From Nannocystaceae bacterium ST9 (GTDB lineage: Bacteria; Myxococcota_A; Polyangia; Nannocystales; Nannocystaceae): a stretch of 64,000 bases of DNA. The stretch lies in assembly GCA_048320885.1 (NCBI GenBank), contig JBLWFJ010000001.1:5889697-5953696 (forward strand), given 5' to 3'. This document shows, piece after piece, positions 1 to 64,000 of this stretch. How positions within the stretch are numbered: position 1 is the first letter of the stretch; every line of letters begins with the position of its first letter. A program made the translations under genes and the position numbers. A model generated the notes under the pieces. The model was not told the DNA's origin. It was given only the letters and a program-made list of their open reading frames with translations, and ran no database searches.

Positions 1-998
1 TCGAGCAGCCAGCCGTAGCCGAAGCGATGATCGAGATCGAGGGCGGGCACGTCGGCCGGCGGGCTCAGCAGCGCGTCGACGCTGGCGGGCGCGAGCAGCT
101 GCTCGCCCGCGCTGCTGCGACCCGATCGCAGCAGCAGGCCCGCGAAGCTGGCGAGGTCGACGACGCTCGCGTGCAGGCCACCCGCGGGCGCGAGCCGAAA
201 CTGCGGGTCGATCCGCAGGGTCGAGCGCTGGTAGCTGGCCGCGTGCTCGATCGCCGCCAGCCCGTCGGCCCCGTGCAGCGGCAGCAGGGCCGGCTGCGGC
301 TCGGGCCCACCGACGAAGTAGGCGGTCCGCATCCCGGCCGGGCGCAGCAGGGTCTCGGTGACCAGCGTCTCGTAGTCGCGCTCGCGCTCGCGGGCGAGCG
401 CGAGGCCGGCGAGCGCCATGCCGAGGTTGGAGTAGAGCGTGTGGTGGCCGGGCGGGGCGGCCGGCTCGAGCCCGCGAATCTCGTCGACGATCGCCGGCCA
501 GGCCGGCGGATCGGTCGAGAGCTCGTGGACGAACCAGTCGGAGGGCAAGCCCGAGCGATGCGCGAGCAGCTGGCCGAGCGTGATGCTCGACTCGGCGTCG
601 TCGGCCAGCTCGAGCTCGGGCAGCAGCTCGGCCAGCGTGTCGTCGAGCGCGAGCTCGCCGGCTTCGACCGCCTGCATGACCGCGGCCGCGGTGATCGGCT
701 TGCTGAGCGAGCCGACCGCGTAGACGGTGCGCGGCCCGGCTCGCCACTGACGATCGACGTCGGCCCAGCCCCAGCCGGTCGCCCACACGATCTCGCCCTC
801 GTCGACCAGCGCCAGCGAGATGCCGGTGATCTCGTTGGCCTTCATCAGCTCGACGGCCAGCGCGTGGATGGTCTCGCGGGTCTCGGCGTAGCTGGGCCCC
901 GGGTCGACCAGCGCCTGCGTGCGCTCCGGCTCGCGCTCGGAGCTGCCGCAGGCGAGCAGGCCGAGCACGAGCAGCGCGAGCGCGGGGATCGATCGCAC
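1..998 (-). CDS. Serine hydrolase / beta-lactamase-family lipoprotein (3' end of gene lies outside window)
   Basis: Minus-strand frame reads VRSIPALALLVLGLLACGS (lipobox) ...ALVDEGEIVWATGWGWADVD...AVGSLSKPITAAAVMQ (S-x-x-K motif). GTG start is the complement of 996..998. No stop in window, so it is absent from the ORF track. Confidence 0.6.
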   Translation of the reverse strand, partial: MRSIPALALLVLGLLACGSSEREPERTQALVDPGPSYAETRETIHALAVELMKANEITGISLALVDEGEIVWATGWGWADVDRQWRAGPRTVYAVGSLSKPITAAAVMQAVEAGELALDDTLAELLPELELADDAESSITLGQLLAHRSGLPSDWFVHELSTDPPAWPAIVDEIRGLEPAAPPGHHTLYSNLGMALAGLALARERERDYETLVTETLLRPAGMRTAYFVGGPEPQPALLPLHGADGLAAIEHAASYQRSTLRIDPQFRLAPAGGLHASVVDLASFAGLLLRSGRSSAGEQLLAPASVDALLSPPADVPALDLDHRFGYGWLL

Positions 999-1017
999 CC
1001 GATCAGGGTAACGCGAT

Positions 1018-3390
1018 CTAGCGCGCGCCGAGTCGACGCCGCAGCACCCACTCGCCACCGAAGCAGCCGATCAGCGCGAGCAGGGCGATCCAGCCGTCCC
1101 AGAGCGCGACGTCGCGGCGCCCGGTCGCGGGCCTCGCGAGTTGGTCGAGATCGGCCATCGCGAGCTCGTCGGGCAGCCCCTCGCCCTCGATCGCTTCGAA
1201 GCTCTCGCCGCCCGGCGAGGCCTCGGCGAGCTCACGCAGCAACGCGGTGCCCGGATCGCCGTCGACCTCGGCCAGCTCCGGGCTGCCGGCGCCGACCAGG
1301 AATACGCGGCGCGCCGCGCCGCCCGACTCGGCGTCTTCGCTCGTCGGTCGCGGTTCGGCGGCCCGCCAGGCCTCGGCCGCGTAGGCGCCGGCCGGCAGCG
1401 CGTCGATCCGGGCGCTCGCGCGACCGAGCGCGTCGGTGGTCAGTCGACCCTCGGCGAGCGGGTCGCGATCGGCCTGCTCGGGATCGAGGGCTCGGATCTC
1501 GTAGTCGACCTCGACGTCGGGCTCGGGCGCGTAGCTGGCCGAGAGCGTGCGGACCGAGAGCTCGACCGGCTCGGCCAGCGCGTACTCGACCTTCGAAGTC
1601 TCGAGCACGAGCCGCTCGGCCGAGGCGTCGCGCAGCAGCCAGCGGACCGCGCCCAGCCACAGCAGATCGTAGGGGCGCGAGCCGTCGATCAGCGGGAGGT
1701 CGGGCGCGAACCCGAGCCGCCAGCTCGAGCCGGTCGTCAGCGCCATCACCCGGCCCTTGCCGGGCTCGGCGACGGCCAGCAGCGGCGCCCCGGTGTCGGG
1801 GTGGACGAGCAGCGCGGTCGCCCCGATCGCGCCGCCGTCTCGGGCCATCGTGGTCGGGTTGAAGCTGTCGAGCGCGGGCAGGCCCGACCAGTCGGCGCGG
1901 CCGCTCGCGGCCAGCCACGCGCTGATCGGGTGGCGGCGGCCGGCGTCGGTCAGTGCGGGCGAGAAGGGCTCGCGCTCGAGCCCGATCCGCCCGCGCAGAT
2001 CGATCGGCAGCAGCTCGGCGAGCGCAGGCTCGGCGAAGTCGCCGGTCGCCACGCCCAGGTCGCCGCCGATCACCACCAGCGCCCCGCCTTCGCGCAGGTA
2101 CTCGGCGACGTTGCTCAAGTAGTCGCCGTGCGCCTGCGCGTCGAAGTTGTGCATCACGATCAGATCGAAGCTGCCGAGCTGCTCGCGGAACAGCTCGTCG
2201 GTCGGGAACGCGATCAGGCTGAGCGGCGCGTCCTCGTCCTCGCGGCTGAGGTCCTCCCAGTCGCGCAAGATGTAGTAGCTGAGCAGCTCGACGTTGGGAT
2301 CGCGCTTGAGCAGGGTCCGCAGGGCGCGGACGTCCCAGTCGGGCCGACCGGCGACGTGCAGGACCCGGACCTTGTCGCGCAGCACCTTGATCACGAACGA
2401 GCGCCGGTTGTTGGCCGTGCTGGCCTCGCCGGCGAGCGGGGTGACCCGGAACTCGTAGACGAAGGCGCCGGTCCGATCGGGCGCGACCTCGAAGCGAATG
2501 GTTCGGCTCTCGCCATCGTCGCCGAGCCGCAGGGTCTGCTCCTCGACCAGCTCGCCGTCGCGCAGCAGGCTGACGCTCGCGCGCTCGCCCGCGAGCCCGT
2601 GGGCGACCAACTCGACGGCGAACTCGGTGACGTTCTCGACGAACGCGAACTCGCCGACGTGCAGGCGGGTCAGCGAGACATCGCGCAGGGTCGGACCGGC
2701 GGTCGCGATCGTGGTGATCGGCACGTCGAGCTGGCCCGCGAGCGCGCGCAGGTGCTCGCGGGTCGCCGCGTCGCGGGCGACCAGGCCGTCGGAGATCACG
2801 ACCACGCCGGCGAGCGGCGGGCCCTCTTCGCGCGAGCGCGTCCCGCCGGCCTCGGCCAGCTCGAGCAGCGCGGGGGCCAGCTCGGACGCGGCGGCGTCCG
2901 GTTCGAAGTCGAGCGCGTCGGCGCTCGCTCGCGTGAGCGGATCGGTGCGCTCGCCGAAGCTGCGGACCTCGACGTCGACGCCCTCGCCGCGCCAGCGCTC
3001 GCGCGCCGCCTCGCCCTCGGACCAGAGCGTCTGGGTTCGCGTCCATCGGCGGGTGGTCTCGCGGCCCGGCGCGGCGCCGGCCGGGCCGTCGGCGATGTCC
3101 ATGCTGGTCGAGCGATCGATCAGCACGACCACTCGCCGCGCGCTGCCGGCATAGCTGCGCACGCGCAATTGCACTTCGAACACCACCGCCAACAAGCAGG
3201 CGATCGCGGCCAGGCGCAGGACCAGCACGCCGAGGATCCGCGCGCGCCCGCGTCGACCGAGCGCGGCGGGGGGCGGCCGGCGAACCAAGCTCAGCACGTC
3301 GAGCAAGGCCAAGCCGACGCACGCGGCGATCAGCACCAGCCCGAGCACGCCGGGCTGGTGACCGACGATCAGCGACCAGTCGCGATCCAT
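1018..3390 (-). CDS. Membrane protein with von Willebrand factor A domain (BatA-like) and C-terminal DUF4159/GATase-like region
   Basis: 790 aa. N-terminal TM helices, VLIDRSTSMD (MIDAS DxSxS), then a long extracytoplasmic region. Coherent composition, unlike the antisense ORFs. Confidence 0.7.
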   Translation of the reverse strand: MDRDWSLIVGHQPGVLGLVLIAACVGLALLDVLSLVRRPPPAALGRRGRARILGVLVLRLAAIACLLAVVFEVQLRVRSYAGSARRVVVLIDRSTSMDIADGPAGAAPGRETTRRWTRTQTLWSEGEAARERWRGEGVDVEVRSFGERTDPLTRASADALDFEPDAAASELAPALLELAEAGGTRSREEGPPLAGVVVISDGLVARDAATREHLRALAGQLDVPITTIATAGPTLRDVSLTRLHVGEFAFVENVTEFAVELVAHGLAGERASVSLLRDGELVEEQTLRLGDDGESRTIRFEVAPDRTGAFVYEFRVTPLAGEASTANNRRSFVIKVLRDKVRVLHVAGRPDWDVRALRTLLKRDPNVELLSYYILRDWEDLSREDEDAPLSLIAFPTDELFREQLGSFDLIVMHNFDAQAHGDYLSNVAEYLREGGALVVIGGDLGVATGDFAEPALAELLPIDLRGRIGLEREPFSPALTDAGRRHPISAWLAASGRADWSGLPALDSFNPTTMARDGGAIGATALLVHPDTGAPLLAVAEPGKGRVMALTTGSSWRLGFAPDLPLIDGSRPYDLLWLGAVRWLLRDASAERLVLETSKVEYALAEPVELSVRTLSASYAPEPDVEVDYEIRALDPEQADRDPLAEGRLTTDALGRASARIDALPAGAYAAEAWRAAEPRPTSEDAESGGAARRVFLVGAGSPELAEVDGDPGTALLRELAEASPGGESFEAIEGEGLPDELAMADLDQLARPATGRRDVALWDGWIALLALIGCFGGEWVLRRRLGAR

Positions 3391-3394
3391 CGGC

Positions 3395-4246
3395 TCACCT
3401 CCACTGCCGGTTGCGCAGCAGCGTCTCGACGTGCGCGCGGTCGGTCTTGTAGTCGGTGCAGGTCGCGTAGAGCAGGATGTTCACGCCGAAGCGCAGCGCC
3501 CACTCGCGCTGGACGTTGCCGCCCGGCGTGCACGACCAGCGGTGCAGGCCCTGATCGTCGCGGGCCAGCGCGCCGCCGAGATCGTTGGGCAGCACGAGGA
3601 TCTTGATTCGGCCTTCGTCCTGCACGCCGAGCGCCTGCTCCTCGGCCCGGGTCCGACCGGCCGGGAAGTCGACGATGTAGAAGCTGCGGTAGAGCACGTG
3701 GTCGGCCGGGATCGGGCCGAGCTTGCTGCCCGGCAGCATCGCGGCGATCAAGCTGGCGACGTCCTTGCCGAACCCGAAGTCGGTCCCGCCGTCGGCGTCG
3801 TCGAACACGATCATCCCGCCGAGATCGACGAAGCGACGCAGCAGCGCGTGGGCTTGCCCGTCGGCGACCAGCTCGGGCAGGCCGCCGCGGCCGGCCACGT
3901 AGAGGAAGGGGGTCTGGAACAGCGCGTCGTCGTCGAGCTCGACCACGCTGGGCGTGCGGACCGGGGCTAGACGGGTGCGCAGGCGCAGCTCCTGGCCGAG
4001 TTCGCGCATGCCTCCGGGCCGCGGATTCCAGTCTCCGCCGTATTGAAGCTGGGGGAGATCGATCTGCAGCTCGGGCCCGCCGGGTCCGAACAGCTCGTAG
4101 AACTCGTCGTCGACCTCGGGCTCGTCCTCGGGCGGCGCGGCCTCGAGACCTCGCGGCAGGCCCAGCAGCGCGCCCGCGAGCAGCCCGGAGCCGGCGTGGA
4201 GGAACTGGCGGCGGGTCGGGGCTCGGTCGGGATCGTCGGCTCGCAT
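3395..4246 (-). CDS. DUF4159 domain protein with twin-arginine signal
   Basis: RRQFLHAGSGLLAGALL is a Tat motif. Its stop is 4 nt from the start of the VWA gene, so the two are probably co-transcribed. Confidence 0.65.
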   Translation of the reverse strand: MRADDPDRAPTRRQFLHAGSGLLAGALLGLPRGLEAAPPEDEPEVDDEFYELFGPGGPELQIDLPQLQYGGDWNPRPGGMRELGQELRLRTRLAPVRTPSVVELDDDALFQTPFLYVAGRGGLPELVADGQAHALLRRFVDLGGMIVFDDADGGTDFGFGKDVASLIAAMLPGSKLGPIPADHVLYRSFYIVDFPAGRTRAEEQALGVQDEGRIKILVLPNDLGGALARDDQGLHRWSCTPGGNVQREWALRFGVNILLYATCTDYKTDRAHVETLLRNRQWR

Positions 4247-4276
4247 CGGTGGGCGGCTTCACTGTATCCTGCCGCC

Positions 4277-5227
4277 GTGCCTGCGGCGGTCCTCGAGGTC
4301 GAGAATCTCCAGAAGGTGTTCTTGCGCGGGTTCCTGCGCCGCCGCACGGTCGCGGTCGACGGCGTCGGCTTCCGCGTCGAGCCCGGCGAGGTGTTCGGGT
4401 TCCTGGGTCCCAACGGGGCCGGCAAGACCACCACGATGAAGATGTTGATGGGGCTGATCCACCCGACGGGAGGGACGGCTCGACTGTTCGGATCGCCGAT
4501 CGGCGATCTCGCGGCCAAGCGGCGGATCGGCTACCTGCCCGAGAACCCCTACTTCTACGACTACCTCTCGGCCGACGAATTCCTCGCGATGGTCGGGCGG
4601 ATCTACGGGCTGCCGGCGAGCGTGCGACGCAAGCGAGCCGACGAGCTGCTCGAGCGGCTCGGCCTGGCGATGGCCCGCACTCGACCGATGCGCAGCTACT
4701 CGAAGGGCATGTTGCAGCGGGTCGGGCTGGCCCAGGCGCTGATGGGCGACCCCGATCTGGTCGTGCTCGACGAGCCGATGAGCGGGCTCGACCCGATCGG
4801 TCGTCGCGAGGTCCGCGAGCTGATCGAGGGTCTGCGCGCGGCCGGCAAGACCGTGTTCTTCTCGACCCACATCCTGGCCGACGCCGAGCTGCTCTGCGAT
4901 CGGGTCGCGATCATCGTCAAGGGCAAGCTGCGCGACGTCGGTCCGCTCGGACGCCTGCTCAGTCCCAAGGTCCACCGCTTCGAGGTGCTCTGGTCGGGGC
5001 CCGCGGAGCTGCGCGCCAGCCTGCGCGAGCGCTTCGACGTGGGCAAGCACGAGACCAGCTCGGAGGGCGAGATCTACGTGGCCGGCAGCCAGGCCGAGGT
5101 CGACGGGTTCGTCGCCGCGATGCTGGCCGGCGAGGGCCACCTGCTTCAGCTCGCCGCCCAACGCGAGACGCTCGAGGAGCTGTTCGTGCGCGACGCGGGC
5201 AGCCGCGCGGAGGATCAACGATCGTGA
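4277..5227 (+). CDS. ABC transporter ATP-binding protein
   Basis: Walker A GPNGAGKTT, signature YSKGMLQRVGLA, Walker B LVVLDEP. GTG at 4277 chosen so as not to overlap the divergent DUF4159 gene; the longest ORF starts at 4043. Confidence 0.85.
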   Translation: MPAAVLEVENLQKVFLRGFLRRRTVAVDGVGFRVEPGEVFGFLGPNGAGKTTTMKMLMGLIHPTGGTARLFGSPIGDLAAKRRIGYLPENPYFYDYLSADEFLAMVGRIYGLPASVRRKRADELLERLGLAMARTRPMRSYSKGMLQRVGLAQALMGDPDLVVLDEPMSGLDPIGRREVRELIEGLRAAGKTVFFSTHILADAELLCDRVAIIVKGKLRDVGPLGRLLSPKVHRFEVLWSGPAELRASLRERFDVGKHETSSEGEIYVAGSQAEVDGFVAAMLAGEGHLLQLAAQRETLEELFVRDAGSRAEDQRS

Positions 5228-6036
5228 GCGCCCTGACCCTGAGCCTGGGCCGAATGTGGGCGATCGCGCTCAACACCTTTCGCGAGGCGGTGCGCAACAA
5301 GGTGCTCGCGATCTTGGTGCTCTTCGCGGTCGCGTTGATGGCGTTCTCGCTGGTGCTCGGCCAGCTCTCGCTGCACGAAGAGGTCCGCATCATCAAGGAT
5401 CTCGGGCTCTCGGCGACCAGCATCTTCGGGGTGGTGATCGCCCTGTTCCTGGGCGTCAACCTGCTGTCCAAGGAGCTCGATCGCAAGACCGTCTACGCGA
5501 TCATCCCCAAGCCGCTGCATCGCTGGGAGTTCCTGCTCGGCAAGTACTTCGGGCTGGCCCTGACCCTGGTCGCGCTGGTCGGCCTGATGAGCTTGATCCT
5601 CGCCGGGTTCCTGACCGCGCAAGGTGGCAGTCACGGCGTGATCATGGTGCGCGCCGAGCTGCTGATCTTGTTCGAGCTCTTGTTGTTGATCGCGGTCGCG
5701 CTGGTGTTCGCCAGCTTCAGCTCGCCCTGGCTCTCGGCGATGTTCGCCGCCGGGCTCTGGGTGGTCGGACGCAACACGGCCGAGCTCGAGGCGTTCTCGG
5801 CCGCCAAGCTCGAAGGCACGCTCGGCGGCGACATCCTGGGCGTGGTGCTCGAGCTGGTCCCCGACTTTCGGATGTTCTTCGTGTCGGGGGCCAACTACGA
5901 GGGCGCGCAGGTCAGCGTGCACGAGAGCTTCGTCAGCTGGGCCTACGTCGTGAGCGCGGGCAGCTACGCGGCGGCCTACGGGGCGACCTGCCTGCTGATC
6001 GCCGTGATCTTGTTCGGCCGGCGCGACTTCACCTGA
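5224..6036 (+). CDS. ABC-2 type transporter permease
   Basis: Six hydrophobic helices. Its GTG overlaps the ATPase stop (GTGA), indicating translational coupling. Confidence 0.75.
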   Translation: MSALTLSLGRMWAIALNTFREAVRNKVLAILVLFAVALMAFSLVLGQLSLHEEVRIIKDLGLSATSIFGVVIALFLGVNLLSKELDRKTVYAIIPKPLHRWEFLLGKYFGLALTLVALVGLMSLILAGFLTAQGGSHGVIMVRAELLILFELLLLIAVALVFASFSSPWLSAMFAAGLWVVGRNTAELEAFSAAKLEGTLGGDILGVVLELVPDFRMFFVSGANYEGAQVSVHESFVSWAYVVSAGSYAAAYGATCLLIAVILFGRRDFT

Positions 6037-6038
6037 CG

Positions 6039-6680
6039 ATGGCCGACGCGAACGCAGGGCAGCAGGTCGGCTCGCGCAGGGCGAGGGCGCTGCGCTCGGC
6101 CGGGCTGGCGCTGGCGCTCGTGCTCGCGATCGTCGGGCCCCTGCTGATCCGCGCCGGGCTCGAGGGCCGCGCCGAGCTGCGCCGCGCCGACGCGGCCGAG
6201 ACCCGCGAGCTCGCGATCGTCCACCTCGGTCGCGCGGCTCGCTGGCGCACGCCGCTGGGTGATCACGACGAACTCGCGCGGGTCCGGCTCGAGCAGCTCG
6301 CCGACGAGGCCGAGCTAGCGAACGACCCGGCGCTGGCCCTGATCGCGTGGCGAGAGCTGCGAGGGGCGCTGCTCGGCACGCGCGCGTGGGGGCTCGCCGA
6401 TCGCGAGCAGCTCGAGCGGGCGAACCTCGGGATCGTGCGAGGCATGATCGCGGCCGCGGACGAAGCCGGCGAGCCCGAGCAGAGCGAACGATGGCTGGCC
6501 GAACTCGAGGCCGCGCCCGCGAGCGATGGCGCGGGCACCCACGTCGCGGCGATCGGCTTCGCGCTGTGGTGCGTGACCTTGATCGGCTTCGCGTTGCGTG
6601 GACTCGAAGGTGGGCGACCTGCGCTGATCTGGGGAGGAGCGAATCTCGCACTCTTGCTGGTTTGGCTCCTCGCCATGTGA
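6039..6680 (+). CDS. Hypothetical membrane protein (third gene of ABC operon)
   Basis: ATG lies 2 nt after the permease stop. N-terminal and C-terminal TM helices. No recognisable family. Confidence 0.45.
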   Translation: MADANAGQQVGSRRARALRSAGLALALVLAIVGPLLIRAGLEGRAELRRADAAETRELAIVHLGRAARWRTPLGDHDELARVRLEQLADEAELANDPALALIAWRELRGALLGTRAWGLADREQLERANLGIVRGMIAAADEAGEPEQSERWLAELEAAPASDGAGTHVAAIGFALWCVTLIGFALRGLEGGRPALIWGGANLALLLVWLLAM

Positions 6681-6818
6681 GAGCCATCGCGCAATTCGAC
6701 ACAATCACGCGCGGTTTTAGTACCCCGCGATTCGAATCATACAGCAAGCAAATCGCTCCACAGCGCAGATAAGCAATATAACCTTGAAAGCTGCGAGGGC
6801 TGGTGAGAGCGTCCAGCC

Positions 6819-8273
6819 GTGACTCGCCTTCGATCCATCGGCCCCGCGTTGCTGACCCTCGGCTTGCTGCCCACCCTCGCGTTGGCGGGCCCACCCGAAG
6901 CGCTGCAGTCGGGAGCCGATCACGATCCCAACATCTATGGCGGCAGCGCGGCCAACTACTGCGGCTGGCCGACCGCGATCTATCTCGACTTCGGGTTCTC
7001 GGCCTGCTCGGGCACGCTGGTCCATCCCGACATCGTGATCACGGCGGCCCACTGCCCCGACACGCCCTCGGGCAAGAACGCGACCGTTCGCTTCGGTGAG
7101 GATTACGGCGGCGGCGAGCGGGCCGTGAGCGCGACCTGCTACTCGAACCCCGGCTACACCGGCTCGGTCGGCGAGACCGACTACGCGTACTGCCGGCTCT
7201 CGCAGTCGGTCACCGACATCCCGATCATCCCGCCGGCGTTCGGCTGCGACACCTCGGCGCTGAGCATCGGTCGCGAGGTCGTGATCGTCGGCTTCGGCGA
7301 GTCCGACAACGGCGGCAGCGGCAGCAAGCGCGAGGTGACCACGACGATCGAGGCGATCGGGCAGACGGCCTTCATCGGCGGCAACGGCAAGGACGCCTGC
7401 TTCGGCGACTCGGGCGGCCCGGTGTTCATCCAGCTCAAGAGCGAGTTCGGGGGCGACGACACCTGGCGGGCGTTCGGCATCACCTCGGGCGGCGCCGACT
7501 GTGGCTCGGGCGGGACCTACTCGCTGATGCACGTGGCGATCCCGTGGATCGAGGATCACTCGGGCGTCGACATCACGCCCTGCCACGACAGCCAGGGCAA
7601 CTGGGCGCCGACGCCCGACTGCGGCGGCATGCCCTACGACCCCGCGGCCGGGCAGGGCTCGTGGAACTCCGGTTGCAGCGACGGGCCGGTCAGCGGCTTC
7701 GGTGGCCTGTGCGGCGAGCCCTTCGGCAGCGGCGACGACATGGACCCGCCGAGCGTCAGCATCGTCGCGCCCGGCAACGGCGACGTGATCGACGTGCCGC
7801 CCGGCGAGACCCAGGCCGAGGTCACCATCGACGTCGAGGCCGACGACGGCGACGGGTTCGGCGTCGCCGAGGTCCGCCTGCTGATCAACGGCAGCGAGTT
7901 CGCGGGCAACACCGACTCGACCGCGCCCTACAGCTGGACGCTGGTGTTCAACCCCGGCGCGTACACGATCGAGGCGATCGCCGAGGACTTCGTCGGCAAC
8001 GAGGGCAGCGCGGATCCGGTCGGGATCGGCGTCGGCCAAGATCCCCCGGACGTGCCCGACGGCGACACGGGCGACGCCGACACGGGAGCCGGCGACACCG
8101 GTGACGGTGCGATGGACGGCGGGGCCGACGAAGTCGGCGAGTCCGGGGGCGACGACGCGGGCATCACCGTGACCGCCGACTGCAATTGCTCGACCGACGA
8201 GCCGCGTCCGATCTCGCTGCTCGCCGGGCTCGGCTTGCTCGGGCTGCTCGGGCTGCGCCGACGCGGCAAGTGA
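6819..8273 (+). CDS. Secreted trypsin-like (S1) serine protease with Ig-like domain and MYXO-CTERM tag
   Basis: Signal peptide, TAAHC (His), GDSGGP (Ser). C-terminus CNCSTDEPRPISLLAGLGLLGLLGLRRRGK matches the MYXO-CTERM sorting signal. Confidence 0.85.
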   Translation: MTRLRSIGPALLTLGLLPTLALAGPPEALQSGADHDPNIYGGSAANYCGWPTAIYLDFGFSACSGTLVHPDIVITAAHCPDTPSGKNATVRFGEDYGGGERAVSATCYSNPGYTGSVGETDYAYCRLSQSVTDIPIIPPAFGCDTSALSIGREVVIVGFGESDNGGSGSKREVTTTIEAIGQTAFIGGNGKDACFGDSGGPVFIQLKSEFGGDDTWRAFGITSGGADCGSGGTYSLMHVAIPWIEDHSGVDITPCHDSQGNWAPTPDCGGMPYDPAAGQGSWNSGCSDGPVSGFGGLCGEPFGSGDDMDPPSVSIVAPGNGDVIDVPPGETQAEVTIDVEADDGDGFGVAEVRLLINGSEFAGNTDSTAPYSWTLVFNPGAYTIEAIAEDFVGNEGSADPVGIGVGQDPPDVPDGDTGDADTGAGDTGDGAMDGGADEVGESGGDDAGITVTADCNCSTDEPRPISLLAGLGLLGLLGLRRRGK

Positions 8274-8331
8274 CCTCTCCCGCAACTCGTGCGCTGGTTT
8301 GCCGGCGTTCGCGGGCGCACCATTGCCGGCG

Positions 8332-9219
8332 ATGTCCGCCAGCTTCGACGTGACCCTGGGTCTCGATCTGCGTCCTCAGACCACGGGCGCCGTTCAGTTC
8401 GGCCTGTGGCTGTGCCGGACCGCGAAGGTCGCCGAGGCCCAGCACATGCACGCGGTCCACGTCATCGAGCCCGACGTGCTGCTCGAGCTGCTTCGCCACG
8501 CCGACGAAGAGACGCTGCTCGGCGCGTTCGCCCAGCGCGGCAAGCAGCTGCTCGATCAGGTCGCGCACGGCACCCACCTGCCACCGCCCGAGGTGTTCGC
8601 GGGCGATGCGGTCGAGCTGCTCGAGAAGCGGACCCGCGCGCACGGCAGCTCGGCCTTGTTGATCAGCCGCAAGGCGCCCGGCGATCGCTCGCTGAGCCTG
8701 CCGCGGCTCGGTGCGGTCGCTCGCAAGCTGCTGCGCCGCCTCGAGGTCCCGGTCATCGTCACGCCCGCGGACCTGCTGGTCTCGCAGATCGGCGAGGGCC
8801 CGATCGTCGTGGCCGTCGACTTCACCGAAGGTTCGTACCGGGCCTACACCTGGGCGCGCTTCTTGGCCCTCGATCTCGGCCGTCCGCTGCTGCTCGTCCA
8901 CCTCGCCGACATGCCCGATCAGCTCGGCTACGGCGGGTTCGTGGCGACCTCGCGCTGGGAGGAGCTCAGCAACGAGGTGCTCGATCGCGGCCGCGAGCGG
9001 ATGGACCAGTTCATGAAGGGCCACGGGATCGAGCACGCGCAGACCAACGTCGCGCGCGGGCCGGTGCTGCCCGGGCTGATCGATCTCGCGACCACGGCCA
9101 AGGCCTGCATGCTGGTCTGCGGCAGCGGGCACCACGGGCTGCTGCATCGGATCGTCGTGCCGAGCGTGGCCTCGGAGTCGGCGTCGATGGCCCCGATGGC
9201 CGTCGCGGTCGTGCCCTGA
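8332..9219 (+). CDS. Universal stress protein (tandem UspA domains)
   Basis: Two Usp-like halves (VIVTP..., LLVCGSGHHGLLHRIVVPS). ATG at 8332 preferred over the longer 8299 start. Confidence 0.6.
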   Translation: MSASFDVTLGLDLRPQTTGAVQFGLWLCRTAKVAEAQHMHAVHVIEPDVLLELLRHADEETLLGAFAQRGKQLLDQVAHGTHLPPPEVFAGDAVELLEKRTRAHGSSALLISRKAPGDRSLSLPRLGAVARKLLRRLEVPVIVTPADLLVSQIGEGPIVVAVDFTEGSYRAYTWARFLALDLGRPLLLVHLADMPDQLGYGGFVATSRWEELSNEVLDRGRERMDQFMKGHGIEHAQTNVARGPVLPGLIDLATTAKACMLVCGSGHHGLLHRIVVPSVASESASMAPMAVAVVP

Positions 9220-9231
9220 TCCCGACCCGGC

Positions 9232-10053
9232 TCACTCGGACTTGGGACACTCGAACTCGCGCATGCGGGCGCCCTTCCAGCCATCGAACGCGCTGCGCAG
9301 CTCGTTCGTCCGCTCTTCGCCGAGCTCCGCTTCGAGCAGCGCGGCGAAGCGATCGCCGGCGGCGAAGCGAGCCCGGGTGTAGCGGGCGTAGACCGAGCCT
9401 TCGCCCTCGCGCGGGCGCTCGCGCAGCCCGGCCCGCTCTTCGGCGATCGCCTTGCGGATGTCCTCGTCGCCGGGCTGCTTGCCGCGGCCGAGCGAGCGGG
9501 TCAGCTTGGTCCGCAACTCGGTGGCCGAGAGCGCGTCGACGTCGGTGCCGGGCGGGGCCAGCTCGCGGTAGAGCTCGCGGTAGAGCGCGTTCTCCTGCTC
9601 GGCGAAGCGGACCAGCGCGCGGTCGTAGGCGGCCTGCTCGTCGGGCGCGAGGTCGAGGTCGTCGAGGTCTTCGGGCGCGAGCCGAACCGGGTAGTCGGTC
9701 CGCACGTCGCAGTTGCGGGCCATCGCCTCGAGCTCGGCCTGGCTCAAGTTGGTGAAGCGGACCTCGCCGGCGAGCGCCTGCTCGGCGAGCAACTGCTCGC
9801 GGGTCTGGGCCTGCTCGAGCTGCTCGACCAGTTGCTCGCGCTCGACCTCGACGCTCGGATGCGGACGATCGATCAGGATCGGTCCGGGCTCGGGCGGGGC
9901 CTCGCGGGTCTCGGCGCAGCAGGGCTCCTCGGCGGGAGCCGGCGGCTTCGAGCCCAGCACGCCGACCTCGTAGAGCACCGCCACGGTCAACGCCGCGCCG
10001 ACGCCGAGCATGGTCGGCAGCCAGCGCGCGAGCTGGGATCGCTCTGCGCTCAT
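9232..10053 (-). CDS. Hypothetical membrane-anchored coiled-coil protein
   Basis: Only the last 274 aa of the 879-aa ORF are protein-like (MSAERSQLARWLPTMLGVGAALTVAVLY...). The upstream part is antisense to mutL. Confidence 0.45.
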   Translation of the reverse strand: MSAERSQLARWLPTMLGVGAALTVAVLYEVGVLGSKPPAPAEEPCCAETREAPPEPGPILIDRPHPSVEVEREQLVEQLEQAQTREQLLAEQALAGEVRFTNLSQAELEAMARNCDVRTDYPVRLAPEDLDDLDLAPDEQAAYDRALVRFAEQENALYRELYRELAPPGTDVDALSATELRTKLTRSLGRGKQPGDEDIRKAIAEERAGLRERPREGEGSVYARYTRARFAAGDRFAALLEAELGEERTNELRSAFDGWKGARMREFECPKSE

Positions 10054-10119
10054 CGCCGCCACTCTACCAGAGCGCCGAGCGGCTCGCGGCCGCGGCCACG
10101 GGCGGATAGCCTGCTCGAC

Positions 10120-12057
10120 GTGCCCGCTGGCCCCGACTCGCGGATCGCCGTGCTGCCGGCCGCGCTCGCCGATCAGATCGCCGCCGGCGAGGTCGTCGAG
10201 CGGCCCGCGTCGATCGTCAAGGAGCTGCTCGACAACGCCATCGACGCCGGGGCCACGCGTGTCGAGATCGAGCTCGAGCAAGGCGGGCGCGAGAGCATCC
10301 GGGTGATCGACGACGGCCGCGGCATCCATGCCGACGACCTCGTGCTCGCGCTGACCCGCCATGCGACCTCCAAGCTGCGCGAGCCCGAGCAGCTGATCGA
10401 GATCCACACGCTGGGCTTTCGCGGCGAGGCGCTGGCCAGCGTGGCCGCGGTCGCGCGGGTCGAGATCCGCAGTCGCCCTGCCGGCGCGCCCGCGGGCCGA
10501 CGCGCCCGCGCGCAGCCAGGCGAGCCCGCCAAGCTCGAGCCGATCGGCATGCCCTTCGGCACCCAGGTCGAGGTCTCGCAGCTCTTCGCCAACGTCCCGG
10601 CCCGCCGCAAATTCCTGCGCAGCGAGGCGACCGAGATCGGCCACTGCATCGACGCGGTCGTCCGGGTCGCGCTGGTCCATCCGCAGGTCCACGTGATCGT
10701 CCGCCACGGTCGCCGCGAGCTGCTCGCGCTGCCGGCCGGCGATCAGTCGAGTCGGGTCGCGCAGGTGCTCGCGCGCAGCGGGGCCACCGGTCCGCTGCAC
10801 GAGTTCGCGGGCGAGCGCGAGGGCGTGGCGGTCCACGGTTGGTTCGCGCCGCCCGAGCAGGCCCAGCGCCAGCGCAGCGGCAGCTTCGTGGTCGTGCGGC
10901 GGCGAGTCGTTCGCGAGCGGACGCTGGGCCTGCTGCTCCGCCAGGTCTACGCCGACGCGCTGGCGAGCGAGGTCCACCCGCTGGCGGTGCTGATCGTCGA
11001 GCCACCGCGCGGGACCGTCGACGTCAACGTGCACCCGCAGAAGTCCGAGGTCCGCTTCGCCGACGCGCAGAAGCTGTTCGCGCTCGTGCGCGAGCTGGTC
11101 GGCGAAGGCATGGCCACGGCGCCCTGGCGGTCGGCCGGCGACGCGAACGACGAGGGTGAACCCCATGCCGACGACTGGGCTCGCCCGCGCGACGCCTCGA
11201 CTCGCGCCGCGCTCTCGAGCTGGTCGGGCCGCGCGGCCTACGAGCCCGAGCCGAGTCGCACGACCGGCAGCTTCGCGGGCGAGGGCTCCTCCAGCGCCGG
11301 GAGTCGAACGAGCGTCGGCTATCGCTTGGGCACGCGCGCGCTCGCCAGCGACTACGGGAGCGAGAAGCAGGCGCTGCGCGGCGAGGCCGATCGCCTGCGC
11401 TCGACGCTGATCACTCGTGAACCGGTGGCCTGGCCCGTCGAGGACGATCACGAGCCCGCACTCGAACCCACGCCCGAGCCCGAGCTCGCGGGCCCCGAGT
11501 TGATCGGGCACCTGCCCGGTCCGGTCGCGCTCTTCGAGGATCGCGGCACGCTGCTCGCCGTCGATCTTCGCCGCCTGCGTGCGCACCTGGTTCGTCGACG
11601 CCTGCTGAAGGAGCTGTCGGCGAGCCCGGGTCGATCGATCCCCGCGCAGGGCCTGCTCGAGCCGGTGGTCGTGCGCCGACGGAGCGACGAGATCGAGCTG
11701 CTCTTGCGCTCGCGCGAGCGCCTGCTCGAGCTCGGGGTCGACGTCGACGACTTCGGCGAGGCGGCGCTGGTGGTTCGCGCCGTGCCGGCGGTGCTGCGCA
11801 AGGTCCTCGACGACGCCGACGTCGGCGAGCTGCTCGATCGGCTCTTGCCCTGGGTTCGCATGCGCGAGCACGCCGACACCAACGCGGGCAGCCAGGCGAT
11901 CGTCGACGCGGTCGCGGCGATCGCCGAGACCCGCGGCGTCGATCCGACCCCCCGGCTCGCGCGAGCCTGGCTGGCCGACGCGCTGCGCGAGGGGTCGCTC
12001 GACGATGTCCCGGGCGTGCGGCGCTGGACCCCCGGCGAGTTGTTGAGCAGCGAGTAG
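10120..12057 (+). CDS. mutL: DNA mismatch repair protein MutL
   Basis: IAVLPAALADQIAAGEVVERPASIVKELLDNAIDAGAT (GHKL ATPase N-terminus). GTG at 10120 chosen because the longest ORF would overlap the divergent gene. Confidence 0.9.
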   Translation: MPAGPDSRIAVLPAALADQIAAGEVVERPASIVKELLDNAIDAGATRVEIELEQGGRESIRVIDDGRGIHADDLVLALTRHATSKLREPEQLIEIHTLGFRGEALASVAAVARVEIRSRPAGAPAGRRARAQPGEPAKLEPIGMPFGTQVEVSQLFANVPARRKFLRSEATEIGHCIDAVVRVALVHPQVHVIVRHGRRELLALPAGDQSSRVAQVLARSGATGPLHEFAGEREGVAVHGWFAPPEQAQRQRSGSFVVVRRRVVRERTLGLLLRQVYADALASEVHPLAVLIVEPPRGTVDVNVHPQKSEVRFADAQKLFALVRELVGEGMATAPWRSAGDANDEGEPHADDWARPRDASTRAALSSWSGRAAYEPEPSRTTGSFAGEGSSSAGSRTSVGYRLGTRALASDYGSEKQALRGEADRLRSTLITREPVAWPVEDDHEPALEPTPEPELAGPELIGHLPGPVALFEDRGTLLAVDLRRLRAHLVRRRLLKELSASPGRSIPAQGLLEPVVVRRRSDEIELLLRSRERLLELGVDVDDFGEAALVVRAVPAVLRKVLDDADVGELLDRLLPWVRMREHADTNAGSQAIVDAVAAIAETRGVDPTPRLARAWLADALREGSLDDVPGVRRWTPGELLSSE

Positions 12058-12342
12058 TCAGCCGAAGAGCGCGTCGGCGCTGGTGACCTCGAGCGCGCGA
12101 TCGATCCACGCGTCGAGCTCGGCTTCGTCGGTGCATTGCTCGAGCAGCGTGAGCTGATCGTCGGTGAGCACGAGGCCTCGCTTGCGGGCGATCATCAGCA
12201 GCGACTCGCGCTTGCCTTGCAGGTGACCGCGGGTCTCACCCTCGGCGAGACCGTTCACGAACCACGCGCCTTCGCGCTCGTACTGCGTCAGCTCCCACTT
12301 CACGTCTTCGGCGAGTTTCGGTTGGATGGCGTGGGAGGGCAC
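12058..12342 (-). CDS. Small DUF4351-like (Rpn/YhgA C-terminal domain-like) protein
   Basis: 94 aa, ...GETRGHLQGKRESLLMIARKRGLVLTDDQLTLLEQCTDEAELDAWIDRAL. Pattern resembles the C-terminal module of Rpn-family proteins; a nuclease domain is absent. Confidence 0.45.
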   Translation of the reverse strand: MPSHAIQPKLAEDVKWELTQYEREGAWFVNGLAEGETRGHLQGKRESLLMIARKRGLVLTDDQLTLLEQCTDEAELDAWIDRALEVTSADALFG

Positions 12343-12433
12343 CCACAGATCTTCGCGGGCGAGATCGCCGAGAACCAGTGAACATCTGCGGGGCAGGAGC
12401 CGACAAATCTTCTGGGTGCGCGCGAGGATCGGG

Positions 12434-14257
12434 TCATTCCCGATCGTCGGACGCCGCCTCGCCCTTGTCGATGCGCACGCCGAATTGCAGATCGACCCGC
12501 TCGCGCACGACGTCGGTCATCTCCTCTTCGAGCCGCTCGGGATCCTCGAAGAGCGACCAGGCCGACTCCTGTTCGCCGGCTTGCAGCTCGGGCTCGGCGT
12601 AGGCCAGGCGCTCGACCCAGACGATGCGATCGGCGGGCCGCGGATGGCTGTCGTAGGGCGAGGGCTCGGCGTCGAGCACCTCGCGGAGCTTGGCCTCGAT
12701 GCCCTCGCTCTCGATCGGCTTGCTCGGCTGGTAGCGATAGAGGTTGGCCAGCGGCGCCTTGCGATCGACGACCTCTTGCAGGGTCGCGTCGATGTGGGCG
12801 TCGAAGCGGAGATCCTGCTCGATGACCTTGCGCATGCCTCGGACGAACGCGGCCGAGCCGAAGGTCTGCGCCGCCCAGCGATCGGCGAGCACCTCCTGCT
12901 GCCGGCTCGCGCCCTGCGAGATTCGCAAGAAGAGCTTGTGATAGCCGAGCAGAAACAGCCAGGCGGGGTTGTACCAGCCGGCCGCGCCGGCCTCGGCGAG
13001 GTGATTGGCCATCCTCGTCAGCGATCGACGAGTCGCGAGCGCGAAGGCACCTCCCGAGGTGTCGGCGTTCTTGAAGTGCCCGTACTCGTGGGCCAGCACC
13101 GACGAGAGCTCGCGGACGTCGAGCGCCCCGAGCACGCCGGCGCCGAGGATCATGCAGCGGCGAGACTTGCCGCGCAGCTGATCGACGATCGTGGCGCGCT
13201 CGTAGACCGCGACCTCGGTTCCGGGCGTCATGTAGATCTCGTCGACCGGCCGCGTGGTGAGCCGGCCGGCGATCCGCTCGAGCAGCGAGCGCAGGCGCGG
13301 GTGTTCGCCGACCTCGATTGTCATGCCCGGATCGCTGTCTTGCACGCGCACGAAGATGCTGCGCACGACCGCGGCCATGCTGACGAGCGCCACGATCGCG
13401 ACGACGCCGGTGATCTTGATGAAGATCACGCCGGCCATCAGCTGGGCGAGCACGATCAAGCCGAACGCCATGACGATCACGAGCAGCACGACCGGCAGCG
13501 AGGCGTAGTAGAACGCGCTGCAGACCACGAGGATCGAGCGATAGATCTTGCGCAGGCGTCGTTCGGCCGGCGTGCCCTCGCCGGTCGCCGTCGCGGCGAA
13601 GGTCTCGGCGTGGCGCAGCGTGGTCTGGCTCAGCAGCCCGCCGCCGACGATCAGCCCGAGCAAGACCGCCATCCAGATCACCAGGAAGGCCCCGAGCAGC
13701 GGCAAGCCGAACGCCAGCGCGCGCACGTACCAAGGCACGTACTGCTCGATCACCCGCTCGAGCTCGGCGAGCACGTCGGCGGGCGGATCGAGCGAGCGCA
13801 CGTCGCGAGAGTGGCGATAGGCCGCCCAGCCGTCGCCGTTCATCAGCGAGGCGAGGCTGGCGAAGTAGTGGCCGCGGTAGTCGTCCTCGTCGAGCGCGAG
13901 CATGCGGTCGCTGGCTCGCTCGACCCGGCGAGCGTCCTCGAGCTCCAGTCCGACCTGGGCCGCGCGCAGCTGGACGCCCAAGTCGTCGGGCGCCTCGGCG
14001 ATTGCCTGATCGACCAGCTCGCTCGCGCGAGCGCGGTTGTTGGCGGTCTCGAGCAGCGCGAGGGCGAAGGTCGCACGCAGGTAGGCGTCGTCGGGCTGCT
14101 CGCGGAGCGCGGCTTCGCAGGCCGCGATGGCGCCGTCGCCCTTCGCGATCGCGTCTTCGCAGGCGATCGTCGACGGCGAGGGCGGCCCGGCCCACGCGGG
14201 CCCGGCGAAGAGCAGGACGATCAGCGCGAACCAAGCGACGACGACTCTCTCGACCAT
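12434..14257 (-). CDS. M48 family zinc metallopeptidase (HtpX-like), membrane
   Basis: HEYGH (HExxH) motif and multiple TM helices. Start MVERVVVAWFALIV at complement of 14255..14257. The upstream ORF extension is R-rich junk. Confidence 0.75.
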   Translation of the reverse strand: MVERVVVAWFALIVLLFAGPAWAGPPSPSTIACEDAIAKGDGAIAACEAALREQPDDAYLRATFALALLETANNRARASELVDQAIAEAPDDLGVQLRAAQVGLELEDARRVERASDRMLALDEDDYRGHYFASLASLMNGDGWAAYRHSRDVRSLDPPADVLAELERVIEQYVPWYVRALAFGLPLLGAFLVIWMAVLLGLIVGGGLLSQTTLRHAETFAATATGEGTPAERRLRKIYRSILVVCSAFYYASLPVVLLVIVMAFGLIVLAQLMAGVIFIKITGVVAIVALVSMAAVVRSIFVRVQDSDPGMTIEVGEHPRLRSLLERIAGRLTTRPVDEIYMTPGTEVAVYERATIVDQLRGKSRRCMILGAGVLGALDVRELSSVLAHEYGHFKNADTSGGAFALATRRSLTRMANHLAEAGAAGWYNPAWLFLLGYHKLFLRISQGASRQQEVLADRWAAQTFGSAAFVRGMRKVIEQDLRFDAHIDATLQEVVDRKAPLANLYRYQPSKPIESEGIEAKLREVLDAEPSPYDSHPRPADRIVWVERLAYAEPELQAGEQESAWSLFEDPERLEEEMTDVVRERVDLQFGVRIDKGEAASDDRE

Positions 14258-14355
14258 GCTTCGAGGGTCGCGCGCGGCTCGACGGATCGCAACGCGAATC
14301 ACCGCTCGGAGCCCGCGTAGGCCCGAAATGGGCCTTGCCGTTATACTCTGCCGCG

Positions 14356-15342
14356 ATGAGCCTCGCGACCTCGCGACCGCGCGCCGTGGCGATCGTCGGA
14401 CCGACCGCGGCCGGCAAGTCGACGCTGGCGCTCTCGCTCGCACGCACGCTCGCGCGACCGATCCTCTGCTGCGACTCGGTCCAGATCTATCGCGGTCTCG
14501 ACGTCGGCTCGGCCAAGCCTTCGCTCGCCGATCGATCGTCGGTGCCCCACTTCGGCCTCGACCTCGTCGATCCCGATCAGGAATTCTCGGCCGGTCAGTT
14601 CGGGCACTACGCTCGCACGCAGCTCGATCGCGAAGGTCCGATGATCCTCTGTGGTGGGACGGGCTTGTACCTGCGCGCGCTGGGCTGGTCGCACTCGGGC
14701 GACGACGACCCATCGCGCGAGCGGCCGCGCAAGGACGATCACGGTGTCGAGCGCGAGCAATTCGAAGCGATCTGGATCGAACGCGAAGCCGCCGACGCAG
14801 GGGCCGTGCACCGCGCCTTGCTCGCGATCGATCCCGTCACCGCGGGCCAGATCCACCCGAGAAACGTGGTTCGAGCGGTGCGGGCCCTCTGGCTCTGCGA
14901 GCGAGAGGGCGAGCCGATCAGCGAGCTTCGCAGGCGTGAACCACCGCGCACGCTGGTCGACCTGATGCTCGTGGTGATCGATCCCGGCGTCGAGTCGGTC
15001 GATCGCGCGATCGCTGCTCGCTGTCGGACCATGCTCGATGCCGGGTGGATCCCCGAGGTGGAGAACCTCCGCGCGGCCGGTTATGATGCGCGCCACAAGT
15101 CGATGCGGAGCCTCGGTTATCGGGAGATCCTCGAACACCTCGCGGGCGCGAGGTCGCTGGACGAGACGCGCGAGGCGATCATCTACGCCACGCGCCAGTA
15201 CGCCCGGCGGCAACGCACCTACTTCCGCCACCAATTTCGCAACCTGCTGCCGATGGAGCAGATCGTGCACATTCCAGCCGCTTCCCTCGAGTCGACCCGC
15301 TCGTCGACGATCGCCGCGTTCCTCGATCGGAGGCCCGCGTGA
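14356..15342 (+). CDS. miaA: tRNA dimethylallyltransferase
   Basis: AVAIVGPTAAGKS P-loop, ...LYLRAL..., IYATRQYARRQRTYF C-terminus. Real ATG at 14356 inside the longer ORF. Confidence 0.85.
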   Translation: MSLATSRPRAVAIVGPTAAGKSTLALSLARTLARPILCCDSVQIYRGLDVGSAKPSLADRSSVPHFGLDLVDPDQEFSAGQFGHYARTQLDREGPMILCGGTGLYLRALGWSHSGDDDPSRERPRKDDHGVEREQFEAIWIEREAADAGAVHRALLAIDPVTAGQIHPRNVVRAVRALWLCEREGEPISELRRREPPRTLVDLMLVVIDPGVESVDRAIAARCRTMLDAGWIPEVENLRAAGYDARHKSMRSLGYREILEHLAGARSLDETREAIIYATRQYARRQRTYFRHQFRNLLPMEQIVHIPAASLESTRSSTIAAFLDRRPA

Positions 15343-16298
15343 GCACGCGAGTGCTGGACTTCGAGCGGCCGATCGTCGAGCTCGAAGGCAAGATCCGCGA
15401 GCTCAAGCAGCTGCTGGCCGGTGGCAACGCCGACATCGCGCGCGAGCTCGAGCTGCTCGAGCAGAAGGCCTCGGAGCTGCAGCGCGAGCGCTACGCCAAG
15501 CTCACGCCCTGGGAGCAGCTTCAGCTCGCCAAGCACCCCGACCGGCCCTACGCGCTCGACTACATCGGCGAGATCACCACCGAGTTCGTCGAGCTCAAGG
15601 GCGACCGAGCCTTCGCCGACGACCCGGCGATCGTCGCGGGCCTGTGTCGACTCGAAGGCCGACGGATCATGATCCTCGGCCATCAGAAGGGCCGAAACAC
15701 CAAGGAGAACGTCTACCGAAACTTCGGCATGGCGCGACCCGAGGGTTATCGCAAGGCCCAGCGCCTGATGAAGATGGCCGCGCAGTTCAACCTGCCGATC
15801 GTCTGCCTGATCGACACGGCCGGCGCCTACCCGGGCATCAACGCCGAGGAGCGCGGCCAGGCCGAGGCGATCGCCAGCAGCCTCGAGCTGATGACGGTGC
15901 TGAAGGTCCCGAGCATCTCGGTGGTGATCGGCGAGGGTGGCTCGGGCGGAGCGCTCGCGCTCGGCGTGACCGATCGAATCTTGATGCTCGAGCACTCGGT
16001 CTACTCGGTGATCTCGCCGCGCGGCTGCGCGTCGATCCTGTGGAAGAACCCCGAGGCCGAGCAGGACGCGGCCGTCCAGCTGCGGATGACCGCCGAGGAT
16101 CTGCTCGACCTCGGCATCTGCGACGCGATCGTCCGCGAGCCGATGGGCGGCGCCCACCGAGGCCTGACCGTGACCGCGGCCGCGCTCAAGCAGGCGCTGG
16201 TCGACAACCTCGACGTGCTGTGTGCCCTGTCGACCGAGCAGCTGCTAGCCCAGCGCTACGCCAAGTACCGCCAGATGGGGCACTTGGAGCAGATCTGA
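15339..16298 (+). CDS. accA: Acetyl-CoA carboxylase carboxyltransferase subunit alpha
   Basis: Near full-length AccA signature (...LDYI...ELKGDRAFADDPAIVAGL...GINAEERGQAEAIA...). GTG overlaps the miaA stop (GTGA). Confidence 0.9.
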   Translation: MSTRVLDFERPIVELEGKIRELKQLLAGGNADIARELELLEQKASELQRERYAKLTPWEQLQLAKHPDRPYALDYIGEITTEFVELKGDRAFADDPAIVAGLCRLEGRRIMILGHQKGRNTKENVYRNFGMARPEGYRKAQRLMKMAAQFNLPIVCLIDTAGAYPGINAEERGQAEAIASSLELMTVLKVPSISVVIGEGGSGGALALGVTDRILMLEHSVYSVISPRGCASILWKNPEAEQDAAVQLRMTAEDLLDLGICDAIVREPMGGAHRGLTVTAAALKQALVDNLDVLCALSTEQLLAQRYAKYRQMGHLEQI

Positions 16299-16307
16299 AT
16301 TTGGCTC

Positions 16308-16331
16308 CCGTGTCGGCGGAGCCGACACGGG
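16308..16331. terminator. Bidirectional hairpin between convergent accA and lipoprotein gene
   Basis: Perfect 10-bp inverted repeat CCGTGTCGGC / GCCGACACGG with a 2-nt spacer, in the 46-bp gap between two convergent stops. Confidence 0.5.
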
Positions 16332-16344
16332 ACCTCCACGCCCT

Positions 16345-17994
16345 CTACTGACCCATCTTGAGGATCAGCGAGGTCGCCAGCGTCGGGCCGTTGCCCTCGC
16401 CGTAGCTGACCGCGAGCTCGTAGCGCGAGTTCGGATCGGGCGCCTCGACGACGACCAGCGGATTGGCGTCGGCCTCGGTGTCGGACACGGCCGCGCCGGT
16501 GTTCACGTCGGTGACCTGCATGTCGATGTTCATGGTCGGATCATGAGCGACCGCCATGAACACGCTGACTTCGTCGATCTGCAGCTGGGTCTGCCGGATG
16601 GTCTCGCCCGGATAGAGGATCGTCGAGTTCAACGCCCACTGGTTCTCGTGGATGACCAGGCCGTTGCCGAGCCCGGCCTCGGTCACCGCCACCGAGGTCT
16701 TGGCCCCGTTGTCGAGCATGGTCTGGAAGGCCGGCTGGAGGATGTCGGGGCGGATCTGGATGCCGCCCTCGCGCATCACCACCATCGCGCCGAACTCTTC
16801 TTGGCCGGCGGCCATGCTCAAGGTGATCGAGTGCGCGCCGGTCTCGGTCGGCGTGAACAAGACGGTCGGGTTCTCGTCGGCCTCGCGATCGGCGACGACC
16901 TCGTCGCCGTTCGGACCGAGCACGGTGATGTCGAGGTCGGCGACGTCGGTGGCCCCGGTCGCGAACACCACGTAGTTCTTGCCGGCCTCGAACACGCGGT
17001 TGAGCACCTGCGGACGGGTCGGCGTCAGGTAGCCGGCCGCGACCGTGGCGGCTTGATCGTCGTAGCCGAACTCGGTGGTCTCGTCGATCCGCGAGGCGAC
17101 GACCAGAACCTGTTGGAGCGCGAGCGCCAGCCACGAGCCCGGGCCCCAGACCTCGGGGTCGACGCTGAGCGCGAGGCTGGTCACCGGCGGGGTCTCGGAC
17201 TCGTACTGCGCCTGCTCTTCGGTCGGCGCCTCGCGGTTGCCGACGTCCGCGGCGACCACGACGGTGCCGCCCTCCCAGTCGCGCCGCGCGAGCGGGACCA
17301 TCATGACTTGCAGCGGCGTGAAGCAGTCGGCGAACGCCAGCCCGTCGTCCATGCAGGCCTGCAGATCGCCGACCGAGGTGGTCTTGCCGGTCTCGCGTCC
17401 GCCCGACACGCCCACGCCCGCGCCCGTGCCCGCGACCTCGCCCGAGACACCACCTTCGACGCCCTTGCTCTCGCCGTAGCTGAATGCGCCGACGCTGAGC
17501 GTGACCACATAGTGGGTCGCGCGTGCGCAGTCGGGGTCGTCGGCGGGGATCTTGAATTGCCCGACCAGCTCGTAGGAGCCGATCGTCACGTAGTTGAACT
17601 CGAGCCCCGAGCCGCCGCGCACGAAGCCCTCGAAGCGGGCGAAGTTGACGGGCACCCGAGCCTTGAGCTCGGCGAAGTTGCGCACGAAGATGCTCTCGAT
17701 CCGCCGCCCGTTGGCCTTGCGATACACGTAGTCGGCCGAGACCGGGCAGTTGACCCATTCGATGTTCTCGGGCGCGTTCGGATCGTAGCGAACCAAGAAC
17801 AGGTTGCGGTGCAGCTCGACGGTGTTGTGGATGTGGTGGAGCTGGCTCTCTTCGAAGCCGAACAGGTTGATGGTCGGGTGGTTGTCCTGCGCGGGTGTCA
17901 TCACCTTGCGCTTGTCTTTGTCGCAGCCCGACGACAGCAAGCTGCAAGCGAGAGGGAGGGACCAAAACAGCGGGCGAAGTCGGGGGTGAACCAT
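16345..17994 (-). CDS. Hypothetical lipoprotein
   Basis: Lipobox LACSLLSSGCD. 549 aa with balanced composition. No recognised domain. Confidence 0.55.
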   Translation of the reverse strand: MVHPRLRPLFWSLPLACSLLSSGCDKDKRKVMTPAQDNHPTINLFGFEESQLHHIHNTVELHRNLFLVRYDPNAPENIEWVNCPVSADYVYRKANGRRIESIFVRNFAELKARVPVNFARFEGFVRGGSGLEFNYVTIGSYELVGQFKIPADDPDCARATHYVVTLSVGAFSYGESKGVEGGVSGEVAGTGAGVGVSGGRETGKTTSVGDLQACMDDGLAFADCFTPLQVMMVPLARRDWEGGTVVVAADVGNREAPTEEQAQYESETPPVTSLALSVDPEVWGPGSWLALALQQVLVVASRIDETTEFGYDDQAATVAAGYLTPTRPQVLNRVFEAGKNYVVFATGATDVADLDITVLGPNGDEVVADREADENPTVLFTPTETGAHSITLSMAAGQEEFGAMVVMREGGIQIRPDILQPAFQTMLDNGAKTSVAVTEAGLGNGLVIHENQWALNSTILYPGETIRQTQLQIDEVSVFMAVAHDPTMNIDMQVTDVNTGAAVSDTEADANPLVVVEAPDPNSRYELAVSYGEGNGPTLATSLILKMGQ

Positions 17995-18101
17995 GAGACC
18001 TCGCCATCGTATCGCGAGCGCGAGCCCGAGGATTGCCGGTGTGGGCGCGCGGGATCACGCGATGGGCCCGGCTCCGAACATGGGGTAGGCTGCCCCGGCA
18101 C

Positions 18102-20393
18102 GTGCATCCCGAGCTCTTCGATCATCTGCTCTTGCTCGCCGCGGTTCTCTGCGCGGTGACCCTCGTTCGCCTGGTTCGACGCAGCGAGGGGGCCGAGCGT
18201 GGCTATTCGCTCTTGGTCGGCGCGCTGCTGGTCGGTTCCGTGCTCGCGCTCGGTCAGAGCGCGTTCCTGGGCGTGGTCACGCTCGCGGTGATCGGCCTGA
18301 CCGTGATCCTCCCCTGGCTGCTCGAGCACGCCTCGCGGTGGGCGTTTGCGCGCGGACGATTGAGCCTGACCGCGCGCCTCGGCATCGCTCGCGCGACCTT
18401 GATGCCTGGCGCCGGGCTCGATCGTCAGGTGCCGATCCTCGAGGGCATCGGATTGGTCGAGCGACGCGGGGTCGATGCCGCGCTCGCTCATTTTCGTCGA
18501 CTCGCCGATCAAGCCGACGATCCGGTCGAGCTGGCGATGATCCACGAGCAGATCGTCGCGATGCTCTTTCATGGTCAGCGCTGGGACGAGGGCATCGCCC
18601 ACTACGAGCGCCGCTTTCATCCCGGCTACGCGGCGCTGCGCCCGAGCCTGGCGCTCGGCCTGCTGCGGGCCTACGGCGAGTCGGGCCGACTCGACACCGC
18701 GGCCGGCCTGCTGCGCGCGCTCGAGGATGGTCCGATCGGGACCGACCCCAACACCCGCGAGCTGATCGGTCAGGCTCGACTGACCTTCTTGGCCTACGCC
18801 GGTGCGATCGGCCCGGTCGACGAGTTGGTCGCGCGTCGGCGCTTCGGCGAGCTCGGGCTCTCGCCGGCGACCGCCGAGCTGTTCAAGGGCATCGCTCAGG
18901 CGCGCGCCGGAGCGCCGCGCGAGGCGGCCGAGACCCTGCGCAAGGTCGAACTGCTGGCCGGGCCTCGCGATCACCGAGTGTTGCAGGCGGCCCGCGACGC
19001 GCTGGCCGACGTCGGTCAACCGCCGGACGAGCCGAGCGAGCCGGCGAGCGCGTCGATCGAGCTCGCACCCGAGCTGCGCAGCTACGTCGAGCTGGTCGGC
19101 GCTCGCCTGCGCGAGTTCATCGCGGCGCCGCCGAGCCTGCGCCGGCACGAGCGAACCTGGGTGACCCACGCTCTGATCGCGATCGGCTCGCTGGTCTACG
19201 CCATCCACCTGCTGCTCGGCGGCGGCAGCATCGGCCTGCTCGAGCTCGGCGCGCTGGTCGAAGACCTCTGGGCCGCCGGCTCGTGGGGCCGCGTGTTCAC
19301 GTCCGCGTGGATCCACGTCGACCTGGTCGGCCTGCTCTTCGACATCTACGCGCTGTGGCTGGCTGGCCAGTTGGTCGAGCGCCTGCTCGGCCCGACGCGC
19401 ATGGGCCTGGTCACGGTCGGGGCCGCGATCGCGGGCATGGCCGCGTCGGTGCTGGCCCTGCCATGGCTGTGGGAGCTCGGGCTCGCGCCGCTGGCCCGGG
19501 TCGGGGCGACCGGCGGCAACCTGATGGCGATCGGCGCGAGCACGGCCGCGCTCTGGCTGCTCTTGCCCAGTCGCACGCCGATGATCGGCGGTCGAGCGCG
19601 CCGCAACCTGGTCGTGACGCTGGCCCTGCTGCTGGCCGCCAACCTGATCATGAACTGGCCGGGCGCGCTCGGCTTCGGCATGTCCCCGGTCGCGCTGCTG
19701 ACCACGGTCGCGGTCGCCAGCCTGATCGCCCTGCTGCCGCTGCGGCCCTCGGGTTCGCTCGCGCGGCTCGGCGGGCTCGCGGGCAAGACCATCCTGGCCG
19801 GGCTCGGGCTGGCGACGATCGTCGCGAGCGTGGTCGTGCTGACCGAGGACCCCGAGCGCGAGCTGGCCGATCGGCGGCGCTGGGCCTGCGAGGTCGCCGG
19901 GGTCGAGCTGCACACGCCGACCTGGTTCGTCGAGCAGTCGCTCGATCGTGACGCGCCCTTCGAGCTGCCGATCGTCGATGGCCTGGTCGACTCGCTCGAG
20001 CTGCGCGACGGCTCGCTGGTCCAGCTCGCGGTCGTGCGTGGCGAGTCGAGCGAGTCGAGCGAGGTGTCCGGCGAGCCGCGACCCAAGCTCGACGCGCTCG
20101 CCGATTCGCTCGGCGTGAGCGTGGCCGCGAGCCTGCCCGAGCGCTTCGCGGCCGCCCTGGCCGACGACGGCCGGCACTGGCGGGCCTTCGATCTGTGGCG
20201 CAACGGCGAGCGCGTGGCCCGGGTGATCGAGCGCGATCTGCCGGTCGGGCCGAGCGAGGCACCCGCCACCGTCGTGTTGCTGACCACGCCCGCGACGGCG
20301 ATCGACCACGCCCCGGAGCTGTGGCAGGCGATCCTCGCCGACGCCAAAGTGGTCGGAGAAGCCTCCGAACGGACGATCTGCCGGGCCGACTGA
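18102..20393 (+). CDS. Rhomboid-family intramembrane serine protease with N-terminal TPR-like region and C-terminal extension
   Basis: Core matches rhomboid (GRVFTSAWIHVDLVGLLFDIYALW; GASTAALWLL) with about 6 TM helices. GTG at 18102 is in frame; TTG at 18033 is an alternative. Confidence 0.6.
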   Translation: MHPELFDHLLLLAAVLCAVTLVRLVRRSEGAERGYSLLVGALLVGSVLALGQSAFLGVVTLAVIGLTVILPWLLEHASRWAFARGRLSLTARLGIARATLMPGAGLDRQVPILEGIGLVERRGVDAALAHFRRLADQADDPVELAMIHEQIVAMLFHGQRWDEGIAHYERRFHPGYAALRPSLALGLLRAYGESGRLDTAAGLLRALEDGPIGTDPNTRELIGQARLTFLAYAGAIGPVDELVARRRFGELGLSPATAELFKGIAQARAGAPREAAETLRKVELLAGPRDHRVLQAARDALADVGQPPDEPSEPASASIELAPELRSYVELVGARLREFIAAPPSLRRHERTWVTHALIAIGSLVYAIHLLLGGGSIGLLELGALVEDLWAAGSWGRVFTSAWIHVDLVGLLFDIYALWLAGQLVERLLGPTRMGLVTVGAAIAGMAASVLALPWLWELGLAPLARVGATGGNLMAIGASTAALWLLLPSRTPMIGGRARRNLVVTLALLLAANLIMNWPGALGFGMSPVALLTTVAVASLIALLPLRPSGSLARLGGLAGKTILAGLGLATIVASVVVLTEDPERELADRRRWACEVAGVELHTPTWFVEQSLDRDAPFELPIVDGLVDSLELRDGSLVQLAVVRGESSESSEVSGEPRPKLDALADSLGVSVAASLPERFAAALADDGRHWRAFDLWRNGERVARVIERDLPVGPSEAPATVVLLTTPATAIDHAPELWQAILADAKVVGEASERTICRAD

Positions 20394-20456
20394 GCACTTC
20401 GCCTATACTTCCACGCAGGGTCCGCCTTGCAGCGCCGCGAACCAATCCCGCCGCAC

Positions 20457-21353
20457 ATGTGGGCCGGCTTCCTGCTCGCGGCGCTGCTCGTCAACGGCTG
20501 GACGCTGGTCGAGGCCGGCGACGCCCTCGGCCACGCGCTCGAGCAGGACGTCGAGGACGAAGAAGAAGAGGTCACGCCGTTCGAGATGGTCGAGCCCGAC
20601 CAACCCGATCATCCCGATCATCTCGTCGCGCAGCAGCAATTCGACGAGCGCACGCCCGACGACGCGAGCAGGATCGCCGAGTCCGACTCCGACCCCGATA
20701 GCGAGACCAAGGCGCGCAACCAACCCGAGCGGCCTGGCGCCCAGCCCCAGCGCGAGGGCCAGCAGAGCGAGGGACAGCCGCAGCCCGACGCCCAGCCGCA
20801 GCCGCGAGCGCCGGTCGAGGGCGAGGCTGGCGAGGCGAACGACATGCACGAGGCGCCCGACGGTCAGCAGGCCAAGTCCGGCAAGCCGATCGATCTCGGC
20901 GGCTCGACCGGCGCGCTGCGGGCCGCGTTCGGCACCCACGGCACGCACGACGATCTGCGCGACATCGACGAGGGCGAGACCAACGTCCTCAAGACCAAGC
21001 GCAATCTCTACGCCTCGTTCTTCAACCGCCTGCGCGACCGGGTCGCCGAGCACTGGGAGCCCGAGGACGCCAACAAGGCCGCCGACCCCAACCAGCGGAT
21101 CTACGGCACCACGGCCCGAACGACCGTGTTGTGGGTCCAGCTCGACGATCAGGGCAAGGTCGTCAAGATCGTGGTCAAGCAGGCGTGCGGCGCCGATCAC
21201 CTCGACGAAGAGGCCATCCGCGCACTGAAGGCCGCCTCGCCCTTTCCCAACCCTCCCGAGGGCCTCGCCGATTCATCGGGCTATATCGAATTCGACTTCG
21301 GGTTCACCCTCGACTTCGTCGAGGGCCCACGAATCTTCCGCTACCAGAGGTGA
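20457..21353 (+). CDS. TonB-family C-terminal domain protein
   Basis: N-terminal anchor MWAGFLLAALLV, acidic/Pro-Gln-rich linker, C-terminal TonB-like domain (...VVKQACGADHLDEEAIRALKAASPFPNPPEG...). Confidence 0.55.
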   Translation: MWAGFLLAALLVNGWTLVEAGDALGHALEQDVEDEEEEVTPFEMVEPDQPDHPDHLVAQQQFDERTPDDASRIAESDSDPDSETKARNQPERPGAQPQREGQQSEGQPQPDAQPQPRAPVEGEAGEANDMHEAPDGQQAKSGKPIDLGGSTGALRAAFGTHGTHDDLRDIDEGETNVLKTKRNLYASFFNRLRDRVAEHWEPEDANKAADPNQRIYGTTARTTVLWVQLDDQGKVVKIVVKQACGADHLDEEAIRALKAASPFPNPPEGLADSSGYIEFDFGFTLDFVEGPRIFRYQR

Positions 21354-21359
21354 TCACCG

Positions 21360-21656
21360 ATGGCCCCCGACAATCGAGCATTGAACAACGAGGAAATCGA
21401 CGCAGCCCTCGCCGAACTCGAGGGCTGGGCGCTCGCCGACGATCGCCTGTTCAAGCAATTTCGCTTCGCCGACTTCCCCCGGGCGATCGCGTTCATCACC
21501 GAGGCCGCGTTCGCGGCCCAGCAGCTCAATCATCATCCGAACTGGTCGAACGTCTACGATCGCGTCGACGTCGAGCTCTGGTCGCACGATCTGGGCGGGG
21601 TCACGGCGCTCTGCGTCGAGCTGGCCAAGGCGATGAACCGCGCGGCCTCGCGCTGA
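21360..21656 (+). CDS. Pterin-4-alpha-carbinolamine dehydratase (PCD/DCoH family)
   Basis: EGWALADDRLFKQFRFADF...HHPNWSNVYDRVDVELWSHDLGGVT is the classic PCD signature. Confidence 0.8.
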   Translation: MAPDNRALNNEEIDAALAELEGWALADDRLFKQFRFADFPRAIAFITEAAFAAQQLNHHPNWSNVYDRVDVELWSHDLGGVTALCVELAKAMNRAASR

Positions 21657-21662
21657 CGGGTC

Positions 21663-22769
21663 ATGGTCTACGCGCCTCGTTACGCGCTCTCGCTCGAGGT
21701 GCTGCGAGCCGCCGAGGCGATCGGTGCGGCGCGCTCGGTGGTCGGGCTCTTGCCGCTCCCGCTGGTTCAACAGCGCGAGCTGAGGCGGCGAACCCTCATT
21801 CGCGTCGCCCACCACAGCACGTGGATCGAGAATCGCACGCTCGCGCTCGAGGAAGCGGCGGCGATGATCGAATCGAAGACCTCGCTCGACCCCTCTCGAG
21901 CCAAAGACCGTGCGGGGCTCGAGGTGCGCAATTACTTCGAGGCGCTCGAGCTGATCGACGACAATCTCGACGTCGCGCCCGACGAGGCGTGGATGCGGCG
22001 GCTCCACGCCTGCATCATGCGAGGTGGCTCGCCGGGCCGGCGTCGCGAGCTCTCGGAGTACCGCGAGTCCAACGTACGAATCGGCAATTTCGTGTACATC
22101 CCGCCCGCGTGGGAGGATGTGCCGCGCTTGATGGCCGAACTCGCGACGTGGGCAATCACGGCGATCGACGTGCTGCCCGACTACGTGTTCGCGGCGATCC
22201 TCGCCTATCAATTCGTCACGATTCACCCCTTCGAAGACGGCAACGGGCGGACGTGTCGCGCGCTCGCGACTTGGGTGCTCCGTCGACGCTGCGATCCCAA
22301 GGGCTTGCTCAACGTCGAGGAATTCTACGTTCGCGACCTCGAGGGCTACTACGACTCGCTGCAGATGGGCCTGCACTTCAGCTACTACGATGCCAACGAG
22401 TTCGGTAGCCGCTCGGATCCCGATCTTTCGCCCTGGCTCGACTACTTCTGCGCACGCCTGGCCGAGGCGGCCGATCAGATGCGCGGCGAGATCGAGCGAG
22501 GCTTTCGTGATCGCCACCCCGAGATCTTGGTCGATCCACTCAGCGAGCTACCGGCCAACCTCCGCCGAGTGATCACTGCGCTCGACGATGTCGATCAGCC
22601 CTTCGGCGTCGGCGTGGTGTCGGCACGGCTTGGAGTCTCGGATCGGACGGCCCGCGACTGGATCAAGCGTTGGCGTGACGCAGGCTTCGTCGAGCCCACT
22701 CGTGCAGACGCCAAGCGGATCCACGGCGTCGTGCTGACCTCCCGATGGCGTGAACTCGGGCGTACGTAG
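21663..22769 (+). CDS. Fic family protein (AMPylase/NMP-transferase type), class II with N-terminal inhibitory motif
   Basis: Active-site HPFEDGNGRTCR (HxFx[DE]GNGR). N-terminal STWIEN matches the (S/T)xxxE(G/N) inhibitory helix motif. C-terminal winged-helix-like tail. Confidence 0.85.
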   Translation: MVYAPRYALSLEVLRAAEAIGAARSVVGLLPLPLVQQRELRRRTLIRVAHHSTWIENRTLALEEAAAMIESKTSLDPSRAKDRAGLEVRNYFEALELIDDNLDVAPDEAWMRRLHACIMRGGSPGRRRELSEYRESNVRIGNFVYIPPAWEDVPRLMAELATWAITAIDVLPDYVFAAILAYQFVTIHPFEDGNGRTCRALATWVLRRRCDPKGLLNVEEFYVRDLEGYYDSLQMGLHFSYYDANEFGSRSDPDLSPWLDYFCARLAEAADQMRGEIERGFRDRHPEILVDPLSELPANLRRVITALDDVDQPFGVGVVSARLGVSDRTARDWIKRWRDAGFVEPTRADAKRIHGVVLTSRWRELGRT

Positions 22770-22896
22770 CGGAGGCCGGCGGAGGCTGTAGCGGAAGTGG
22801 GATTCGTACGGCGCCCTGAAATCATCAATGATCTCAACCCGCGCAAGAAAATGCGCGGGAAAATAGCGGAAGTCGGCGGCCCAAAATAGCGACGGA

Positions 22897-23568
22897 TCAG
22901 CGGCGACGTCCGAGCCAGATCGCGTGGTCGCGGCCGCGGTCGCGACCGCGGTTGGCCACGCGCTCGACCGAGGCCTCGAACCCCGCCCGCCCGAGTCGCT
23001 TCGCGAACTCGCCGGCGTCCGAGTAGGACCACACCGCGTAGACGCCACCAGGCCGGAGCGCACGATGAGCCTCGCGCAGCCCGGCGAGCCCGTAGAGCGC
23101 GGCGTTGCCTGCGTGGGCGAGCGCGTCGGGGCCGTTGTCGACGTCGAGCAAGATGGCGTCCCAGCGCGCTCGGGCGTCGCGGATCAACAGCGCGACGTCA
23201 CCGACGTGCACGTGCACGCGGGGATCGGCCAAGGGGTTGCCGGCCAGCTCGGCGAGCGGGCCACGATTCCACTCGACGACCGCGGGCACCAGCTCGGCCA
23301 CGTCGATCGTCGCGTCGGCGGCCAGGCGCTCGACCGCGGGCGCGACCGAGAAGCCCATACCGAGCCCACCGATCAGCACGCGCACGCCCGAACGGGCCTC
23401 GAGCCCGCGACAGCCGAGCTCGGTCAGGGCTCGCGCGGAGGTGTCGTCGCGGCTCGACATCAAGTCCCAGCCGCCCACGCGGATCAGGAACTCGTGGCCG
23501 CGACGGCTGAGCGTGAGCGACTGGCCGTCGGGGGCCTCGGCCGTGGCGAGCTGCTGCCAGGGGAGCAC
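22897..23568 (-). CDS. Spermidine synthase-like class I SAM-dependent transferase
   Basis: VLIGGLGMGFS (G-rich SAM motif) and ...ILLDVDNGPD...GGVYAVW, typical of spermine/spermidine synthase-like proteins. Confidence 0.6.
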   Translation of the reverse strand: MLPWQQLATAEAPDGQSLTLSRRGHEFLIRVGGWDLMSSRDDTSARALTELGCRGLEARSGVRVLIGGLGMGFSVAPAVERLAADATIDVAELVPAVVEWNRGPLAELAGNPLADPRVHVHVGDVALLIRDARARWDAILLDVDNGPDALAHAGNAALYGLAGLREAHRALRPGGVYAVWSYSDAGEFAKRLGRAGFEASVERVANRGRDRGRDHAIWLGRRR

Positions 23569-23694
23569 CGCCCTCGTTTACTTCAATCGACACGCCAGCG
23601 CCACACGTGAGACGCTGCTCGGCGTGGCGCGCATCAGCTTCAACGCCAACAGGTACCCTGGGGGGCCCGCCGGCAAGGCGTTCGAGAAGTTCAT

Positions 23695-23974
23695 GGTCGG
23701 CCGCGGCACCCCGACACCCCTCGTGCTCGGATCGAAAGAAGGGTTGCGGTCCGTGACACGCTTGGATCGAGTCACGCTCGCGCTGGGCTTGGATCCGCAC
23801 GGCAAAGCACAGAACTTCGTCGTCGACTTCCACCGGGCGGTGGACGAGGGCGGGCACAGGCTGATGTTCGATTGCGACGTGCAATTCGACACCGGCGAAG
23901 AGTTCGTCTGCGCTGCTTGTACGTTCGGGAGCCTGACTACGATTCTGGTCGCCTCGTGCGACCCCAAGGGCTGA
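23695..23974 (+). CDS. Hypothetical small protein (weak call)
   Basis: Last 93 codons of ORF 23105..23974 (MVGRGTPTPLVLGSKEGLRS...CDPKG) have lower GC and non-R-rich composition. The upstream 600 nt of that ORF is antisense junk. Confidence 0.2.
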
Positions 23975-23988
23975 TCGCGTCGAAGTAG

Positions 23989-24071
23989 TCCGCAGGGCAG
24001 GAATCGAACCTGCTCGCGCCGAAGCGCCGTGGGGTTACAGGCCACTGCCCCGCCATGGGGTCATCCTGCGG
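23989..24071 (-). tRNA. Class II tRNA-Tyr (anticodon GTA), atypical
   Basis: Hand-folded as acceptor CCGCAGG/CCTGCGG, D-arm with G18G19, anticodon stem GTGGC/CCCAC, loop CTGTAAC, long variable arm GCGC-TTCG-GCGC, T-arm GCAGG-TTCGATT-CCTGC, discriminator A. Oddities: A at position 8, a C-C pair at 31-39, no encoded CCA. Confidence 0.5.
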
Positions 24072-24075
24072 AAAA

Positions 24076-24149
24076 TCGGGATGGCCGGATTCGAACCGAC
24101 GACCTCCTCACTCCCAGTGAGGCGCGCTCCCAGACTGCGCCACATCCCG
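24076..24149 (-). tRNA. tRNA-Pro (anticodon GGG)
   Basis: CGGGATGTGGCGCAGTCTGGGAGCGCGCCTCACTGGGAGTGAGGAGGTCGTCGGTTCGAATCCGGCCATCCCGA. Canonical cloverleaf, anticodon loop CTGGGAG. Confidence 0.9.
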
Positions 24150-24173
24150 AAACATCGAATTGTCGTGACAGGA

Positions 24174-24247
24174 TCGGGATGGCCGGATTCGAACCGACGA
24201 CCTCCTGTATCCGAAACAGGCGCGCTCCCAGACTGCGCCACATCCCG
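24174..24247 (-). tRNA. tRNA-Pro (anticodon CGG)
   Basis: Identical to the GGG copy except in the anticodon stem-loop (CCTGT-TTCGGAT-ACAGG). Confidence 0.9.
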
Positions 24248-24297
24248 ATTGAATCGTTGTATTGCCGGACAGACGAATGTCGCGAGACATGCGAATG

Positions 24298-24370
24298 TCG
24301 GGACGGCCGGGCTCGAACCGGCGACCTCCTGCTTCCAAGGCAGGCGCGCTACCCACTGCGCCACGTCCCG
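24298..24370 (-). tRNA. tRNA-Pro (anticodon TGG)
   Basis: CGGGACGTGGCGCAGTGGGTAGCGCGCCTGCCTTGGAAGCAGGAGGTCGCCGGTTCGAGCCCGGCCGTCCCGA. Confidence 0.9.
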
Positions 24371-24749
24371 GGCTTCGTGCATTCATGAATCGAATGGCAC
24401 GAGTCGACCGCGAATGGGACGGGTGCACGCATGCACGAACGTCGAATTCGAGGCCCGTCGTGGCGGATTTGCCCACGGGCACCGACCTGTCGGGTCGAAT
24501 GCCAGGGTCGCGCACCTCCCAGGGTGCGGCGAACGACGACGTCAATTGTGATGAGAGAGGGGGCTCAGCCCTCGGCAGGGCTCGGATAGGGCCGCGGAGC
24601 CACCCGGACACGCGGATAGGGCGAGCTCGACAGCATGTGCTGGAACTCGCGCTTGCCTGCGTGGATGTGGTTCGACGAGACGTTCATGACCCAGACTCCC
24701 GATGGAGTGCTCATGATTTACGGGGTGAATCGAGGTCTGTCAAGCATCG

Positions 24750-24785
24750 ATCGAAAAAAAACATCGTGCCATTCGATCGGCCGGG
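24750..24785 (-). terminator. Candidate intrinsic terminator after GAF-STAS gene (weak hairpin plus T8 run on minus strand)
   Basis: Immediately 3' of the minus-strand stop at 24786 is an A8 run on the plus strand (T8 on the coding strand), preceded by a short CGATCG...CGATG hairpin. Such a run is rare in this GC-rich DNA. Confidence 0.3.
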
Positions 24786-25778
24786 TCAGTGAAGAATCGC
24801 CGCGAGCGCGTCGGCCAAGGTGGCATGGGCGCTCACCTCGAGCGTGGCGTCGGCGAGCAGCGTGGCGAGTCGCGGGCGCACGCCGGTGATCCGACAGCGG
24901 GCGCCGAGCAGCGCCGCGGCGCGAACGAGTGATTGCAGGCGATCGAGCACGCCGAGATCGGTGGAATCGAAGCCGGTGAAGTCGAGGATGACGTTGCGAG
25001 CTCGTCGATCGCCGATGGCGTGCAGCAGGGTCTCGGTGACGTGGACCAGCGCGTCGTGATCGAGCTCGCCGATCAGCGGGACGACCAGGACGCTCGGACC
25101 GACCTGGAGGATCGGGGCGCTGAGCCGGCGAATCTGCTGGCGCTGGGATTGGATGGTCGCGAGTTGCTCGCGCAGCGCCTCGTTGACGCGGGCGAGCGCG
25201 CCGGCCTGCTGCTCGGCGAGTCGGCGATGGTGGAGGTGCTCGCGGGCGCCGAGGCTCTCGAGCACGTGGCTGGCGGTCTGCGAGAACCCGCGGGCGAGCG
25301 TGACGTGCCGCTGAGAGAAGAACGCGGGCTCGGGGTGGACGCCGAGCAGCAGGGCGGGCCGCTCGGCGGTCGAGAGCGGCACGCAGAGCGCCGAGCGAAT
25401 GTCGGGATCTTCGGCGAGCGTGGCGAGCTCGGGTGCACGACGGATGTCGTAGAGCCCGACGACTTGGCCCGCGAGCACGCGCTGGAGCAGCGGGCCGACC
25501 CGCCAGCGCAGCGCGGCGAGGGCAGGGAGGTCGGCGTGGGTGGCCACGAACGACTCGGGGTCGTCGACGTCGCGCACGAGCACCGCGGCGCTGCGGTAGC
25601 GCAGCAAGGGCTGCAGACCCGCGAGCAACAGCGCGTCGGTGGCCGCGAGGTCGGGCGCGTCGACGATGCAGCGAATGCCCGCGAGCGTTCCTTCGGCCTC
25701 CTCGCGGCGAGTGCGTTCGACCGCGAGCGCTTGCTCGAGCCGGCTGATCGACTCGCGCAGGATTTCGTCGGAGATCAT
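24786..25778 (-). CDS. GAF domain + STAS (anti-sigma-factor-antagonist-like) domain protein
   Basis: Real start MISDEILRES at complement of 25776..25778. GAF-like middle region; C-terminal STAS (...VLVVPLIGELDHDALVHVTETLL...NVILDFTGFDSTDLGVLDRL...). Confidence 0.7.
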   Translation of the reverse strand: MISDEILRESISRLEQALAVERTRREEAEGTLAGIRCIVDAPDLAATDALLLAGLQPLLRYRSAAVLVRDVDDPESFVATHADLPALAALRWRVGPLLQRVLAGQVVGLYDIRRAPELATLAEDPDIRSALCVPLSTAERPALLLGVHPEPAFFSQRHVTLARGFSQTASHVLESLGAREHLHHRRLAEQQAGALARVNEALREQLATIQSQRQQIRRLSAPILQVGPSVLVVPLIGELDHDALVHVTETLLHAIGDRRARNVILDFTGFDSTDLGVLDRLQSLVRAAALLGARCRITGVRPRLATLLADATLEVSAHATLADALAAILH

Positions 25779-26971
25779 GATTCGAGCGACTTGGCGAACA
25801 CCGTGACGGAGATCATCAGATTGCCGTGGCAGTTCTCGCCGCCGACGAAGCAGCCTTGTTCGCCGAAGGTGAAGCAGCCGAGGAAGGGCACGCCCTCGAG
25901 CGCGGTGGTCAAGCCGGCGACGACCTCGTCGAGGCCCTCGCGGACGCTCAGCATGCAGCCGGCGCAGAAGATCACCAGCGCGCCCGCGGTGTCGGCCGGG
26001 CGCAGCTCGGCGAGCGCGAGCGCGTCCGAGGCGACCCGACCCGCGCGCGTGCGCAGGGCTTCGCGGGTGCCGGTCATCAAGACCAGCTCGTCGCCTGCTT
26101 CGAAGTCGGCGAAGGTCCGCAGCCCGCCTTCGGGCGTGACCGACTCGGGATGCGCGAGCCGGTAGTAGGTCACGCCGGCCGCCTCGCCGACGCGACGGCC
26201 GAGCGGAAAGAGGGTGGTGCTGGCCAGCACGTTGCCGCCTGCGGGCAGGGCCGAACTGATCGCGCCGCCCGTCCAGGCGTCGTAGATCGCCGCGGCCGGC
26301 TCGCCGTCGATCGTGGCGATCGTTCGCCCGTTCGCCCGGGTGACGCGTCCACGCGTGGGCGTCGGCGCGTAGCCGCTCTGAAACGCCGAGTGGATCGGCG
26401 TCGAGGGATAGAGCGCCGTGACGATCACCGCGTGGGCCGAGCTGGCCTCGCGCGTGAGCAGGTACCACTGGCCCGCGACCGCGTCGTCGGCCGCGCTGCC
26501 TCCCACGATCGGGACGCCGCGGCCGACCATCGCCTCGATGCCGGCGATGCACGCCTCTTCGTGGCCAGGCGCGGCCGTCAGCCAGATCAACGCCGGCATC
26601 TCGCCTTGTCGGCCGGCCGCGTCGATCGCCTGCTGGAGCGCCGCGCCGGCCTCGGCTCGCGGATCGTCGGCGAGCGTCGCCATGCCGACGCCGAAGCTGC
26701 CCTCGCCGTCGCGCACACCGAAGAGCCCGAGCCCGCCCTGCGTGTCGACGCCCGCCTGCGTCATCACGCCCAGGCACGAGCTCGCCGCATGGATGACCGG
26801 CGCCCCGGTGTCGACGAGCGCTCGTCGGAGTCGCTCGGGCTCGTGCCGGACGGCGCTCTGGACCAGCAGCCAATCGGGTGGACCGCCGAGTCGGTCGACG
26901 AGCTCGGCGTAGGCCGTGGCGATCGCCCGCGTGGTGTCGGCATCGTGACCATGCGAGGTTGCGATCCGCAT
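25775..26971 (-). CDS. FIST domain sensory protein
   Basis: 398 aa with FIST-N/FIST-C-like layout. Its stop overlaps the downstream GAF-STAS start (ATGA), so the pair forms a two-gene operon. Confidence 0.7.
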   Translation of the reverse strand: MRIATSHGHDADTTRAIATAYAELVDRLGGPPDWLLVQSAVRHEPERLRRALVDTGAPVIHAASSCLGVMTQAGVDTQGGLGLFGVRDGEGSFGVGMATLADDPRAEAGAALQQAIDAAGRQGEMPALIWLTAAPGHEEACIAGIEAMVGRGVPIVGGSAADDAVAGQWYLLTREASSAHAVIVTALYPSTPIHSAFQSGYAPTPTRGRVTRANGRTIATIDGEPAAAIYDAWTGGAISSALPAGGNVLASTTLFPLGRRVGEAAGVTYYRLAHPESVTPEGGLRTFADFEAGDELVLMTGTREALRTRAGRVASDALALAELRPADTAGALVIFCAGCMLSVREGLDEVVAGLTTALEGVPFLGCFTFGEQGCFVGGENCHGNLMISVTVFAKSLES

Positions 26972-27055
26972 TGCATCGACACTAGCAAGGATGCACGCGC
27001 GATCGTGATGAACGAGCCGAACGGAGTTCGGGCGATCCAGCGCGGCGTCGGTCGA

Positions 27056-27598
27056 TCAATCGGTCAGCGGAATCGCGGCTTCGATTCGATACTTGGGCCC
27101 GCCGCGGCCGAGCACGCTCGAATAGAGCTGGACGTGGTCGACCCGCCAGCTCGCGCTCGAATAGAAGGCATGCCGAACGACCCAGCTCGCAATGTCTGCG
27201 TCGTGTGAAGGGCGGTCGAACCGCGCGAGCGTGACATGAGGGGCATATTTGCGCTGCTCGCGATCGATACCCACGCGATCGATGATCTTGCCGCTGCGTT
27301 CGTGCAGCAGGCGGATCGGATCGGGGTCGTGCACGCCGATCCACAGTACGCGGGTCGGGCCACGCGGCGGGAACACGCCCGCGCCTCGCAGCTGCATTTC
27401 GAAGCTCGGCGCGTCGAGTTCGGCCAGCGCCGCGATCAGCCGCCGCATGTCGCCGCCGTCGACCTCGCCGAGGAAGTGCAGGGTCAGGTGCAGTTGCTCG
27501 GGCGTCTGCCAGCGCGCGCCCGGGATCCCGCCGATCGTCAGCTGGAGGTCGGAGTCGACCTCGTCGGGGAGATCCAGGCCGAGGAAGAGCCGAGCCAC
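27056..27598 (-). CDS. thpR: RNA 2',3'-cyclic phosphodiesterase (2H phosphoesterase, ThpR/LigT-like)
   Basis: Two H-x-T-x motifs: HLTLHFLG and HVTLARF. Confidence 0.8.
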   Translation of the reverse strand: MARLFLGLDLPDEVDSDLQLTIGGIPGARWQTPEQLHLTLHFLGEVDGGDMRRLIAALAELDAPSFEMQLRGAGVFPPRGPTRVLWIGVHDPDPIRLLHERSGKIIDRVGIDREQRKYAPHVTLARFDRPSHDADIASWVVRHAFYSSASWRVDHVQLYSSVLGRGGPKYRIEAAIPLTD

Positions 27599-27610
27599 GC
27601 GAGCTCGAGC

Positions 27611-30520
27611 TTACTCGCCCGCGTCGGCCTTGGCCCAGGCCTCGAGCTTGGCCAGGTCGGCGGCGGCTCGGATCCCGCCCGCAGCGAAGTCCTCGCGCGC
27701 GGCGGTCAGCAGCTCGGGCACGCGCGCACGCTCGCCGCCGGCCGCGAGCGCCTGGGCGAGCGCGAAGCGGGCCAAGCCGCGATCGATCGGATCGCTGCCC
27801 TCGCCGGTGGTCAGCATCACCACCGCGCGCTCGAGCTCGCGGATGGCCTCGCGCTCGCGGCCATTGGCCAGCAGCGCCTTGCCGAGCCCGAGGTGCGAGA
27901 GCGAGAGGTCGATGTGATCGTCGCCGAGCGCGGCCCGGCGAATCGCGAGCGAGCGCTGATAGCTGGCCAGCGCGAGCTCGAGCTTGCCGGTCTCGAGCTC
28001 CCAGTCGCCGCGCATGGTCAGCGCGCGGCCGACCAAGGGGTGATCGCTGCCGAGCGCCTTCTCGAGCGTGGTCACGGCCGCCTCGAGGTGGGGCCCGGCT
28101 TCGTCGGGCTTGCCGGCGAGCAGGAGCACGCCGCCGAGGTTCATCTCGATCAAGCCGACGTTGGGGTGCTCGGGGCCGTGCGCGGTGATCAGCAGATCGA
28201 GCACGCGGGCGAACATCGCCGCCGACTGATCGAACTCGGCCAGTCGCTCGTGGGCGAGCGCGAGGTTGTTGAGCGGCGGCGCGAGATCGGGGTGGGTGCG
28301 ACCGCGGGCCTTCTCGACGATCGCCAGCGAGCGGCGAAACAGCGTGGCCGCCTGCTGGTAGTTGCCGGTTCGCAGCTCGATCGCCCCGAGCACGTCGAGG
28401 CCGTTGGCGAGCTTGGGATGCTCGGCGCCGAGCCGGGCGCTGTCGAGCTGCAGGGCCTCGTCGATCCTGCTGCGCGCGGCGTCGAAGTGGCCGGCCTGGA
28501 ACTCGACCATGCCGATCTGTTGGACCAGGCTGGCGCGGTGGCTCGGCGAGGGCTCGTGCTGGCGGGCGAGCAGGGCCTCGCCGAGCTTGGCCCAGCGCAT
28601 GCCGGCCTCGTAGTCGGCGGCGTCGTAGCCGACGTTGAAGATCAGGCCTTCGATCGCATCGAGGGCGACGTCGTCGTCGCGCAGGCCGAGCGATCCGAAC
28701 GCGGCCTGCTCGAGCAGCGCGCGGGCTTGCTCGGGCTTGCCGGTCTTGTCGAGCAGGCGGCCGTGTTGACGCAGCACGTCGAAGCGCAGCGGGGCGTAGC
28801 CGGTCTGCTCGGCGAGCGGGACGAGCGGCTCGAGCTTCTCGAGCGCGCGATCGAAGCGACCGGCGCTGCTCAGCGAGCGGGCCTCGGCCTGGCCGATCCG
28901 AACGTCGTCGACCTGCTTGGCGATCGCCGGATCGGCCGGCGGCGGGACCTGGGCGCGCAGGCCCTCGGCGTCGTCGCAGCCGTCGAGCTGCGGCAGCGAG
29001 GCGACCACGTCGACGGCCTTGCGCGCGACCTGATCGTCGGCGCTCGCGAGCAGCTCGACGACCGGCGCGAGCTCGCGGAGCTTGCGGTCGTAGCAGGCGA
29101 TCCGCAGATCCATCAGCTCGGCCGACTGCTCGCCGCGGACCTCGGTCGCCTCGCAGGCGCCGGTCCGTCCGCTCGTCCAGCGCTCGGTCCACTCGCCCAG
29201 GCGGCGATCGATCTCGGCCGCGACGTCGGGCGCCCAGCTCTCGCTGCGGGCGGCGAAGGTCGTCGCGATCGCCTGCGCGCGCTCGGGGTTCCAGACCTCG
29301 GCCAACGCCGCGCTCGCGCCCGTGCACTTGGCCGGCGCTTCGACGATCGCGGGCGGCTCGGGCGAGCGCAGCAGCCCCCACGCCAAGGTCGAGGCGAAGG
29401 CCAGCAGCGCGCCGCCGAAGAGCAGGCGAGTGCGCCGACGTTGGCTGGGATCGTCGCTCAGCGCCGCGAGCAGGCTGGCCATGTCGGGCCAGCGCTGCTC
29501 GGGCTCGCCGGCCAGACCGCGGGCGATCAGCGGCCACAGCCGCGCGGGCAGCTTGCTCTCGGCCGGCGGCGGGATGACCTGATGGGTGATCACGTTGAAC
29601 GCGAGCGCCTTGTAGGTGGTGCCGGCGAAGGGCCGACGACCCCAGAGGCCCTCGAAGAGCGCGACGCAGAACGCGAACTGATCGGTGCGAGCGTCGGTCG
29701 CACGCCCGCGGTGCTGCTCGGGCGCCATGTAGGCCGGCGTGCCGATCACCGCGCCCTCGCGGGTGAGCTGCTCGGAGAGTCGGCTCGCGCCGCCGGTCCG
29801 CGCCCGCGAGGGGCCCGAGTCCGCGAGCTCGGACGCGCCTTCGTGCTCGTGGGTCGCGTCGGGGTCGACCTCCTCGCTGCGCGCGTCGTCGCCGGCGATG
29901 CCCTTGGCCAAGCCGAAGTCGAGCACCAGCACCCGCCGCTCACCAGCGGGGGTGCTCGGCTCGCTGACCAGCACGTTGTCGGGTTTGAAGTCGCGATGCA
30001 CGATGCCCTGCGCGTGCGCGGCCGCGAGCCCGCGCCCGGCCGCGACGAACACCTCGACGACCGAACGCCAGTCGCGAGGCTCGGCGTCGAGCCAGGCTCG
30101 CAAGGTCGAGCCCGGCACGTAGTCCATCGCGACGAACACCTGGTCTTCCCAGGTTCCGACGTCGAACACCGGCACGACGTTGGCGTGCGAGAGCTTGGCC
30201 ATCGCCTGGGCCTCGCGCAGCAGTCGGCTGCGAGCGAGCGCGCTGGTCTGGCCGCGCAGCAGCTTGATCGCGACCTTGCGATCGAGCTCGGGATCGTAGG
30301 CGCGATAGACCACGCCCATGCCACCTTCACCGAGCTGATCGACGATCAGGTAACGACCGAGGCGATCGGGCGTGCGCCGGCCTTCGCCGTCGCGCTCGCG
30401 CGTGCCCGAGCCCTCGGTCACTTCGAGATCGGCCGAAGGCGAGACGCGATCGGACGCGGCCGCCAGCGTGGCCGCGGTGGCGTCGTGTTGAACGATCGTC
30501 GGGTCGGCGGGCTTCGTCAC
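27611..30520 (-). CDS. Serine/threonine protein kinase with C-terminal TPR repeats
   Basis: Kinase subdomains GEGGMGVVYRA, AIK, HRDFKPDNVLV, DFG, APE, followed by a TM segment and about 500 aa of TPR. GTG at 30520 preferred over the R-rich upstream extension. Confidence 0.8.
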   Translation of the reverse strand: MTKPADPTIVQHDATAATLAAASDRVSPSADLEVTEGSGTRERDGEGRRTPDRLGRYLIVDQLGEGGMGVVYRAYDPELDRKVAIKLLRGQTSALARSRLLREAQAMAKLSHANVVPVFDVGTWEDQVFVAMDYVPGSTLRAWLDAEPRDWRSVVEVFVAAGRGLAAAHAQGIVHRDFKPDNVLVSEPSTPAGERRVLVLDFGLAKGIAGDDARSEEVDPDATHEHEGASELADSGPSRARTGGASRLSEQLTREGAVIGTPAYMAPEQHRGRATDARTDQFAFCVALFEGLWGRRPFAGTTYKALAFNVITHQVIPPPAESKLPARLWPLIARGLAGEPEQRWPDMASLLAALSDDPSQRRRTRLLFGGALLAFASTLAWGLLRSPEPPAIVEAPAKCTGASAALAEVWNPERAQAIATTFAARSESWAPDVAAEIDRRLGEWTERWTSGRTGACEATEVRGEQSAELMDLRIACYDRKLRELAPVVELLASADDQVARKAVDVVASLPQLDGCDDAEGLRAQVPPPADPAIAKQVDDVRIGQAEARSLSSAGRFDRALEKLEPLVPLAEQTGYAPLRFDVLRQHGRLLDKTGKPEQARALLEQAAFGSLGLRDDDVALDAIEGLIFNVGYDAADYEAGMRWAKLGEALLARQHEPSPSHRASLVQQIGMVEFQAGHFDAARSRIDEALQLDSARLGAEHPKLANGLDVLGAIELRTGNYQQAATLFRRSLAIVEKARGRTHPDLAPPLNNLALAHERLAEFDQSAAMFARVLDLLITAHGPEHPNVGLIEMNLGGVLLLAGKPDEAGPHLEAAVTTLEKALGSDHPLVGRALTMRGDWELETGKLELALASYQRSLAIRRAALGDDHIDLSLSHLGLGKALLANGREREAIRELERAVVMLTTGEGSDPIDRGLARFALAQALAAGGERARVPELLTAAREDFAAGGIRAAADLAKLEAWAKADAGE

Positions 30521-30630
30521 GCGGCGAGAGGATATCGCGTTCGGCGAGGTCGTTCGCCAAACTCGCGGCGAAGAACAGCGCTCGCGGCGTGGTCCGATTC
30601 GTCTCGGAAACACCCGATCGACGCGGCCGA

Positions 30631-31287
30631 TCAGCGCCGACGAACCATGCCCTCGTGGCCGAGGTCGGCTCGGATCGATCGGCGATCGAGCTCGGCGTCG
30701 GCGCGGCTCAGGTAGTTGCCGACCAGCACGCGATGGACCTCGCGTCCGTCGGCCAGCGTGGCCGTCTCGATGCTGGCGCAGGGGTTGAACGAGGGGAAGC
30801 CGCCCTGCTCGTAGAAGCCGTGCCACGAGCATCCCTCGGTTTCGAGCTCTTCGATCAGCGCCTCGGCGGCCTCGCGCTCGCGGGTCGAGAGCAGCTGCAC
30901 GGTGTAGAGGCTCGCGCTCTGCTCACGGGCGCTCGCGATCTCGGCCTTCGATCGCTGGCAGCTCGCCGCGACCAGATCGAAGAGCTGTTCGAAGTCGCCG
31001 ATCTCCGGCGGGTCGATCAACGAGCAAGTGCCGCTCTCGCTGGTCAGGTCGACGTAGCCCATGTCGACGGAGAGCCGGGCGTCGCCGGGCAGCAGCGCGT
31101 CGATCCGCGTCAACCAGTCGGCCGCGCTCTCGAGGTCGGCGTTCGCGGCCCAAGCATCGCCCTCGAGGATGCGGAGCTCGGTCTTCTCGCTCGCCGCATA
31201 GATGCCGTCCCAGCAGGCGTCGGCGGTGTTCGGGACCAGGGTGAGGGCGAAGGTGGAGAGCAGGGCGAGCGAGGCGGCGAGGCGCAT
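30631..31287 (-). CDS. SPOR domain-containing secreted protein
   Basis: Signal MRLAASLALLSTFALTLVP. C-terminal SPOR-like YTVQLLSTREREAAEALIEEL...HRVLVGNYLSRADAE. Confidence 0.55.
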   Translation of the reverse strand: MRLAASLALLSTFALTLVPNTADACWDGIYAASEKTELRILEGDAWAANADLESAADWLTRIDALLPGDARLSVDMGYVDLTSESGTCSLIDPPEIGDFEQLFDLVAASCQRSKAEIASAREQSASLYTVQLLSTREREAAEALIEELETEGCSWHGFYEQGGFPSFNPCASIETATLADGREVHRVLVGNYLSRADAELDRRSIRADLGHEGMVRRR

Positions 31288-31423
31288 GGTCTGGAGCTCT
31301 GCGAAGGGCGTGCCAGCGTCATCGAGGGCGCCGGGGCTGCTCGAGCGGGGCTCCGAGTCGGCGCTGCCTGGTCGAATCGCGAGCTGGACACGAATCGTGT
31401 CCGACCTGCGGCTGGCCTCGGAC

Positions 31424-33349
31424 TCAGAGCGCGCGCGGATCGGTGAGCCGGCCCGTGATCGCCGACGCGGCCGCGATCGCGGGCGAGACCAGATACACCG
31501 GCCCCGGTGAGCCCATACGGCGATCGAAGTTGCGGTTGGTCGTGCTGGCCGTGACCTCGCCCTCGAGCGGGATGCCGGGCCCGTTGCCGATGCACGAGCC
31601 GCAGCCGGGCTCGGTGACCACGGCCCCGAGCTCGACGAAGAGCGCGAGCAAGCCCTCGTCGCGGGCCGACTTGGCCACGTCGGCGCTCGAGGGCGTGACG
31701 GTGACGCGGACCTTGTCGGCCAGCTTGTGACCGCGCAGCACGTCGGCGGCGGCCCGCAGATCGGCGAGCGAGCCACCGGTGCACGAGGCGATCACGACGT
31801 TGTGGATCGGCACGTCGCCGACCTCGCTCAGCGACTTGCGGTTGCGCGAGTCACCGGGCGTCGCGACCGTGAGCGGGACCCGATCGAGATCGACCTCGAT
31901 CGTGCGCACGTACGACGCGCCCTCGTCGGGCGCGACGAAGCGCTCGGCGTACTCGTTGCCGCGCCGGGTGTTCAGGAATTCCCGCAGCGGCGCGCAGGGC
32001 TCGACGATGCCGGTCATCAGGCCGCCCTCGACGGTCATGTTGGTGATCACCGAGAGCTCGTCGACGTTCCACTGATCGAGGCCGGGGCCGCCGAGTTGGA
32101 TCACGCAGGTGTCGGTCGGCGACTCGCGCCACTGCTCCTCGCGGAAGAAGGGATCGCCGATCAGGTGCAGGACCAAGTCCTTGGGCGAGAGCACGCCCTT
32201 GGCGTCGCCGGTCACCCAGACCCGCACGGTCTTGGGCACGGTCACGGGGATCATCCCTGTCCGCAGCGCGAACGCCATCGCGGTCGAGCCGACCCCGAAC
32301 GCGAACGCGTTCATGACCCCGGCGGTCGGCGTGTGGCTGTCGGTCAGCACGATGATGTCGCCGGGTCGCGCGTAGTCCTCGACGACCAGGCGATGGCAGA
32401 CGCCGGCGGGGTAGGGGCGGCCGGGCCCGTGCAGGCGAATGCCGTTGCGCTCGCAGGCCTCGACCATCTCGGCGGTCAGGCCCTTGGCCGACTCGAGCCG
32501 GGCCTGCTTGACCCGCAGCGGCACGGTCGGCTGATCGATCAGCACGAAGTGGTCTTCGAACGCGGCGGCCAGCTCGGGCTGGTGGATCGGCGCGTCCTTC
32601 CACTCGGAGGCGTAGAGGTTCATGACCATGCCGCCGGTGTACTCGTGCATGCCGCGGAAGTCGGCCTCGCACAGGACCTGATCGCCGGGCGCGACCGAGG
32701 CCACCCCGAAGGGCTTGCCGGCGCCGACCCAGGTCTTGCCCGCGACGATCTTCTCGATGCAGGTCATCGGCCTCGCCTGGCGCTCGACCGCGTAGGTCGG
32801 CCCGACCTCGCCGGCCAGCACCTTCGAGCCGTAGCTGAGCAGACCACCCGCCGCGCTCACGGCCCGGAAGAAGGGCGGCAGGGCCTGGCCGAGCGCGGCG
32901 AGGTCGACGTCCTCGCCGGCCTCGAGCCGCCCGATCACCGAGAAGTCGGTGGTGAAGGGCAGGCCCGAATAGACCATGTTCTCCTGGAAGATCCGCTGGA
33001 AGCTGCGGGCCACGACCAGCTCGATGCCGGCGCCCTGGTGGGCGACCACGGCGACCTCGCGGCTCGACCCGCTGCCGTACGCGTCGCCACCGACCGCGAC
33101 CTGGAACCCGCCGGCACGGACCGCCCCGACCTCGACCGCGTCCTTGAAGTTCTGCAGGAAATAGGGCCCGAGGATCTCGCCGGTGTAGCCGAGCGTGCAG
33201 GCGGCCCCGTTGATCATCGCGTCGGTGTTGACGCCGAAGTGCAGCGCGGGCGGATCGGCGGGGTCGAACTTCGGATCGCTGCCACCGAGCTGTTGCTCGA
33301 GCGTCTTGCCGTCATCCGTCAACCACAGGATCCGTCCGGTCAGCTTCAT
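31424..33349 (-). CDS. Aconitase-family hydro-lyase with swivel (LeuD-like) domain N-terminal to catalytic (LeuC-like) domain
   Basis: N-terminus has GVNTDAMI...GSGSSRE (small-subunit signature). C-terminus has ...GSCIGNG...STTNRNFDRRMG (large-subunit Fe-S motifs). ATG at 33349 (MKLTG). Confidence 0.7.
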   Translation of the reverse strand: MKLTGRILWLTDDGKTLEQQLGGSDPKFDPADPPALHFGVNTDAMINGAACTLGYTGEILGPYFLQNFKDAVEVGAVRAGGFQVAVGGDAYGSGSSREVAVVAHQGAGIELVVARSFQRIFQENMVYSGLPFTTDFSVIGRLEAGEDVDLAALGQALPPFFRAVSAAGGLLSYGSKVLAGEVGPTYAVERQARPMTCIEKIVAGKTWVGAGKPFGVASVAPGDQVLCEADFRGMHEYTGGMVMNLYASEWKDAPIHQPELAAAFEDHFVLIDQPTVPLRVKQARLESAKGLTAEMVEACERNGIRLHGPGRPYPAGVCHRLVVEDYARPGDIIVLTDSHTPTAGVMNAFAFGVGSTAMAFALRTGMIPVTVPKTVRVWVTGDAKGVLSPKDLVLHLIGDPFFREEQWRESPTDTCVIQLGGPGLDQWNVDELSVITNMTVEGGLMTGIVEPCAPLREFLNTRRGNEYAERFVAPDEGASYVRTIEVDLDRVPLTVATPGDSRNRKSLSEVGDVPIHNVVIASCTGGSLADLRAAADVLRGHKLADKVRVTVTPSSADVAKSARDEGLLALFVELGAVVTEPGCGSCIGNGPGIPLEGEVTASTTNRNFDRRMGSPGPVYLVSPAIAAASAITGRLTDPRAL

Positions 33350-33531
33350 GGGCCCGGGAAGTATAGCGGTTGCGTCACACGCTCCGACCCGAGCGCAGGT
33401 CGGACGACTCACGCGCGCCGCTCTCGCTCGTTCGAAAACGAATCAGGCCCGGAGCCGTGAAACACGAGAAGCCCGCGTCGATCGACGCGGGCTTCTCGTG
33501 TTTGGGGCCCGCGGAAGGGCCTCCGTTCGGT

Positions 33532-34269
33532 CTAGTCCCGGTTCCCGAACAGGCGAAGCAGGAACAGGAACAGGTTGATGAAGTCGAGGTAGAGCGTCAG
33601 CGCTCCGTACACGGCGAGGTTCCCCTGCCCGCCGCTGGTCAGGTACATCTGCTTGAGCTTCTGGGTCTCGTAGGCGGTCAGGCCCGCGAAGATCAGCACG
33701 CCGATCACGTTGTAGATCAGGTAGGCGGTGCTGCCCATCATGCCGGGCACGAACATGAAGAAGATCGACGAGACGACCAGGCCGATCAGCGCCATGAACA
33801 AGAAGCGCCCGAGCCCGGACATGTCGCGCTTGGTCACGAAGCCGAACAGCGAGAGCGCGGCGTACATGACGACCGTGACCGCGAACACCGAGGCGATCGA
33901 GCCCAGCGAGTACACGATGAAGATCGACGAGAGCGACACGCCATTGAGCGCTGCGTAGAGCAGGAACATGGCGATCGCCGTGGTCGGGGCCATCTTGTGG
34001 ATCCGCGAGACGAAGATCCACACGAACACGACCGGCGCGAACACGAACAGCCAGATCAGCCCGCTGCCGAACAGGCTGATCATGACCGCGGAGTTCTGGC
34101 TGATCAGGAAGGCGACCAGGGCGGTGACGCCGACGCCGGCGGCCATCCACGCGTTGACGCGTGCCATGAATTGCTCGACACCGGAGGCGAGCTGGGCCCG
34201 GGGGTCGGCACTCACCCCGGGGGCGAACTGAGGCCCGTGGCCGTAGGGGTTTTGTTGCTGCGGCTGCAT
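33532..34269 (-). CDS. Bax inhibitor-1 / YccA family membrane protein
   Basis: Seven hydrophobic helices and characteristic BI-1 C-terminal region. Start MQPQQQNPYG at complement of 34267..34269. Confidence 0.8.
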   Translation of the reverse strand: MQPQQQNPYGHGPQFAPGVSADPRAQLASGVEQFMARVNAWMAAGVGVTALVAFLISQNSAVMISLFGSGLIWLFVFAPVVFVWIFVSRIHKMAPTTAIAMFLLYAALNGVSLSSIFIVYSLGSIASVFAVTVVMYAALSLFGFVTKRDMSGLGRFLFMALIGLVVSSIFFMFVPGMMGSTAYLIYNVIGVLIFAGLTAYETQKLKQMYLTSGGQGNLAVYGALTLYLDFINLFLFLLRLFGNRD

Positions 34270-34399
34270 GCGAGCAGTCTGACCACTGCGCGCGAGGCGG
34301 TCAACCCGGAGGTCAGCCCGGCATTCGGGTAGGGGCCGGCCGAGCTTCGCTTCGCGTTGTCGCTCGCGGGGCGATCGACGACGATGGCGCCTCCGGGCC

Positions 34400-35098
34400 A
34401 TGACGACAATCTCCGAGCGATCGCCCGCACGGTCGAGGGCTGCGTGGCCAGCGTTGCTGCTCGGCCTGCTCGCGGCCTGCCCCTCGCGCGATCGCGACTA
34501 CGACTTGCGAACCCCGAGCGACGTTCCGAACGGGCGCCCGAGCGGCTGCGTCGACACGCCCTTCCTCGGGCCCGATCCGTACAACGCCTCGCGCGGGATC
34601 GACTGCTCGCCGCGTTCGTCGCGAACCAACGTGACAATGCTGCGCGGCAAGGTCGTCGCCGAGGCGCTGGCCGGGCTGCCGGGTCCGGGGCTCGAAGGCA
34701 TGCTGGTCACGATCCATCCCCACGAGGGCACGCCCGTGCCGGGTCGCTTGCCCAAGCAGTTGGGCGAGGCCACGACCGACGCGCAGGGGACCTTCGTGAT
34801 CTCGGTGGTGCTCGACGCCGGGACCTACGTGATCGCGGTTCGACCCGCGGTCGATCAGGCCGCGGTCACGATCCAACAGATCGAGGTCGCCGGCCGCGAC
34901 TCGCAGCGCGAGCTGCTGCTCTTGGTCCCGATCGATCCCGAGCTGCGCGAGCGCGCCGAGGCGCGCGAGGCCGAGCTGCCCGAGCGGCCCGAGCTGCCCG
35001 AGCCGCCGCCGCCGAACGTCGACCCGCCCGCGCCCGAGCCCAAGCGCGAGGGGCCCGAGCCGCCTCCGCCCGTGCTGCCGCGACCGACTCCGCCTTGA
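34400..35098 (+). CDS. Hypothetical lipoprotein with Pro-rich C-terminus
   Basis: Lipobox LLAACPS. Central beta-rich region resembling a carboxypeptidase-regulatory-like fold. PEPPPP tail. Confidence 0.4.
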   Translation: MTTISERSPARSRAAWPALLLGLLAACPSRDRDYDLRTPSDVPNGRPSGCVDTPFLGPDPYNASRGIDCSPRSSRTNVTMLRGKVVAEALAGLPGPGLEGMLVTIHPHEGTPVPGRLPKQLGEATTDAQGTFVISVVLDAGTYVIAVRPAVDQAAVTIQQIEVAGRDSQRELLLLVPIDPELRERAEAREAELPERPELPEPPPPNVDPPAPEPKREGPEPPPPVLPRPTPP

Positions 35099-35145
35099 GC
35101 GAGCTTGCCAGGTCGGCCTCGGCCCGCGCATGATCGCGGCCCCGC

Positions 35146-35505
35146 ATGTCGCCCACCTTGCAGGTCATCCACACCCTCGCTGCGCTCGCTTGGGCCGACG
35201 GTCAGATCGGCGACGAAGAGGCGGCCACGCTGCACCGCTTCATCGCCTCGTTCTCGCTCTCGGACGCCGATCGATCGACCGCGGCCAACTGGCTCGCGGC
35301 GCCGGTCGAACTCGACACCACCGGCATCGCCGAGCTGCCCGAGGGTCGCAAGCTGGCGATGTATCAGGTCGCCGCGCGCATGGCCGTCGCCGACGACGAA
35401 GTCGGCGAGTCCGAGCGGGCGACGCTCGAGCGGCTTCGCGAGGCGCTCGGCCTCGGCGTCGACGTGGCCGCCGAGATCGAGTCCGAGCTGCCGCGGCACG
35501 ACTGA
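35146..35505 (+). CDS. TerB-like (tellurite resistance TerB / DUF533 family) protein
   Basis: ALAWADGQIGDEEAATLHRFI...MYQVAARMAVADDEVGESERATLERL, a TerB-type repeat of acidic helices. Confidence 0.6.
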   Translation: MSPTLQVIHTLAALAWADGQIGDEEAATLHRFIASFSLSDADRSTAANWLAAPVELDTTGIAELPEGRKLAMYQVAARMAVADDEVGESERATLERLREALGLGVDVAAEIESELPRHD

Positions 35506-35731
35506 GCTGGGCTGGGTTTCCGCGACCCGACCTGCCGACGAGCTTGGCTCGTCCGGCCGTGATTGCTGGGCGTCGCGTTTTGCCCCGCGGTCTGGCGCTC
35601 GCCGGCCGAAGGCCGCGTTGGTGCGCGCCGACGAGAAAAATTCGGACCCTTCAAATGGGTCGGTGACCGGTGGCTACTACCCCGATGCGCCGCGCCGAGC
35701 GTGCGGCGCGACCTCCGAGCCGAGCAAGCCG

Positions 35732-36565
35732 ATGTCCGAATTCACCACCCACGAGGTCAGCAGCGTGCCCAACCACTACTCGACCGCGGGCGACACCTAC
35801 TCGCCACCCACGGTCGACACGTACTCGCCGCCCGCGAGCGATACGTACCCGCCGAGCGACGACACCTATTCGCCGAGCGGCGGCGAGTGGTCGGTGCGCG
35901 TCGACGTCGAGCTGGTCGGTCACGCCGAGCTCGACGAGGAGGCCCGCCTGGCAGCGTTGGCGGCCGAGCTGCGAGCCATGACCCGAGACGCGTCGGTCGA
36001 CCTCGCGATTCGGATCGGGCGACTGGTGATCGATCGCCTCTACGCGGGCGACCTCTCGACCTGGCGCAGCCGCGGGGCCAAGGCTCACTCGCTGCGGGCG
36101 CTCGCGCGGCGAGCCGATCTTCCGATCAGCACCTCGGCGCTCTATCGATCGATCGCGCTGTTCGAGTTGGCCAGCCGGATGGGCGGCGTGTCGGAGTGGT
36201 CGGAGCTCGGGGTCAGTCACCTTCGCCTGGTCCTCGGCCTGCCTTGCGAGGAGCAGCGGCGCCTGCTCGATCAGGCCTGCGCGTCGAACTGGACGGTCGC
36301 CGAGCTCGAGCGCGAGACCACGGCCACGCGCGGACGATGCAGCGATCAGGGCCGCGGGCGCAAGCGCGGCGGTCGGCCTCGCCTGCCTCGCTTCGTCAAG
36401 TCGCTCAACCGGCTGCGCAAGTACGCCGAGGCGTCCGAGGAGCTGTTCGGAGATCTCGACGCGGCGGCCAGCATGGCGCCCGACGAGCTGGCCGAGCTGC
36501 GCGCGACCCTGGAGCTGGTCCGCTCGCGCTGCGACCAGCTCGAGCGGGCGCTCGCCGAGGCGTAG
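35732..36565 (+). CDS. Hypothetical protein with N-terminal (D)TYSPP repeats
   Basis: ATG at 35732. Four TYSPP/TYPPS repeats, then a helical C-terminus. The 5' 600 nt of the listed ORF is out of character. Confidence 0.45.
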   Translation: MSEFTTHEVSSVPNHYSTAGDTYSPPTVDTYSPPASDTYPPSDDTYSPSGGEWSVRVDVELVGHAELDEEARLAALAAELRAMTRDASVDLAIRIGRLVIDRLYAGDLSTWRSRGAKAHSLRALARRADLPISTSALYRSIALFELASRMGGVSEWSELGVSHLRLVLGLPCEEQRRLLDQACASNWTVAELERETTATRGRCSDQGRGRKRGGRPRLPRFVKSLNRLRKYAEASEELFGDLDAAASMAPDELAELRATLELVRSRCDQLERALAEA

Positions 36566-36574
36566 CAGGAGCGC

Positions 36575-37351
36575 TCACTCGCAGCTCGAGCCGAGGAAGC
36601 CCTCGGCTCCGAACTCGGCCGGCGTGCAGGTTCCGTCCTGGCAGTCGGCATCGGTCTCGCACTCGCCGCAGAGCCCGATGCCGAACACCTGCGTGCAGAA
36701 CCCCTCGCACTGCTGATCGCCGGCGCCGCTCGGATCGCAGAACTGATCGTCGGGATGGGTGTTCGGCTCGATGCAGGTCCGGTGGGCGAAGCCGTGATCG
36801 AGGTCCAGCAGCGGCGCGCAGAGCTGGCCCTCGACGCACTCGCCGTCGTCCTTGCATTCGCTGCACGCCGAGGACGCGAACACCTGCGCGCACGAGAGGC
36901 CCTCGGCACAGACCTCGTCGGTCTCGCAGGACTGCCCGAGGCTACCGTCGCCGCACTCGAGGTAGCCCTCGTTCGAGAGCGTGCAGTTGTCGCCCCCGCA
37001 GTCGGCGTCGCTCGTGCACTCCGAGCACACCATGCCGAGTGCTTGGATCTGCGTGCAGAACAGCCCCTCGGCGCAGTCCGACGTGCTCGCGCAGGCTTGC
37101 CCGGGATCGCCGAGGCCTCCGGTCGAGTCGGTGTCGAGCGGGACGAAGCCCGAGTCGTCCTCGCTGGAGGTCGAGTCGCTGGAGGTCGAGTCGCTGGAGG
37201 TCGAGTCGCTGGAGGTCGAGTCGCTCGAGCTCGAAGCCTCGCTCGCGTCCGAGGTGTCTCCGACTTCGTCGTCGACGTCGACCGGGTTGGTGCAGCCGAC
37301 CACGAACCAACAAAACAGGGATGTGGAGAGGACAGATCGCTCGATTTGCAC
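36575..37351 (-). CDS. Secreted cysteine-rich repeat lipoprotein (myxobacterial Cys-rich repeat type)
   Basis: Lipobox FVVGCTNP, acidic Ser/Asp linker, about 30 Cys in repeated C..C..D.DC..G.C units. Confidence 0.65.
   Translation of the reverse strand: MQIERSVLSTSLFCWFVVGCTNPVDVDDEVGDTSDASEASSSSDSTSSDSTSSDSTSSDSTSSEDDSGFVPLDTDSTGGLGDPGQACASTSDCAEGLFCTQIQALGMVCSECTSDADCGGDNCTLSNEGYLECGDGSLGQSCETDEVCAEGLSCAQVFASSACSECKDDGECVEGQLCAPLLDLDHGFAHRTCIEPNTHPDDQFCDPSGAGDQQCEGFCTQVFGIGLCGECETDADCQDGTCTPAEFGAEGFLGSSCE
37165..37240. repeat. 15-bp in-frame tandem repeat (GTCGAGTCGCTGGAG x about 5) encoding (SSDST)n linker
   Basis: Visible directly in the sequence at 37171..37235, inside the Cys-rich lipoprotein gene. 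Confidence 0.7.
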
Positions 37352-37483
37352 CTCGGCAATCTGATTCGACGCACGCGAGTCGCCAATCGAAGCAATCGAT
37401 GAATGCGATTGCCACCCGCGTGGGGACGCGGGTGTAAGCGCAATCGTCGATGTCGGTTGGCCGACTCGCGTGCGTCGGAGCGG

Positions 37484-38329
37484 TCAGCCGCAGGTCGATC
37501 CGCTGAATCCACCGCCGCCGAGCTGGGCGGGATTGCAGGTCCCGCCCATGCAGTCGGCATCGGTCTCGCACTCGCCACACACGCCGATCTCGATCAGGCC
37601 CATCAGACTGGCGACCGTGCAGAAGCCCTCGCAGGCCATGTCGCCGTTGCCGTTCTGATCGCAGACCTGATCGTTGGGCACGGTCTTGGGATCGACGCAG
37701 CTGCGCTGGCCACCGATGTTCATGAGGTCGGTGAACTCGACCATCGGCGCGCAGAGCTGGCCGTTCATGCACATGCTGTCGTCCTTGCAGGTGCTACAGA
37801 AATTGCCGTTGAAGAGCCCGGCGAGATCGATGACCTCGGCGCAATAGAAGCCGTCGCCGCAGGCCTCGTCGGTCTCGCACATCTGGCCGAGGCTGCCGTC
37901 GCCACATTCGAAGTAGCCGTTCGGCGTCAGCGTGCAGTTGCCCCCGGCGCAGTCGCTGTCGCCGGCGCACTCCGAGCAGACCGCGAACCCGAATTGCGGC
38001 ACGCCGTTGCAGAACAGATCTTCGGCACAGTCGGCGTCCGACATGCACATGTCGCCGAGGTTGCCGGGCGGCGCGTCGGTCGTGGTGTCGGTCCCGTCGC
38101 TCGGGATGAAGTTGGCGTCGTCGGTGCTGGTCGTCGCGCTCTCGCTGCTCGACGTGCCTTCGTCGCTGGTCGACTCTTCGGACTCGCCCGCGGTCGACGA
38201 GGCGGCCGTGGTCTCGCCGGCTTCGTCGTCGACCCCGGTGGTGTCGTCGGCGCAGCCGAGCGAGCCGAAGCTGAAACACAGGCCGGCACAGAGCAAGGAC
38301 AGGAGGGGGGAGACTCGCTTGCAGTTCAT
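37484..38329 (-). CDS. Secreted cysteine-rich repeat lipoprotein, paralog of 36575..37351
   Basis: Same architecture and many conserved blocks (CSECxxDxDCxGGNCTL, ECGDGSLGQ.CETDE.C, CxEFxG..G.C). Confidence 0.65.
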   Translation of the reverse strand: MNCKRVSPLLSLLCAGLCFSFGSLGCADDTTGVDDEAGETTAASSTAGESEESTSDEGTSSSESATTSTDDANFIPSDGTDTTTDAPPGNLGDMCMSDADCAEDLFCNGVPQFGFAVCSECAGDSDCAGGNCTLTPNGYFECGDGSLGQMCETDEACGDGFYCAEVIDLAGLFNGNFCSTCKDDSMCMNGQLCAPMVEFTDLMNIGGQRSCVDPKTVPNDQVCDQNGNGDMACEGFCTVASLMGLIEIGVCGECETDADCMGGTCNPAQLGGGGFSGSTCG

Positions 38330-38408
38330 GGGGCGTACCTCTCGATCGACGGCCGGAGCCTCGCCCAGCGTCGATCGATTGTCCAGCGATTGCGATGGTG
38401 GCCCGAGC

Positions 38409-39251
38409 TCAGATCAGAGCGCGTCGCACGACCCACGAGCGCTGCGCGATCGTCCAGCCTGCGCCGAGCAACGCCCGCGACCAGGGCCGTTGTGCCGCAC
38501 ACGGATAGAGCAGCACTGGAGTCCCGCGAGGTAAGCCGGCCCGCACCTGGTTCAGCGCGTCGACGATCGTCTCGAGCTCGCGCGAGCGAGCGGGCTCGCC
38601 GAGCTCGAAGCGATGGATCAGCACGGCACGACCTTCGCGGCTGGCCCACGCGCGCAGCTCGACGCCGGGGCGCGAGCTCGCCAGCCAGCCGCGCTCGGCC
38701 GTCGGCGTGCGCAGCCAGGCCTCGCGGATCCACGACCACACGCAGGCGCCCCGGGGGGCGAGCTCGCCGGCCCACGTGAACTCGTCGCGCTCGCCGCTCG
38801 CCTCGGCCTGCAGCGTCCACTCGCTGCGGATTGGTTCGAAGCCCATGCGCAGGTACCAAGCCAGGCGCTCGGGCTCGGCCAGGAATTCGAGCGCCGCGAC
38901 GCCGCGCTCGGCCGCGCGTCGACAGGCCGCGTCGATCAGCGTGGCCCCGATCCCGCGCCCGCGCAGGGCCGGGAGCACGCCGACGCCGGCTCCCCGGGCG
39001 AGGGCGCCGAGCGAGGGCGAGCGACCGATCAACACGTAGCCGGCGACCTGCTCGAGCTCGATGGACTCGCCCACGTCGTCGGCCTCGCGCAGCAGCAGCG
39101 CGCTCGCGGCCGGGTCGACGCACTCGCGCTCGAGCTTGCGGGCCAACCACCCGCGCCGGCGCAGATCACCGGCGAAGATCGCCGCGGCCAGCGGCTCGAG
39201 TCGCGCGAGCCCACCGACCAGGCGATCGCCAGCGACGATCGCGACGCTCAC
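38409..39251 (-). CDS. GNAT family N-acetyltransferase
   Basis: Acetyl-CoA binding-like LRGRGIGATLIDAACRRAAERG. GTG start overlaps the trpS stop (GTGA). Confidence 0.6.
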   Translation of the reverse strand: MSVAIVAGDRLVGGLARLEPLAAAIFAGDLRRRGWLARKLERECVDPAASALLLREADDVGESIELEQVAGYVLIGRSPSLGALARGAGVGVLPALRGRGIGATLIDAACRRAAERGVAALEFLAEPERLAWYLRMGFEPIRSEWTLQAEASGERDEFTWAGELAPRGACVWSWIREAWLRTPTAERGWLASSRPGVELRAWASREGRAVLIHRFELGEPARSRELETIVDALNQVRAGLPRGTPVLLYPCAAQRPWSRALLGAGWTIAQRSWVVRRALI

Positions 39252-40252
39252 CGCAGGCCACAAGCCTGCTTGCAGGCGTCGAGGGTCGCGCGAGCCAGCG
39301 CGCGCGCCTTGCCGGCCGAGCTGCGCAGGACGTCTTCGACCTCGTCGGGGTGGGCGACGAAGTGATCGCGGCGGGCTCGGGCAGGGGCGAAGTGCTCCTC
39401 GATCTTGCCGGCCAAGAGCTGCTTGGCGTGGCCATAGCCGAAGCCCTGACCCGCGCGCGAGCCGGTCTCGTACCACTCGCGGATCTCGGCCAGCTCGTCG
39501 TCGCTCGCGAGCAGCTCGAGCAGCGCGTAGACGTTGTCGGACTTCCAGGGCAGCGGCTGCCCGAGCGGGGTCGAGTCGGTCACGACCTTGCCGATCGCCT
39601 GCTTGAGCGGCTTGCCGGCCAAGAAGAGCGGCAGCGTGTTGGCGTAGCTCTTGCTCATCTTGCGGCCGTCGATGCCGGGCACATAGGGGCTCTTCGAGAG
39701 CCTCCACTCGGGCCGACGCAGGACCGGCGCCTCGCTGGCGTAGGTCTCGTTGAAGTGCGTGGCCATGTCCTGGGTCATCTCGATGTGCTGGACCTGATCT
39801 TTGCCGACCGGGACCAGCGACGACTGGTAGATCAGGATGTCGGCGGCCATCAGCACCGGGTAGGTGAAGAGTCCGACCGAGGGCTTGATGCCCTGCTCGA
39901 TCTTGTCCTTGTACGAGACGGCGCGCTCGAGCAGGCCCATGCCGGTCACCGTGCTCAGCAGCCAGGTCAGCTCGCAGACCTCGGGGATGTCGCTCTGGCG
40001 AAAGAGCAGGGCCCGCTCGGGATCGAGGCCGCAGGCCAGGTAGGTGACCGCGAGGTCGAACACGTTCTGGCGCAGCGCCGCGGGGTCGCGCAGGGTCGTC
40101 AGCGCGTGATAGTCGGCGATGAAGTAGAGGCACTCGTTGGGGAATTCGTCTTGCAGCGCGACTTGCTGACGGATGGCCCCGAAGTAGTTGCCGAGATGGA
40201 TCGTGCCGGAGGGCTGGATGCCGGAGAGCACACGGGGGGGCGTTTCGGCCAT
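39248..40252 (-). CDS. trpS: Tryptophan--tRNA ligase
   Basis: LSGIQPSGTIHLGNYFG (HIGH region) and KMSKS present. ATG at complement of 40250..40252. Confidence 0.9.
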   Translation of the reverse strand: MAETPPRVLSGIQPSGTIHLGNYFGAIRQQVALQDEFPNECLYFIADYHALTTLRDPAALRQNVFDLAVTYLACGLDPERALLFRQSDIPEVCELTWLLSTVTGMGLLERAVSYKDKIEQGIKPSVGLFTYPVLMAADILIYQSSLVPVGKDQVQHIEMTQDMATHFNETYASEAPVLRRPEWRLSKSPYVPGIDGRKMSKSYANTLPLFLAGKPLKQAIGKVVTDSTPLGQPLPWKSDNVYALLELLASDDELAEIREWYETGSRAGQGFGYGHAKQLLAGKIEEHFAPARARRDHFVAHPDEVEDVLRSSAGKARALARATLDACKQACGLR

Positions 40253-40426
40253 GGCGGTGCGCAGGGTGGCTGGTTTCACGCGAGCGGGCAACTCGACCGC
40301 AACGCCGTGGGGGCGTGACGAAGAGGGTGAGCGGGTAGGGCGCCGCGGCGAAACTCGCTTGGTTCGGAGCTGCACAGAGCGACATCCGCCACGCGACGTG
40401 GCAAACCCGACCCGAGCGCACCGACC

Positions 40427-41794
40427 ATGCCGACACTCCTGACCGCGACCTTCACTGCGACGTTGATCTCGCTCGCCCCACCGGCGAGCAAGGCCTCCGA
40501 CTCCATCCCCATCGAGCGCTTCACGCTCGACAACGGCCTCAAGGTGGTCCTCAGCGAGGATCACAGCGCGCCGATCGTGACCACGTACATCACGTACAAG
40601 GTCGGCGCGGCGCAAGAGCAGAAGGGCTTCACCGGGTTCGCGCACCTGTTCGAACACATGATGTTCAACGGATCCAAGCACGTGCCCGAGGGCGCCTACG
40701 CCTGGTACATCGACGGGACCGGCGGGGTGCTCAACGGCAACACCGAGTCGGATCGAACCAACTACTTCCAGACCGTGCCCTCGAATTACCTCGAGGGCAT
40801 GCTCTGGCTCGAGGCCGATCGCATGGCCGCGCTGACCATCACCGAGGAGGCGCTGGCCAACGAGAAGGACGTGGTCAAGGAGGAGGTTCGCCAACAGCAG
40901 GAGAACCAGCCCTTCGTGAAGACGATCCTGCTCGACTGGCCCTCGGTCGCCTACTCGAGCTGGGAGTACTCGCACTCGATCTACGGCTCGATGGACGACC
41001 TCTCGAACGCGCCCAAGTCGGCGTTCGAAGAATTCTTCGCCCGCTACTACGTGCCCAACAACGCGGCGCTGGTGATCGTCGGCGACTTCGATCCCGCGCA
41101 GGCGCGCAAGCTGATCGAGACCTACTTCGGCGGCATCCCGCGCGGGCCCGACAACACCTGGACCTACCCGGCCGAGGCGGTCCAGACCCAGGCGGTCTAT
41201 CAGAAGGTCAGCGATCCGCTCGCGCCGGTCCCGGCCGCGCTGATCTCGTGGGACGTGCCGCAGCCGCGGACCAAGGACCGCGACGCGCTCGAGCTGCTCG
41301 CGGCGGTGCTCAGCGAGGGCGACTCGTCGCGGCTGCGCAAGCGGCTGATCGATCAGGACAAGCTGGCGATCGAGGTCGTGATGATGACCGGCTTCCCGAT
41401 CCCGACCTACGGGCCCGGCGAGCTGCTGACCTTGCTGATCCCGGCCAACAACGTCGACGTCGAGGCGGCCCGCAAGGTGCTCTGGGAGGAGATCGAGCTG
41501 GTCCGCAGCAAGGGCGTGAGCAAGGCCGAGCTCGACACCGCGCGGGCCAAGAAGAAGCTCGCCTACGTGCAGTCGCTCGGCGACACCCTGTTCAAGGCCG
41601 AGCAGCTGGCGACCTACGAGACCTTCTTCGGCGGCGCCCAACACTTCGTCGACGACTACCGGCGCTTCGACGCCATCACCGTCAAGGACCTGCAGCGCGT
41701 GGCCAAGGACTACCTGAGCGTCGAGCGCAGCGTGACCTTCGACATCCTGCCGGACGCGGCCGCGGGCATGCCCGCGCTCGGAGGTGCACGATGA
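40427..41794 (+). CDS. M16 family zinc peptidase, catalytic subunit (inverted HxxEH motif)
   Basis: GFAHLFEHMMFNGS contains HxxEH. Signal peptide present. Confidence 0.85.
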   Translation: MPTLLTATFTATLISLAPPASKASDSIPIERFTLDNGLKVVLSEDHSAPIVTTYITYKVGAAQEQKGFTGFAHLFEHMMFNGSKHVPEGAYAWYIDGTGGVLNGNTESDRTNYFQTVPSNYLEGMLWLEADRMAALTITEEALANEKDVVKEEVRQQQENQPFVKTILLDWPSVAYSSWEYSHSIYGSMDDLSNAPKSAFEEFFARYYVPNNAALVIVGDFDPAQARKLIETYFGGIPRGPDNTWTYPAEAVQTQAVYQKVSDPLAPVPAALISWDVPQPRTKDRDALELLAAVLSEGDSSRLRKRLIDQDKLAIEVVMMTGFPIPTYGPGELLTLLIPANNVDVEAARKVLWEEIELVRSKGVSKAELDTARAKKKLAYVQSLGDTLFKAEQLATYETFFGGAQHFVDDYRRFDAITVKDLQRVAKDYLSVERSVTFDILPDAAAGMPALGGAR

Positions 41795-43350
41795 GCCGCC
41801 GCTCGTTCGTCCCGACCTCGCTCGCCCCGATCGCCGCGCTCGCGCTGCTGATCGCCTGCAAGCCCGAGCCGGTCGTCACGCCGCCCGACGGCGGCGATGG
41901 CCAGACCACGACCGGCGAGCCCGAGACCGACCCCGATCAGGCCGCCAAGGCCCGCGAGGCGGCCGAGAAGCGGGCCAAGCTCGAGCTGCTCGATCCGCTG
42001 CCCGGCGTGTCCGCGCCGGCCCCGGTCGAGCTGCCCGAGGCGTTGATCTCGACGCTCGACAACGGGCTCGAGCTGATCGTGCTCGTCGATCACGAGTCGC
42101 CGCTGGTCGAGATCAGCCTGCGCGTGCGGGCCGGCGAGATCTACGATCCCGCCGACAAGCTGACCGTCGCGGGCATGACCGCGGCGCTGCTGACCGAAGG
42201 CACGACCAAGCACGACAAGGTCGCGCTCGATCAACGGATCGATCGAACCGGCGGCTCGATGAGCTCGGGTGCGCAAGACGAGCTGGCCTCGCTCGGCGCG
42301 ACCCTGCTCAGCGAGGATCTCGGGACCGGCCTCGAGCTGATCGCCGAGCAGGTCCAGTTCCCGGCGTTCCCGGCCGACTCGCTGACCAAGCTGCAAGACC
42401 AGCAGATCCAGGGCGTGCGCGCGGCCAAGGGCAACCCGCAGGTGCTCGCCTCGACGCTGGCCGGGCGGATCATCTACGGCGAGGTCAGCCCCTACGGGCG
42501 CATGTTCCCGAGCGACGCGCAGATCAAGGCGCTGACGCGCGACGACGTGGTCGCGTTTCACCAGCGCCACTACGTGCCCAACAACGCGATGCTGATCGTC
42601 TCGGGCGACGTCGATCCCAAGCAGGTCGACAAGCTCGTCCGCAAGCACTTCGGCAAGTGGGCCAAGGGCGACGCGGTCGCGACCCCGCTGGCCAAGACCA
42701 CGCCGCCGAGCGAGCCGATCGTCCACATCATCGATCGCAAGGCGAGCGCGCAGGCCAACATCTACGTGATCGCGGCCGGGCCCAAGGTCGGCGAGCCGGG
42801 CTGGCTCGAGCTCCAGGTGCTCGACTCGGTGCTCTCGGGCGGGACGATGTCGACGCGGCTCAACTTCGTGCTCCGCGAGCAGCTCGGCCTGACCTACGGG
42901 GCCAGCTCGTACTACGACTACGGGTTCGACGGCGGCATGTTCGTGGCCGGCGGCGGGACCAAGAACAAGACCGCCGATCAGTTCGCGGGCGCGCTGGTCG
43001 AGTTGGTCTACGGGCTCGGCGATGCGCGCTTGGCCGACACCGAGCTCGCGCGCGTGCAAGGCATGGTGTCCGGCGTGTTCGCGCGGACTGCCGAGGGCGT
43101 GGGCGCGGCGACCGAGCTGACCGCGCTCATCCGGCTCTACGGCTTGCCCGCGGACTTCTGGGCTCGCTACCGCAGCGACGTCGCCGCGATGAGCTCGGAT
43201 CGTCTGCTCGCGCAGGCCAAGCAGACCTTCGATCGCGATCACCTGCAGATCGTCGCGGTCGGCAAGGCCAAGGAGCTCGGTCAGCAGCTCGCTGGCTTCG
43301 GCAAGATTCGCGTCTACGACACCGATCTGATCCCGGTCGAAGCGCAGTAG
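41791..43350 (+). CDS. M16 family peptidase-like lipoprotein, non-catalytic subunit
   Basis: Lipobox LLIACK, M16 fold without HxxEH. ATG overlaps the upstream stop (ATGA). Confidence 0.8.
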   Translation: MSRRSFVPTSLAPIAALALLIACKPEPVVTPPDGGDGQTTTGEPETDPDQAAKAREAAEKRAKLELLDPLPGVSAPAPVELPEALISTLDNGLELIVLVDHESPLVEISLRVRAGEIYDPADKLTVAGMTAALLTEGTTKHDKVALDQRIDRTGGSMSSGAQDELASLGATLLSEDLGTGLELIAEQVQFPAFPADSLTKLQDQQIQGVRAAKGNPQVLASTLAGRIIYGEVSPYGRMFPSDAQIKALTRDDVVAFHQRHYVPNNAMLIVSGDVDPKQVDKLVRKHFGKWAKGDAVATPLAKTTPPSEPIVHIIDRKASAQANIYVIAAGPKVGEPGWLELQVLDSVLSGGTMSTRLNFVLREQLGLTYGASSYYDYGFDGGMFVAGGGTKNKTADQFAGALVELVYGLGDARLADTELARVQGMVSGVFARTAEGVGAATELTALIRLYGLPADFWARYRSDVAAMSSDRLLAQAKQTFDRDHLQIVAVGKAKELGQQLAGFGKIRVYDTDLIPVEAQ

Positions 43351-43371
43351 GATCGCCGTGAAAAAGTGAGT

Positions 43372-43413
43372 TCCGTCCATCCGCGTCACGCGGGCGGACG
43401 GAGCTCGTTTTTT
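43372..43413 (+). terminator. Intrinsic terminator after M16 operon
   Basis: TCCGTCC at CCGCG tca CGCGG gc GGACGGA hairpin followed by GCTCGTTTTTT. Confidence 0.65.
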
Positions 43414-43487
43414 GGTGATCCACGCCATGTGGCCAGGTCTCTGGTCTCGCAGCGTCGAACGATTCCCTTTAACTTCCGCGAGTCGTC

Positions 43488-44621
43488 ATGAGCGAGTCCA
43501 AGACCGAACCCCAGATCACTCGTGCGAAGATGGCGATCATCGGCGCCGGCCCGGCCGGATCGGCGACGGCACTGCACCTCGCCCAGCTCGGCATCGACGG
43601 AGTGACCATCGTCGATCTCCACGAGTTCCCGCGCGACAAGACCTGCGGCAGCGGCCTCTCGCCGCGAGCGATCAGCACGCTCAAGGACCTCGAGGTCTGG
43701 GACGCGGTCGAGCCGATCGCCTACCCGATCACCGGGCTGCGCGTGGTCTCGCGCGAGGGCAACGAAGCGTGGATGTCGGGCGGCGATCGGGCCGGCGCGG
43801 TCATCTGCCTGCGCCACGATCTCGACTTCGAGATCCACAAGCGCTCGATCGAGCGCGGCGTGAACTTCCTGTCGGGCTTCGCCGCCGACACGCCGATCCT
43901 CAAGGGCTCGCGCTGGGCCGGCATTCGGGCCAAGGACGGGCGCGAGGTCCATGCCGATCACGTGGTCGTCGCCAACGGGGCGCACACCAGCTTCTCGACC
44001 TGCGAGGGCCCGAAGAAGACCATCCACACGATCATGGGCTGGTGGGAGGGCGTGCCCTACCGCCCGCACCACATCGAGATGTTCTGGGACGACCTGACGC
44101 TGCCCTACTACGGCTGGCTCTTCCCGGAGACGGCGACCCGGGTCAACATCGGGATCACCTACGAGGACGATCACAAGCTCAAGAATGCCCGGCGGATCTT
44201 CCAGGCCTTCCTCGACAAGCACTTCCGCGATCGCCTGAAGGACGCCACGCAGATCGGCAAGTGGAAGGGCCACCCGATCGTCTACACCTACCGGATCGGC
44301 AAGCTGTGGAGCCCCGGGCGGGTGGTGGTCGGCGAGGCCGGCCGCATGACGCACCCCGCGACCGGCGAAGGCATCTACCAGGGCATGCGCTCGGGGATGT
44401 TCGCCGCCGAGGCGATCGCCGACGTCCTGCGCGGCAAGGCCACCGAGGCCGAGGCCATGACCCGCTACGATCGGCGCTGCGCGACCACCTTCCTGCCCTC
44501 GTTCTGGGCCGGCGGCCTCGCGCGGGGCGTGCTGCAGACGCCCTTCCTCGACTTCGTGGTCAAGGCGACTCACATGCCGCGGGTTCAGGCCGCGACCGCG
44601 CGCATGCTCGCCCACCTCTGA
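43488..44621 (+). CDS. FAD-dependent oxidoreductase, geranylgeranyl reductase family
   Basis: MAIIGAGPAGSATALHLAQLG dinucleotide fold, ...GEAGRMTHPATGEGIYQGM (GGR-type C-terminal motif). Confidence 0.8.
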   Translation: MSESKTEPQITRAKMAIIGAGPAGSATALHLAQLGIDGVTIVDLHEFPRDKTCGSGLSPRAISTLKDLEVWDAVEPIAYPITGLRVVSREGNEAWMSGGDRAGAVICLRHDLDFEIHKRSIERGVNFLSGFAADTPILKGSRWAGIRAKDGREVHADHVVVANGAHTSFSTCEGPKKTIHTIMGWWEGVPYRPHHIEMFWDDLTLPYYGWLFPETATRVNIGITYEDDHKLKNARRIFQAFLDKHFRDRLKDATQIGKWKGHPIVYTYRIGKLWSPGRVVVGEAGRMTHPATGEGIYQGMRSGMFAAEAIADVLRGKATEAEAMTRYDRRCATTFLPSFWAGGLARGVLQTPFLDFVVKATHMPRVQAATARMLAHL

Positions 44622-44708
44622 CCGTGATCGCGTGACCTCGCGCGCATTGCGTGCGGGCTCGCGCTCGGACTCGCAGGCGCGCCAAAAAAATTCTATATCT
44701 GCGCCGCG

Positions 44709-45848
44709 ATGAGGAAGCTCGATCTCCGTCTCCTGCCGCTCGCGGTCGTACTCGTGGCCGCTGGCTGCTTCACCCCCGCCAACTACGGCGAGGGCGTGAA
44801 GGACTCCAAGGGCCATGGTCACGAGGGCGCGCCCGCGGGCGACCACGCCGAACAAGCCGAGGGCCACGAGCCGGAGGCCGCGATCATCGAGGGCGTCCTG
44901 CCCGGCAGCGAGCCCCGCAAGCTCGACATGGACACCCCGCGGATCGAGTTCGAGCCGCCCTTCGACGGCGAGCCCAAGACCTCGAACAAGCTGGCGAGCG
45001 GCGTGTTGGTCGAGACCTTCGAGGATGGCTCCGGCCCGGGCGTGGTCGATGGTCAGATCATCGAGTTCCACTTCAAGGGCTACAGCGCCAGCTCCAACCG
45101 TCAGGTCATGGGCTCGCGGATCGCCCCGATGCGGCTGCTGATCAACCAGGCCGCCCGCGAGCGCGACCCGATGACCAACGCGATGATCGACGCGATCCTC
45201 GGGGCCAAGGCCGGCGGCAAGCTGCGGGTCAAGGTGCCCTCGTCGATCGTCGACAAGGACGCGCCGGCCGGTCGCCCGCCGATGGGCGACCTGTGGATCT
45301 GCGTCGACGTCGTCAAGATCGAGGATCGCCCGGAGCTGAGCCCGGCCGAGGCCTACACGGGCACCCCGATCGCGACCAAGAAGCACTCGAACGGGCTCGA
45401 GACCTTCGACTACGTCGCCGGTGAGGGCCGCGAGGCCAAGCAGGGCGATCGCGTGGTCGTCCACTACATCGGCAAGCTCGACGACGGCACCGTGTTCGAT
45501 CAGTCGCACGACCGCGCCGACGGCCTCAACGTCATCCTCGGCGCCGGTGGGATCATCGAGGGCATGGCCCAGGGCCTCGAGGGCGTGCGCGTCGGCATGC
45601 GCCGCAAGCTCGTCGTCCCGCCCGAGATCGGCTACGGCCCGCAGGCGAACGGGCCGATCCCGGCCAACTCGACGCTGACCTTCTTCATGCAGGTCGTCAC
45701 GGTCGAGGACGGCCCGCCCGTGCAGCCGATGCCCGCCATGCCCGGGCCGCCGCCCGGCGTCGCGCCGGGTGGGCAGCCGCCGGCACCTCCGGCTCCGCCC
45801 GCCGACGCGCCGCCGCCGGCTCCCCCGGCCGCTCCGCCTGCGCCCTGA
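44709..45848 (+). CDS. FKBP-type peptidyl-prolyl cis-trans isomerase lipoprotein (two FKBP domains, Pro-rich tail)
   Basis: Lipobox VAAGCF. GDRVVVHYIGKLDDGTVFDQS...TLTFFMQVV is the FKBP signature. Confidence 0.8.
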   Translation: MRKLDLRLLPLAVVLVAAGCFTPANYGEGVKDSKGHGHEGAPAGDHAEQAEGHEPEAAIIEGVLPGSEPRKLDMDTPRIEFEPPFDGEPKTSNKLASGVLVETFEDGSGPGVVDGQIIEFHFKGYSASSNRQVMGSRIAPMRLLINQAARERDPMTNAMIDAILGAKAGGKLRVKVPSSIVDKDAPAGRPPMGDLWICVDVVKIEDRPELSPAEAYTGTPIATKKHSNGLETFDYVAGEGREAKQGDRVVVHYIGKLDDGTVFDQSHDRADGLNVILGAGGIIEGMAQGLEGVRVGMRRKLVVPPEIGYGPQANGPIPANSTLTFFMQVVTVEDGPPVQPMPAMPGPPPGVAPGGQPPAPPAPPADAPPPAPPAAPPAP

Positions 45849-45882
45849 GCCGAGCCGAGCGCATGAAGAGCGCATGAAGAAG

Positions 45883-45904
45883 CCCGGGTCGTCCGCGACC
45901 CGGG
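45883..45904. terminator. Bidirectional hairpin between convergent genes
   Basis: Perfect inverted repeat CCCGGGTCG tccg CGACCCGGG. Confidence 0.5.
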
Positions 45905-45927
45905 CTTTCGCGTGCTCGACGATCGAC

Positions 45928-46770
45928 CTACTCGCAGCGAGCCGCCTGCTCGCGCAGCGTCGCGACCTCGCCCCGCAGGGCCGCGAGCGCGGCCTTCAAC
46001 TCGGCGATCTCCCCGGCCTGCTCCTGCACGCCGACGATCGCCAGGCTGCCGTACGAGTACAGGTCCACGCGGTCGTTGCGCGGATCGGCCCAGACCTGAT
46101 CCTCGCCGTCCTCGAGGATCACGCCGAGGCTCGACTTGCCGTCCCGACGATCGCGGTAGCGCCAGGTCGCCATTCGCATGGCGAGCACCTGCTCGTAGAA
46201 CGCGGCGCGCTGGCTCGGGTCGAGATAGGCGATGTCCTGCTTGAACGCGGCCCGCGAGATCGGGCAGCCGCCCTGCTGCATCTTCGGATCCTCGGTCGCG
46301 CAGACCATCACGGCGTTGCAGTCGCTCATGAAGTCGCAGGTCTCGCCCTCGGTCGAGCAGGGGTCGCCCTCCTGGATGTCGCCGCAGGTCGGCACGCCCT
46401 CCCAGGGCCCACCGTAGCCGCTGCAGACCGGATCGCCGCAGCTCGAGTACCAGGTCAGCGTCCCGCCGGTCTCGCCGGTGGTCGTGTCGCCGGACGTGGT
46501 CTCGCCGGACGTGGTCTCGCCGGCGCTGGTGGTCTCGCCGGCGCTGGTGGTCTCGCCGGCGCTGGTGGTCTCGTCGGCGCTGGTGGTCTCGCCGGCGCTG
46601 GTGGTCTCGCCGGCGCTGGTGGTCGCGCCGTCGTCCGAAGTCGCGGGGCCGTCCTCGCTGCCCGCGGCCTCCTCGGCAGCGTCGTCGGTGTCGCCCTCGT
46701 CCTTGTCGCAGGCGGCGAGGGTGAAGGGCAGGAGCAGGGTCGAGATCAACAACGAGTCAGTGAATTTCAT
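45928..46770 (-). CDS. Lipoprotein with (E/G)TTSAG tandem repeats and Cys-rich middle domain
   Basis: Start MKFTDSLLISTLLLPFTLAACD at complement of 46768..46770. The rest of the listed ORF is antisense to the Rieske gene. Confidence 0.55.
   Translation of the reverse strand: MKFTDSLLISTLLLPFTLAACDKDEGDTDDAAEEAAGSEDGPATSDDGATTSAGETTSAGETTSADETTSAGETTSAGETTSAGETTSGETTSGDTTTGETGGTLTWYSSCGDPVCSGYGGPWEGVPTCGDIQEGDPCSTEGETCDFMSDCNAVMVCATEDPKMQQGGCPISRAAFKQDIAYLDPSQRAAFYEQVLAMRMATWRYRDRRDGKSSLGVILEDGEDQVWADPRNDRVDLYSYGSLAIVGVQEQAGEIAELKAALAALRGEVATLREQAARCE
46471..46625. repeat. 15/18-bp in-frame tandem repeat array (CTCGCCGGCGCTGGTGGT x about 7) encoding (ETTSAG)n
   Basis: Direct repeats are visible in the nucleotide sequence. 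Confidence 0.8.
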
Positions 46771-46853
46771 GGGGCCTCCACGAACACGATACGTCGACCG
46801 GCTCGGGAGCCGGGAGAACATCGTGCACGCAGAGGCTGCGGCGATCCGGCGCT

Positions 46854-47978
46854 TCACTCCTGCGGGCAGGAGGGCATGACCGGCAGGCGACGCTGGGTCG
46901 GCACACCCTCGCGCTCGGCCAGGTACTCCTCCCACTTGCGGATGGTCAGCTTCTGGAACTCGAGCACCGCGGGGTTGAGCTCGGCGATCGGCGCGTCGTA
47001 GTAGCGCTCGTAGCCCTCCTGCTCGGCCTCGACGGCGAACCCGTCCTCTTCGAGCAGCGGTCGCATCAGCATCCGGTTGCCGGCCTTGAGCAGCGGCGTC
47101 ATCAGCCAGCGCGGGATCGCGACCGGCAGCAAGGGCACCTTGAGCTGCTTGTAATAGAACAGGAAGAAGGCCCGCGTGGTTCGCTCGTTGATTGGCAGGA
47201 CCAGGCACCAGTGCTTGATCCAGCCGTCGGTGTTCGACCACTGGTGCGGGTACTCGTAGCCGAGCTTCATGTGGCCGGTGTCGGCCTTCTCGCGCGGGAC
47301 GAAGTGGCTGTAGAACTTCCCGGCCCCGACCTTGGTGTCGTACTCGACGAGCACCTTGTCGCCCTCGACCTCGAGCTTGGTCAGCTTGGGATCCTTGAAG
47401 GGCTCGAACTTGCGATGCAGGTACGCGTGGGTGAAGTCCGAGACGTTGTCGATGATCATCGAGTGATGGGCCTGCCAGGTGAAGTCGACCGGCACGCAGG
47501 CCCACGCGTCGGGCCCTTCCAACTCGGGGATCTCGGGCATCGCCACGCTCGCCGCCTTCTCGCGCTCGCCCGGGAACAGCCAGATCAGCCCGTAGCGCTC
47601 GCGGACCTCGTAGTCGGGCAGGCGGATCGCCGGCATCTTCTTGTCGAAGAGCTCGTGCGGGATGTCGACGAGGTGACCCTCGCCGTCGAAGGTCCAGCCG
47701 TGATAGGGGCACACGACCTGGCAGCCGCGGACCTCACCGGTGGTCAGCTTGAGCTGACGGTGGGCGCAGCGGTTCTCGATGCAGCGCAGGCGACCGTCGG
47801 TCCCGCGGTAGAGCGCGAACGACTTGCCCCAAAACTCGACCTCGACCACGCCGCCGGGCTGGAGCTTGTCGGTGTACTCGACCGGGTACCAGAAGTTGGG
47901 GTTCATGCCGGCGGCACGGACCTTCTGGCGGCGGTTCTTGGCCTCGGTGAAGCTCGGGATGCGGACCTTGCTCGACAT
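46854..47978 (-). CDS. Rieske [2Fe-2S] non-heme iron oxygenase (KshA/PaO/SdmA-like)
   Basis: Rieske CAHR...CPYHGW, mononuclear iron DNVSDFTHAYLH. 374 aa. ATG at complement of 47976..47978. Confidence 0.8.
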   Translation of the reverse strand: MSSKVRIPSFTEAKNRRQKVRAAGMNPNFWYPVEYTDKLQPGGVVEVEFWGKSFALYRGTDGRLRCIENRCAHRQLKLTTGEVRGCQVVCPYHGWTFDGEGHLVDIPHELFDKKMPAIRLPDYEVRERYGLIWLFPGEREKAASVAMPEIPELEGPDAWACVPVDFTWQAHHSMIIDNVSDFTHAYLHRKFEPFKDPKLTKLEVEGDKVLVEYDTKVGAGKFYSHFVPREKADTGHMKLGYEYPHQWSNTDGWIKHWCLVLPINERTTRAFFLFYYKQLKVPLLPVAIPRWLMTPLLKAGNRMLMRPLLEEDGFAVEAEQEGYERYYDAPIAELNPAVLEFQKLTIRKWEEYLAEREGVPTQRRLPVMPSCPQE

Positions 47979-47995
47979 GCTCGTTGTCCTCGTGG

Positions 47996-49105
47996 TCACT
48001 CGGCGGGGGTCGGGTCGGCGTGCACCGGCGCGCGGACGATCGTGCGCGCGCGATGGATCATGCCCTCGCGCTGGAAGAACTCGACGGCCTCGGCGATGCC
48101 CTCGCGCAGGCTGGTCGGGCGATAGCCGAGCTCGCGGGCGGCCTTGCCGTAGTCGACGTGCCGGCGCATCTCGAGCACCGCGATCGACCCGGGCGTGAGC
48201 CGCTGCGAGGCCTTGGGGAACAGGTGGGCGAGCGTGCCCGAGTAGAGCGCCGCGATCATCCGGACCGGCTCGCGCGGCAGCTGGATCAGCCCGTGCTCGA
48301 CCTGCGCGACCTCGCGGACGGTGTCGAAGAGCTGCTGCAGGGTCATGAACTCGGTCGCGAACAGGTACTTCTGACCCTTGCGGCCGTACTCCATCGCGAG
48401 CAGGTGGCCGGTCGCGATGTCGTGCGCGCGGATCCACATGAACCCGCCGTCGATGTAGACGCGCAGCTTGCCGTTGACGTAGTCGCAGATCGTCCCGCCC
48501 ATGCGCGAGGGCAGATAGTCCCAAGGACCGATGCAGCCACAGCTGGTCGCGATCACGGCGTCGAGCCCCTCGGCGACCGCCTCGAGCACCTGATGCTCGG
48601 CCAGCGCCTTGGTGTGCGCGTAGGGCATCGTGTGGCCGAAGGGATAGAAGGGGATGGTCTCGTCGCTGGGCTTGCTGGGATCGTCGAGATCGAAGCCGGT
48701 CGCCGAGAACGAGCCGGTCAGCACCATTCGACCGACGCCGTTCTCGAGGCAGGCCCGCGCGACGTTGCGGGTGCCGAGCACGTTGATCCCGTAGAGGCTG
48801 CGCTCTTCTTCGGGCGTCGCGCTGGCCGTCGAGATCTTGGCCGCGACATGGAACACCCGCGCCGCGCCCTTGCTCGCGCGCAGCATCGAGTCGAACTCGC
48901 GGATGTCGCCCTCGACCCGCTCGACGTCGAGGCCCTCGAGGCTGCGGTTGTCGGCGTTGGGCTGGACCAGCGCGCGGACCTCTTGCCCGGCCTCGAGCAG
49001 GTGGCGAACGAGGTTGCTGCCGACGTGGCCGCTCGCGCCGGTGACCAGGACCTTGCCGGTCGGGATGCCGGCGGATGGGTTGCGGTCGGTGGCGGTCTCG
49101 GGCAT
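47996..49105 (-). CDS. NAD-dependent epimerase/dehydratase (3-beta-hydroxysteroid dehydrogenase-like SDR)
   Basis: VLVTGASGHVGSNLVRHL Rossmann motif, YxxxK region. Its start lies 18 nt downstream of the Rieske gene stop, so the two are co-oriented. Confidence 0.8.
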   Translation of the reverse strand: MPETATDRNPSAGIPTGKVLVTGASGHVGSNLVRHLLEAGQEVRALVQPNADNRSLEGLDVERVEGDIREFDSMLRASKGAARVFHVAAKISTASATPEEERSLYGINVLGTRNVARACLENGVGRMVLTGSFSATGFDLDDPSKPSDETIPFYPFGHTMPYAHTKALAEHQVLEAVAEGLDAVIATSCGCIGPWDYLPSRMGGTICDYVNGKLRVYIDGGFMWIRAHDIATGHLLAMEYGRKGQKYLFATEFMTLQQLFDTVREVAQVEHGLIQLPREPVRMIAALYSGTLAHLFPKASQRLTPGSIAVLEMRRHVDYGKAARELGYRPTSLREGIAEAVEFFQREGMIHRARTIVRAPVHADPTPAE

Positions 49106-49286
49106 CGCGAGGCGTGGCTACCACGCGAGCGAGGATGGGGTGAGTGCGGCGCAGCACATTTGCCGGAGCCGGGAAAATCTCCAGCGGACCCTCCGGTCCG
49201 CGCCGGAATCCAGCGCGCGTGGCTCTGCGAGCCGGCTCACGGGTCTGCGGTCCAGCCAATGACCTTCATCGCTATGATCGGCCTCG

Positions 49287-50828
49287 ATGCCGAGCCACAC
49301 CACGCAGGTCCTGATCATCGGCGCCGGCCCGACCGGCCTGGCGCTCGCTTCGGAGCTGGTTCGCCACGGCGTGCGGGTGCGCGTCGTCGAGCAGCACGCC
49401 GGGCCCTCGATCCATTCGAAGGCCCTGGTCGTGCAGCCGCGCACGCTCGAGGTGTTCCACGCGATGGGCCTCGCCGACGAGGTGCTGGCCCAGGCCCAGC
49501 AGGTGTTTCGCATCCACGCCCACCTGCAGGGCAAGACCGTGCCGATGATCCAGTTCGGCGAGGTCGACGGGCCCTACTCGCGGCCCTTGATGCTGCGCCA
49601 GAGTCAGACCGAGCGGCTGCTCGCCAAGCGGCTGGCCGAGCAGGGCGTGGCGATCGAGTGGAACTCGGGCCTGACCGCGTTCGGCTCGGGGCCCGAGGGG
49701 GTCGAGGCCACGCTGAGCACCGGCGAGCGCGTGCAGGTCGACTACATGGTCGGCTGCGACGGCGCGCACAGCCTGGTCCGCAAGCAGCTCGGGATCGCGT
49801 TCGAAGGCTCGACCTACACCAACGACTTCATGCAGGTCGACTGCAAGGTTCGCTGGGACTACCCCGACGACACCGGCCAGGGCTTCTTCACCGACGAGGG
49901 CGCGGTGATCGGTCTGCCGCTCGGGCAGGGCAGCTTTCGCTTCATCGTGATCCGCCGCGAGCGACCCGAGCACGCGCCCGACGAGCCGACGCTCGCCGAG
50001 TTCCAGGCGATCGTCGCCGCCGAGGTGCCCGGCGAGGTCGAGCTCCACGATCCCGAGTGGTTGATCCGCTTTCGCCTGCACGAGCGGCTGGCCGAGCACT
50101 ACCGCGTGGGCCGGGTGTTCCTGGCCGGCGACGCGGCCCACATCCACACGCCCGCAGGCGGGCAAGGCATGAACACCGGCATCCAGGACGCGCACAACCT
50201 GGCCTGGAAGCTCGCGCTCGTGCTGGCCGGACACGCGGGCGAGACGATGCTCGACAGCTATCACGCCGAGCGCCACCCGATCGCGGCCGACGTGCTGCGC
50301 TTCACCGATCTCGTGTTTCGAACCGGGCTGGGCAGCAACGTGTTGATCCGCAAGCTGCGGCCGCTCTTGCTACCGCTGGTGTTCGGCAGCGCGTGGGTCA
50401 GCAGCCGGGTCACGCGGACCGTGTCGCAGCTCGAGATCAACGTGCGGCGCAGCCCGATCGTCGAGGACCACCGGTTCTTCCCGACCGGCCCGCACGCGGG
50501 CGACCGAGCTCCGGACGCGAGCTTCCTGCACGAGGGCGGCGAGACCCAGGTGTTCGAGATCCTGCGCGGGACTCGGCACGTGGTGTTCGCCCACTGCGTG
50601 CGCGCCGAGGCGCTGGCGAGCCTGCGGAGCAGCCTGCCCGAAGCGCTGGTCCGAGTGGTGGTCGCCGACGAGGGCGAAGAGCTCGAGGAGCGCTACCACC
50701 TCGGGCACGGGCCGGCGCTCTGGGTCGTGCGACCGGACGGCTACATCGGCTATCGCCAGTCGGGCGACGACCCCGAGCCGCTGCTCGCATGGTTCGCTCG
50801 CATGCTGGCCGCGATCATCCCGACATGA
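49287..50828 (+). CDS. FAD-dependent aromatic-ring hydroxylase-type monooxygenase with C-terminal thioredoxin-like domain
   Basis: VLIIGAGPTGLALA, DG motif, AGDAAHIHTPAGGQGMNTGIQDAHNLAWKL, typical of PHBH-fold (class A) flavoprotein monooxygenases. Confidence 0.85.
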   Translation: MPSHTTQVLIIGAGPTGLALASELVRHGVRVRVVEQHAGPSIHSKALVVQPRTLEVFHAMGLADEVLAQAQQVFRIHAHLQGKTVPMIQFGEVDGPYSRPLMLRQSQTERLLAKRLAEQGVAIEWNSGLTAFGSGPEGVEATLSTGERVQVDYMVGCDGAHSLVRKQLGIAFEGSTYTNDFMQVDCKVRWDYPDDTGQGFFTDEGAVIGLPLGQGSFRFIVIRRERPEHAPDEPTLAEFQAIVAAEVPGEVELHDPEWLIRFRLHERLAEHYRVGRVFLAGDAAHIHTPAGGQGMNTGIQDAHNLAWKLALVLAGHAGETMLDSYHAERHPIAADVLRFTDLVFRTGLGSNVLIRKLRPLLLPLVFGSAWVSSRVTRTVSQLEINVRRSPIVEDHRFFPTGPHAGDRAPDASFLHEGGETQVFEILRGTRHVVFAHCVRAEALASLRSSLPEALVRVVVADEGEELEERYHLGHGPALWVVRPDGYIGYRQSGDDPEPLLAWFARMLAAIIPT

Positions 50829-50851
50829 AGAAGAGGTGATAGCCTCCGAGC

Positions 50852-51991
50852 ATGCGCGCCGCTGCACGCACGCTCACCCTCGCGTTCTCGCTCGGACTCG
50901 TGCTCGCCTGCCCCGCGAAGGGCCCGAGCGAGGTCACGACGCCCGAGCCGACCGAGTCGGACGCACCCCAGCGCCCGCACGTCGGCGACCGGGCCCCGGC
51001 GATCTCGCTGGCCACGCTCTCGGGCTCGCGCGTGACCCTGCCGCAGTCCGACGCCGATCGGGCCGCCATCCTGATCTTCGGCTCGTTCAGTTGACCGCCG
51101 TTTCGAATGAAGACTCCTCGGTTCGAGGAGATGGCGATTCGCTGGCGAGACAAGGCCGATTTCTACATCGTGTTCACCCGCGAGGCCCACGCGAAGGCCC
51201 GCGGCGCGGAGCCGCTCGGGCAGGCCGCCGATCAGCTCATGGCCCAGGACGTCGACGGCGACAACGCGGTGAGCCTGGCCGAGTACCAAGGGCCGATGGA
51301 GATGTTCGTGCCCTTCGACATCGACGCCGACGGCGTCGTGCGCTCGCACGAGCTGCTCGCGGCCCGCAAGATCGTGCAGTTCGACGCGATCGAAGATCCG
51401 ACCACCGCCGAGGCCCGACTCGCGCTCGCGCGGCGCTTTCGTGACGAGGTGCCCGGCGACATCCCGGTGCTGATCGACGAGATCGACAATCGCACGTCGG
51501 TGGCCTACGGCGGCGCGCCCAACAGCATGTTCGTGATCGCACCGGACGGGACGATCAGCCACGAGTTCTTCTGGGCCTCGACCCGCGACGCCGAGCGTGC
51601 GCTGGCCGAGCTGTTCGGCGAGGAGCTTCCGCCCGCCGAGCCGCGCGTGGTCGACTGGGCGGCGATCGAGCCCGAGCTCGCGGCCGCCCGCGAGGCCGAT
51701 CGAAATGTGTTGCTGCAATTCACGGCGCCGGGCTGCGGCGCGTGTGCGGCGATGGAGGCCGAGACGCTGGTCGATCCGAGGATCGACGCGCGCCTGGGCG
51801 AGTACCGGCACGTCACGCTCGGGGTCGAGCGCGACGACGCGTGGGGGCTCTTCGAGGCGCTCGAGCTCGACGCCACGCCGGCGTTCGTGATCGTCGATCC
51901 GGCGACTCGTGCGGTGCTCGGCGAGACCCAGGGCTTCACCGACGCCGATCGCTTTCTCGGGTTTCTCGACGAGTCGGCGGAGGCTGAGTGA
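50852..51991 (+). CDS. Predicted selenoprotein: iodothyronine-deiodinase-like domain (in-frame TGA = Sec at 51092..51094) fused to thioredoxin-like CGAC domain; lipoprotein
   Basis: Reading through TGA joins ORFs 50852..51094 and 51107..51991 in one frame to give ...ILIFGSFS-U-PPFRMKTPRFEEMAIRWRDKADFYIVFTREAH. This matches deiodinase active-site blocks FGSCT-U-PPF and DFLIIYIEEAH with identical spacing. C-terminus has QFTAPGCGACAAMEAE (thioredoxin CxxC). Confidence 0.6.
51095..51135 (+). promoter_or_regulatory. Candidate bacterial SECIS hairpin downstream of the in-frame UGA
   Basis: CTCCTCG-GTT-CGAGGAG perfect 7-bp stem (51114..51130) starting 19 nt after the UGA, with a G/U-rich apical loop. 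Confidence 0.35.
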
Positions 51992-51994
51992 TCG

Positions 51995-52711
51995 TCACCC
52001 GGCTTCGCGGCGATCCTCGCGGGCGTCGGCCACCAGCCCGACGAGGATCGGCACGATCGTGACGGTGAGCGCGATCGGGATCGCGATCATCGGCGCGGCG
52101 GTCAGCTGCGCCCAGGCATCTTGGCCGGCCGCGACCCGATCCTTCAACAGCAGCGAGGCGACCAGCTCGCTCAGCCCCCAGCCGGCTGCGACTCCGACCA
52201 CGCTGGCGATCGCGACCCCGACGATCCCCGGCAGCGCCCGCAAGGGCGTGGTCAGGGCCCGAAACACGGGGATCAGGATCGACGTCGCCGCCAGGTAGTT
52301 CACGAAGAACATCCCGAACGTGAACATGCCGAACCACTGCGCCCGCTGGGCGAGCGACCACTCGGGCGGCGGGGTCGGATCGATCGGCCCGATCTCGACG
52401 TCCCAGGTCTGCAACGCGACGATCGCCAGGTAGGTGAACGCGAAGGTGAACGCGGCCTTGACCGGCCCCGACTTGATCCGCATCCACAGCGGCAGCTCCG
52501 CGAGCGTCGGGCCGTAGTCGAGCCGGCCCTCGAAGTAGCCCTCGACGAAGAGCATCGCCACGCTCGCGAGCAGCACGCTGCTGGCGACGAGCGGCGGGAG
52601 CTGGCGAGCGACCTCGTCGAAGCGCGAGGCGATCGCGAGCGCGTGCAGGAGCGCCGCGAGCACGAAGAAGGGCGCGAGGTGGCGCGGATCGAGGGGGGCG
52701 CGAGCGGCCAT
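51995..52711 (-). CDS. Hypothetical integral membrane protein
   Basis: About 6 TM helices. No family recognised. Confidence 0.45.
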   Translation of the reverse strand: MAARAPLDPRHLAPFFVLAALLHALAIASRFDEVARQLPPLVASSVLLASVAMLFVEGYFEGRLDYGPTLAELPLWMRIKSGPVKAAFTFAFTYLAIVALQTWDVEIGPIDPTPPPEWSLAQRAQWFGMFTFGMFFVNYLAATSILIPVFRALTTPLRALPGIVGVAIASVVGVAAGWGLSELVASLLLKDRVAAGQDAWAQLTAAPMIAIPIALTVTIVPILVGLVADAREDRREAG

Positions 52712-52742
52712 GGCCGGGACTATCGCATGCTGCGAGCGAGCT

Positions 52743-54326
52743 TCAGCCCTGTGGGTTCGGGTTGATCTTCGCCAGCCGCAGCCCGCCCGGGTACGCGTAC
52801 GAGGTCACGTCGGTATACCCGACTTGGATCACTCCGAACGCGTCGTCGCTCTCGGCCACGTGGGCGCCCTGGCTGATCGACCAGTCGGCGACCTCGAACT
52901 CGCCGACCGCGTAGTAGCCGGTCACCACCGCGCCGTCGACGAGCACGTCGGCGCCGCCTTGCGGCCTCGTGATCTGCACGTAGTTCTCGTCGTAGCCGGT
53001 CCCGGTCACGAACACGTAGCGCGGCAGGAACTGCTCGGTCGGGACCATCTGATACGACGCCGGATCGCCGGTCCCGGCCCCGCCGTCCTGGCCCTCGAGA
53101 TACTGGACCGGCAAGAAGGGGCCGTCGGCGGTCGCGATGAAGCTCTGCTGGGTCGAGAACTCGATGAACTCGCCGCGATCGAGCAGGGCCGGCGTGCCGG
53201 GCTGGGGCGGGTCGGTGGTGATCGTGACCGCGTCGTCGCCCGAGTAGATCCGCCACCAGTAGTCCTCGTTGCCGCGCTGCGGGGCGTGTGCGCCGACGTA
53301 CTGCTCGCCCCAGTACTCGAGCGGCAGCATCAGCTCTTCGATGTGATCGCAGTAGGTGACGTTGGCCGGGATGTTGACGCAGGGCACCGCGCCGACCACC
53401 CAGGCCGGCTCGCTGGTCGAGATGATCGTGCCCGAGACGTCGGAGCTCGCGGTCACCTGCAGCATGTCGTAGGCACCGATCACGACCATGCCGGTCGCGA
53501 GCGCGCCGACGGCCGGCACCCCGGAGCCGGCCGCGGTCGCGTTGCGAGGCTGCCACTCGACGGTGGTGTTCTCTTCGATCCCGACCACGTTGAAGTACGA
53601 GTAGTCGTTGCCGATGTTGGTGCTCCAGGCCGCGACGATGTAGTTCTGGCCGAGCGCGTGATCGGGGATCAGCATCGACGAGTCGTTGTGCGCGACGGCG
53701 GAGATCGGCGAGTGCTGGTAGGCGACGACCGGGCGATCGCTCTCGACCCGATGCGCGCCGCCCTGCCGCAAGACCGAGACGTCGCCGGGCTCGCCCGGCA
53801 TGTTCAGCACGAACTCGTGGGTGCCTCCGGGCGGGATCATGATCGGGCCGCCGACCGCCTGCTCGCCGCCGCCGGGAGGGCCGAAGTAGAGCTGGAGCGT
53901 GGCCGGGTTCTCGTCGGAGACGTTGCCGACGACCAGCGAGGTCGGCTCCTCCTGGAAGTTCTGCATCTTGTTGGCGTGGAACGAGCAGCCGACCGTGCTC
54001 TCGATCATCAGGGCCTGCGCGCAGGTCTCGGGGATCGTCGGCAGGACCGGGCCACCGCCGGCGTCGGGCAAGATCGGCAGGTCGAACTTGATGCCGTCGT
54101 CGGCGTCGGTCGAGTCGGCGTCGGCGTCGGTCGAGTCGGAGCTCGGATCGTCGGAGCTCGACTCGCTCGCGTCGGAGCTCGACTCGCCGGCGCTGCTGCT
54201 GGTCTCGATCCCGTCGCCGTCGCCGTCGCCGACCTCGTCGGTGGTGTTCGATCCTTCGCCGGCTCGACAGGCGAGCATGGTGATCAGGGGCAAGAGCGTG
54301 GGCGTGAGCGAAGCCAAGCGCGACAT
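52743..54326 (-). CDS. Secreted lipoprotein with acidic S/D-rich linker and beta-rich (IgGFc-binding-N-terminal-like) domain
   Basis: Lipobox LACRAG. 527 aa. Many N-x-T/S and aromatic-rich beta segments. Confidence 0.55.
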   Translation of the reverse strand: MSRLASLTPTLLPLITMLACRAGEGSNTTDEVGDGDGDGIETSSSAGESSSDASESSSDDPSSDSTDADADSTDADDGIKFDLPILPDAGGGPVLPTIPETCAQALMIESTVGCSFHANKMQNFQEEPTSLVVGNVSDENPATLQLYFGPPGGGEQAVGGPIMIPPGGTHEFVLNMPGEPGDVSVLRQGGAHRVESDRPVVAYQHSPISAVAHNDSSMLIPDHALGQNYIVAAWSTNIGNDYSYFNVVGIEENTTVEWQPRNATAAGSGVPAVGALATGMVVIGAYDMLQVTASSDVSGTIISTSEPAWVVGAVPCVNIPANVTYCDHIEELMLPLEYWGEQYVGAHAPQRGNEDYWWRIYSGDDAVTITTDPPQPGTPALLDRGEFIEFSTQQSFIATADGPFLPVQYLEGQDGGAGTGDPASYQMVPTEQFLPRYVFVTGTGYDENYVQITRPQGGADVLVDGAVVTGYYAVGEFEVADWSISQGAHVAESDDAFGVIQVGYTDVTSYAYPGGLRLAKINPNPQG

Positions 54327-54366
54327 CGCGCGATGGTATCTCGATCGCGGCCCGCTCAGAACCCGT

Positions 54367-55353
54367 TCAGAACCCGTTCAACGTGTCGACGACGGCGACG
54401 AGGTCGCCGCGATCGTAGAAGTCGACCGCGACGAAGTTGGGCGGGTGATCCCAGAACTCCCAGCACTCCTGGGCGCGCGCGAGCAGGAAGTCGTACTGGT
54501 TGACGATGTCGGCGCCCTCGGGCGAGGGCAGCCCGAGCTGGTTGGCGACCCAGTGGTTGAGCAAGAACAGGTCGTTGTCGGGCGAGCCGCGGTTGAGCTC
54601 GCAAGACATGTCGGCCGGATCCATCTCGGCGTAGGCCGTGTCCCAGGCCAGATCCCAGACGTGCTGGTGCCAGGCCGGCGGCGGCCCGCCCTGCTCGACC
54701 GTGACCAGCAGGCGCGTGTCGGCCTCGATCAGCTCGCCGAGCGTCGGCCAGGGCTCGCCGACCGGGTGCGCGTAGGTCAGCGCCTCGGCGCCGGTCGCCG
54801 CGTAGTCGAGCGCGAGGTCGGCCGCGTCGACGGCGTCCTGGTAGATGATCGCGATCACCTCGCCGGGGTTGGCGACCAGGAAGTCGGTGATCGATTGCAG
54901 CGTGTCGAGATGCGAGATCGAGCCGAGGTTGCAGGGCCCGTGGCAGAGCACGATCGACTGGTCCTCGGCGTAGTAGGTGTCGATCAGCAGCAGGCGCACG
55001 CCCTCGGCCAGCTGGGTCGGGATCGCGTGAGCCTGGTTGGTGTTGAACTGGCTGAACCCGTCTTCGCTGCTCGCGTGGCTGTTGTGGGTGCCGGCGAACA
55101 CGACCTCGTCGAGCGGGCGATCGCAGAGCTCGGCGTGGCCGTTGCAGACCAGCGCGGGCTCGCCGGTCTCGGTCGACTCGCCGGTGTCGGTCGACTCGTC
55201 GGTCTCGCCGCTCGCCGACTCGCTCGCGTCGGACTCGTCGGTGCCCGAGCCCTCGCTCGTGGTCTCGCTGCCGATCTCGTCGTCGGCCGGCTGCTCGTCG
55301 GCGCAGGCGAGCGCGGTCAGGACCAGCAGGGCAGGGGCGGCGCGCGAGCTCAT
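54367..55353 (-). CDS. PI-PLC X-domain-like phosphodiesterase lipoprotein
   Basis: Lipobox ALACAD. VFAGTHNSHAS and LLIDTYY blocks resemble the PLC-like phosphodiesterase TIM barrel. Confidence 0.5.
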   Translation of the reverse strand: MSSRAAPALLVLTALACADEQPADDEIGSETTSEGSGTDESDASESASGETDESTDTGESTETGEPALVCNGHAELCDRPLDEVVFAGTHNSHASSEDGFSQFNTNQAHAIPTQLAEGVRLLLIDTYYAEDQSIVLCHGPCNLGSISHLDTLQSITDFLVANPGEVIAIIYQDAVDAADLALDYAATGAEALTYAHPVGEPWPTLGELIEADTRLLVTVEQGGPPPAWHQHVWDLAWDTAYAEMDPADMSCELNRGSPDNDLFLLNHWVANQLGLPSPEGADIVNQYDFLLARAQECWEFWDHPPNFVAVDFYDRGDLVAVVDTLNGF

Positions 55354-55383
55354 GCCGACCAGGCTATCAGGTTCAGGCAGGGC

Positions 55384-58296
55384 TCAGGCTCGGCGAGCGC
55401 GGCGACGGACGAGCCCGAGCAGGCCGATCAGCGCGAGGCCGAGTACTCCGGATCCACGCGGCGAGTCGGGCTCGCTGGCGCAGCCGCAGCCGCGCCCGTC
55501 GGGCACCCACAGGGTCGCGTCGCCGGTCTCGCCCGACTCGTCGCCGGTGTCGGTTCCGGTCTCGGTCCCGGTCTCTTCATCGCCCTCGACGATGCAGGCC
55601 GCGCTGCATCCGTCGCCGTCTTGCTCGTTGCCGTCGTCGCACTGCTCGCCGGCCTCGATCAGCGCGTTGCCACACTCGCCCGCGAGCGCGCCGTGCCCGA
55701 CGATGCAGACCTCGTCGATGTTCCAGCCGCCGAACTCGAGCCCGAAGTCCGAGCTCAGCGTGAAGCCGATCTGGACCATGCCGTCGACGACCTGCTCGCC
55801 GATCTCGACGTCGTGAAAGCGCCACTCGCGATCGCGGTGATGCAGGGTCGAGAATTCGTCGAAGCTGGCGACGTTCGTCCAGACCGGGGTGCCGTTGGCG
55901 GTGATCCGGGCTTGATCGAAGAACCCGTCCTCGACGTTGAGCCAGCGCCGGTACTGCAGGCGGACGTGCTGCCAGTCGCCGACGGCGACCGGATCGGCGA
56001 CCAGCGTCGCGCTCGTGCCGGGCGAGTAGGTGCCCGGCTGGGCGAGCGTGTTGCCGGCCACGGCGAGGCCCGCGAAGGGCCCGTCGGGGTCGCCGCTCGC
56101 TCCGACCGGGTTGCCGACCTGGAAGCCGTCGATGGTCCAGCCGCCGGTCTCGCCCTCGCTCTCGAAGCCCGAGCACCAGATCAGGGTCGGCTCGCCGATG
56201 AAGTGCTCGTACCAGGGATCGGCCGGATTGTCGGGCCGCACGCCGACCGTGCCGTTGCCCCAGTCGAGGTCGACTTGGTACTGCACGACCGAGAACTCGG
56301 CCTGCGCGGGGATGGTCGCGTGCCAGCGTCCCTGCGCGTCGACCTGCATGGCCAGCGTCTGGGCCGGGTTGTCGGGCGCGCCCACAGGCGCTCGCACTCG
56401 CCAGCGCACGCTCGGCTGCACGCTGCTCGGGCAGTCGGGGAACGCGTCGCCGACCTCGAGCTCGAGCGCGAGCGCGAAGTCGGGCAGCACCTGCGTGTTC
56501 AGCTGAGTGACGCCGAGCGGCGGCTCGAACAGCCCGTGAGCCGCGAACGCGTCGTTGATCACGCAGGCGTCGGGCGTGCCGTTGGCGAGGTTGCCGTCGT
56601 CGTCGTTGGCCGCGAGCGCCTCGAGGTACATCGAGGGGATGTCGACCGCCCGGCGAATGCCCTCGAACCAGATGTGATCGGTCTTGGCGATCCCGAGCGC
56701 GCCCTGCTCGGCGCGCAGGGCCTCGCGGAGATCCCAGAGCGTGCCGCCGATGATCCGACCCTCGTCGTGGACCTCGCCCTTGTCTTCGGGCCAGTGCCAT
56801 TCGAAGCCCTCGGGATCGAGATCGCGGATCGGCGAGGCGTCGAAGAAGAACCCGATGCCCATCTTCGGATCGTCGACGATCGTCGCGGCCAGGTAGTCGG
56901 CGATGCCCTCGCTGAGCGCTCCGTCGAACACGCCGACGCCGGGGATCAGCGACTGCGTGTGCACCGAGTGGCCGAACTCGTGATAGACGACGTCGGCGAT
57001 CCGGCCCGAGTTCTGACAGCCACCGCCCGACAAGAAGAAGTTGAGCGAGTCGCCGTCGCTGAACGCGTTGCAGACGTCGGCGATGTTGGTCGTGACCTGC
57101 AATTGCTGATCGAGGTAGTCGAAGTCCGGGGCGATCGAGCGCACGCGATCCTTGACCAGCAGCGCGTGCACGTAGGTGTTGAGCTGGGCGTCGAGCTGCT
57201 CGTCTTCGCCGTCGCCCCACAGCACGCTGCTGGCCGGGCTGGCCGTGGTGATCAGCGCGGCGTCGGGGCCCGCGTCGTTCGAAACCGTCACCAGCTGGCC
57301 GTGCGCGCCGAACTCGGCCGCGCTGTTGGCCGCCGCGACCGTGAAGCCGCCGGCCTGATCGGTGAACTGCGGCACGCCGGCGATCTCGACCGACACGCCG
57401 CGGGCCGGAAAGCCGACCCGTGGACCGACCGTGCTGCGCTGCTGGACCTCGAACTGCAGGTTGGCCCACATCAAGGTCGAGCGACGCGCGACCGGGTCGC
57501 CGCTGGCCGCGTCGACGAACACCTGCCAGCGACCGATCGGGCTGGCCAGCGACACCTCGATCATGCGGACCTCGATCAGCTCGATCGCTCCGCTCGCGTG
57601 GATCAGCGGGAGGATCTGGATCGGGCTTGCGATGTCGGCCGAGGTCTGCTCGACGCGGCCACTAGCGAAGTCGTCGGCGATCCAGGTGCGCGCGCCCGCG
57701 ATCGCTCGCTCGGCGTCGACGCTGGCGCTGCGGGCCGCGAGCGTCGGGTGCGGGACCAGCTGCGATCGAACCAGGCTCAGGCGATCGTGGGCGAAGCGAA
57801 GGCTGATCTGGCCGCCGATCACCGGCTTGCCCTGGAAGGTCTGCGCGAACCCGAGGGTCCGGCCCTGGCGATCCTCGACGTCGGCGACCAGCACCAGGTC
57901 GGCGGGATCGATCCCGGGCGCGAGCAACTCGGCGTGCCGCTCGAACAGCTCGCGAGCGAAGCGCTGGGCGTGCTCCGACGAAGCGCTCGCGTGCGCGACG
58001 ATCAGGCCGTGGGGGATCAGCGTGTCGAGGGCTCCGGTGTCGCGATCGAAGCGAGCCCAGACCGGACCGAGCTCCGCCTCGAGCCGCGCGAGCGCCCGCG
58101 ATCGCAGGCCGGTCGGCGGGGCGTCCCACGAGCCGGTTCGAGCGCTCCGCAGCACTCGCGGGGCCTCGAGCTCGAGCGTGTCTCGGCCACGCAGGTGGTC
58201 GGGGGGCTGGATGGCCTCGGCCTCGAGCGATGGGATCAGAACCAACGCCGCAGCAACGAACCCGAGCGCGACAGGAGAACGGTAGCTTCCGAACAT
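55384..58296 (-). CDS. Secreted thermolysin-like (M4-type HExxH...ExxxD) zinc metalloprotease with MYXO-CTERM tag
   Basis: VVYHEFGHSV and GALSEGIADYLA. C-terminus GCGCASEPDSPRGSGVLGLALIGLLGLVRRRARRA. Start MFGSYRSPVALGFVAAALVLIP at complement of 58294..58296. Confidence 0.8.
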   Translation of the reverse strand: MFGSYRSPVALGFVAAALVLIPSLEAEAIQPPDHLRGRDTLELEAPRVLRSARTGSWDAPPTGLRSRALARLEAELGPVWARFDRDTGALDTLIPHGLIVAHASASSEHAQRFARELFERHAELLAPGIDPADLVLVADVEDRQGRTLGFAQTFQGKPVIGGQISLRFAHDRLSLVRSQLVPHPTLAARSASVDAERAIAGARTWIADDFASGRVEQTSADIASPIQILPLIHASGAIELIEVRMIEVSLASPIGRWQVFVDAASGDPVARRSTLMWANLQFEVQQRSTVGPRVGFPARGVSVEIAGVPQFTDQAGGFTVAAANSAAEFGAHGQLVTVSNDAGPDAALITTASPASSVLWGDGEDEQLDAQLNTYVHALLVKDRVRSIAPDFDYLDQQLQVTTNIADVCNAFSDGDSLNFFLSGGGCQNSGRIADVVYHEFGHSVHTQSLIPGVGVFDGALSEGIADYLAATIVDDPKMGIGFFFDASPIRDLDPEGFEWHWPEDKGEVHDEGRIIGGTLWDLREALRAEQGALGIAKTDHIWFEGIRRAVDIPSMYLEALAANDDDGNLANGTPDACVINDAFAAHGLFEPPLGVTQLNTQVLPDFALALELEVGDAFPDCPSSVQPSVRWRVRAPVGAPDNPAQTLAMQVDAQGRWHATIPAQAEFSVVQYQVDLDWGNGTVGVRPDNPADPWYEHFIGEPTLIWCSGFESEGETGGWTIDGFQVGNPVGASGDPDGPFAGLAVAGNTLAQPGTYSPGTSATLVADPVAVGDWQHVRLQYRRWLNVEDGFFDQARITANGTPVWTNVASFDEFSTLHHRDREWRFHDVEIGEQVVDGMVQIGFTLSSDFGLEFGGWNIDEVCIVGHGALAGECGNALIEAGEQCDDGNEQDGDGCSAACIVEGDEETGTETGTDTGDESGETGDATLWVPDGRGCGCASEPDSPRGSGVLGLALIGLLGLVRRRARRA

Positions 58297-58428
58297 GGTA
58301 AAGCTGGCAAAAGTGTACCGACGTTCGCGGAGTTTGCCCAGGCTTCCATGTCCATCCGCGCGGGATCTTTTGCCTTCCAAGCCTTCGTGCCGCGCTTGCC
58401 TTCGATCGATCACTCGATCGGGCGAGGT

Positions 58429-59172
58429 CTACGCCTTGCGGCGCTCGACGTAGTCCTCGGCGATGTCGACGATCGCCTGCAGGGCCCCGTGCAGCTCCAG
58501 CTCGCGGGCTGCGACGCGCTGACGAAAGATCCGGCGCGCCAGCATCCAGACGCCCGAGAGCCACAGCCCCATGCCCAGGGGGATCATCGCGGGCCCTCCG
58601 ATCGCCACCAGTGGAACGAGCGGGACCAGCGAGCCGGCAGCACCCACGCCGCCGAACAATCCACCGAACATCGCCTGGACCAGCTGATCGAGCTTCTCTT
58701 CGATGCGGATCCGCGTGCGACCCGATCGCGGGACCACGGTCAGCGAGATGGTTCGCGCCCAGCCGGGCCGCGCTCGACCGTGCACGGGCAGCGCGACCCA
58801 GGTCAGCGAGCGACCGATCAGCGAGGCGACCCCGAGCTCGCCGGTGTGCCGGCGGACCGCCTCGATCACGTACTCGTAGGCCGGCACCGGGATCTCGCCC
58901 TCGAGCGTCAGCTCGATCAGGATCGTCCGCGGTCCGCCGATCCACGGCGAGGCTCGATCGCGGCGAGCCTGCCTCATGACCAGCTCGGCCGCGGCTCGGC
59001 GCACGTGCACGGGCTCGATCCCGGCCGAGTCGGCGGCCTCGACCAGCTCGCCGAGGCTCATGCGTCGCACGTCGCTGGCTTGCCGCTGCAAGTCGGCGGC
59101 GCGCTCGAGGATCTGGGCGGCCTCGTTCTCCTGGAAGCGATGCTCGTGGCGGCGGCCCGGAGAACTCGACAT
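58429..59172 (-). CDS. Hypothetical membrane protein
   Basis: Soluble N-terminal half, Gly-rich C-terminal TM hairpin. Confidence 0.4.
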   Translation of the reverse strand: MSSSPGRRHEHRFQENEAAQILERAADLQRQASDVRRMSLGELVEAADSAGIEPVHVRRAAAELVMRQARRDRASPWIGGPRTILIELTLEGEIPVPAYEYVIEAVRRHTGELGVASLIGRSLTWVALPVHGRARPGWARTISLTVVPRSGRTRIRIEEKLDQLVQAMFGGLFGGVGAAGSLVPLVPLVAIGGPAMIPLGMGLWLSGVWMLARRIFRQRVAARELELHGALQAIVDIAEDYVERRKA

Positions 59173-59175
59173 GCG

Positions 59176-59892
59176 TCAACCTGCAACGCGGGGGAACATC
59201 AGCTCGATCTCCAGTCGCACGCGATCTTCGGCCAGCTCCGCGGCCATGCCCTCGTAGTCGATGCCGAACGCCTTGGCGCTGATGTCGAGGACCGCGGAGC
59301 CGACGACCTGAGTGGGCCCGACCTCGAGCGTGGCCGGGAAGTCCAGCGTACGCTCGACCCCGTGCAGGTGCATGGTCCCGCGCACGCGATGGGTGCCTTC
59401 GTCGTCGTCGGCCATCGGCTCGATGCTCTGCGCGGTGAAGGTGGCCGTAGGGAATTTGTCCACGTCGAAGAAGTCGGGGCCCTTGAGGTGCTCGGTCAGC
59501 CCGTGCTGATCGGCCGCGACCGAGCCGGTTCGGACGACGATCTCGAGCGCGACCGGCTTGCCGTCTTGCAACGTGAGGTTCGCGGTGAAGCGAGCGAAGT
59601 GCCCGATGTGGCCGATCGTCGCGCGCGCGACCGCGAAGCCGACCGAGCTGTGATCCCGGTCGGCGCTCAGCAATTCCTGACCGGGCAGCGGCTCCGCAGG
59701 AGGCGCCTGCTCGACGATCTCGCCCTCGTCGGTGGTCTCGCTCGCGGGCCCAGACCCGCCGGTGGTCGTGGTCGAAGTCGAGGTCGGGAGATCGGCGGGC
59801 TCGGACGCGGTCGTGACCTCGCTCGGCCCTTTGGGACAGGCGCTCAGGACCACGACCAGCATCGACGAGAGCAGGGAGCTGCGCAGCGGCAT
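59176..59892 (-). CDS. YceI-like family lipoprotein
   Basis: DRDHSSVGFAVARATIGHIGHFARF...HLHGVERTLDFPATLEV matches the YceI polyisoprenoid-binding fold. Confidence 0.75.
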   Translation of the reverse strand: MPLRSSLLSSMLVVVLSACPKGPSEVTTASEPADLPTSTSTTTTGGSGPASETTDEGEIVEQAPPAEPLPGQELLSADRDHSSVGFAVARATIGHIGHFARFTANLTLQDGKPVALEIVVRTGSVAADQHGLTEHLKGPDFFDVDKFPTATFTAQSIEPMADDDEGTHRVRGTMHLHGVERTLDFPATLEVGPTQVVGSAVLDISAKAFGIDYEGMAAELAEDRVRLEIELMFPRVAG

Positions 59893-59990
59893 GGCCCGAC
59901 TCTATCGCGCGCACGAGCCTCCGGGCGGGCGAGAAAATCTTTCGCCACGCCACCATCGCCGGGACTTCGTGCCACACTCCCGCGCGAGCG

Positions 59991-60284
59991 ATGCTTCAAC
60001 AGATCAAGCTGCACACCTTCGCGAAGGACGGCGAGTGGGAGCAAGTCGACTCGTACTGGGGCAGCCCCTTCTACTTCTGGGAGCGCTCCGGGGTCCGCAT
60101 CTCGCCGCCCGTGCCCGTTCGGGTTCGCGCGCTCGGTCGCGTGGTCTACGAGTCGAATGAAGGCCGCGCCGTGATCGGCGGGTTCTCGTCGATGTTCATC
60201 CACATCGTCGAGGCCCGCGGTCGCAAGGGCGACACCGTGCGGGTCGAGATCGGCGAGCCGCTCGAGCGCGAGGCCGACGACTGA
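59991..60284 (+). CDS. Hypothetical small protein
   Basis: 97 aa with balanced composition, in the gap between convergent genes. Confidence 0.35.
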   Translation: MLQQIKLHTFAKDGEWEQVDSYWGSPFYFWERSGVRISPPVPVRVRALGRVVYESNEGRAVIGGFSSMFIHIVEARGRKGDTVRVEIGEPLEREADD

Positions 60285-62678
60285 TCAATCGACGTAGCGG
60301 TTGAGATCGAAGCGGCCCGCGTGCAGCGGATCGCCGGCGTCGAACTGCTGCTGAAACCAGTCGTAGGTCGCCCAGAAGTTCGGGTCGTCGCGCTCGATCC
60401 CGAACTCGGCCAGCGCGACGCGAGCCGCGGGTCCGCCGTCGAAGTCGGTCAACATCGCGAAGAACTCGGGCAGGCGATCGGCCTCGACGTCGAAGAAGTA
60501 GTTGGGATACGAGCCGAGGCTGCCGGGCTGGACGTGCAGGGTGTCCTTGTTCGGGTCGAGCCGCTTGGTCTCGAGCAGCAGCGAGTTCACGTTGTCGTGC
60601 CAGCGATTGACGATCAGCGTGTACACGCGATCGTGGCCGGCGAGGCCGCGGACGCGCAGGTAGATCAGGTTGACGTCGGTGTCGGTGACGTGGCGGATGA
60701 ACCCGGTCCCGGCCGCGTTCAGAGCCCGCAGCCCGGCGCGCAGATCGGCTTCGTCGTCGAATTGCTCGGGCATCGCCGGCGCGGCCTGGTCGGCCCGGCG
60801 ATAGTTGAGCGGGTCGAACTCGATGGCCAGCGCGGGGTCGAAGTGGGCGTCGACCAGGCGCTCGAGCAGCTCGCGCTTGGGGTCGTCGGTGTGAAACTCG
60901 ATCTCGGTCGCGCGATCGGTCAGCACGCCGCGATGATCGATGTGCTCGATCGCCCGCACGCCCTGATACCACTCGCGCAGGATCGGCAGGCGCTCGTCCG
61001 GAGGCAGGAAGTAGAGAAAATTCAATTCGGCGTCGGCGCGCAGATAGTCCATGTAGCGGCGCACGCTGATCTGGTGGCTGACGTTGCCGAACACGTCGAA
61101 GCCGGCGACCAGCGCGTAGTAGACCCGTTCGAATTGCGCATAGTCGCATAGCCACACGGTCCGCGGCAGATCGCCGAGCGCCCCGGCGTGGACCGACGCG
61201 CTGTCGAAGTGGCGATAGATGGTCAGCAGCGGGGTGTCGCCCTCGCGCTCGCCCGCCCAGATCCCGTCGATGTCGAGCCCGCCGGGGACCCGCTCGTCGT
61301 AGAGCGCGACCTTGGCCCGATAGAAGTCGGCGTAGCGCTTGCGATAGGCGACGCCGAGCACCCGGACGATCCGGCCGTCGCTGCCCCGCTCGATCGGCAT
61401 GCGCAGGTTGTCGGCCTGGCCGAGCAGGAACTCGGGGTCGCTCAGGGTCGGATCGGCGTCGGGATCCATGAAGGTCACCCAGAAGTGCTCGTGGATCACG
61501 TTGAGCGCGACCTGGCCCTTGCAGACCGGGCCTTGAATGAAGGTCTGCATGATGTAATGGGAGTGATCGAGCATGAATTGATAGCGGACGCGCGGCGGGA
61601 TCTGGGCATAGACGACGAAGGGGTTGGCCTCGGTCCGCGGATCGACCTCGACCCAATGCGGGGGCTCGAGCCAGGGCGTGGCGATGAATTGTTCGGTCAG
61701 CCGGGCGAGCGCGGCGTCGTCGAGCGCGACGACCATGTGGGTCTTGTGGACGATCGTCGAATGAATCTTGCGCAGGCGATACCAGAAATCGCCGTCGATC
61801 GAATCATAGGGGCGCAGGGTCGGGATCACGACGATCGGCTGGCCGGGCGGCGTCGACGAGCGGACCAGTTCGAAGAACTCGGGCGCCCCGTCGGCGGCCG
61901 AGGTCGCGAAGCTCAGGTGGGCCAAGAACAGGTGCTCGTAGAGATAGCGAGCCGTCATCGCGTGCTTGGCATCGCCATGGTTGAAGAACGCCTCCCAGGT
62001 CGCAATCGCCTGCGCGGCCGCGGACGAGGGCTCGGTCCGGGCGCGCTGCTCGTCGGCGCTCGGGCCCTCGGCGCCGCGGGCCAGCCAGGTCGCGATCAGG
62101 TCGTACTCGGCTTGCGAGAGCGCCGGAAATCCGAACGGCATCGCGCGATTGGGGTGTCGGCTCAGGTAGCGGCCGAGCTCGTCGGGATCTTCGGCGCAGG
62201 TCGAATCGCGCGACTCGGCCTGGTACTCGCCGCGGATCTCGGGTGAGCGCCGCTTGCCGGCCAGCACGTGCAGCATCAGCGAGTCGTTCGTGCCCGGCGG
62301 AGCCCGGCTCTCGGTCACCGAATGAAACGACTTGCCTCGCCATTGTTCGGTCGAGGTGGCGTCGGTGAAGAGTCGAGTCGGGGCCTGGTCGCGCAGTCGG
62401 GTCCCGTCGTAGACCCGCAGCTTGCTGGCGCCTCGATCGACGCCTTCGAAGGAGCCGAGCTGGAGCTGACAGGGCGCGTTGTAACAGGAGTGACAGACGA
62501 CACAGCGCTTGGCGAGGATCGGCTCGACGTCGGCGACATAGCCGACCGGCCGGTCGAGTTCGACGACATGCACGGGCGGTGGGGCTCGAACACAACCAAT
62601 CAGCAGCAGCGCGAGAGCGATCGCGTGCCAGGCCCGGGCGTGAAGCGGGCGAGCACACGCATCCTCTGCTTTCGACAT
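60285..62678 (-). CDS. cti: Fatty acid cis/trans isomerase (Cti family, heme CXXCH)
   Basis: Signal peptide. CVVCHSC heme-binding motif near the N-terminus. 797 aa with blocks typical of Cti (...WLARGAEGP..., ...FLYFLPPDERL...). Confidence 0.7.
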   Translation of the reverse strand: MSKAEDACARPLHARAWHAIALALLLIGCVRAPPPVHVVELDRPVGYVADVEPILAKRCVVCHSCYNAPCQLQLGSFEGVDRGASKLRVYDGTRLRDQAPTRLFTDATSTEQWRGKSFHSVTESRAPPGTNDSLMLHVLAGKRRSPEIRGEYQAESRDSTCAEDPDELGRYLSRHPNRAMPFGFPALSQAEYDLIATWLARGAEGPSADEQRARTEPSSAAAQAIATWEAFFNHGDAKHAMTARYLYEHLFLAHLSFATSAADGAPEFFELVRSSTPPGQPIVVIPTLRPYDSIDGDFWYRLRKIHSTIVHKTHMVVALDDAALARLTEQFIATPWLEPPHWVEVDPRTEANPFVVYAQIPPRVRYQFMLDHSHYIMQTFIQGPVCKGQVALNVIHEHFWVTFMDPDADPTLSDPEFLLGQADNLRMPIERGSDGRIVRVLGVAYRKRYADFYRAKVALYDERVPGGLDIDGIWAGEREGDTPLLTIYRHFDSASVHAGALGDLPRTVWLCDYAQFERVYYALVAGFDVFGNVSHQISVRRYMDYLRADAELNFLYFLPPDERLPILREWYQGVRAIEHIDHRGVLTDRATEIEFHTDDPKRELLERLVDAHFDPALAIEFDPLNYRRADQAAPAMPEQFDDEADLRAGLRALNAAGTGFIRHVTDTDVNLIYLRVRGLAGHDRVYTLIVNRWHDNVNSLLLETKRLDPNKDTLHVQPGSLGSYPNYFFDVEADRLPEFFAMLTDFDGGPAARVALAEFGIERDDPNFWATYDWFQQQFDAGDPLHAGRFDLNRYVD

Positions 62679-62783
62679 CGTCGGCCAGAGTGCGGTCCGA
62701 TGGGCCGAGTCCGCAAGTCATGCGTATTCGGCAGTTTTTGCCGGCGGTGTCGTTCGAGCGGCGTGATAAGTCCTTCGGACCGC

Positions 62784-64000
62784 ATGGGATCCGCGCTCGA
62801 GAGTCTCGTCATCGGTCTGGACATCGGCTCGACGACCGTGAAGGCCGTCGTCATCGATCGTCAGAGCTTCGCGATCCTCTGGCACGACTATCAGCGCCAC
62901 CACACCAAGCAGCCCGAGAAGGTGCTCGAGCTGCTGAGCGCGGCCGGCCAGCGCTTCGACCTGGTCGGCTGCCCGATCTTCGTGACCGGATCGGGCGCAG
63001 GACCGCTGGCCGAGCCGCTCGGGGCCAAGTTCGTGCAAGAGGTCAACGCGGTCAGCCTGGCGGTCGAGCGCCTGCACCCCGACGTCCGCTCGATCATCGA
63101 GCTCGGCGGACAAGACGCCAAGATCATCGTCTACAAGGAAGATCAGCACGGCAACCGGACCGCCAACCCCTCGATGAACGACAAGTGCGCGTCGGGGACC
63201 GGCGCGACGATCGACAAGTGCATGGTCAAGGTCGGCGCCGAGCCGGGCTTCGCCAACTCGCTGCACTTCAGCACCCACGCCCTGCACCACGTCGCGGCCA
63301 AGTGTGGGGTGTTCGCCGAGACCGACATCGTCAACCTGGTCAAGACCGGCGTGCCCAAGGACGAGGTGCTCAACTCGCTGGCCGACGCGATCGTGCTGCA
63401 GAACCTCTCGGTCCTGACCCGCGGCAGCACGCTCAAGGGCAAGGTCGTGCTGCTCGGCGGACCCAACAAGTACCTGCCCTTCTTGCAGGAGTGCTGGCGG
63501 CTGCGGATCCCCGAGACCTGGCGCGACCGCGGCTACGATCCGCCGGCCGGGCTCTCGCTCGACGAGCTGATCTTCGTGCCCGACAACGCCGAGCTCTACG
63601 CCGCGTTCGGGGCGGCCTGCTACGGGATCAGCCTGGGTGGCAGCCTGACCGACGACGCCCGCTTTCGCGGTACCGCGCCGCTGGTCGAGTTCATGGCCAA
63701 GGGTCGGCGAGCGCGGCTCGGCGACACCGCCGGTCCGCCGCTGGCGGCCGATCCGGCCGAGCGCGCCGCGTTCGTCGAGTCCTACCGGATCCCGAAATTC
63801 GACCCGCCCAAGCTGGCCCCGGGCGAGGTCGTGCGCGCGGTGATCGGGCTCGACGGCGGCTCGACCTCGTCGAAGGCCGTGCTGGTCCGCGAGGACGGCG
63901 AGATTCTGGCCAAGGCCTACCAGCTCTCGAAGGGCAACCCGATCGTCGACGCCCAGGATCTGCTCGCGTCGATCCGCGAGCAGATCGAGAGCCAGGGCGC
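62784..64000 (+). CDS. BadF/BadG/BcrA/BcrD-type ATPase (2-hydroxyacyl-CoA dehydratase activator-like, tandem ATPase domains), 5' partial
   Basis: LVIGLDIGSTTVKAVVI and a second VIGLDGGSTSSKAVLV acetate/sugar-kinase-fold ATPase motif. Runs off the window end. Confidence 0.7.
   Translation, partial: MGSALESLVIGLDIGSTTVKAVVIDRQSFAILWHDYQRHHTKQPEKVLELLSAAGQRFDLVGCPIFVTGSGAGPLAEPLGAKFVQEVNAVSLAVERLHPDVRSIIELGGQDAKIIVYKEDQHGNRTANPSMNDKCASGTGATIDKCMVKVGAEPGFANSLHFSTHALHHVAAKCGVFAETDIVNLVKTGVPKDEVLNSLADAIVLQNLSVLTRGSTLKGKVVLLGGPNKYLPFLQECWRLRIPETWRDRGYDPPAGLSLDELIFVPDNAELYAAFGAACYGISLGGSLTDDARFRGTAPLVEFMAKGRRARLGDTAGPPLAADPAERAAFVESYRIPKFDPPKLAPGEVVRAVIGLDGGSTSSKAVLVREDGEILAKAYQLSKGNPIVDAQDLLASIREQIESQG

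Follow-up and report, generated by a model that had tools for sequence, protein, structure and literature searches.

The two genes at 46854-49105 of the window, by which we mean the whole 64-kb stretch of Nannocystaceae bacterium ST9 DNA that was analysed, very probably form an sdmB-sdmA operon of bacterial sterol biosynthesis that acts in sterol C-4 demethylation. The system is a known one, found here in a new Nannocystaceae member in which the genes bear only generic database names. The analysis addressed gene models, orthology, catalytic residues, gene order and the family's linkage to OSC clusters; what is said of the reactions, the substrate and the SdmC requirement is extrapolated from the literature. 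The features of the locus are as follows.

47996..49105, minus strand: sdmB, extended-SDR NAD(P)-dependent enzyme, 369 aa, MFV8753773.1, first gene of the pair
47979..47995, minus strand: spacer of 17 nt between the sdmB stop and the sdmA start, with a GAGGA ribosome-binding site, read from the sequence
46854..47978, minus strand: sdmA, Rieske [2Fe-2S]/mononuclear-iron oxygenase, predicted C-4 methylsterol oxidase, 374 aa, MFV8753772.1
49106..49286, no strand: divergent intergenic region of 181 bp between sdmB and the FAD monooxygenase gene, presumed from its position to be the promoter region
43488..44621, plus strand: bsr-like GGR-family flavoenzyme, 377 aa, MFV8753769.1, predicted sterol side-chain C-24 reductase
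44709..45848, plus strand: associated FKBP-type peptidyl-prolyl isomerase gene (Pfam FKBP_C), directly downstream of bsr

Two co-oriented minus-strand ORFs span 46854-49105 exactly. An earlier note on this DNA had placed a Rieske gene 18 bp upstream of a co-oriented SDR gene. The pair is real and co-oriented, but the SDR gene is the one transcribed first and the spacer measures 17 nt, with the GAGGA motif about 9 nt before the sdmA ATG. Both genes have a GC3 of 0.95, with GC1 higher than GC2, in a window of 70% GC, and are thus true genes; the overlapping ORFs of 801 and 594 aa in other frames were dismissed as shadow ORFs. Residue for residue, the two products are deposited proteins of strain ST9 (NCBI; contig of 6,975,145 bp), a strain named in no paper that we found in the literature. 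A consensus scan for promoters and terminators returned nothing usable, with no sigma-70 site in the divergent intergenic region and no terminator-like site in the sdmB/sdmA spacer.

The Rieske protein comprises Pfam Rieske (E 2e-22) and VanA_C (49 bits) domains. Its score on the NCBIfam SdmA model NF052579 is 396 bits (E 9.7e-119), with an alignment that covers profile positions 2-344 of 351; the next Rieske family scores just 35 bits. Over 370 aa it aligns gapless, with 82% identity, to KIG16859.1 of E. salina DSM 15201. The NCBIfam equivalog cut-offs for SdmA and SdmB are both set at 600 bits, and both window proteins score below them. The same holds for SdmA from two other E. salina strains (405-413 bits on the SdmA model), one of which shares a 90%-identity cluster with the assayed DSM 15201 protein, and for an OSC-linked Sandaracinus SdmA (406 bits).

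The Rieske ligands C71-A-H73 and C90-P-Y-H93 are invariant among 121 homologues, as are N178, D181, H184, H188 and D312. N178, D181 and H184-x3-H188 correspond in the alignments to the DxxHx4H stretch with which SxtT/SxtDIOX and DdmC bind iron. The alignments with PDB entries, including those from a profile search, end short of D312, the likely carboxylate ligand of the mononuclear iron. No reductase or ferredoxin partner gene for the oxygenase was found nearby.

The PDB matches also include KshA structures (E 1e-15 to 1e-17), and together with a weak Pfam KshA_C match of 23.0 bits and the 3Beta_HSD match of the SDR they could be taken as signs of steroid catabolism, with a KshA-like 3-ketosteroid 9-alpha-hydroxylase next to a 3-beta-hydroxysteroid dehydrogenase. 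These PDB matches, however, cover only the generic Rieske half of the protein, where SxtT, DdmC and NdmA score as well as the KshA structures or better. The KshA_C match lies below its own cut-off of 23.3 bits and below VanA_C, no KshA-type NCBIfam model matches the protein, and the window contains neither a KshB reductase nor other steroid-degradation genes. A role in steroid catabolism is thus highly improbable.

The SDR harbors Pfam Epimerase (E 7e-31), 3Beta_HSD (E 2e-23) and GDP_Man_Dehyd matches. It scores 255 bits on the NCBIfam SdmB model NF052578, over profile positions 3-328 of 328, and 239 bits, that is 16 bits less, on the HpnA model TIGR03466. It is 72% identical to KIG16858.1 of E. 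salina DSM 15201, and in a tree it falls inside the clade of SdmB proteins from E. salina, Pseudenhygromyxa and Plesiocystis. The SdmB family itself is distinct, with the eight best 50% cluster representatives at 309-356 bits and the next SDRs at 262 bits or less. The protein is thus placed closer to SdmB than to HpnA by its identity, clade and score gap, the margin between the two HMMs being small. The nucleotide-binding motif T22-G23-A-S-G26-H-V-G29, S132 and the Y162-A-H-T-K166 motif are invariant in 120 homologues, and a PDB search returned a weak match to the human sterol-4-alpha-carboxylate 3-dehydrogenase (6jkg, E 5e-12).

The domain composition and the close HpnA and SdmB scores might instead suggest two unrelated neighbours, a vanillate or aromatic O-demethylase-type oxygenase beside a sugar-nucleotide epimerase or a hopanoid-associated HpnA, and database names such as TsaM1, vanillate O-demethylase and dihydroflavonol reductase point the same way. 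Against this, the HpnA score is far under its cut-off of 367.65, and no VanB-type reductase, sugar-pathway gene, squalene-hopene cyclase or hpn gene was found nearby or in the window. The pair is also kept as a unit in all relatives examined and in 30 OSC clusters. We consider a chance adjacency of this kind extremely unlikely, and on scores and gene context we rejected KshA, VanA and HpnA as identities of the proteins. The best matches in the BLAST and HMM comparisons that the earlier note had proposed are SdmA and SdmB rather than KshA, vanillate-demethylase-type oxygenases or sugar epimerases, and its SdmA/SdmB reading is upheld by both family models and both E. salina proteins.

The order of SDR gene then Rieske gene is conserved in six other loci (L001-L004, L006 and L088), and the sdmB-sdmA spacer in the called orthologous loci ranges from 5 to 159 nt. 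Two of these pairs (L001 and L003) coincide exactly with the published SdmB/SdmA coordinates of E. salina SWB007 and Pseudenhygromyxa. The arrangement had been recognized at the outset as the one described for bacterial sterol C-4 demethylation, and E. salina indeed has the same SDR-then-Rieske arrangement.

We performed a scan for OSC loci using exact octapeptides from the OSC of the Sandaracinus cluster (L006). This analysis retrieved 78 loci from different species, none of them Nannocystaceae. Both genes of the pair lie no more than 6 kb upstream of the OSC gene in 30 of the 78, and in all 30 the SDR gene precedes the Rieske gene on the OSC strand. In a Sandaracinus MAG the run reads SMO-SQS, SdmB, SdmA, HMG-CoA reductase, OSC and sterol methyltransferase. 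Two OSC clusters with the pair also carry homologues of squalene epoxidase, squalene synthase, ERG2 and ERG24.

As the enzymes are understood from E. salina, SdmA would draw on O2 and reductase-supplied electrons to take a C-4 methyl of lanosterol-derived sterols through the alcohol and the aldehyde to the carboxylate. SdmB, with its TGxxGxxG motif, Ser and YxxxK motif, would participate in the subsequent NAD(P)-dependent steps, in which oxidation of the 3-hydroxyl would allow the 4-carboxylate to be lost as CO2 and the 3-ketone would then be reduced to the alcohol. In E. coli, E. salina SdmA acts on lanosterol as an oxidase of the C-4 methyl and, when expressed alone, yields the 4-methylaldehyde (PMC10202945). 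In that organism SdmB is not sufficient: its combination with SdmA leaves both methyl groups in place, and the unlinked paralogue SdmC is also required. SdmA with SdmC removes one methyl, and SdmA, SdmB and SdmC together remove both (PMC10202945). By analogy, SdmA of ST9 together with a putative SdmC would take the first methyl, and all three proteins would be needed for both.

SdmC of E. salina is just 51% identical to its SdmB (PMC10202945), and each of the five genomes of the Enhygromyxa/Plesiocystis/Pseudenhygromyxa group encodes an SdmC. No second SDR is encoded within the 64-kb window, and no second ST9 protein occurs among the best 120 SDR homologues, which end at about 52-54% identity; with SdmC and SdmB 51% identical in E. 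salina, an ST9 SdmC would rank below these. In the search of 50% cluster representatives, SdmC was not separable, the SdmB/SdmC family collapsing to few representatives. Two stand-alone SDRs, P0191 and P0239, were evaluated as SdmC and rejected: they have no Rieske neighbour, their neighbourhoods are unlike the published SdmC one, and they are 53-60% identical to SdmB proteins, higher than the 51% expected. The window, the only part of ST9 considered here, contains no OSC, squalene epoxidase or CYP51 gene. [quoted passage not shown]

The absence of core sterol genes from the window, along with the inability of E. salina SdmB to demethylate with SdmA (PMC10202945), leaves a small chance that the two enzymes carry out a modification of sterols or related triterpenoids other than biosynthetic C-4 demethylation, such as tailoring or uptake-linked processing of exogenous sterols, or that the SdmB of this clade has changed its reaction. 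The latter would fit the W224, S300 and V317 residues found in the Enhygromyxa-group SdmB clade, ST9 included, where F, P and A are conserved elsewhere; the full set of clade-specific residues is A94, G204, W224, V281, S300 and V317. R204 was considered as a residue common to all SdmBs that this clade had lost, an idea set aside since OSC-linked SdmBs vary at this position. Several points nevertheless favor C-4 demethylation: E. salina needs SdmB along with SdmA and SdmC for full demethylation, the window SdmA is 82% identical to a proven C-4 methyl oxidiser, and the SdmA/SdmB family is embedded in OSC clusters.

A more speculative proposal, which we regard as doubtful, is that the sdmB of the Enhygromyxa group, including that of ST9, was neofunctionalised and specialised for the second demethylation, removal of the 4-alpha-methyl, or for one half-reaction alone, and that ST9 and its relative at L088 kept a sterol-tailoring island. 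Such an island would consist of sdmB-sdmA, the downstream lipoprotein gene, the convergent bsr-FKBP unit, and the divergent genes for an FAD monooxygenase and a thioredoxin-like protein; some of these neighbours might in that case have sterols as substrates, contributing for instance to later cholesterol modifications of the kind that E. salina is reported to make.

Returning to the sdmB-sdmA operon, its closest characterized counterpart is the SdmA/SdmB pair of E. salina (Lee et al. 2023, PMC10202945). E. salina is likewise a member of the Nannocystaceae, and a short spacer separates its sdmB from the sdmA that follows. The two systems share the same invariant Rieske, iron and SDR residues and the same clade-specific SdmB residues. 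Their flanks differ: RimK, sigma-70 and sigma-54 activator genes lie downstream of the E. salina pair, and the bsr-FKBP unit, 2.2 kb from sdmBA in ST9, is on another contig in E. salina. E. salina is further documented to have SdmC, OSC and CYP51.

The founding members, SdmA (MCA1016) and SdmB (MCA1017) of Methylococcus capsulatus, have the same two-protein architecture and belong to the same families. The models founded on them match the window proteins end to end, with scores of 396 and 255 bits against the 600-bit cut-offs, and the E. salina proteins are 45% (SdmA) and 41% (SdmB) identical to those of M. capsulatus (PMC10202945). Of the two methyls the methanotroph pair removes just the 4-beta one, with an SdmB that is self-sufficient, whereas that of Nannocystaceae is not (PMC10202945). 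The overall chemistry is the same as that of eukaryotic ERG25/SMO, ERG26/3-beta-HSD-decarboxylase and ERG27/3-ketoreductase, namely three methyl oxidations, decarboxylation via oxidation of the 3-hydroxyl, and reduction of the ketone. SdmA is a soluble Rieske oxygenase, however, and the eukaryotic oxidase is a membrane di-iron protein of the fatty-acid-hydroxylase type; the two are non-homologous and convergent (PMC10202945).

Bacterial sterol synthesis matters for the reading of sterane biomarkers and for the origin of eukaryotic sterol synthesis, and the SdmA/SdmB route represents a convergent, non-eukaryotic way of removing C-4 methyls. ST9 adds one more Nannocystaceae genome with a recognisable system and leaves the current picture of the pathway unchanged. 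The 600-bit NCBIfam cut-offs are tuned to methanotrophs and miss even experimentally verified myxobacterial enzymes, which accounts for the generic gene names ("Rieske 2Fe-2S domain-containing protein", "NAD-dependent epimerase/dehydratase" and "FAD-dependent monooxygenase").

A geranylgeranyl-reductase-family FAD enzyme had been noted 2 kb upstream of the pair. The family is right, and the gene at 43488-44621 encodes an orthologue of the Bsr homologues of Table S2 (PMC12004948), but it lies 2.2 kb past the 3' end of the Rieske gene, convergent with it on the plus strand. The protein scores 152.8 bits on TIGR02032 (GG-red-SF; cut-off 158.8), with a FAD_binding_3 domain and a weak GGR_cat match. 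It carries K-T-C53-G-S-G and Y-G-W-L-F-P (YxWxFP); a GGR active-site Cys and YxWxFP are the motifs named for Bsr (PMC12004948). It is 69-73% identical to PRQ02492, PRQ09994, KIG13116 and WP_172301307/WP_172308091 from E. salina and Pseudenhygromyxa, all of which are in the Table S2 Bsr list (PMC12004948).

Bsr homologues are localized on the OSC strand just upstream of the OSC gene in 21 of the 78 OSC loci, and in 11 of these 21 they directly follow the SdmA-like gene. With the myxobacterial homologues that adjoin sdmA in OSC clusters, the window protein shares 47-55% identity. Judged on identity and motifs, the product of 43488-44621 is the Bsr orthologue, and its most likely reaction is reduction of the C-24(25) double bond in the side chain of the sterol. 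The sole Bsr that has been assayed, a sterol C-24 reductase, is that of Sandaracinus amylolyticus (Lee and Welander 2025, PMC12004948), to which the Nannocystaceae homologues are 52-55% identical (Table S2, PMC12004948). E. salina also carries a canonical DHCR24-type reductase, and the role of Bsr in Nannocystaceae is a predicted one.

The bsr-FKBP pair recurs in three other loci (L002, L004 and L088) and in an E. salina locus (L087) where sdmBA sits elsewhere. In ST9, as in its nearest relatives, sdmBA and bsr-FKBP adjoin, apparently a vestige of the clustering seen in Sandaracinaceae. A P450 gene near bsr at L088 was assessed as a CYP51 and turned out to be CYP120-like (2ve3, E 1.5e-90, vs E 3e-42 for CYP51); this P450 is absent from the ST9 window.

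ST9 is a marine-type myxobacterium of the Nannocystaceae. A conserved lipoprotein gene lies downstream of its sdmA; a tail-fibre-chaperone-like reading of the lipoprotein C-terminus was dropped, being without Pfam support. On the other side of the pair, the FAD monooxygenase gene is divergent from sdmB and is accompanied by the gene for a thioredoxin-like protein.

The window has a G+C content of ~70%, and an ORF scan therefore returned long spurious ORFs in all frames; codon-position composition was used to tell these from true genes. The minus-strand ORFs 47996-49105 (369 aa) and 46854-47978 (374 aa) display a GC3 of 0.95 with GC1 > GC2, a gene pattern that is lacking in the 801-aa and 594-aa ORFs overlapping them. 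Their products match, residue for residue, MFV8753773.1 ('NAD-dependent epimerase/dehydratase family protein') and MFV8753772.1 ('Rieske 2Fe-2S domain-containing protein'), both from Nannocystaceae bacterium ST9 on a contig of 6,975,145 bp. The span 46854-49105 proposed in an earlier note is thus exact. That note placed the Rieske gene upstream, with an 18-bp gap; by transcription the order is reversed, with the SDR gene upstream and the Rieske gene downstream, and the gap read from the sequence is 17 nt. No terminator-like site was found between the two genes in a sequence scan, nor any sigma-70 consensus promoter in a consensus scan of the 181 bp preceding the SDR gene. The pair and its neighbors are arranged as follows.

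43488-44621, plus strand: bsr-like gene, 377-aa flavoprotein of the geranylgeranyl reductase (GGR) family (MFV8753769.1, deposited as 'FAD-dependent monooxygenase')
44709-45848, plus strand: FKBP-type prolyl isomerase gene, ~378 aa
45928-46770, minus strand: predicted lipoprotein gene, 83 nt downstream of sdmA; signal sequence ends LAAC
46854-47978, minus strand: sdmA, Rieske oxygenase
47979-47995, minus strand: sdmB-sdmA intergenic spacer, with GAGGA ~9 nt before the ATG
47996-49105, minus strand: sdmB, SDR
49287-50828, plus strand: PRK06184-type FAD aromatic-ring-hydroxylase-like monooxygenase, 513 aa, divergent from sdmB
51107-51991, plus strand: thioredoxin-like protein gene, after the FAD monooxygenase gene
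55384-59901, minus strand: trio of a YceI-like (polyisoprenoid-binding family) protein, a 248-aa protein and a Cys-rich ~1000-aa protein
60285-62717, minus strand: full-length fatty acid cis/trans isomerase gene (Pfam CTI, 773 bits), adjoining the YceI-like gene

The oxygenase matches Pfam Rieske and VanA_C, with KshA_C just below cut-off, and the SDR matches Epimerase and 3Beta_HSD. Among NCBIfam models, the oxygenase aligns end to end with NF052579 (SdmA, '4beta-methylsterol monooxygenase'; E 9.7e-119, 396 bits), the runner-up family reaching 35 bits, while the top model for the SDR is NF052578 (SdmB, 255 bits), with HpnA near at 239 bits. These scores, together with gene context, speak against both KshA-type steroid catabolism and a VanA-type demethylase beside a sugar epimerase or HpnA. 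Both ST9 proteins score under the curated equivalog cut-offs of NF052579 and NF052578, which are set at 600 bits. The homologs P0011, P0006, P0132 and P0140 were scored against the same models for comparison. SdmA (405-413 bits) and SdmB (277-293 bits) from two Enhygromyxa salina strains, closely related to the DSM 15201 proteins that were assayed, also fall under 600 bits, as does a Sandaracinus SdmA/SdmB pair within a sterol gene cluster. The cut-offs are thus methanotroph-tuned, exclude SdmA and SdmB of the very species where the enzymes were characterized, and are no argument against ST9 membership. This exclusion accounts for the generic or misleading names in databases (TsaM1, vanillate O-demethylase, dihydroflavonol-4-reductase).

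The nearest named relatives of the ST9 pair are from E. salina, Pseudenhygromyxa sp. WMMC2535 and Plesiocystis pacifica, and a neighbor-joining tree of the 120 best SDR homologs places the ST9 protein within the SdmB clade of these organisms. In E. salina SWB007 and Pseudenhygromyxa, the SDR-then-Rieske pair lies at the exact SdmB/SdmA coordinates of Supplementary Data 1 of PMC10202945. Lee et al. 2023 gives the enzyme locus tags from E. salina DSM 15201 (PMC10202945); ST9 SdmA is 82% identical to KIG16859.1 (370 aa, no gaps) and ST9 SdmB 72% identical to KIG16858.1. The SdmA/SdmB reading of the earlier note is supported by these identities and by the top NCBIfam matches and, judged by sequence, the ST9 genes are unannotated orthologs of the published system.

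A single run of genes in a Sandaracinus metagenome-assembled genome encodes a squalene epoxidase-squalene synthase fusion, SdmB, SdmA, HMG-CoA reductase, oxidosqualene cyclase (OSC) and sterol methyltransferase. A genome scan using this cyclase as query found cyclases at 78 loci in different species, ST9 not being among them. In 30 of the 78, both an SdmA-like gene (57-64% identity to the window gene) and an SDR (44-50%) lie ≤6 kb upstream of the cyclase, always with the SDR preceding the Rieske gene on the cyclase strand (30/30). Two annotated clusters among those 30 include squalene epoxidase, squalene synthase, ERG2 and ERG24 homologs. These neighborhoods and the published enzymology therefore tie the SdmA/SdmB family to sterol synthesis. 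At some OSC loci (L022, L029, L035, L044, L077), the SDR is directly followed by a GGR-like gene, and the stretch retrieved contains no SdmA-like gene. Several 50% cluster representatives (P0242-P0248) harbor the SdmB domain within 732-1253-aa proteins, and single frames in Sandaracinaceae-type clusters span HMG-CoA reductase and SdmB, and squalene epoxidase and OSC (L043 11-1984; L026 49-2247; L043 4528-7983). Such long frames may reflect fused genes or genes that simply abut.

No structure of the SdmA or SdmB family was found in the PDB; the oxygenase is matched best there by SxtDIOX and SxtT, and the SDR by the uncharacterized oxidoreductase 3wj7. Across 121 SdmA homologs, the Rieske ligands C71, H73, C90 and H93 are invariant, as are N178/D181/H184/H188, which line up with the motif that binds iron in SxtT, SxtDIOX and DdmC, and D312, the likely carboxylate ligand. 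The SDR retains TGxxGxxG, S132 and Y162xxxK166. By orthology, ST9 SdmA would perform successive O2-dependent oxidations of a sterol C-4 methyl, and SdmB would contribute to the NAD(P)-dependent steps of decarboxylation and ketoreduction. Neither a reductase gene nor a ferredoxin gene was found near sdmBA.

Given lanosterol, E. salina SdmA on its own forms the 4-methylaldehyde; no methyl group is removed with SdmB added, one is removed with SdmC, and both with SdmB and SdmC together (PMC10202945). SdmC is an unlinked paralog, 51% identical to SdmB and found in Nannocystaceae only; M. capsulatus SdmB functions with E. salina SdmA, but M. capsulatus SdmA does not function with E. salina SdmB (PMC10202945). 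By analogy, ST9 SdmB probably needs an SdmC, which was not picked out among the SDR homologs and 50% cluster representatives searched. All 41 Enhygromyxa-group SdmB proteins, including that of ST9, have A94, G204, W224, V281, S300 and V317; most other family members, OSC-linked ones included, have F224, P300 and A317. The clade-specific residues would fit a functionally diverged SdmB, and may be related to the reported insufficiency of the E. salina enzyme.

A cyclase, a squalene epoxidase, CYP51 and a second SDR are all absent from the 64-kb window, and strain ST9 is not mentioned in the literature searched; a sterol pathway in ST9 is thus suggested by bracketing from related Nannocystaceae genomes. 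[quoted passage not shown]

The nearby FAD enzyme, previously noted as of the geranylgeranyl reductase family, is borne out by its family match and leads to a second known system, the sterol C-24 reductase Bsr. Lee and Welander 2025 (PMC12004948) showed that the Bsr of Sandaracinus amylolyticus acts on zymosterol and desmosterol, reducing the double bond at C-24. Two features that they name for the group, an active-site Cys and a YxWxFP motif, are present in the ST9 protein as C53 and YGWLFP, and its closest named relatives (69-73% identity) carry accessions of Bsr homologs in Table S2 of that paper. Sequence comparison thus identifies it as an ortholog of the published E. salina and Pseudenhygromyxa Bsr homologs. 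Of the 78 cyclase loci, 21 have a full-length homolog of it on the cyclase strand, and in 11 of these the homolog immediately follows the SdmA-like gene. Within the clade, the FKBP gene always directly follows the bsr-like gene; the pair is kept in the window, L002 (FKBP 11223-12338), the TARA contig L004, the ST9 relative GCA_031404295.1 (L088, FKBP 12112-13251) and E. salina (L087, FKBP 9234-10370), where sdmBA is on another contig. The sdmB-sdmA and bsr-FKBP pairs face each other in ST9 and its nearest relatives, whereas they are dispersed in E. salina and Pseudenhygromyxa. In GCA_031404295.1 a cytochrome P450 (16076-17461, plus strand), with no counterpart in the window, is located 1.5 kb past bsr; it resembles CYP120 (2ve3, E 1.5e-90), and its assignment as CYP51 was rejected.

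The SdmA/SdmB system is already published; the small additions here are the annotation gap left by methanotroph-tuned cut-offs, the retained sdmBA/bsr-FKBP neighborhood and a few conserved uncharacterized neighbors, some of which might, conjecturally, be sterol-tailoring genes. The FAD monooxygenase and thioredoxin-like genes occupy the same position in L088 (84% and 78% identity), and in L002 the former is 6 kb away from sdmB; its product may be a sterol-tailoring enzyme, or the gene may simply be syntenic. The lipoprotein gene, which also follows sdmA in L088 (66% identity) and is absent in L002, has no Pfam family and contains about eight tandem 18-bp repeats (46468-46630) encoding TSAGET; the start codon used here differs from that of the deposited protein. 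The trio is immediately upstream of sdmB-sdmA in L004 (4329-9825; 57%, 69% and 51% identity), whereas ~6 kb of other genes separates them in ST9.

Follow-up and report, generated by a model that had tools for sequence, protein, structure and literature searches.

A gene annotated in two pieces in Nannocystaceae bacterium ST9 very probably encodes an exported deiodinase-like selenoprotein with a fused thioredoxin domain

Within the 64,000-nucleotide stretch of Nannocystaceae bacterium ST9 that was analysed here (the window), GenBank carries two adjacent coding sequences (CDS), MFV8753775.1 (an 80-aa hypothetical protein) and MFV8753776.1 (a 294-aa "thioredoxin family protein"), and the question raised by this locus is whether the TGA between them ends one gene or specifies selenocysteine (Sec) inside a single one. 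Read directly in the sequence, the first open reading frame (50852..51094, plus strand) ends in ...ILIFGSFS-TGA, with the TGA at 51092-51094, and the second begins in the same frame at ATG 51107, 12 nt further on, as an earlier note on this DNA had described. From 50852 to 51991 (+), this TGA is the sole internal stop and no frameshift occurs: 380 codons run through the real stop, TGA 51989-51991, giving a complete CDS of 379 residues including Sec81. The expectation that standard callers would miss such a gene is borne out by the split GenBank entry, and the same split annotation was found at all 16 other TGA-form loci fetched. The two annotated CDS almost certainly belong together as one gene, whose product is an exported enzyme with an active-site Sec specified by a recoded UGA. 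The whole reading, in which UGA 51092-51094 is decoded as Sec and one gene encodes a three-module selenoenzyme that is exported and probably anchored by a lipid, is very likely correct.

The product translated through the TGA starts with a predicted signal peptide (50852..50911, +), whose N-terminus MRAAARTLTLAFSLGLVLAC ends in the lipobox-like LVLA-C20, Cys20 being the predicted lipid-modified residue. The earlier note had called this a lipoprotein signal, and the sequence fits: a hydrophobic stretch followed by [AG]-C is conserved in the full-length orthologues as well as in the upstream fragments of the Sec forms. The first half of a deiodinase-like domain of Prx/Trx fold follows (50972..51193, +; Pfam PF00837 at aa 37-114, and phmmer) and carries both the SxxU motif (FGSFS-U81-PPF) and E111-A112-H113, all three of the latter invariant in 23 family members. 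Its second half (51404..51601, +; aa 185-250) was delimited by alignment to Dio3 (aa 185-237) and Dio2 and by the profiles PF00837 and NF038285. The C terminus is a DsbD-gamma-type thioredoxin-like domain (51647..51973, +) with C295-G-A-C298 at 51734-51745, which in Pfam matches Thioredoxin_7 (PF13899; 33.5 bits vs a cut-off of 27) and Thioredoxin_2 (29.9 bits; cut-off 27) and in Foldseek the DsbD C-terminal structures 2fwe, 2fwf and 1vrs. C295 and C298 are invariant across the family alignment, in agreement with the C-terminal CGAC thioredoxin domain that had been proposed.

A pair of putative EF-hand Ca2+-binding loops (51248..51352, +; DVDGDNAVSLAE at aa 133-144 and DIDADGVVRSHE at aa 156-167), absent from the earlier note, sits inside the deiodinase-like domain, between the strand bearing EAH and the second half of the fold. 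Both loops match D-x-D-x-D-[GN]-x-V-x-x-x-E, with flanking helices and a confident model there (structure model of the Cys orthologue P0002), and D133, D137, E144, D156, D160 and E167 show little or no variation in the family alignment. The Pfam EF-hand match in the ST9 protein is weak (E = 0.16; EF-hand_7 12.8 bits vs a cut-off of 30); homologues match EF-hand_1/5/6/7. About 20 clusters at 50% identity, among 1.84 billion representatives, share the full architecture. That EF-hands turn up repeatedly in this company suggests that an envelope redox enzyme may be controlled by Ca2+. The three modules also occur in the metagenomic proteins P0081, P0084 and P0085 (EF-hand, deiodinase-like and Thioredoxin_7, with GSYTCPVFR...YGREAH and a C-terminal CxxC), but in these examples, which are Cys forms of about 32-35% identity, the EF-hands precede an uninterrupted deiodinase-like domain. 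Recurrence of the modules in another order in these unrelated proteins argues that they work together. The three-part architecture (lipoprotein signal, EF-hand-interrupted deiodinase-like domain and Trx domain) has not been described before; enzymes of this type were already known from bacteria.

That the protein is deiodinase-like, as the earlier note held, is supported by alignment to family profiles and to Dio3 and Dio2, by sequence and by fold alike. The Pfam T4_deiodinase profile (PF00837; cut-off 27) matches with 59.4 bits in two stretches that span the TGA, and the orthologues score 52-66 bits. In a phmmer search of the PDB, the only significant matches to the deiodinase-like domain were mouse Dio3 (4tr3) and Dio2 (9h48), at E = 2e-8. 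The top PDB matches in Foldseek, for which the model of P0002 (64% identical to the ST9 protein; pLDDT 86, pTM 0.79) was used, were again 9h48 (E = 1.5e-8, TM on target 0.72) and 4tr3 (E = 2.3e-8, TM 0.67). The spacing that had been called identical to that of vertebrate deiodinases is so from U81 to H113 (32 residues, as from Sec170 to His202 in mouse Dio3), whereas the gap of 26 residues quoted with it does not hold, as PPFR and DFYIVF are 17 aa apart. NCBIfam NF038285 (deiodinase_rel) reaches 105.5 bits, under its cut-off of 250, with profile positions 175-249 and a second stretch matched. Peroxiredoxin profiles also stay under their cut-offs (AhpC-TSA PF00578, 24.5 bits vs 26; Redoxin PF08534, 20.6 vs 26.6), and of the motif P-x-x-x-T/S-x-x-C the protein has S-x-x-U, with Leu rather than Pro at -7.

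Like vertebrate Dio1-3 (4TR3/4TR4 for Dio3, 9H48 for Dio2), the ST9 protein has FGS-x-[ST]-U-PPF, then 18 residues, then DF...EAH, with Ser at -3, and the second half of the fold aligns too (VPG..VLxDxxDNxxSxAYG). In contrast, vertebrate deiodinases use a eukaryotic 3'-UTR SECIS where the ST9 gene has a bacterial coding-region hairpin, an N-terminal transmembrane helix where it has a lipoprotein signal and a short family-specific insertion by the substrate cleft where it has the EF-hand pair; they have no fused Trx domain, and Cys168 and Cys239 of Dio3 align with F79 and D203.

Sec-containing deiodinase-like proteins in bacteria are not new: they have been known since 2005, when 'deiodinase-like protein' selenoproteins (PF00837) were first reported from the Sargasso Sea metagenome (Zhang, Fomenko and Gladyshev 2005, PMC1088965), and the family is also listed in a 2026 review (PMC13188914). 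The ST9 gene resembles it in its in-frame UGA with a coding-region SECIS hairpin, in the coexistence of Sec and Cys forms and in a PF00837 score above threshold; a redox function is presumed for both. However, the bacterial family is described as single-Sec with the motif UxxC (PMC13188914), whereas the ST9 protein reads U-P-P-F and, like the vertebrate enzymes, lacks a Cys at +3; it further differs in the roughly 50 extra residues of the EF-hand pair, in the fused DsbD-gamma-like Trx domain and in the lipoprotein signal. In the model, the N-domain can also be superposed on structures of ResA, DsbE and TlpA-like proteins (TM on target 0.8-0.86), with which it shares a predicted envelope location, and the C-domain superposes on the DsbD gamma domain. 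Unlike TlpA/ResA/DsbE, though, the N-domain has a single selenol (UPPF) instead of CxxC, with ResA/StoA/MauD NCBIfam scores far under cut-off, and unlike in DsbD, the gamma-like domain comes without an attached DsbD membrane domain.

A different function for the same gene model would be that of a true reductive dehalogenase, a bacterial deiodinase or debrominase acting on halogenated phenolics in place of a peroxidase or thiol-disulfide oxidoreductase, and this we consider unlikely. The deiodinase-type S-x-x-U-P-P-F and E-A-H, the rank of Dio2 and Dio3 ahead of ResA, TlpA and Prx as structural matches and the sub-threshold AhpC-TSA and Redoxin scores speak for it, as does the inclusion of marine genera in the Nannocystaceae; halogenated phenolics are common in marine habitats. 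A FAD aromatic-ring hydroxylase also lies directly upstream of the gene in ST9 and in its closest relative, L001, with a copy 3.8 kb upstream in L018, and a distant FAD monooxygenase (26% identical) is found about 0.8 kb upstream in L021. Against it, the upstream hydroxylase is common only to ST9, L001 and L018, and a monooxygenase linkage is missing in most loci. Across the loci examined there was no conserved operon and the neighbourhood was not kept beyond close relatives; the context therefore gives no functional clue. A membrane protein gene downstream (51995-52711, minus strand) was considered as a CcdA/DsbD-type partner and ruled out, as its product has no Cys. Moreover, His219 and Arg275 of Dio3, which we take to be residues that contact thyroid hormone, align by hand mapping at about P183 and F240, neither of which is conserved as His or Arg; the protein is therefore called deiodinase-like and not a thyroid-hormone deiodinase. 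The discoverers of the bacterial family, too, proposed merely a generic redox role (PMC1088965). In its fullest form, this alternative makes the Myxococcota family a Ca2+-dependent, self-recycling envelope reductive dehalogenase, the bacterial counterpart of thyroid-hormone deiodinases, in which the selenol would abstract I or Br from halogenated phenolics and the fused thioredoxin domain would regenerate it; we hold this to be a doubtful, rather improbable proposal.

The preferred reading, a Sec-containing redox enzyme of deiodinase-like fold, depends on the codon at 51092-51094 (+), and here the comparison across loci carries the argument. The homologous codon is TGA in 17 loci (window included) and TGT or TGC in seven. 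The 16 further TGA loci represent 15 distinct sequences (L019 and L020 are identical) and conserve the protein sequence on both sides of the TGA. Cys orthologues, which it had proposed to look for, were found with Cys exactly at the TGA position; among the seven is the closest full-length orthologue, P0002 (locus L026), with 64% identity across 98% of the length. A scan of a contig collection with the ST9 protein as single query matched one locus, L001. Counting against the preferred reading, two family members, P0071 and P0077, have Ser at the Sec/Cys position and still possess the CxxC, so the Trx domain can persist without the nucleophile. A scan of the window for other in-frame TGAs returned just an ordinary gene boundary at 59176, with a filter that is insensitive, since the target gene itself escaped it too.

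Taken at face value, as in GenBank, the TGA would be a real stop, separating an 80-aa lipopeptide from a cytosolic 294-aa thioredoxin-family protein. The NCBI and JGI gene callers split every TGA-form locus in this way, and an ATG does follow after 12 nt; however, such a split would cut one fold at its active-site residue and leave the downstream piece without signal peptide, first three strands and nucleophile. The 12-nt spacer, moreover, evolves as coding sequence: over its four codons (PPFR) the entropy is 0.00, 0.08 and 1.32 at codon positions 1, 2 and 3, and since variation is almost confined to third positions, the spacer is translated. A Shine-Dalgarno sequence (GAGGTGA) stands ahead of ATG 50852, yet inspection of the window sequence found none upstream of ATG 51107. 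All of the ~47 truncated database homologues begin at the conserved Met four codons past the TGA, which implies that they are split-gene annotations as well; as this Met is also invariant in the continuous Cys forms, it is an internal residue and not a start. With the hairpin-keeping rare codons described below accompanying the TGA only, a real stop is highly improbable.

Translation across a Sec codon in bacteria calls for a SECIS hairpin shortly downstream, and the 7-bp stem CTCCTCG/CGAGGAG that the earlier note had placed 19 nt past the TGA is present at 51114..51130 (+; stem 51114-51120/51124-51130, apical loop GUU at 51121-51123), with 26 nt from UGA to loop. The published bSECIS model has a loop of 3-9 nt, an upper stem of 4-16 bp, a UGA-loop distance of 16-37 nt, G[G|U] as the first two loop nucleotides and an MFE of at most -7.5 kcal/mol (PMC13188914), and the 17-nt hairpin, at -9.3 kcal/mol, agrees with it in every respect. 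While the suggested resemblance to a bacterial SECIS thus stands, the stability of the single sequence is no better than chance (z = -0.72, not unusual in 70% GC sequence), and for this reason the significance of the hairpin comes only from the orthologue comparison. A search of Rfam turned up no model matching bacterial SECIS and gave noise alone (E > 3). A lower helix seen in the single-sequence fold (CGCCGU/AUGGCG) was dropped as it found no support in RNAalifold, and an apparent 'terminator' on the minus strand at 51130-51114 is the hairpin's own palindrome in reverse reading.

From the orthologue alignment, RNAalifold returned exactly the helix 51114-51120/51124-51130, with 97% of cells paired at the hairpin vs 40-56% when it was slid. 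One pair covaries (UA:12, GC:2, CG:1) and links a third codon position to a second one; compensatory change is confined to this one of seven pairs, and four of the seven never vary. The hairpin has a free energy of -7.8 to -11.4 kcal/mol in 16 TGA loci; the divergent L008 gives -6.3 to -8.0, and the Cys loci have an MFE of -1.5 to -4.6. The codons that keep the helix are rare ones: Pro is CCU in 16 of 16 distinct TGA sequences and Thr is ACU in 12 of 16, although in the window CCU makes up 4.4% of Pro codons and ACU 3.0% of Thr codons. The Cys forms use CCG in five of seven and keep the helix in none. Conservation in homologues, the lack of which had been named as a possible refutation, is found in the TGA forms only, with covariation, and the hairpin is degraded in every Cys form. 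The alignment shows the 51114-51130 hairpin to be under RNA-level selection as a bacterial SECIS.

The same comparison bears on the idea that ST9 carries a pseudogene or a sequencing error, its Cys codon mutated to TGA or its Sec decoding lost. A change from TGT or TGC to TGA takes a single base, but the same TGA recurs in sixteen assemblies that are independent of one another, with different samples and sequencing projects behind them, and the ST9 gene, free of any other stop or frameshift, shares 75-79% identity with the Sec forms closest to it. Furthermore, where the Cys-converted lineages L004 and L026 show SECIS decay, ST9 retains the perfect 7-bp stem with the rare ACU CCU codons, and we give such a lesion very little credence. 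Least probable of all is that a near-cognate tRNA inserts a standard amino acid (Trp or Cys) at the UGA with the hairpin as a generic stimulator, for which structure-stimulated stop-codon read-through in bacteria and viruses is a precedent, because homologues have only Cys and vertebrate deiodinases Sec at the aligned position, the hairpin fits a SelB-type bSECIS (G-U opening a small apical loop, 26-nt spacing), the family Nannocystaceae is recorded as selenoprotein-using and UGA is not generally reassigned, the gene's own terminator being TGA.

For Sec decoding, selA, selB, selD and tRNA-Sec were searched for within the 64-kb window and none was found there. We infer that ST9 decodes Sec, since the gene is intact and the SECIS conserved. 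A bona fide tRNA-Sec is present in the related locus L011, flanked by aldo-keto reductases, an MFS transporter, a flavodoxin and a LysR regulator, with no sel genes among them. Plesiocystis pacifica SIR-1, of the family Nannocystaceae, is listed with 6 selenoprotein genes in a supplementary table, and this count alone turned up in the literature on Nannocystaceae selenoproteins.

With the UGA decoded as Sec, the following scheme can be proposed. The hairpin at 51114-51130, as an in-frame SECIS, would recruit SelB with Sec-tRNA(Sec), and the mature protein would combine the deiodinase-like domain (S78-x-x-U81-P-P-F...E111-A-H113), two Ca2+-binding EF-hands and the DsbD-gamma-like Trx domain. 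In the cell envelope, the Sec81 selenolate would attack an electrophilic substrate, the candidates being a peroxide, a sulfenic acid, a disulfide and a halogenated aromatic compound attacked at its halogen, with His113 and Glu111 possibly forming an acid/base relay like that of Dio3. The Se-OH or Se-X so produced may then react with one Cys of the fused CxxC to form a selenenyl-sulfide, which the second Cys would resolve into a disulfide, and a DsbD/CcdA-type membrane electron donor could re-reduce the latter. Cys occurs nowhere else in the mature protein, which leaves the fused CxxC as the sole candidate for an internal resolving thiol; in this scheme the Trx domain would play the part of resolving reductant that the earlier note had envisaged for it.

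For annotation, the finding corrects two mis-annotated CDS of a complete genome, MFV8753775.1 and MFV8753776.1. It also provides a clean natural case of SECIS selection on synonymous codons, in which rare ACU and CCU follow the UGA and decay after conversion to Cys. In active-site sequence, the ST9 protein belongs with the bacterial proteins most closely related to vertebrate deiodinases, and it carries its presumptive reductant in the same chain. It is still debated how animal deiodinases regenerate oxidised Se in vivo, and a bacterial protein with a built-in CxxC partner and natural Cys variants would offer a tractable system for this step. Should the family prove to be a dehalogenase, deiodinase chemistry would be older than animals, and the regeneration step of deiodinases could be studied in a soluble bacterial model.

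On the plus strand, the frame opened by ATG 50852 runs for 380 codons to TGA 51989-51991 and is interrupted by a single internal stop, TGA 51092-51094 (codon 81), in the context ILIFGSFS-TGA-PPFRMKTP. As the earlier note had described, the ORF list breaks it into an upstream ORF of 80 aa (50852..51094) and, after a gap of 12 nt, an in-frame downstream ORF of 294 aa (51107..51991). The latter is identical to a Nannocystaceae bacterium ST9 protein from a 6.98-Mb contig. GenBank annotates the two pieces separately, as a ‘hypothetical protein’ (MFV8753775.1, 80 aa) and a ‘thioredoxin family protein’ (MFV8753776.1, 294 aa), which confirms the suspicion that gene callers would miss the gene. Moreover, GAGGTGA lies 12 nt upstream of ATG 50852, and ATG 51107 has no Shine-Dalgarno motif upstream. 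The split is an annotation error, solidly supported and open to correction.

Among 5.8 billion proteins searched, 60 relatives were found. About 47 of the 60 are 277-304 aa long and all of these start at a Met four codons past the TGA position. The 10 full-length relatives (351-402 aa) carry Cys exactly at the TGA position; P0002, which has LIFGSFTCPPFRMKTP and matches 98% of the query at 64% identity, is one of them. The same Met is also invariant in the continuous Cys forms and is therefore an internal residue that gene callers have taken for a start. At the DNA level, 26 loci of relatives were compared: the homologous codon is TGA in 16 and TGT or TGC in seven. As L019 and L020 are identical, the 16 comprise 15 distinct sequences, to which the window adds one more. 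Wherever gene calls came with a locus, the annotated start is preceded by a short ORF (67-97 aa) that ends 12 nt upstream of it. When all 16 distinct TGA sequences are taken together, the P-P-F-R codons between TGA and ATG have Shannon entropies of 0.00, 0.08 and 1.32 at the first, second and third codon position; variation so nearly confined to third positions is the signature of translated sequence, and thus the ‘intergenic spacer’ is translated in the same frame as the TGA. In two family members, P0071 and P0077, Ser replaces Sec/Cys (FGSYSSTMLRMK and FGSYTSPSFRMK) while the CxxC near the C-terminus is retained; these variants may have lost catalysis or taken on another role.

Downstream of the TGA by 19 nt lies the 7-bp inverted repeat CTCCTCG/CGAGGAG (51114-51120 / 51124-51130, plus strand; GTT loop) that the earlier note had proposed as a SECIS. 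Folded alone, the hairpin is ordinary for 70% GC DNA (z = -0.72); the comparison of Sec with Cys forms is the deciding evidence. Sec and Cys forms alike conserve the encoded peptide T-P-R-F-E-E. In the distinct TGA sequences its Pro codon is CCU in 16 of 16 and its Thr codon ACU in 12 of 16, codons that make up 4.4% of Pro and 3.0% of Thr codons in the window's genes, whereas five of seven Cys forms use CCG for Pro (P = 6e-4, phylogeny not corrected for). The stem keeps 6-7 of 7 pairs in 16 TGA loci including the window (hairpin -7.8 to -11.4 kcal/mol), yet 4-5 of 7 in the seven Cys loci (MFE -1.5 to -4.6 kcal/mol); the divergent TGA locus L008 has a 5-bp core of -6.3 kcal/mol (17 nt), or -8.0 with two extra outer pairs. 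From an alignment of the first 15 TGA sequences, without L008, RNAalifold predicted exactly the helix at 51114-51130 and nothing else. When this structure is imposed on the alignment, 97% of cells pair; displacing the 3′ arm by 1-3 columns lowers this to 40-56%. Furthermore, one stem pair varies among U-A (12), G-C (2) and C-G (1), which ties position 3 of a Thr/Val codon to position 2 of a Glu/Ala/Gly codon, a coupling not explicable by protein-level selection. The hairpin also fits a published bacterial SECIS model (PMC13188914) on every count: apical loop of 3-9 nt (here 3), upper stem of 4-16 bp (7), loop opening with G[G|U] (GUU), 16-37 nt from UGA to loop (26) and MFE <= -7.5 kcal/mol (-9.3). 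It is a SECIS maintained by selection at the RNA level. Two Cys forms near the Sec clade have the appearance of recent changes from Sec to Cys after which the SECIS decayed: L004 (4600-4660, plus strand) retains the codon remnants ACT CCT CAG TTC GAA GAG and L026, the locus of P0002 (gene 6989-8197), still has CCT, the helix being broken in each.

The encoded protein begins with a hydrophobic leader closing with LVLA-C20, and the [AG]-C past the leader is conserved among orthologues, which suggests a lipoprotein. The deiodinase-like domain (residues ~41-114 and ~185-250) scores 59.4 bits against Pfam T4_deiodinase (cut-off 27), and its only significant PDB sequence matches are mouse Dio3 (4tr3, E = 2e-8) and Dio2 (9h48, E = 2.1e-8); the remaining match, thioredoxin 2lst, is to the C-terminal domain. 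For the structure model, the Cys orthologue P0002 was used in place of the window protein (pLDDT 86, pTM 0.79), and its best Foldseek PDB matches were Dio2 and Dio3, with ResA, DsbE and TlpA-like proteins next. The proposed deiodinase-like identity is upheld by these scores and matches. E111, A112 and H113 are invariant family-wide, and Sec81 is 32 residues from His113, just as Sec170 is from His202 in mouse Dio3; the claimed vertebrate spacing thus stands, but the gap from PPFR to DFYIVF is 17 residues rather than 26. Between the two halves, where Dio3 has only 18 residues, an insertion of ~70 residues holds two loops that fit the canonical EF-hand consensus (DVDGDNAVSLAE and DIDADGVVRSHE), with invariant or nearly invariant ligand positions; Pfam EF-hand models match several homologues, with no significant match to the ST9 protein itself. 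The anticipated C-terminal thioredoxin domain (residues ~266-374) is above threshold for Thioredoxin_7 and Thioredoxin_2 and matches DsbD-gamma in structure, with its CGAC motif at 51734-51745 (plus strand; C295-x-x-C298, invariant among relatives). The protein has no Cys or Sec other than the lipobox Cys, Sec81 and this CxxC; F79 and D203 stand at the positions of Dio3 Cys 168 and Cys 239.

The recoding signals and the domain architecture are shown; a catalytic cycle can be proposed. SelB-dependent Sec insertion at the UGA would be followed by export and lipidation; the Sec81 selenolate would attack an electrophile and be oxidised to Se-OH or Se-X, form an Se-S bond with the fused CxxC and then be freed as the CxxC forms a disulfide, which a DsbD/CcdA-type donor would re-reduce. 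Coupling of the modules is supported by the CxxC being the only available resolving thiol. It is also suggested by the reordered recurrence of the same modules in the unrelated P0081, P0084 and P0085 (~32-35% identical), which have N-terminal EF-hands, an uninterrupted deiodinase-like domain and Thioredoxin_7; P0085 has an extra alpha/beta-hydrolase (Peptidase_S9/DLH) domain. The active site is closer to deiodinases than to peroxiredoxins, since AhpC-TSA and Redoxin profiles are below threshold on the ST9 protein and Pro at -7, a peroxiredoxin feature, is absent. By hand mapping of the Dio3 alignment, positions near the hormone-contacting residues of Dio3 are not conserved. A role as a peroxide, sulfenate or disulfide reductase takes most of the weight, and reductive dehalogenation of some other halogenated aromatic is improbable.

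Neither tRNA-Sec nor sel genes were found in the 64-kb window; the intact selenoprotein gene and its perfect SECIS count as indirect support for Sec machinery in ST9. Further indirect support comes from Plesiocystis pacifica SIR-1, also of the Nannocystaceae, for which a supplementary table of Peng et al. 2016 lists six selenoprotein genes, and from a genuine tRNA-Sec in the related locus L011 (6177-6272, minus strand; anticodon TCA by ARAGORN; Rfam RF01852, 70.8 bits). The L011 tRNA gene lies ~4 kb upstream of a family member with Cys, and its neighbours are genes for aldo-keto reductase, an MFS transporter, flavodoxin and a LysR regulator rather than selA/selB; this organism can decode Sec, yet has Cys in its deiodinase-like enzyme.

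An FAD aromatic-ring hydroxylase gene (49287-50828, plus strand; FAD_binding_3, 300 bits, and Rng_hyd_C) stops 23 nt before the selenoprotein start codon, and thus the two may be co-transcribed. Of the other loci, only the closest relative, L001, has the two genes side by side; the hydroxylase orthologue in L018 lies 3.8 kb upstream, L021 has a distant FAD monooxygenase (26% identical) ~0.8 kb upstream, and the remaining loci have unrelated neighbours. Downstream, in convergent orientation, lies a gene for a membrane protein that lacks Cys. The selenoprotein gene behaves as a self-contained unit. Elsewhere in the window, all on the minus strand, are a four-tRNA cluster (23988-24370; Tyr-GTA, Pro-GGG, Pro-CGG and Pro-TGG, the three tRNA-Pro by Rfam gathering score and the tRNA-Tyr reported by ARAGORN only); a secreted-looking IgGFc_binding-domain protein followed by two large ORFs of 338 and 1014 aa without Pfam match (52743-54377 and 54367-58428), the first two of the set being syntenic with L018; and a fatty acid cis/trans isomerase, CTI (60285-62717; PF06934, 773 bits). 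CTI is known chiefly in Pseudomonas and Vibrio, so its presence in a myxobacterium may be out of the ordinary.

Proteins of this kind are already known: a 2005 paper (PMC1088965) described bacterial deiodinase-like proteins in Sec and Cys forms together with their bacterial SECIS elements, and a later survey (Peng et al. 2016) places deiodinase-like selenoproteins in two sequenced organisms. A 2026 review gives the PF00837 entry the motif ‘UxxC’ (PMC13188914), in contrast to the vertebrate-type UPPF here, and the ST9 protein does not reach the NCBIfam deiodinase_rel cut-off. No description was found of a lipoprotein subfamily that combines vertebrate-type UPPF with a putative EF-hand pair inserted in the fold and a DsbD-gamma-like domain fused to it. 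This subfamily is small, with ~20 clusters (50% identity) at E <= 1e-30 among 1.84 billion representatives, about half of them Sec forms, and its named sources are Myxococcota. While no new principle emerges, the family provides neat comparative evidence and possibly a useful model enzyme.
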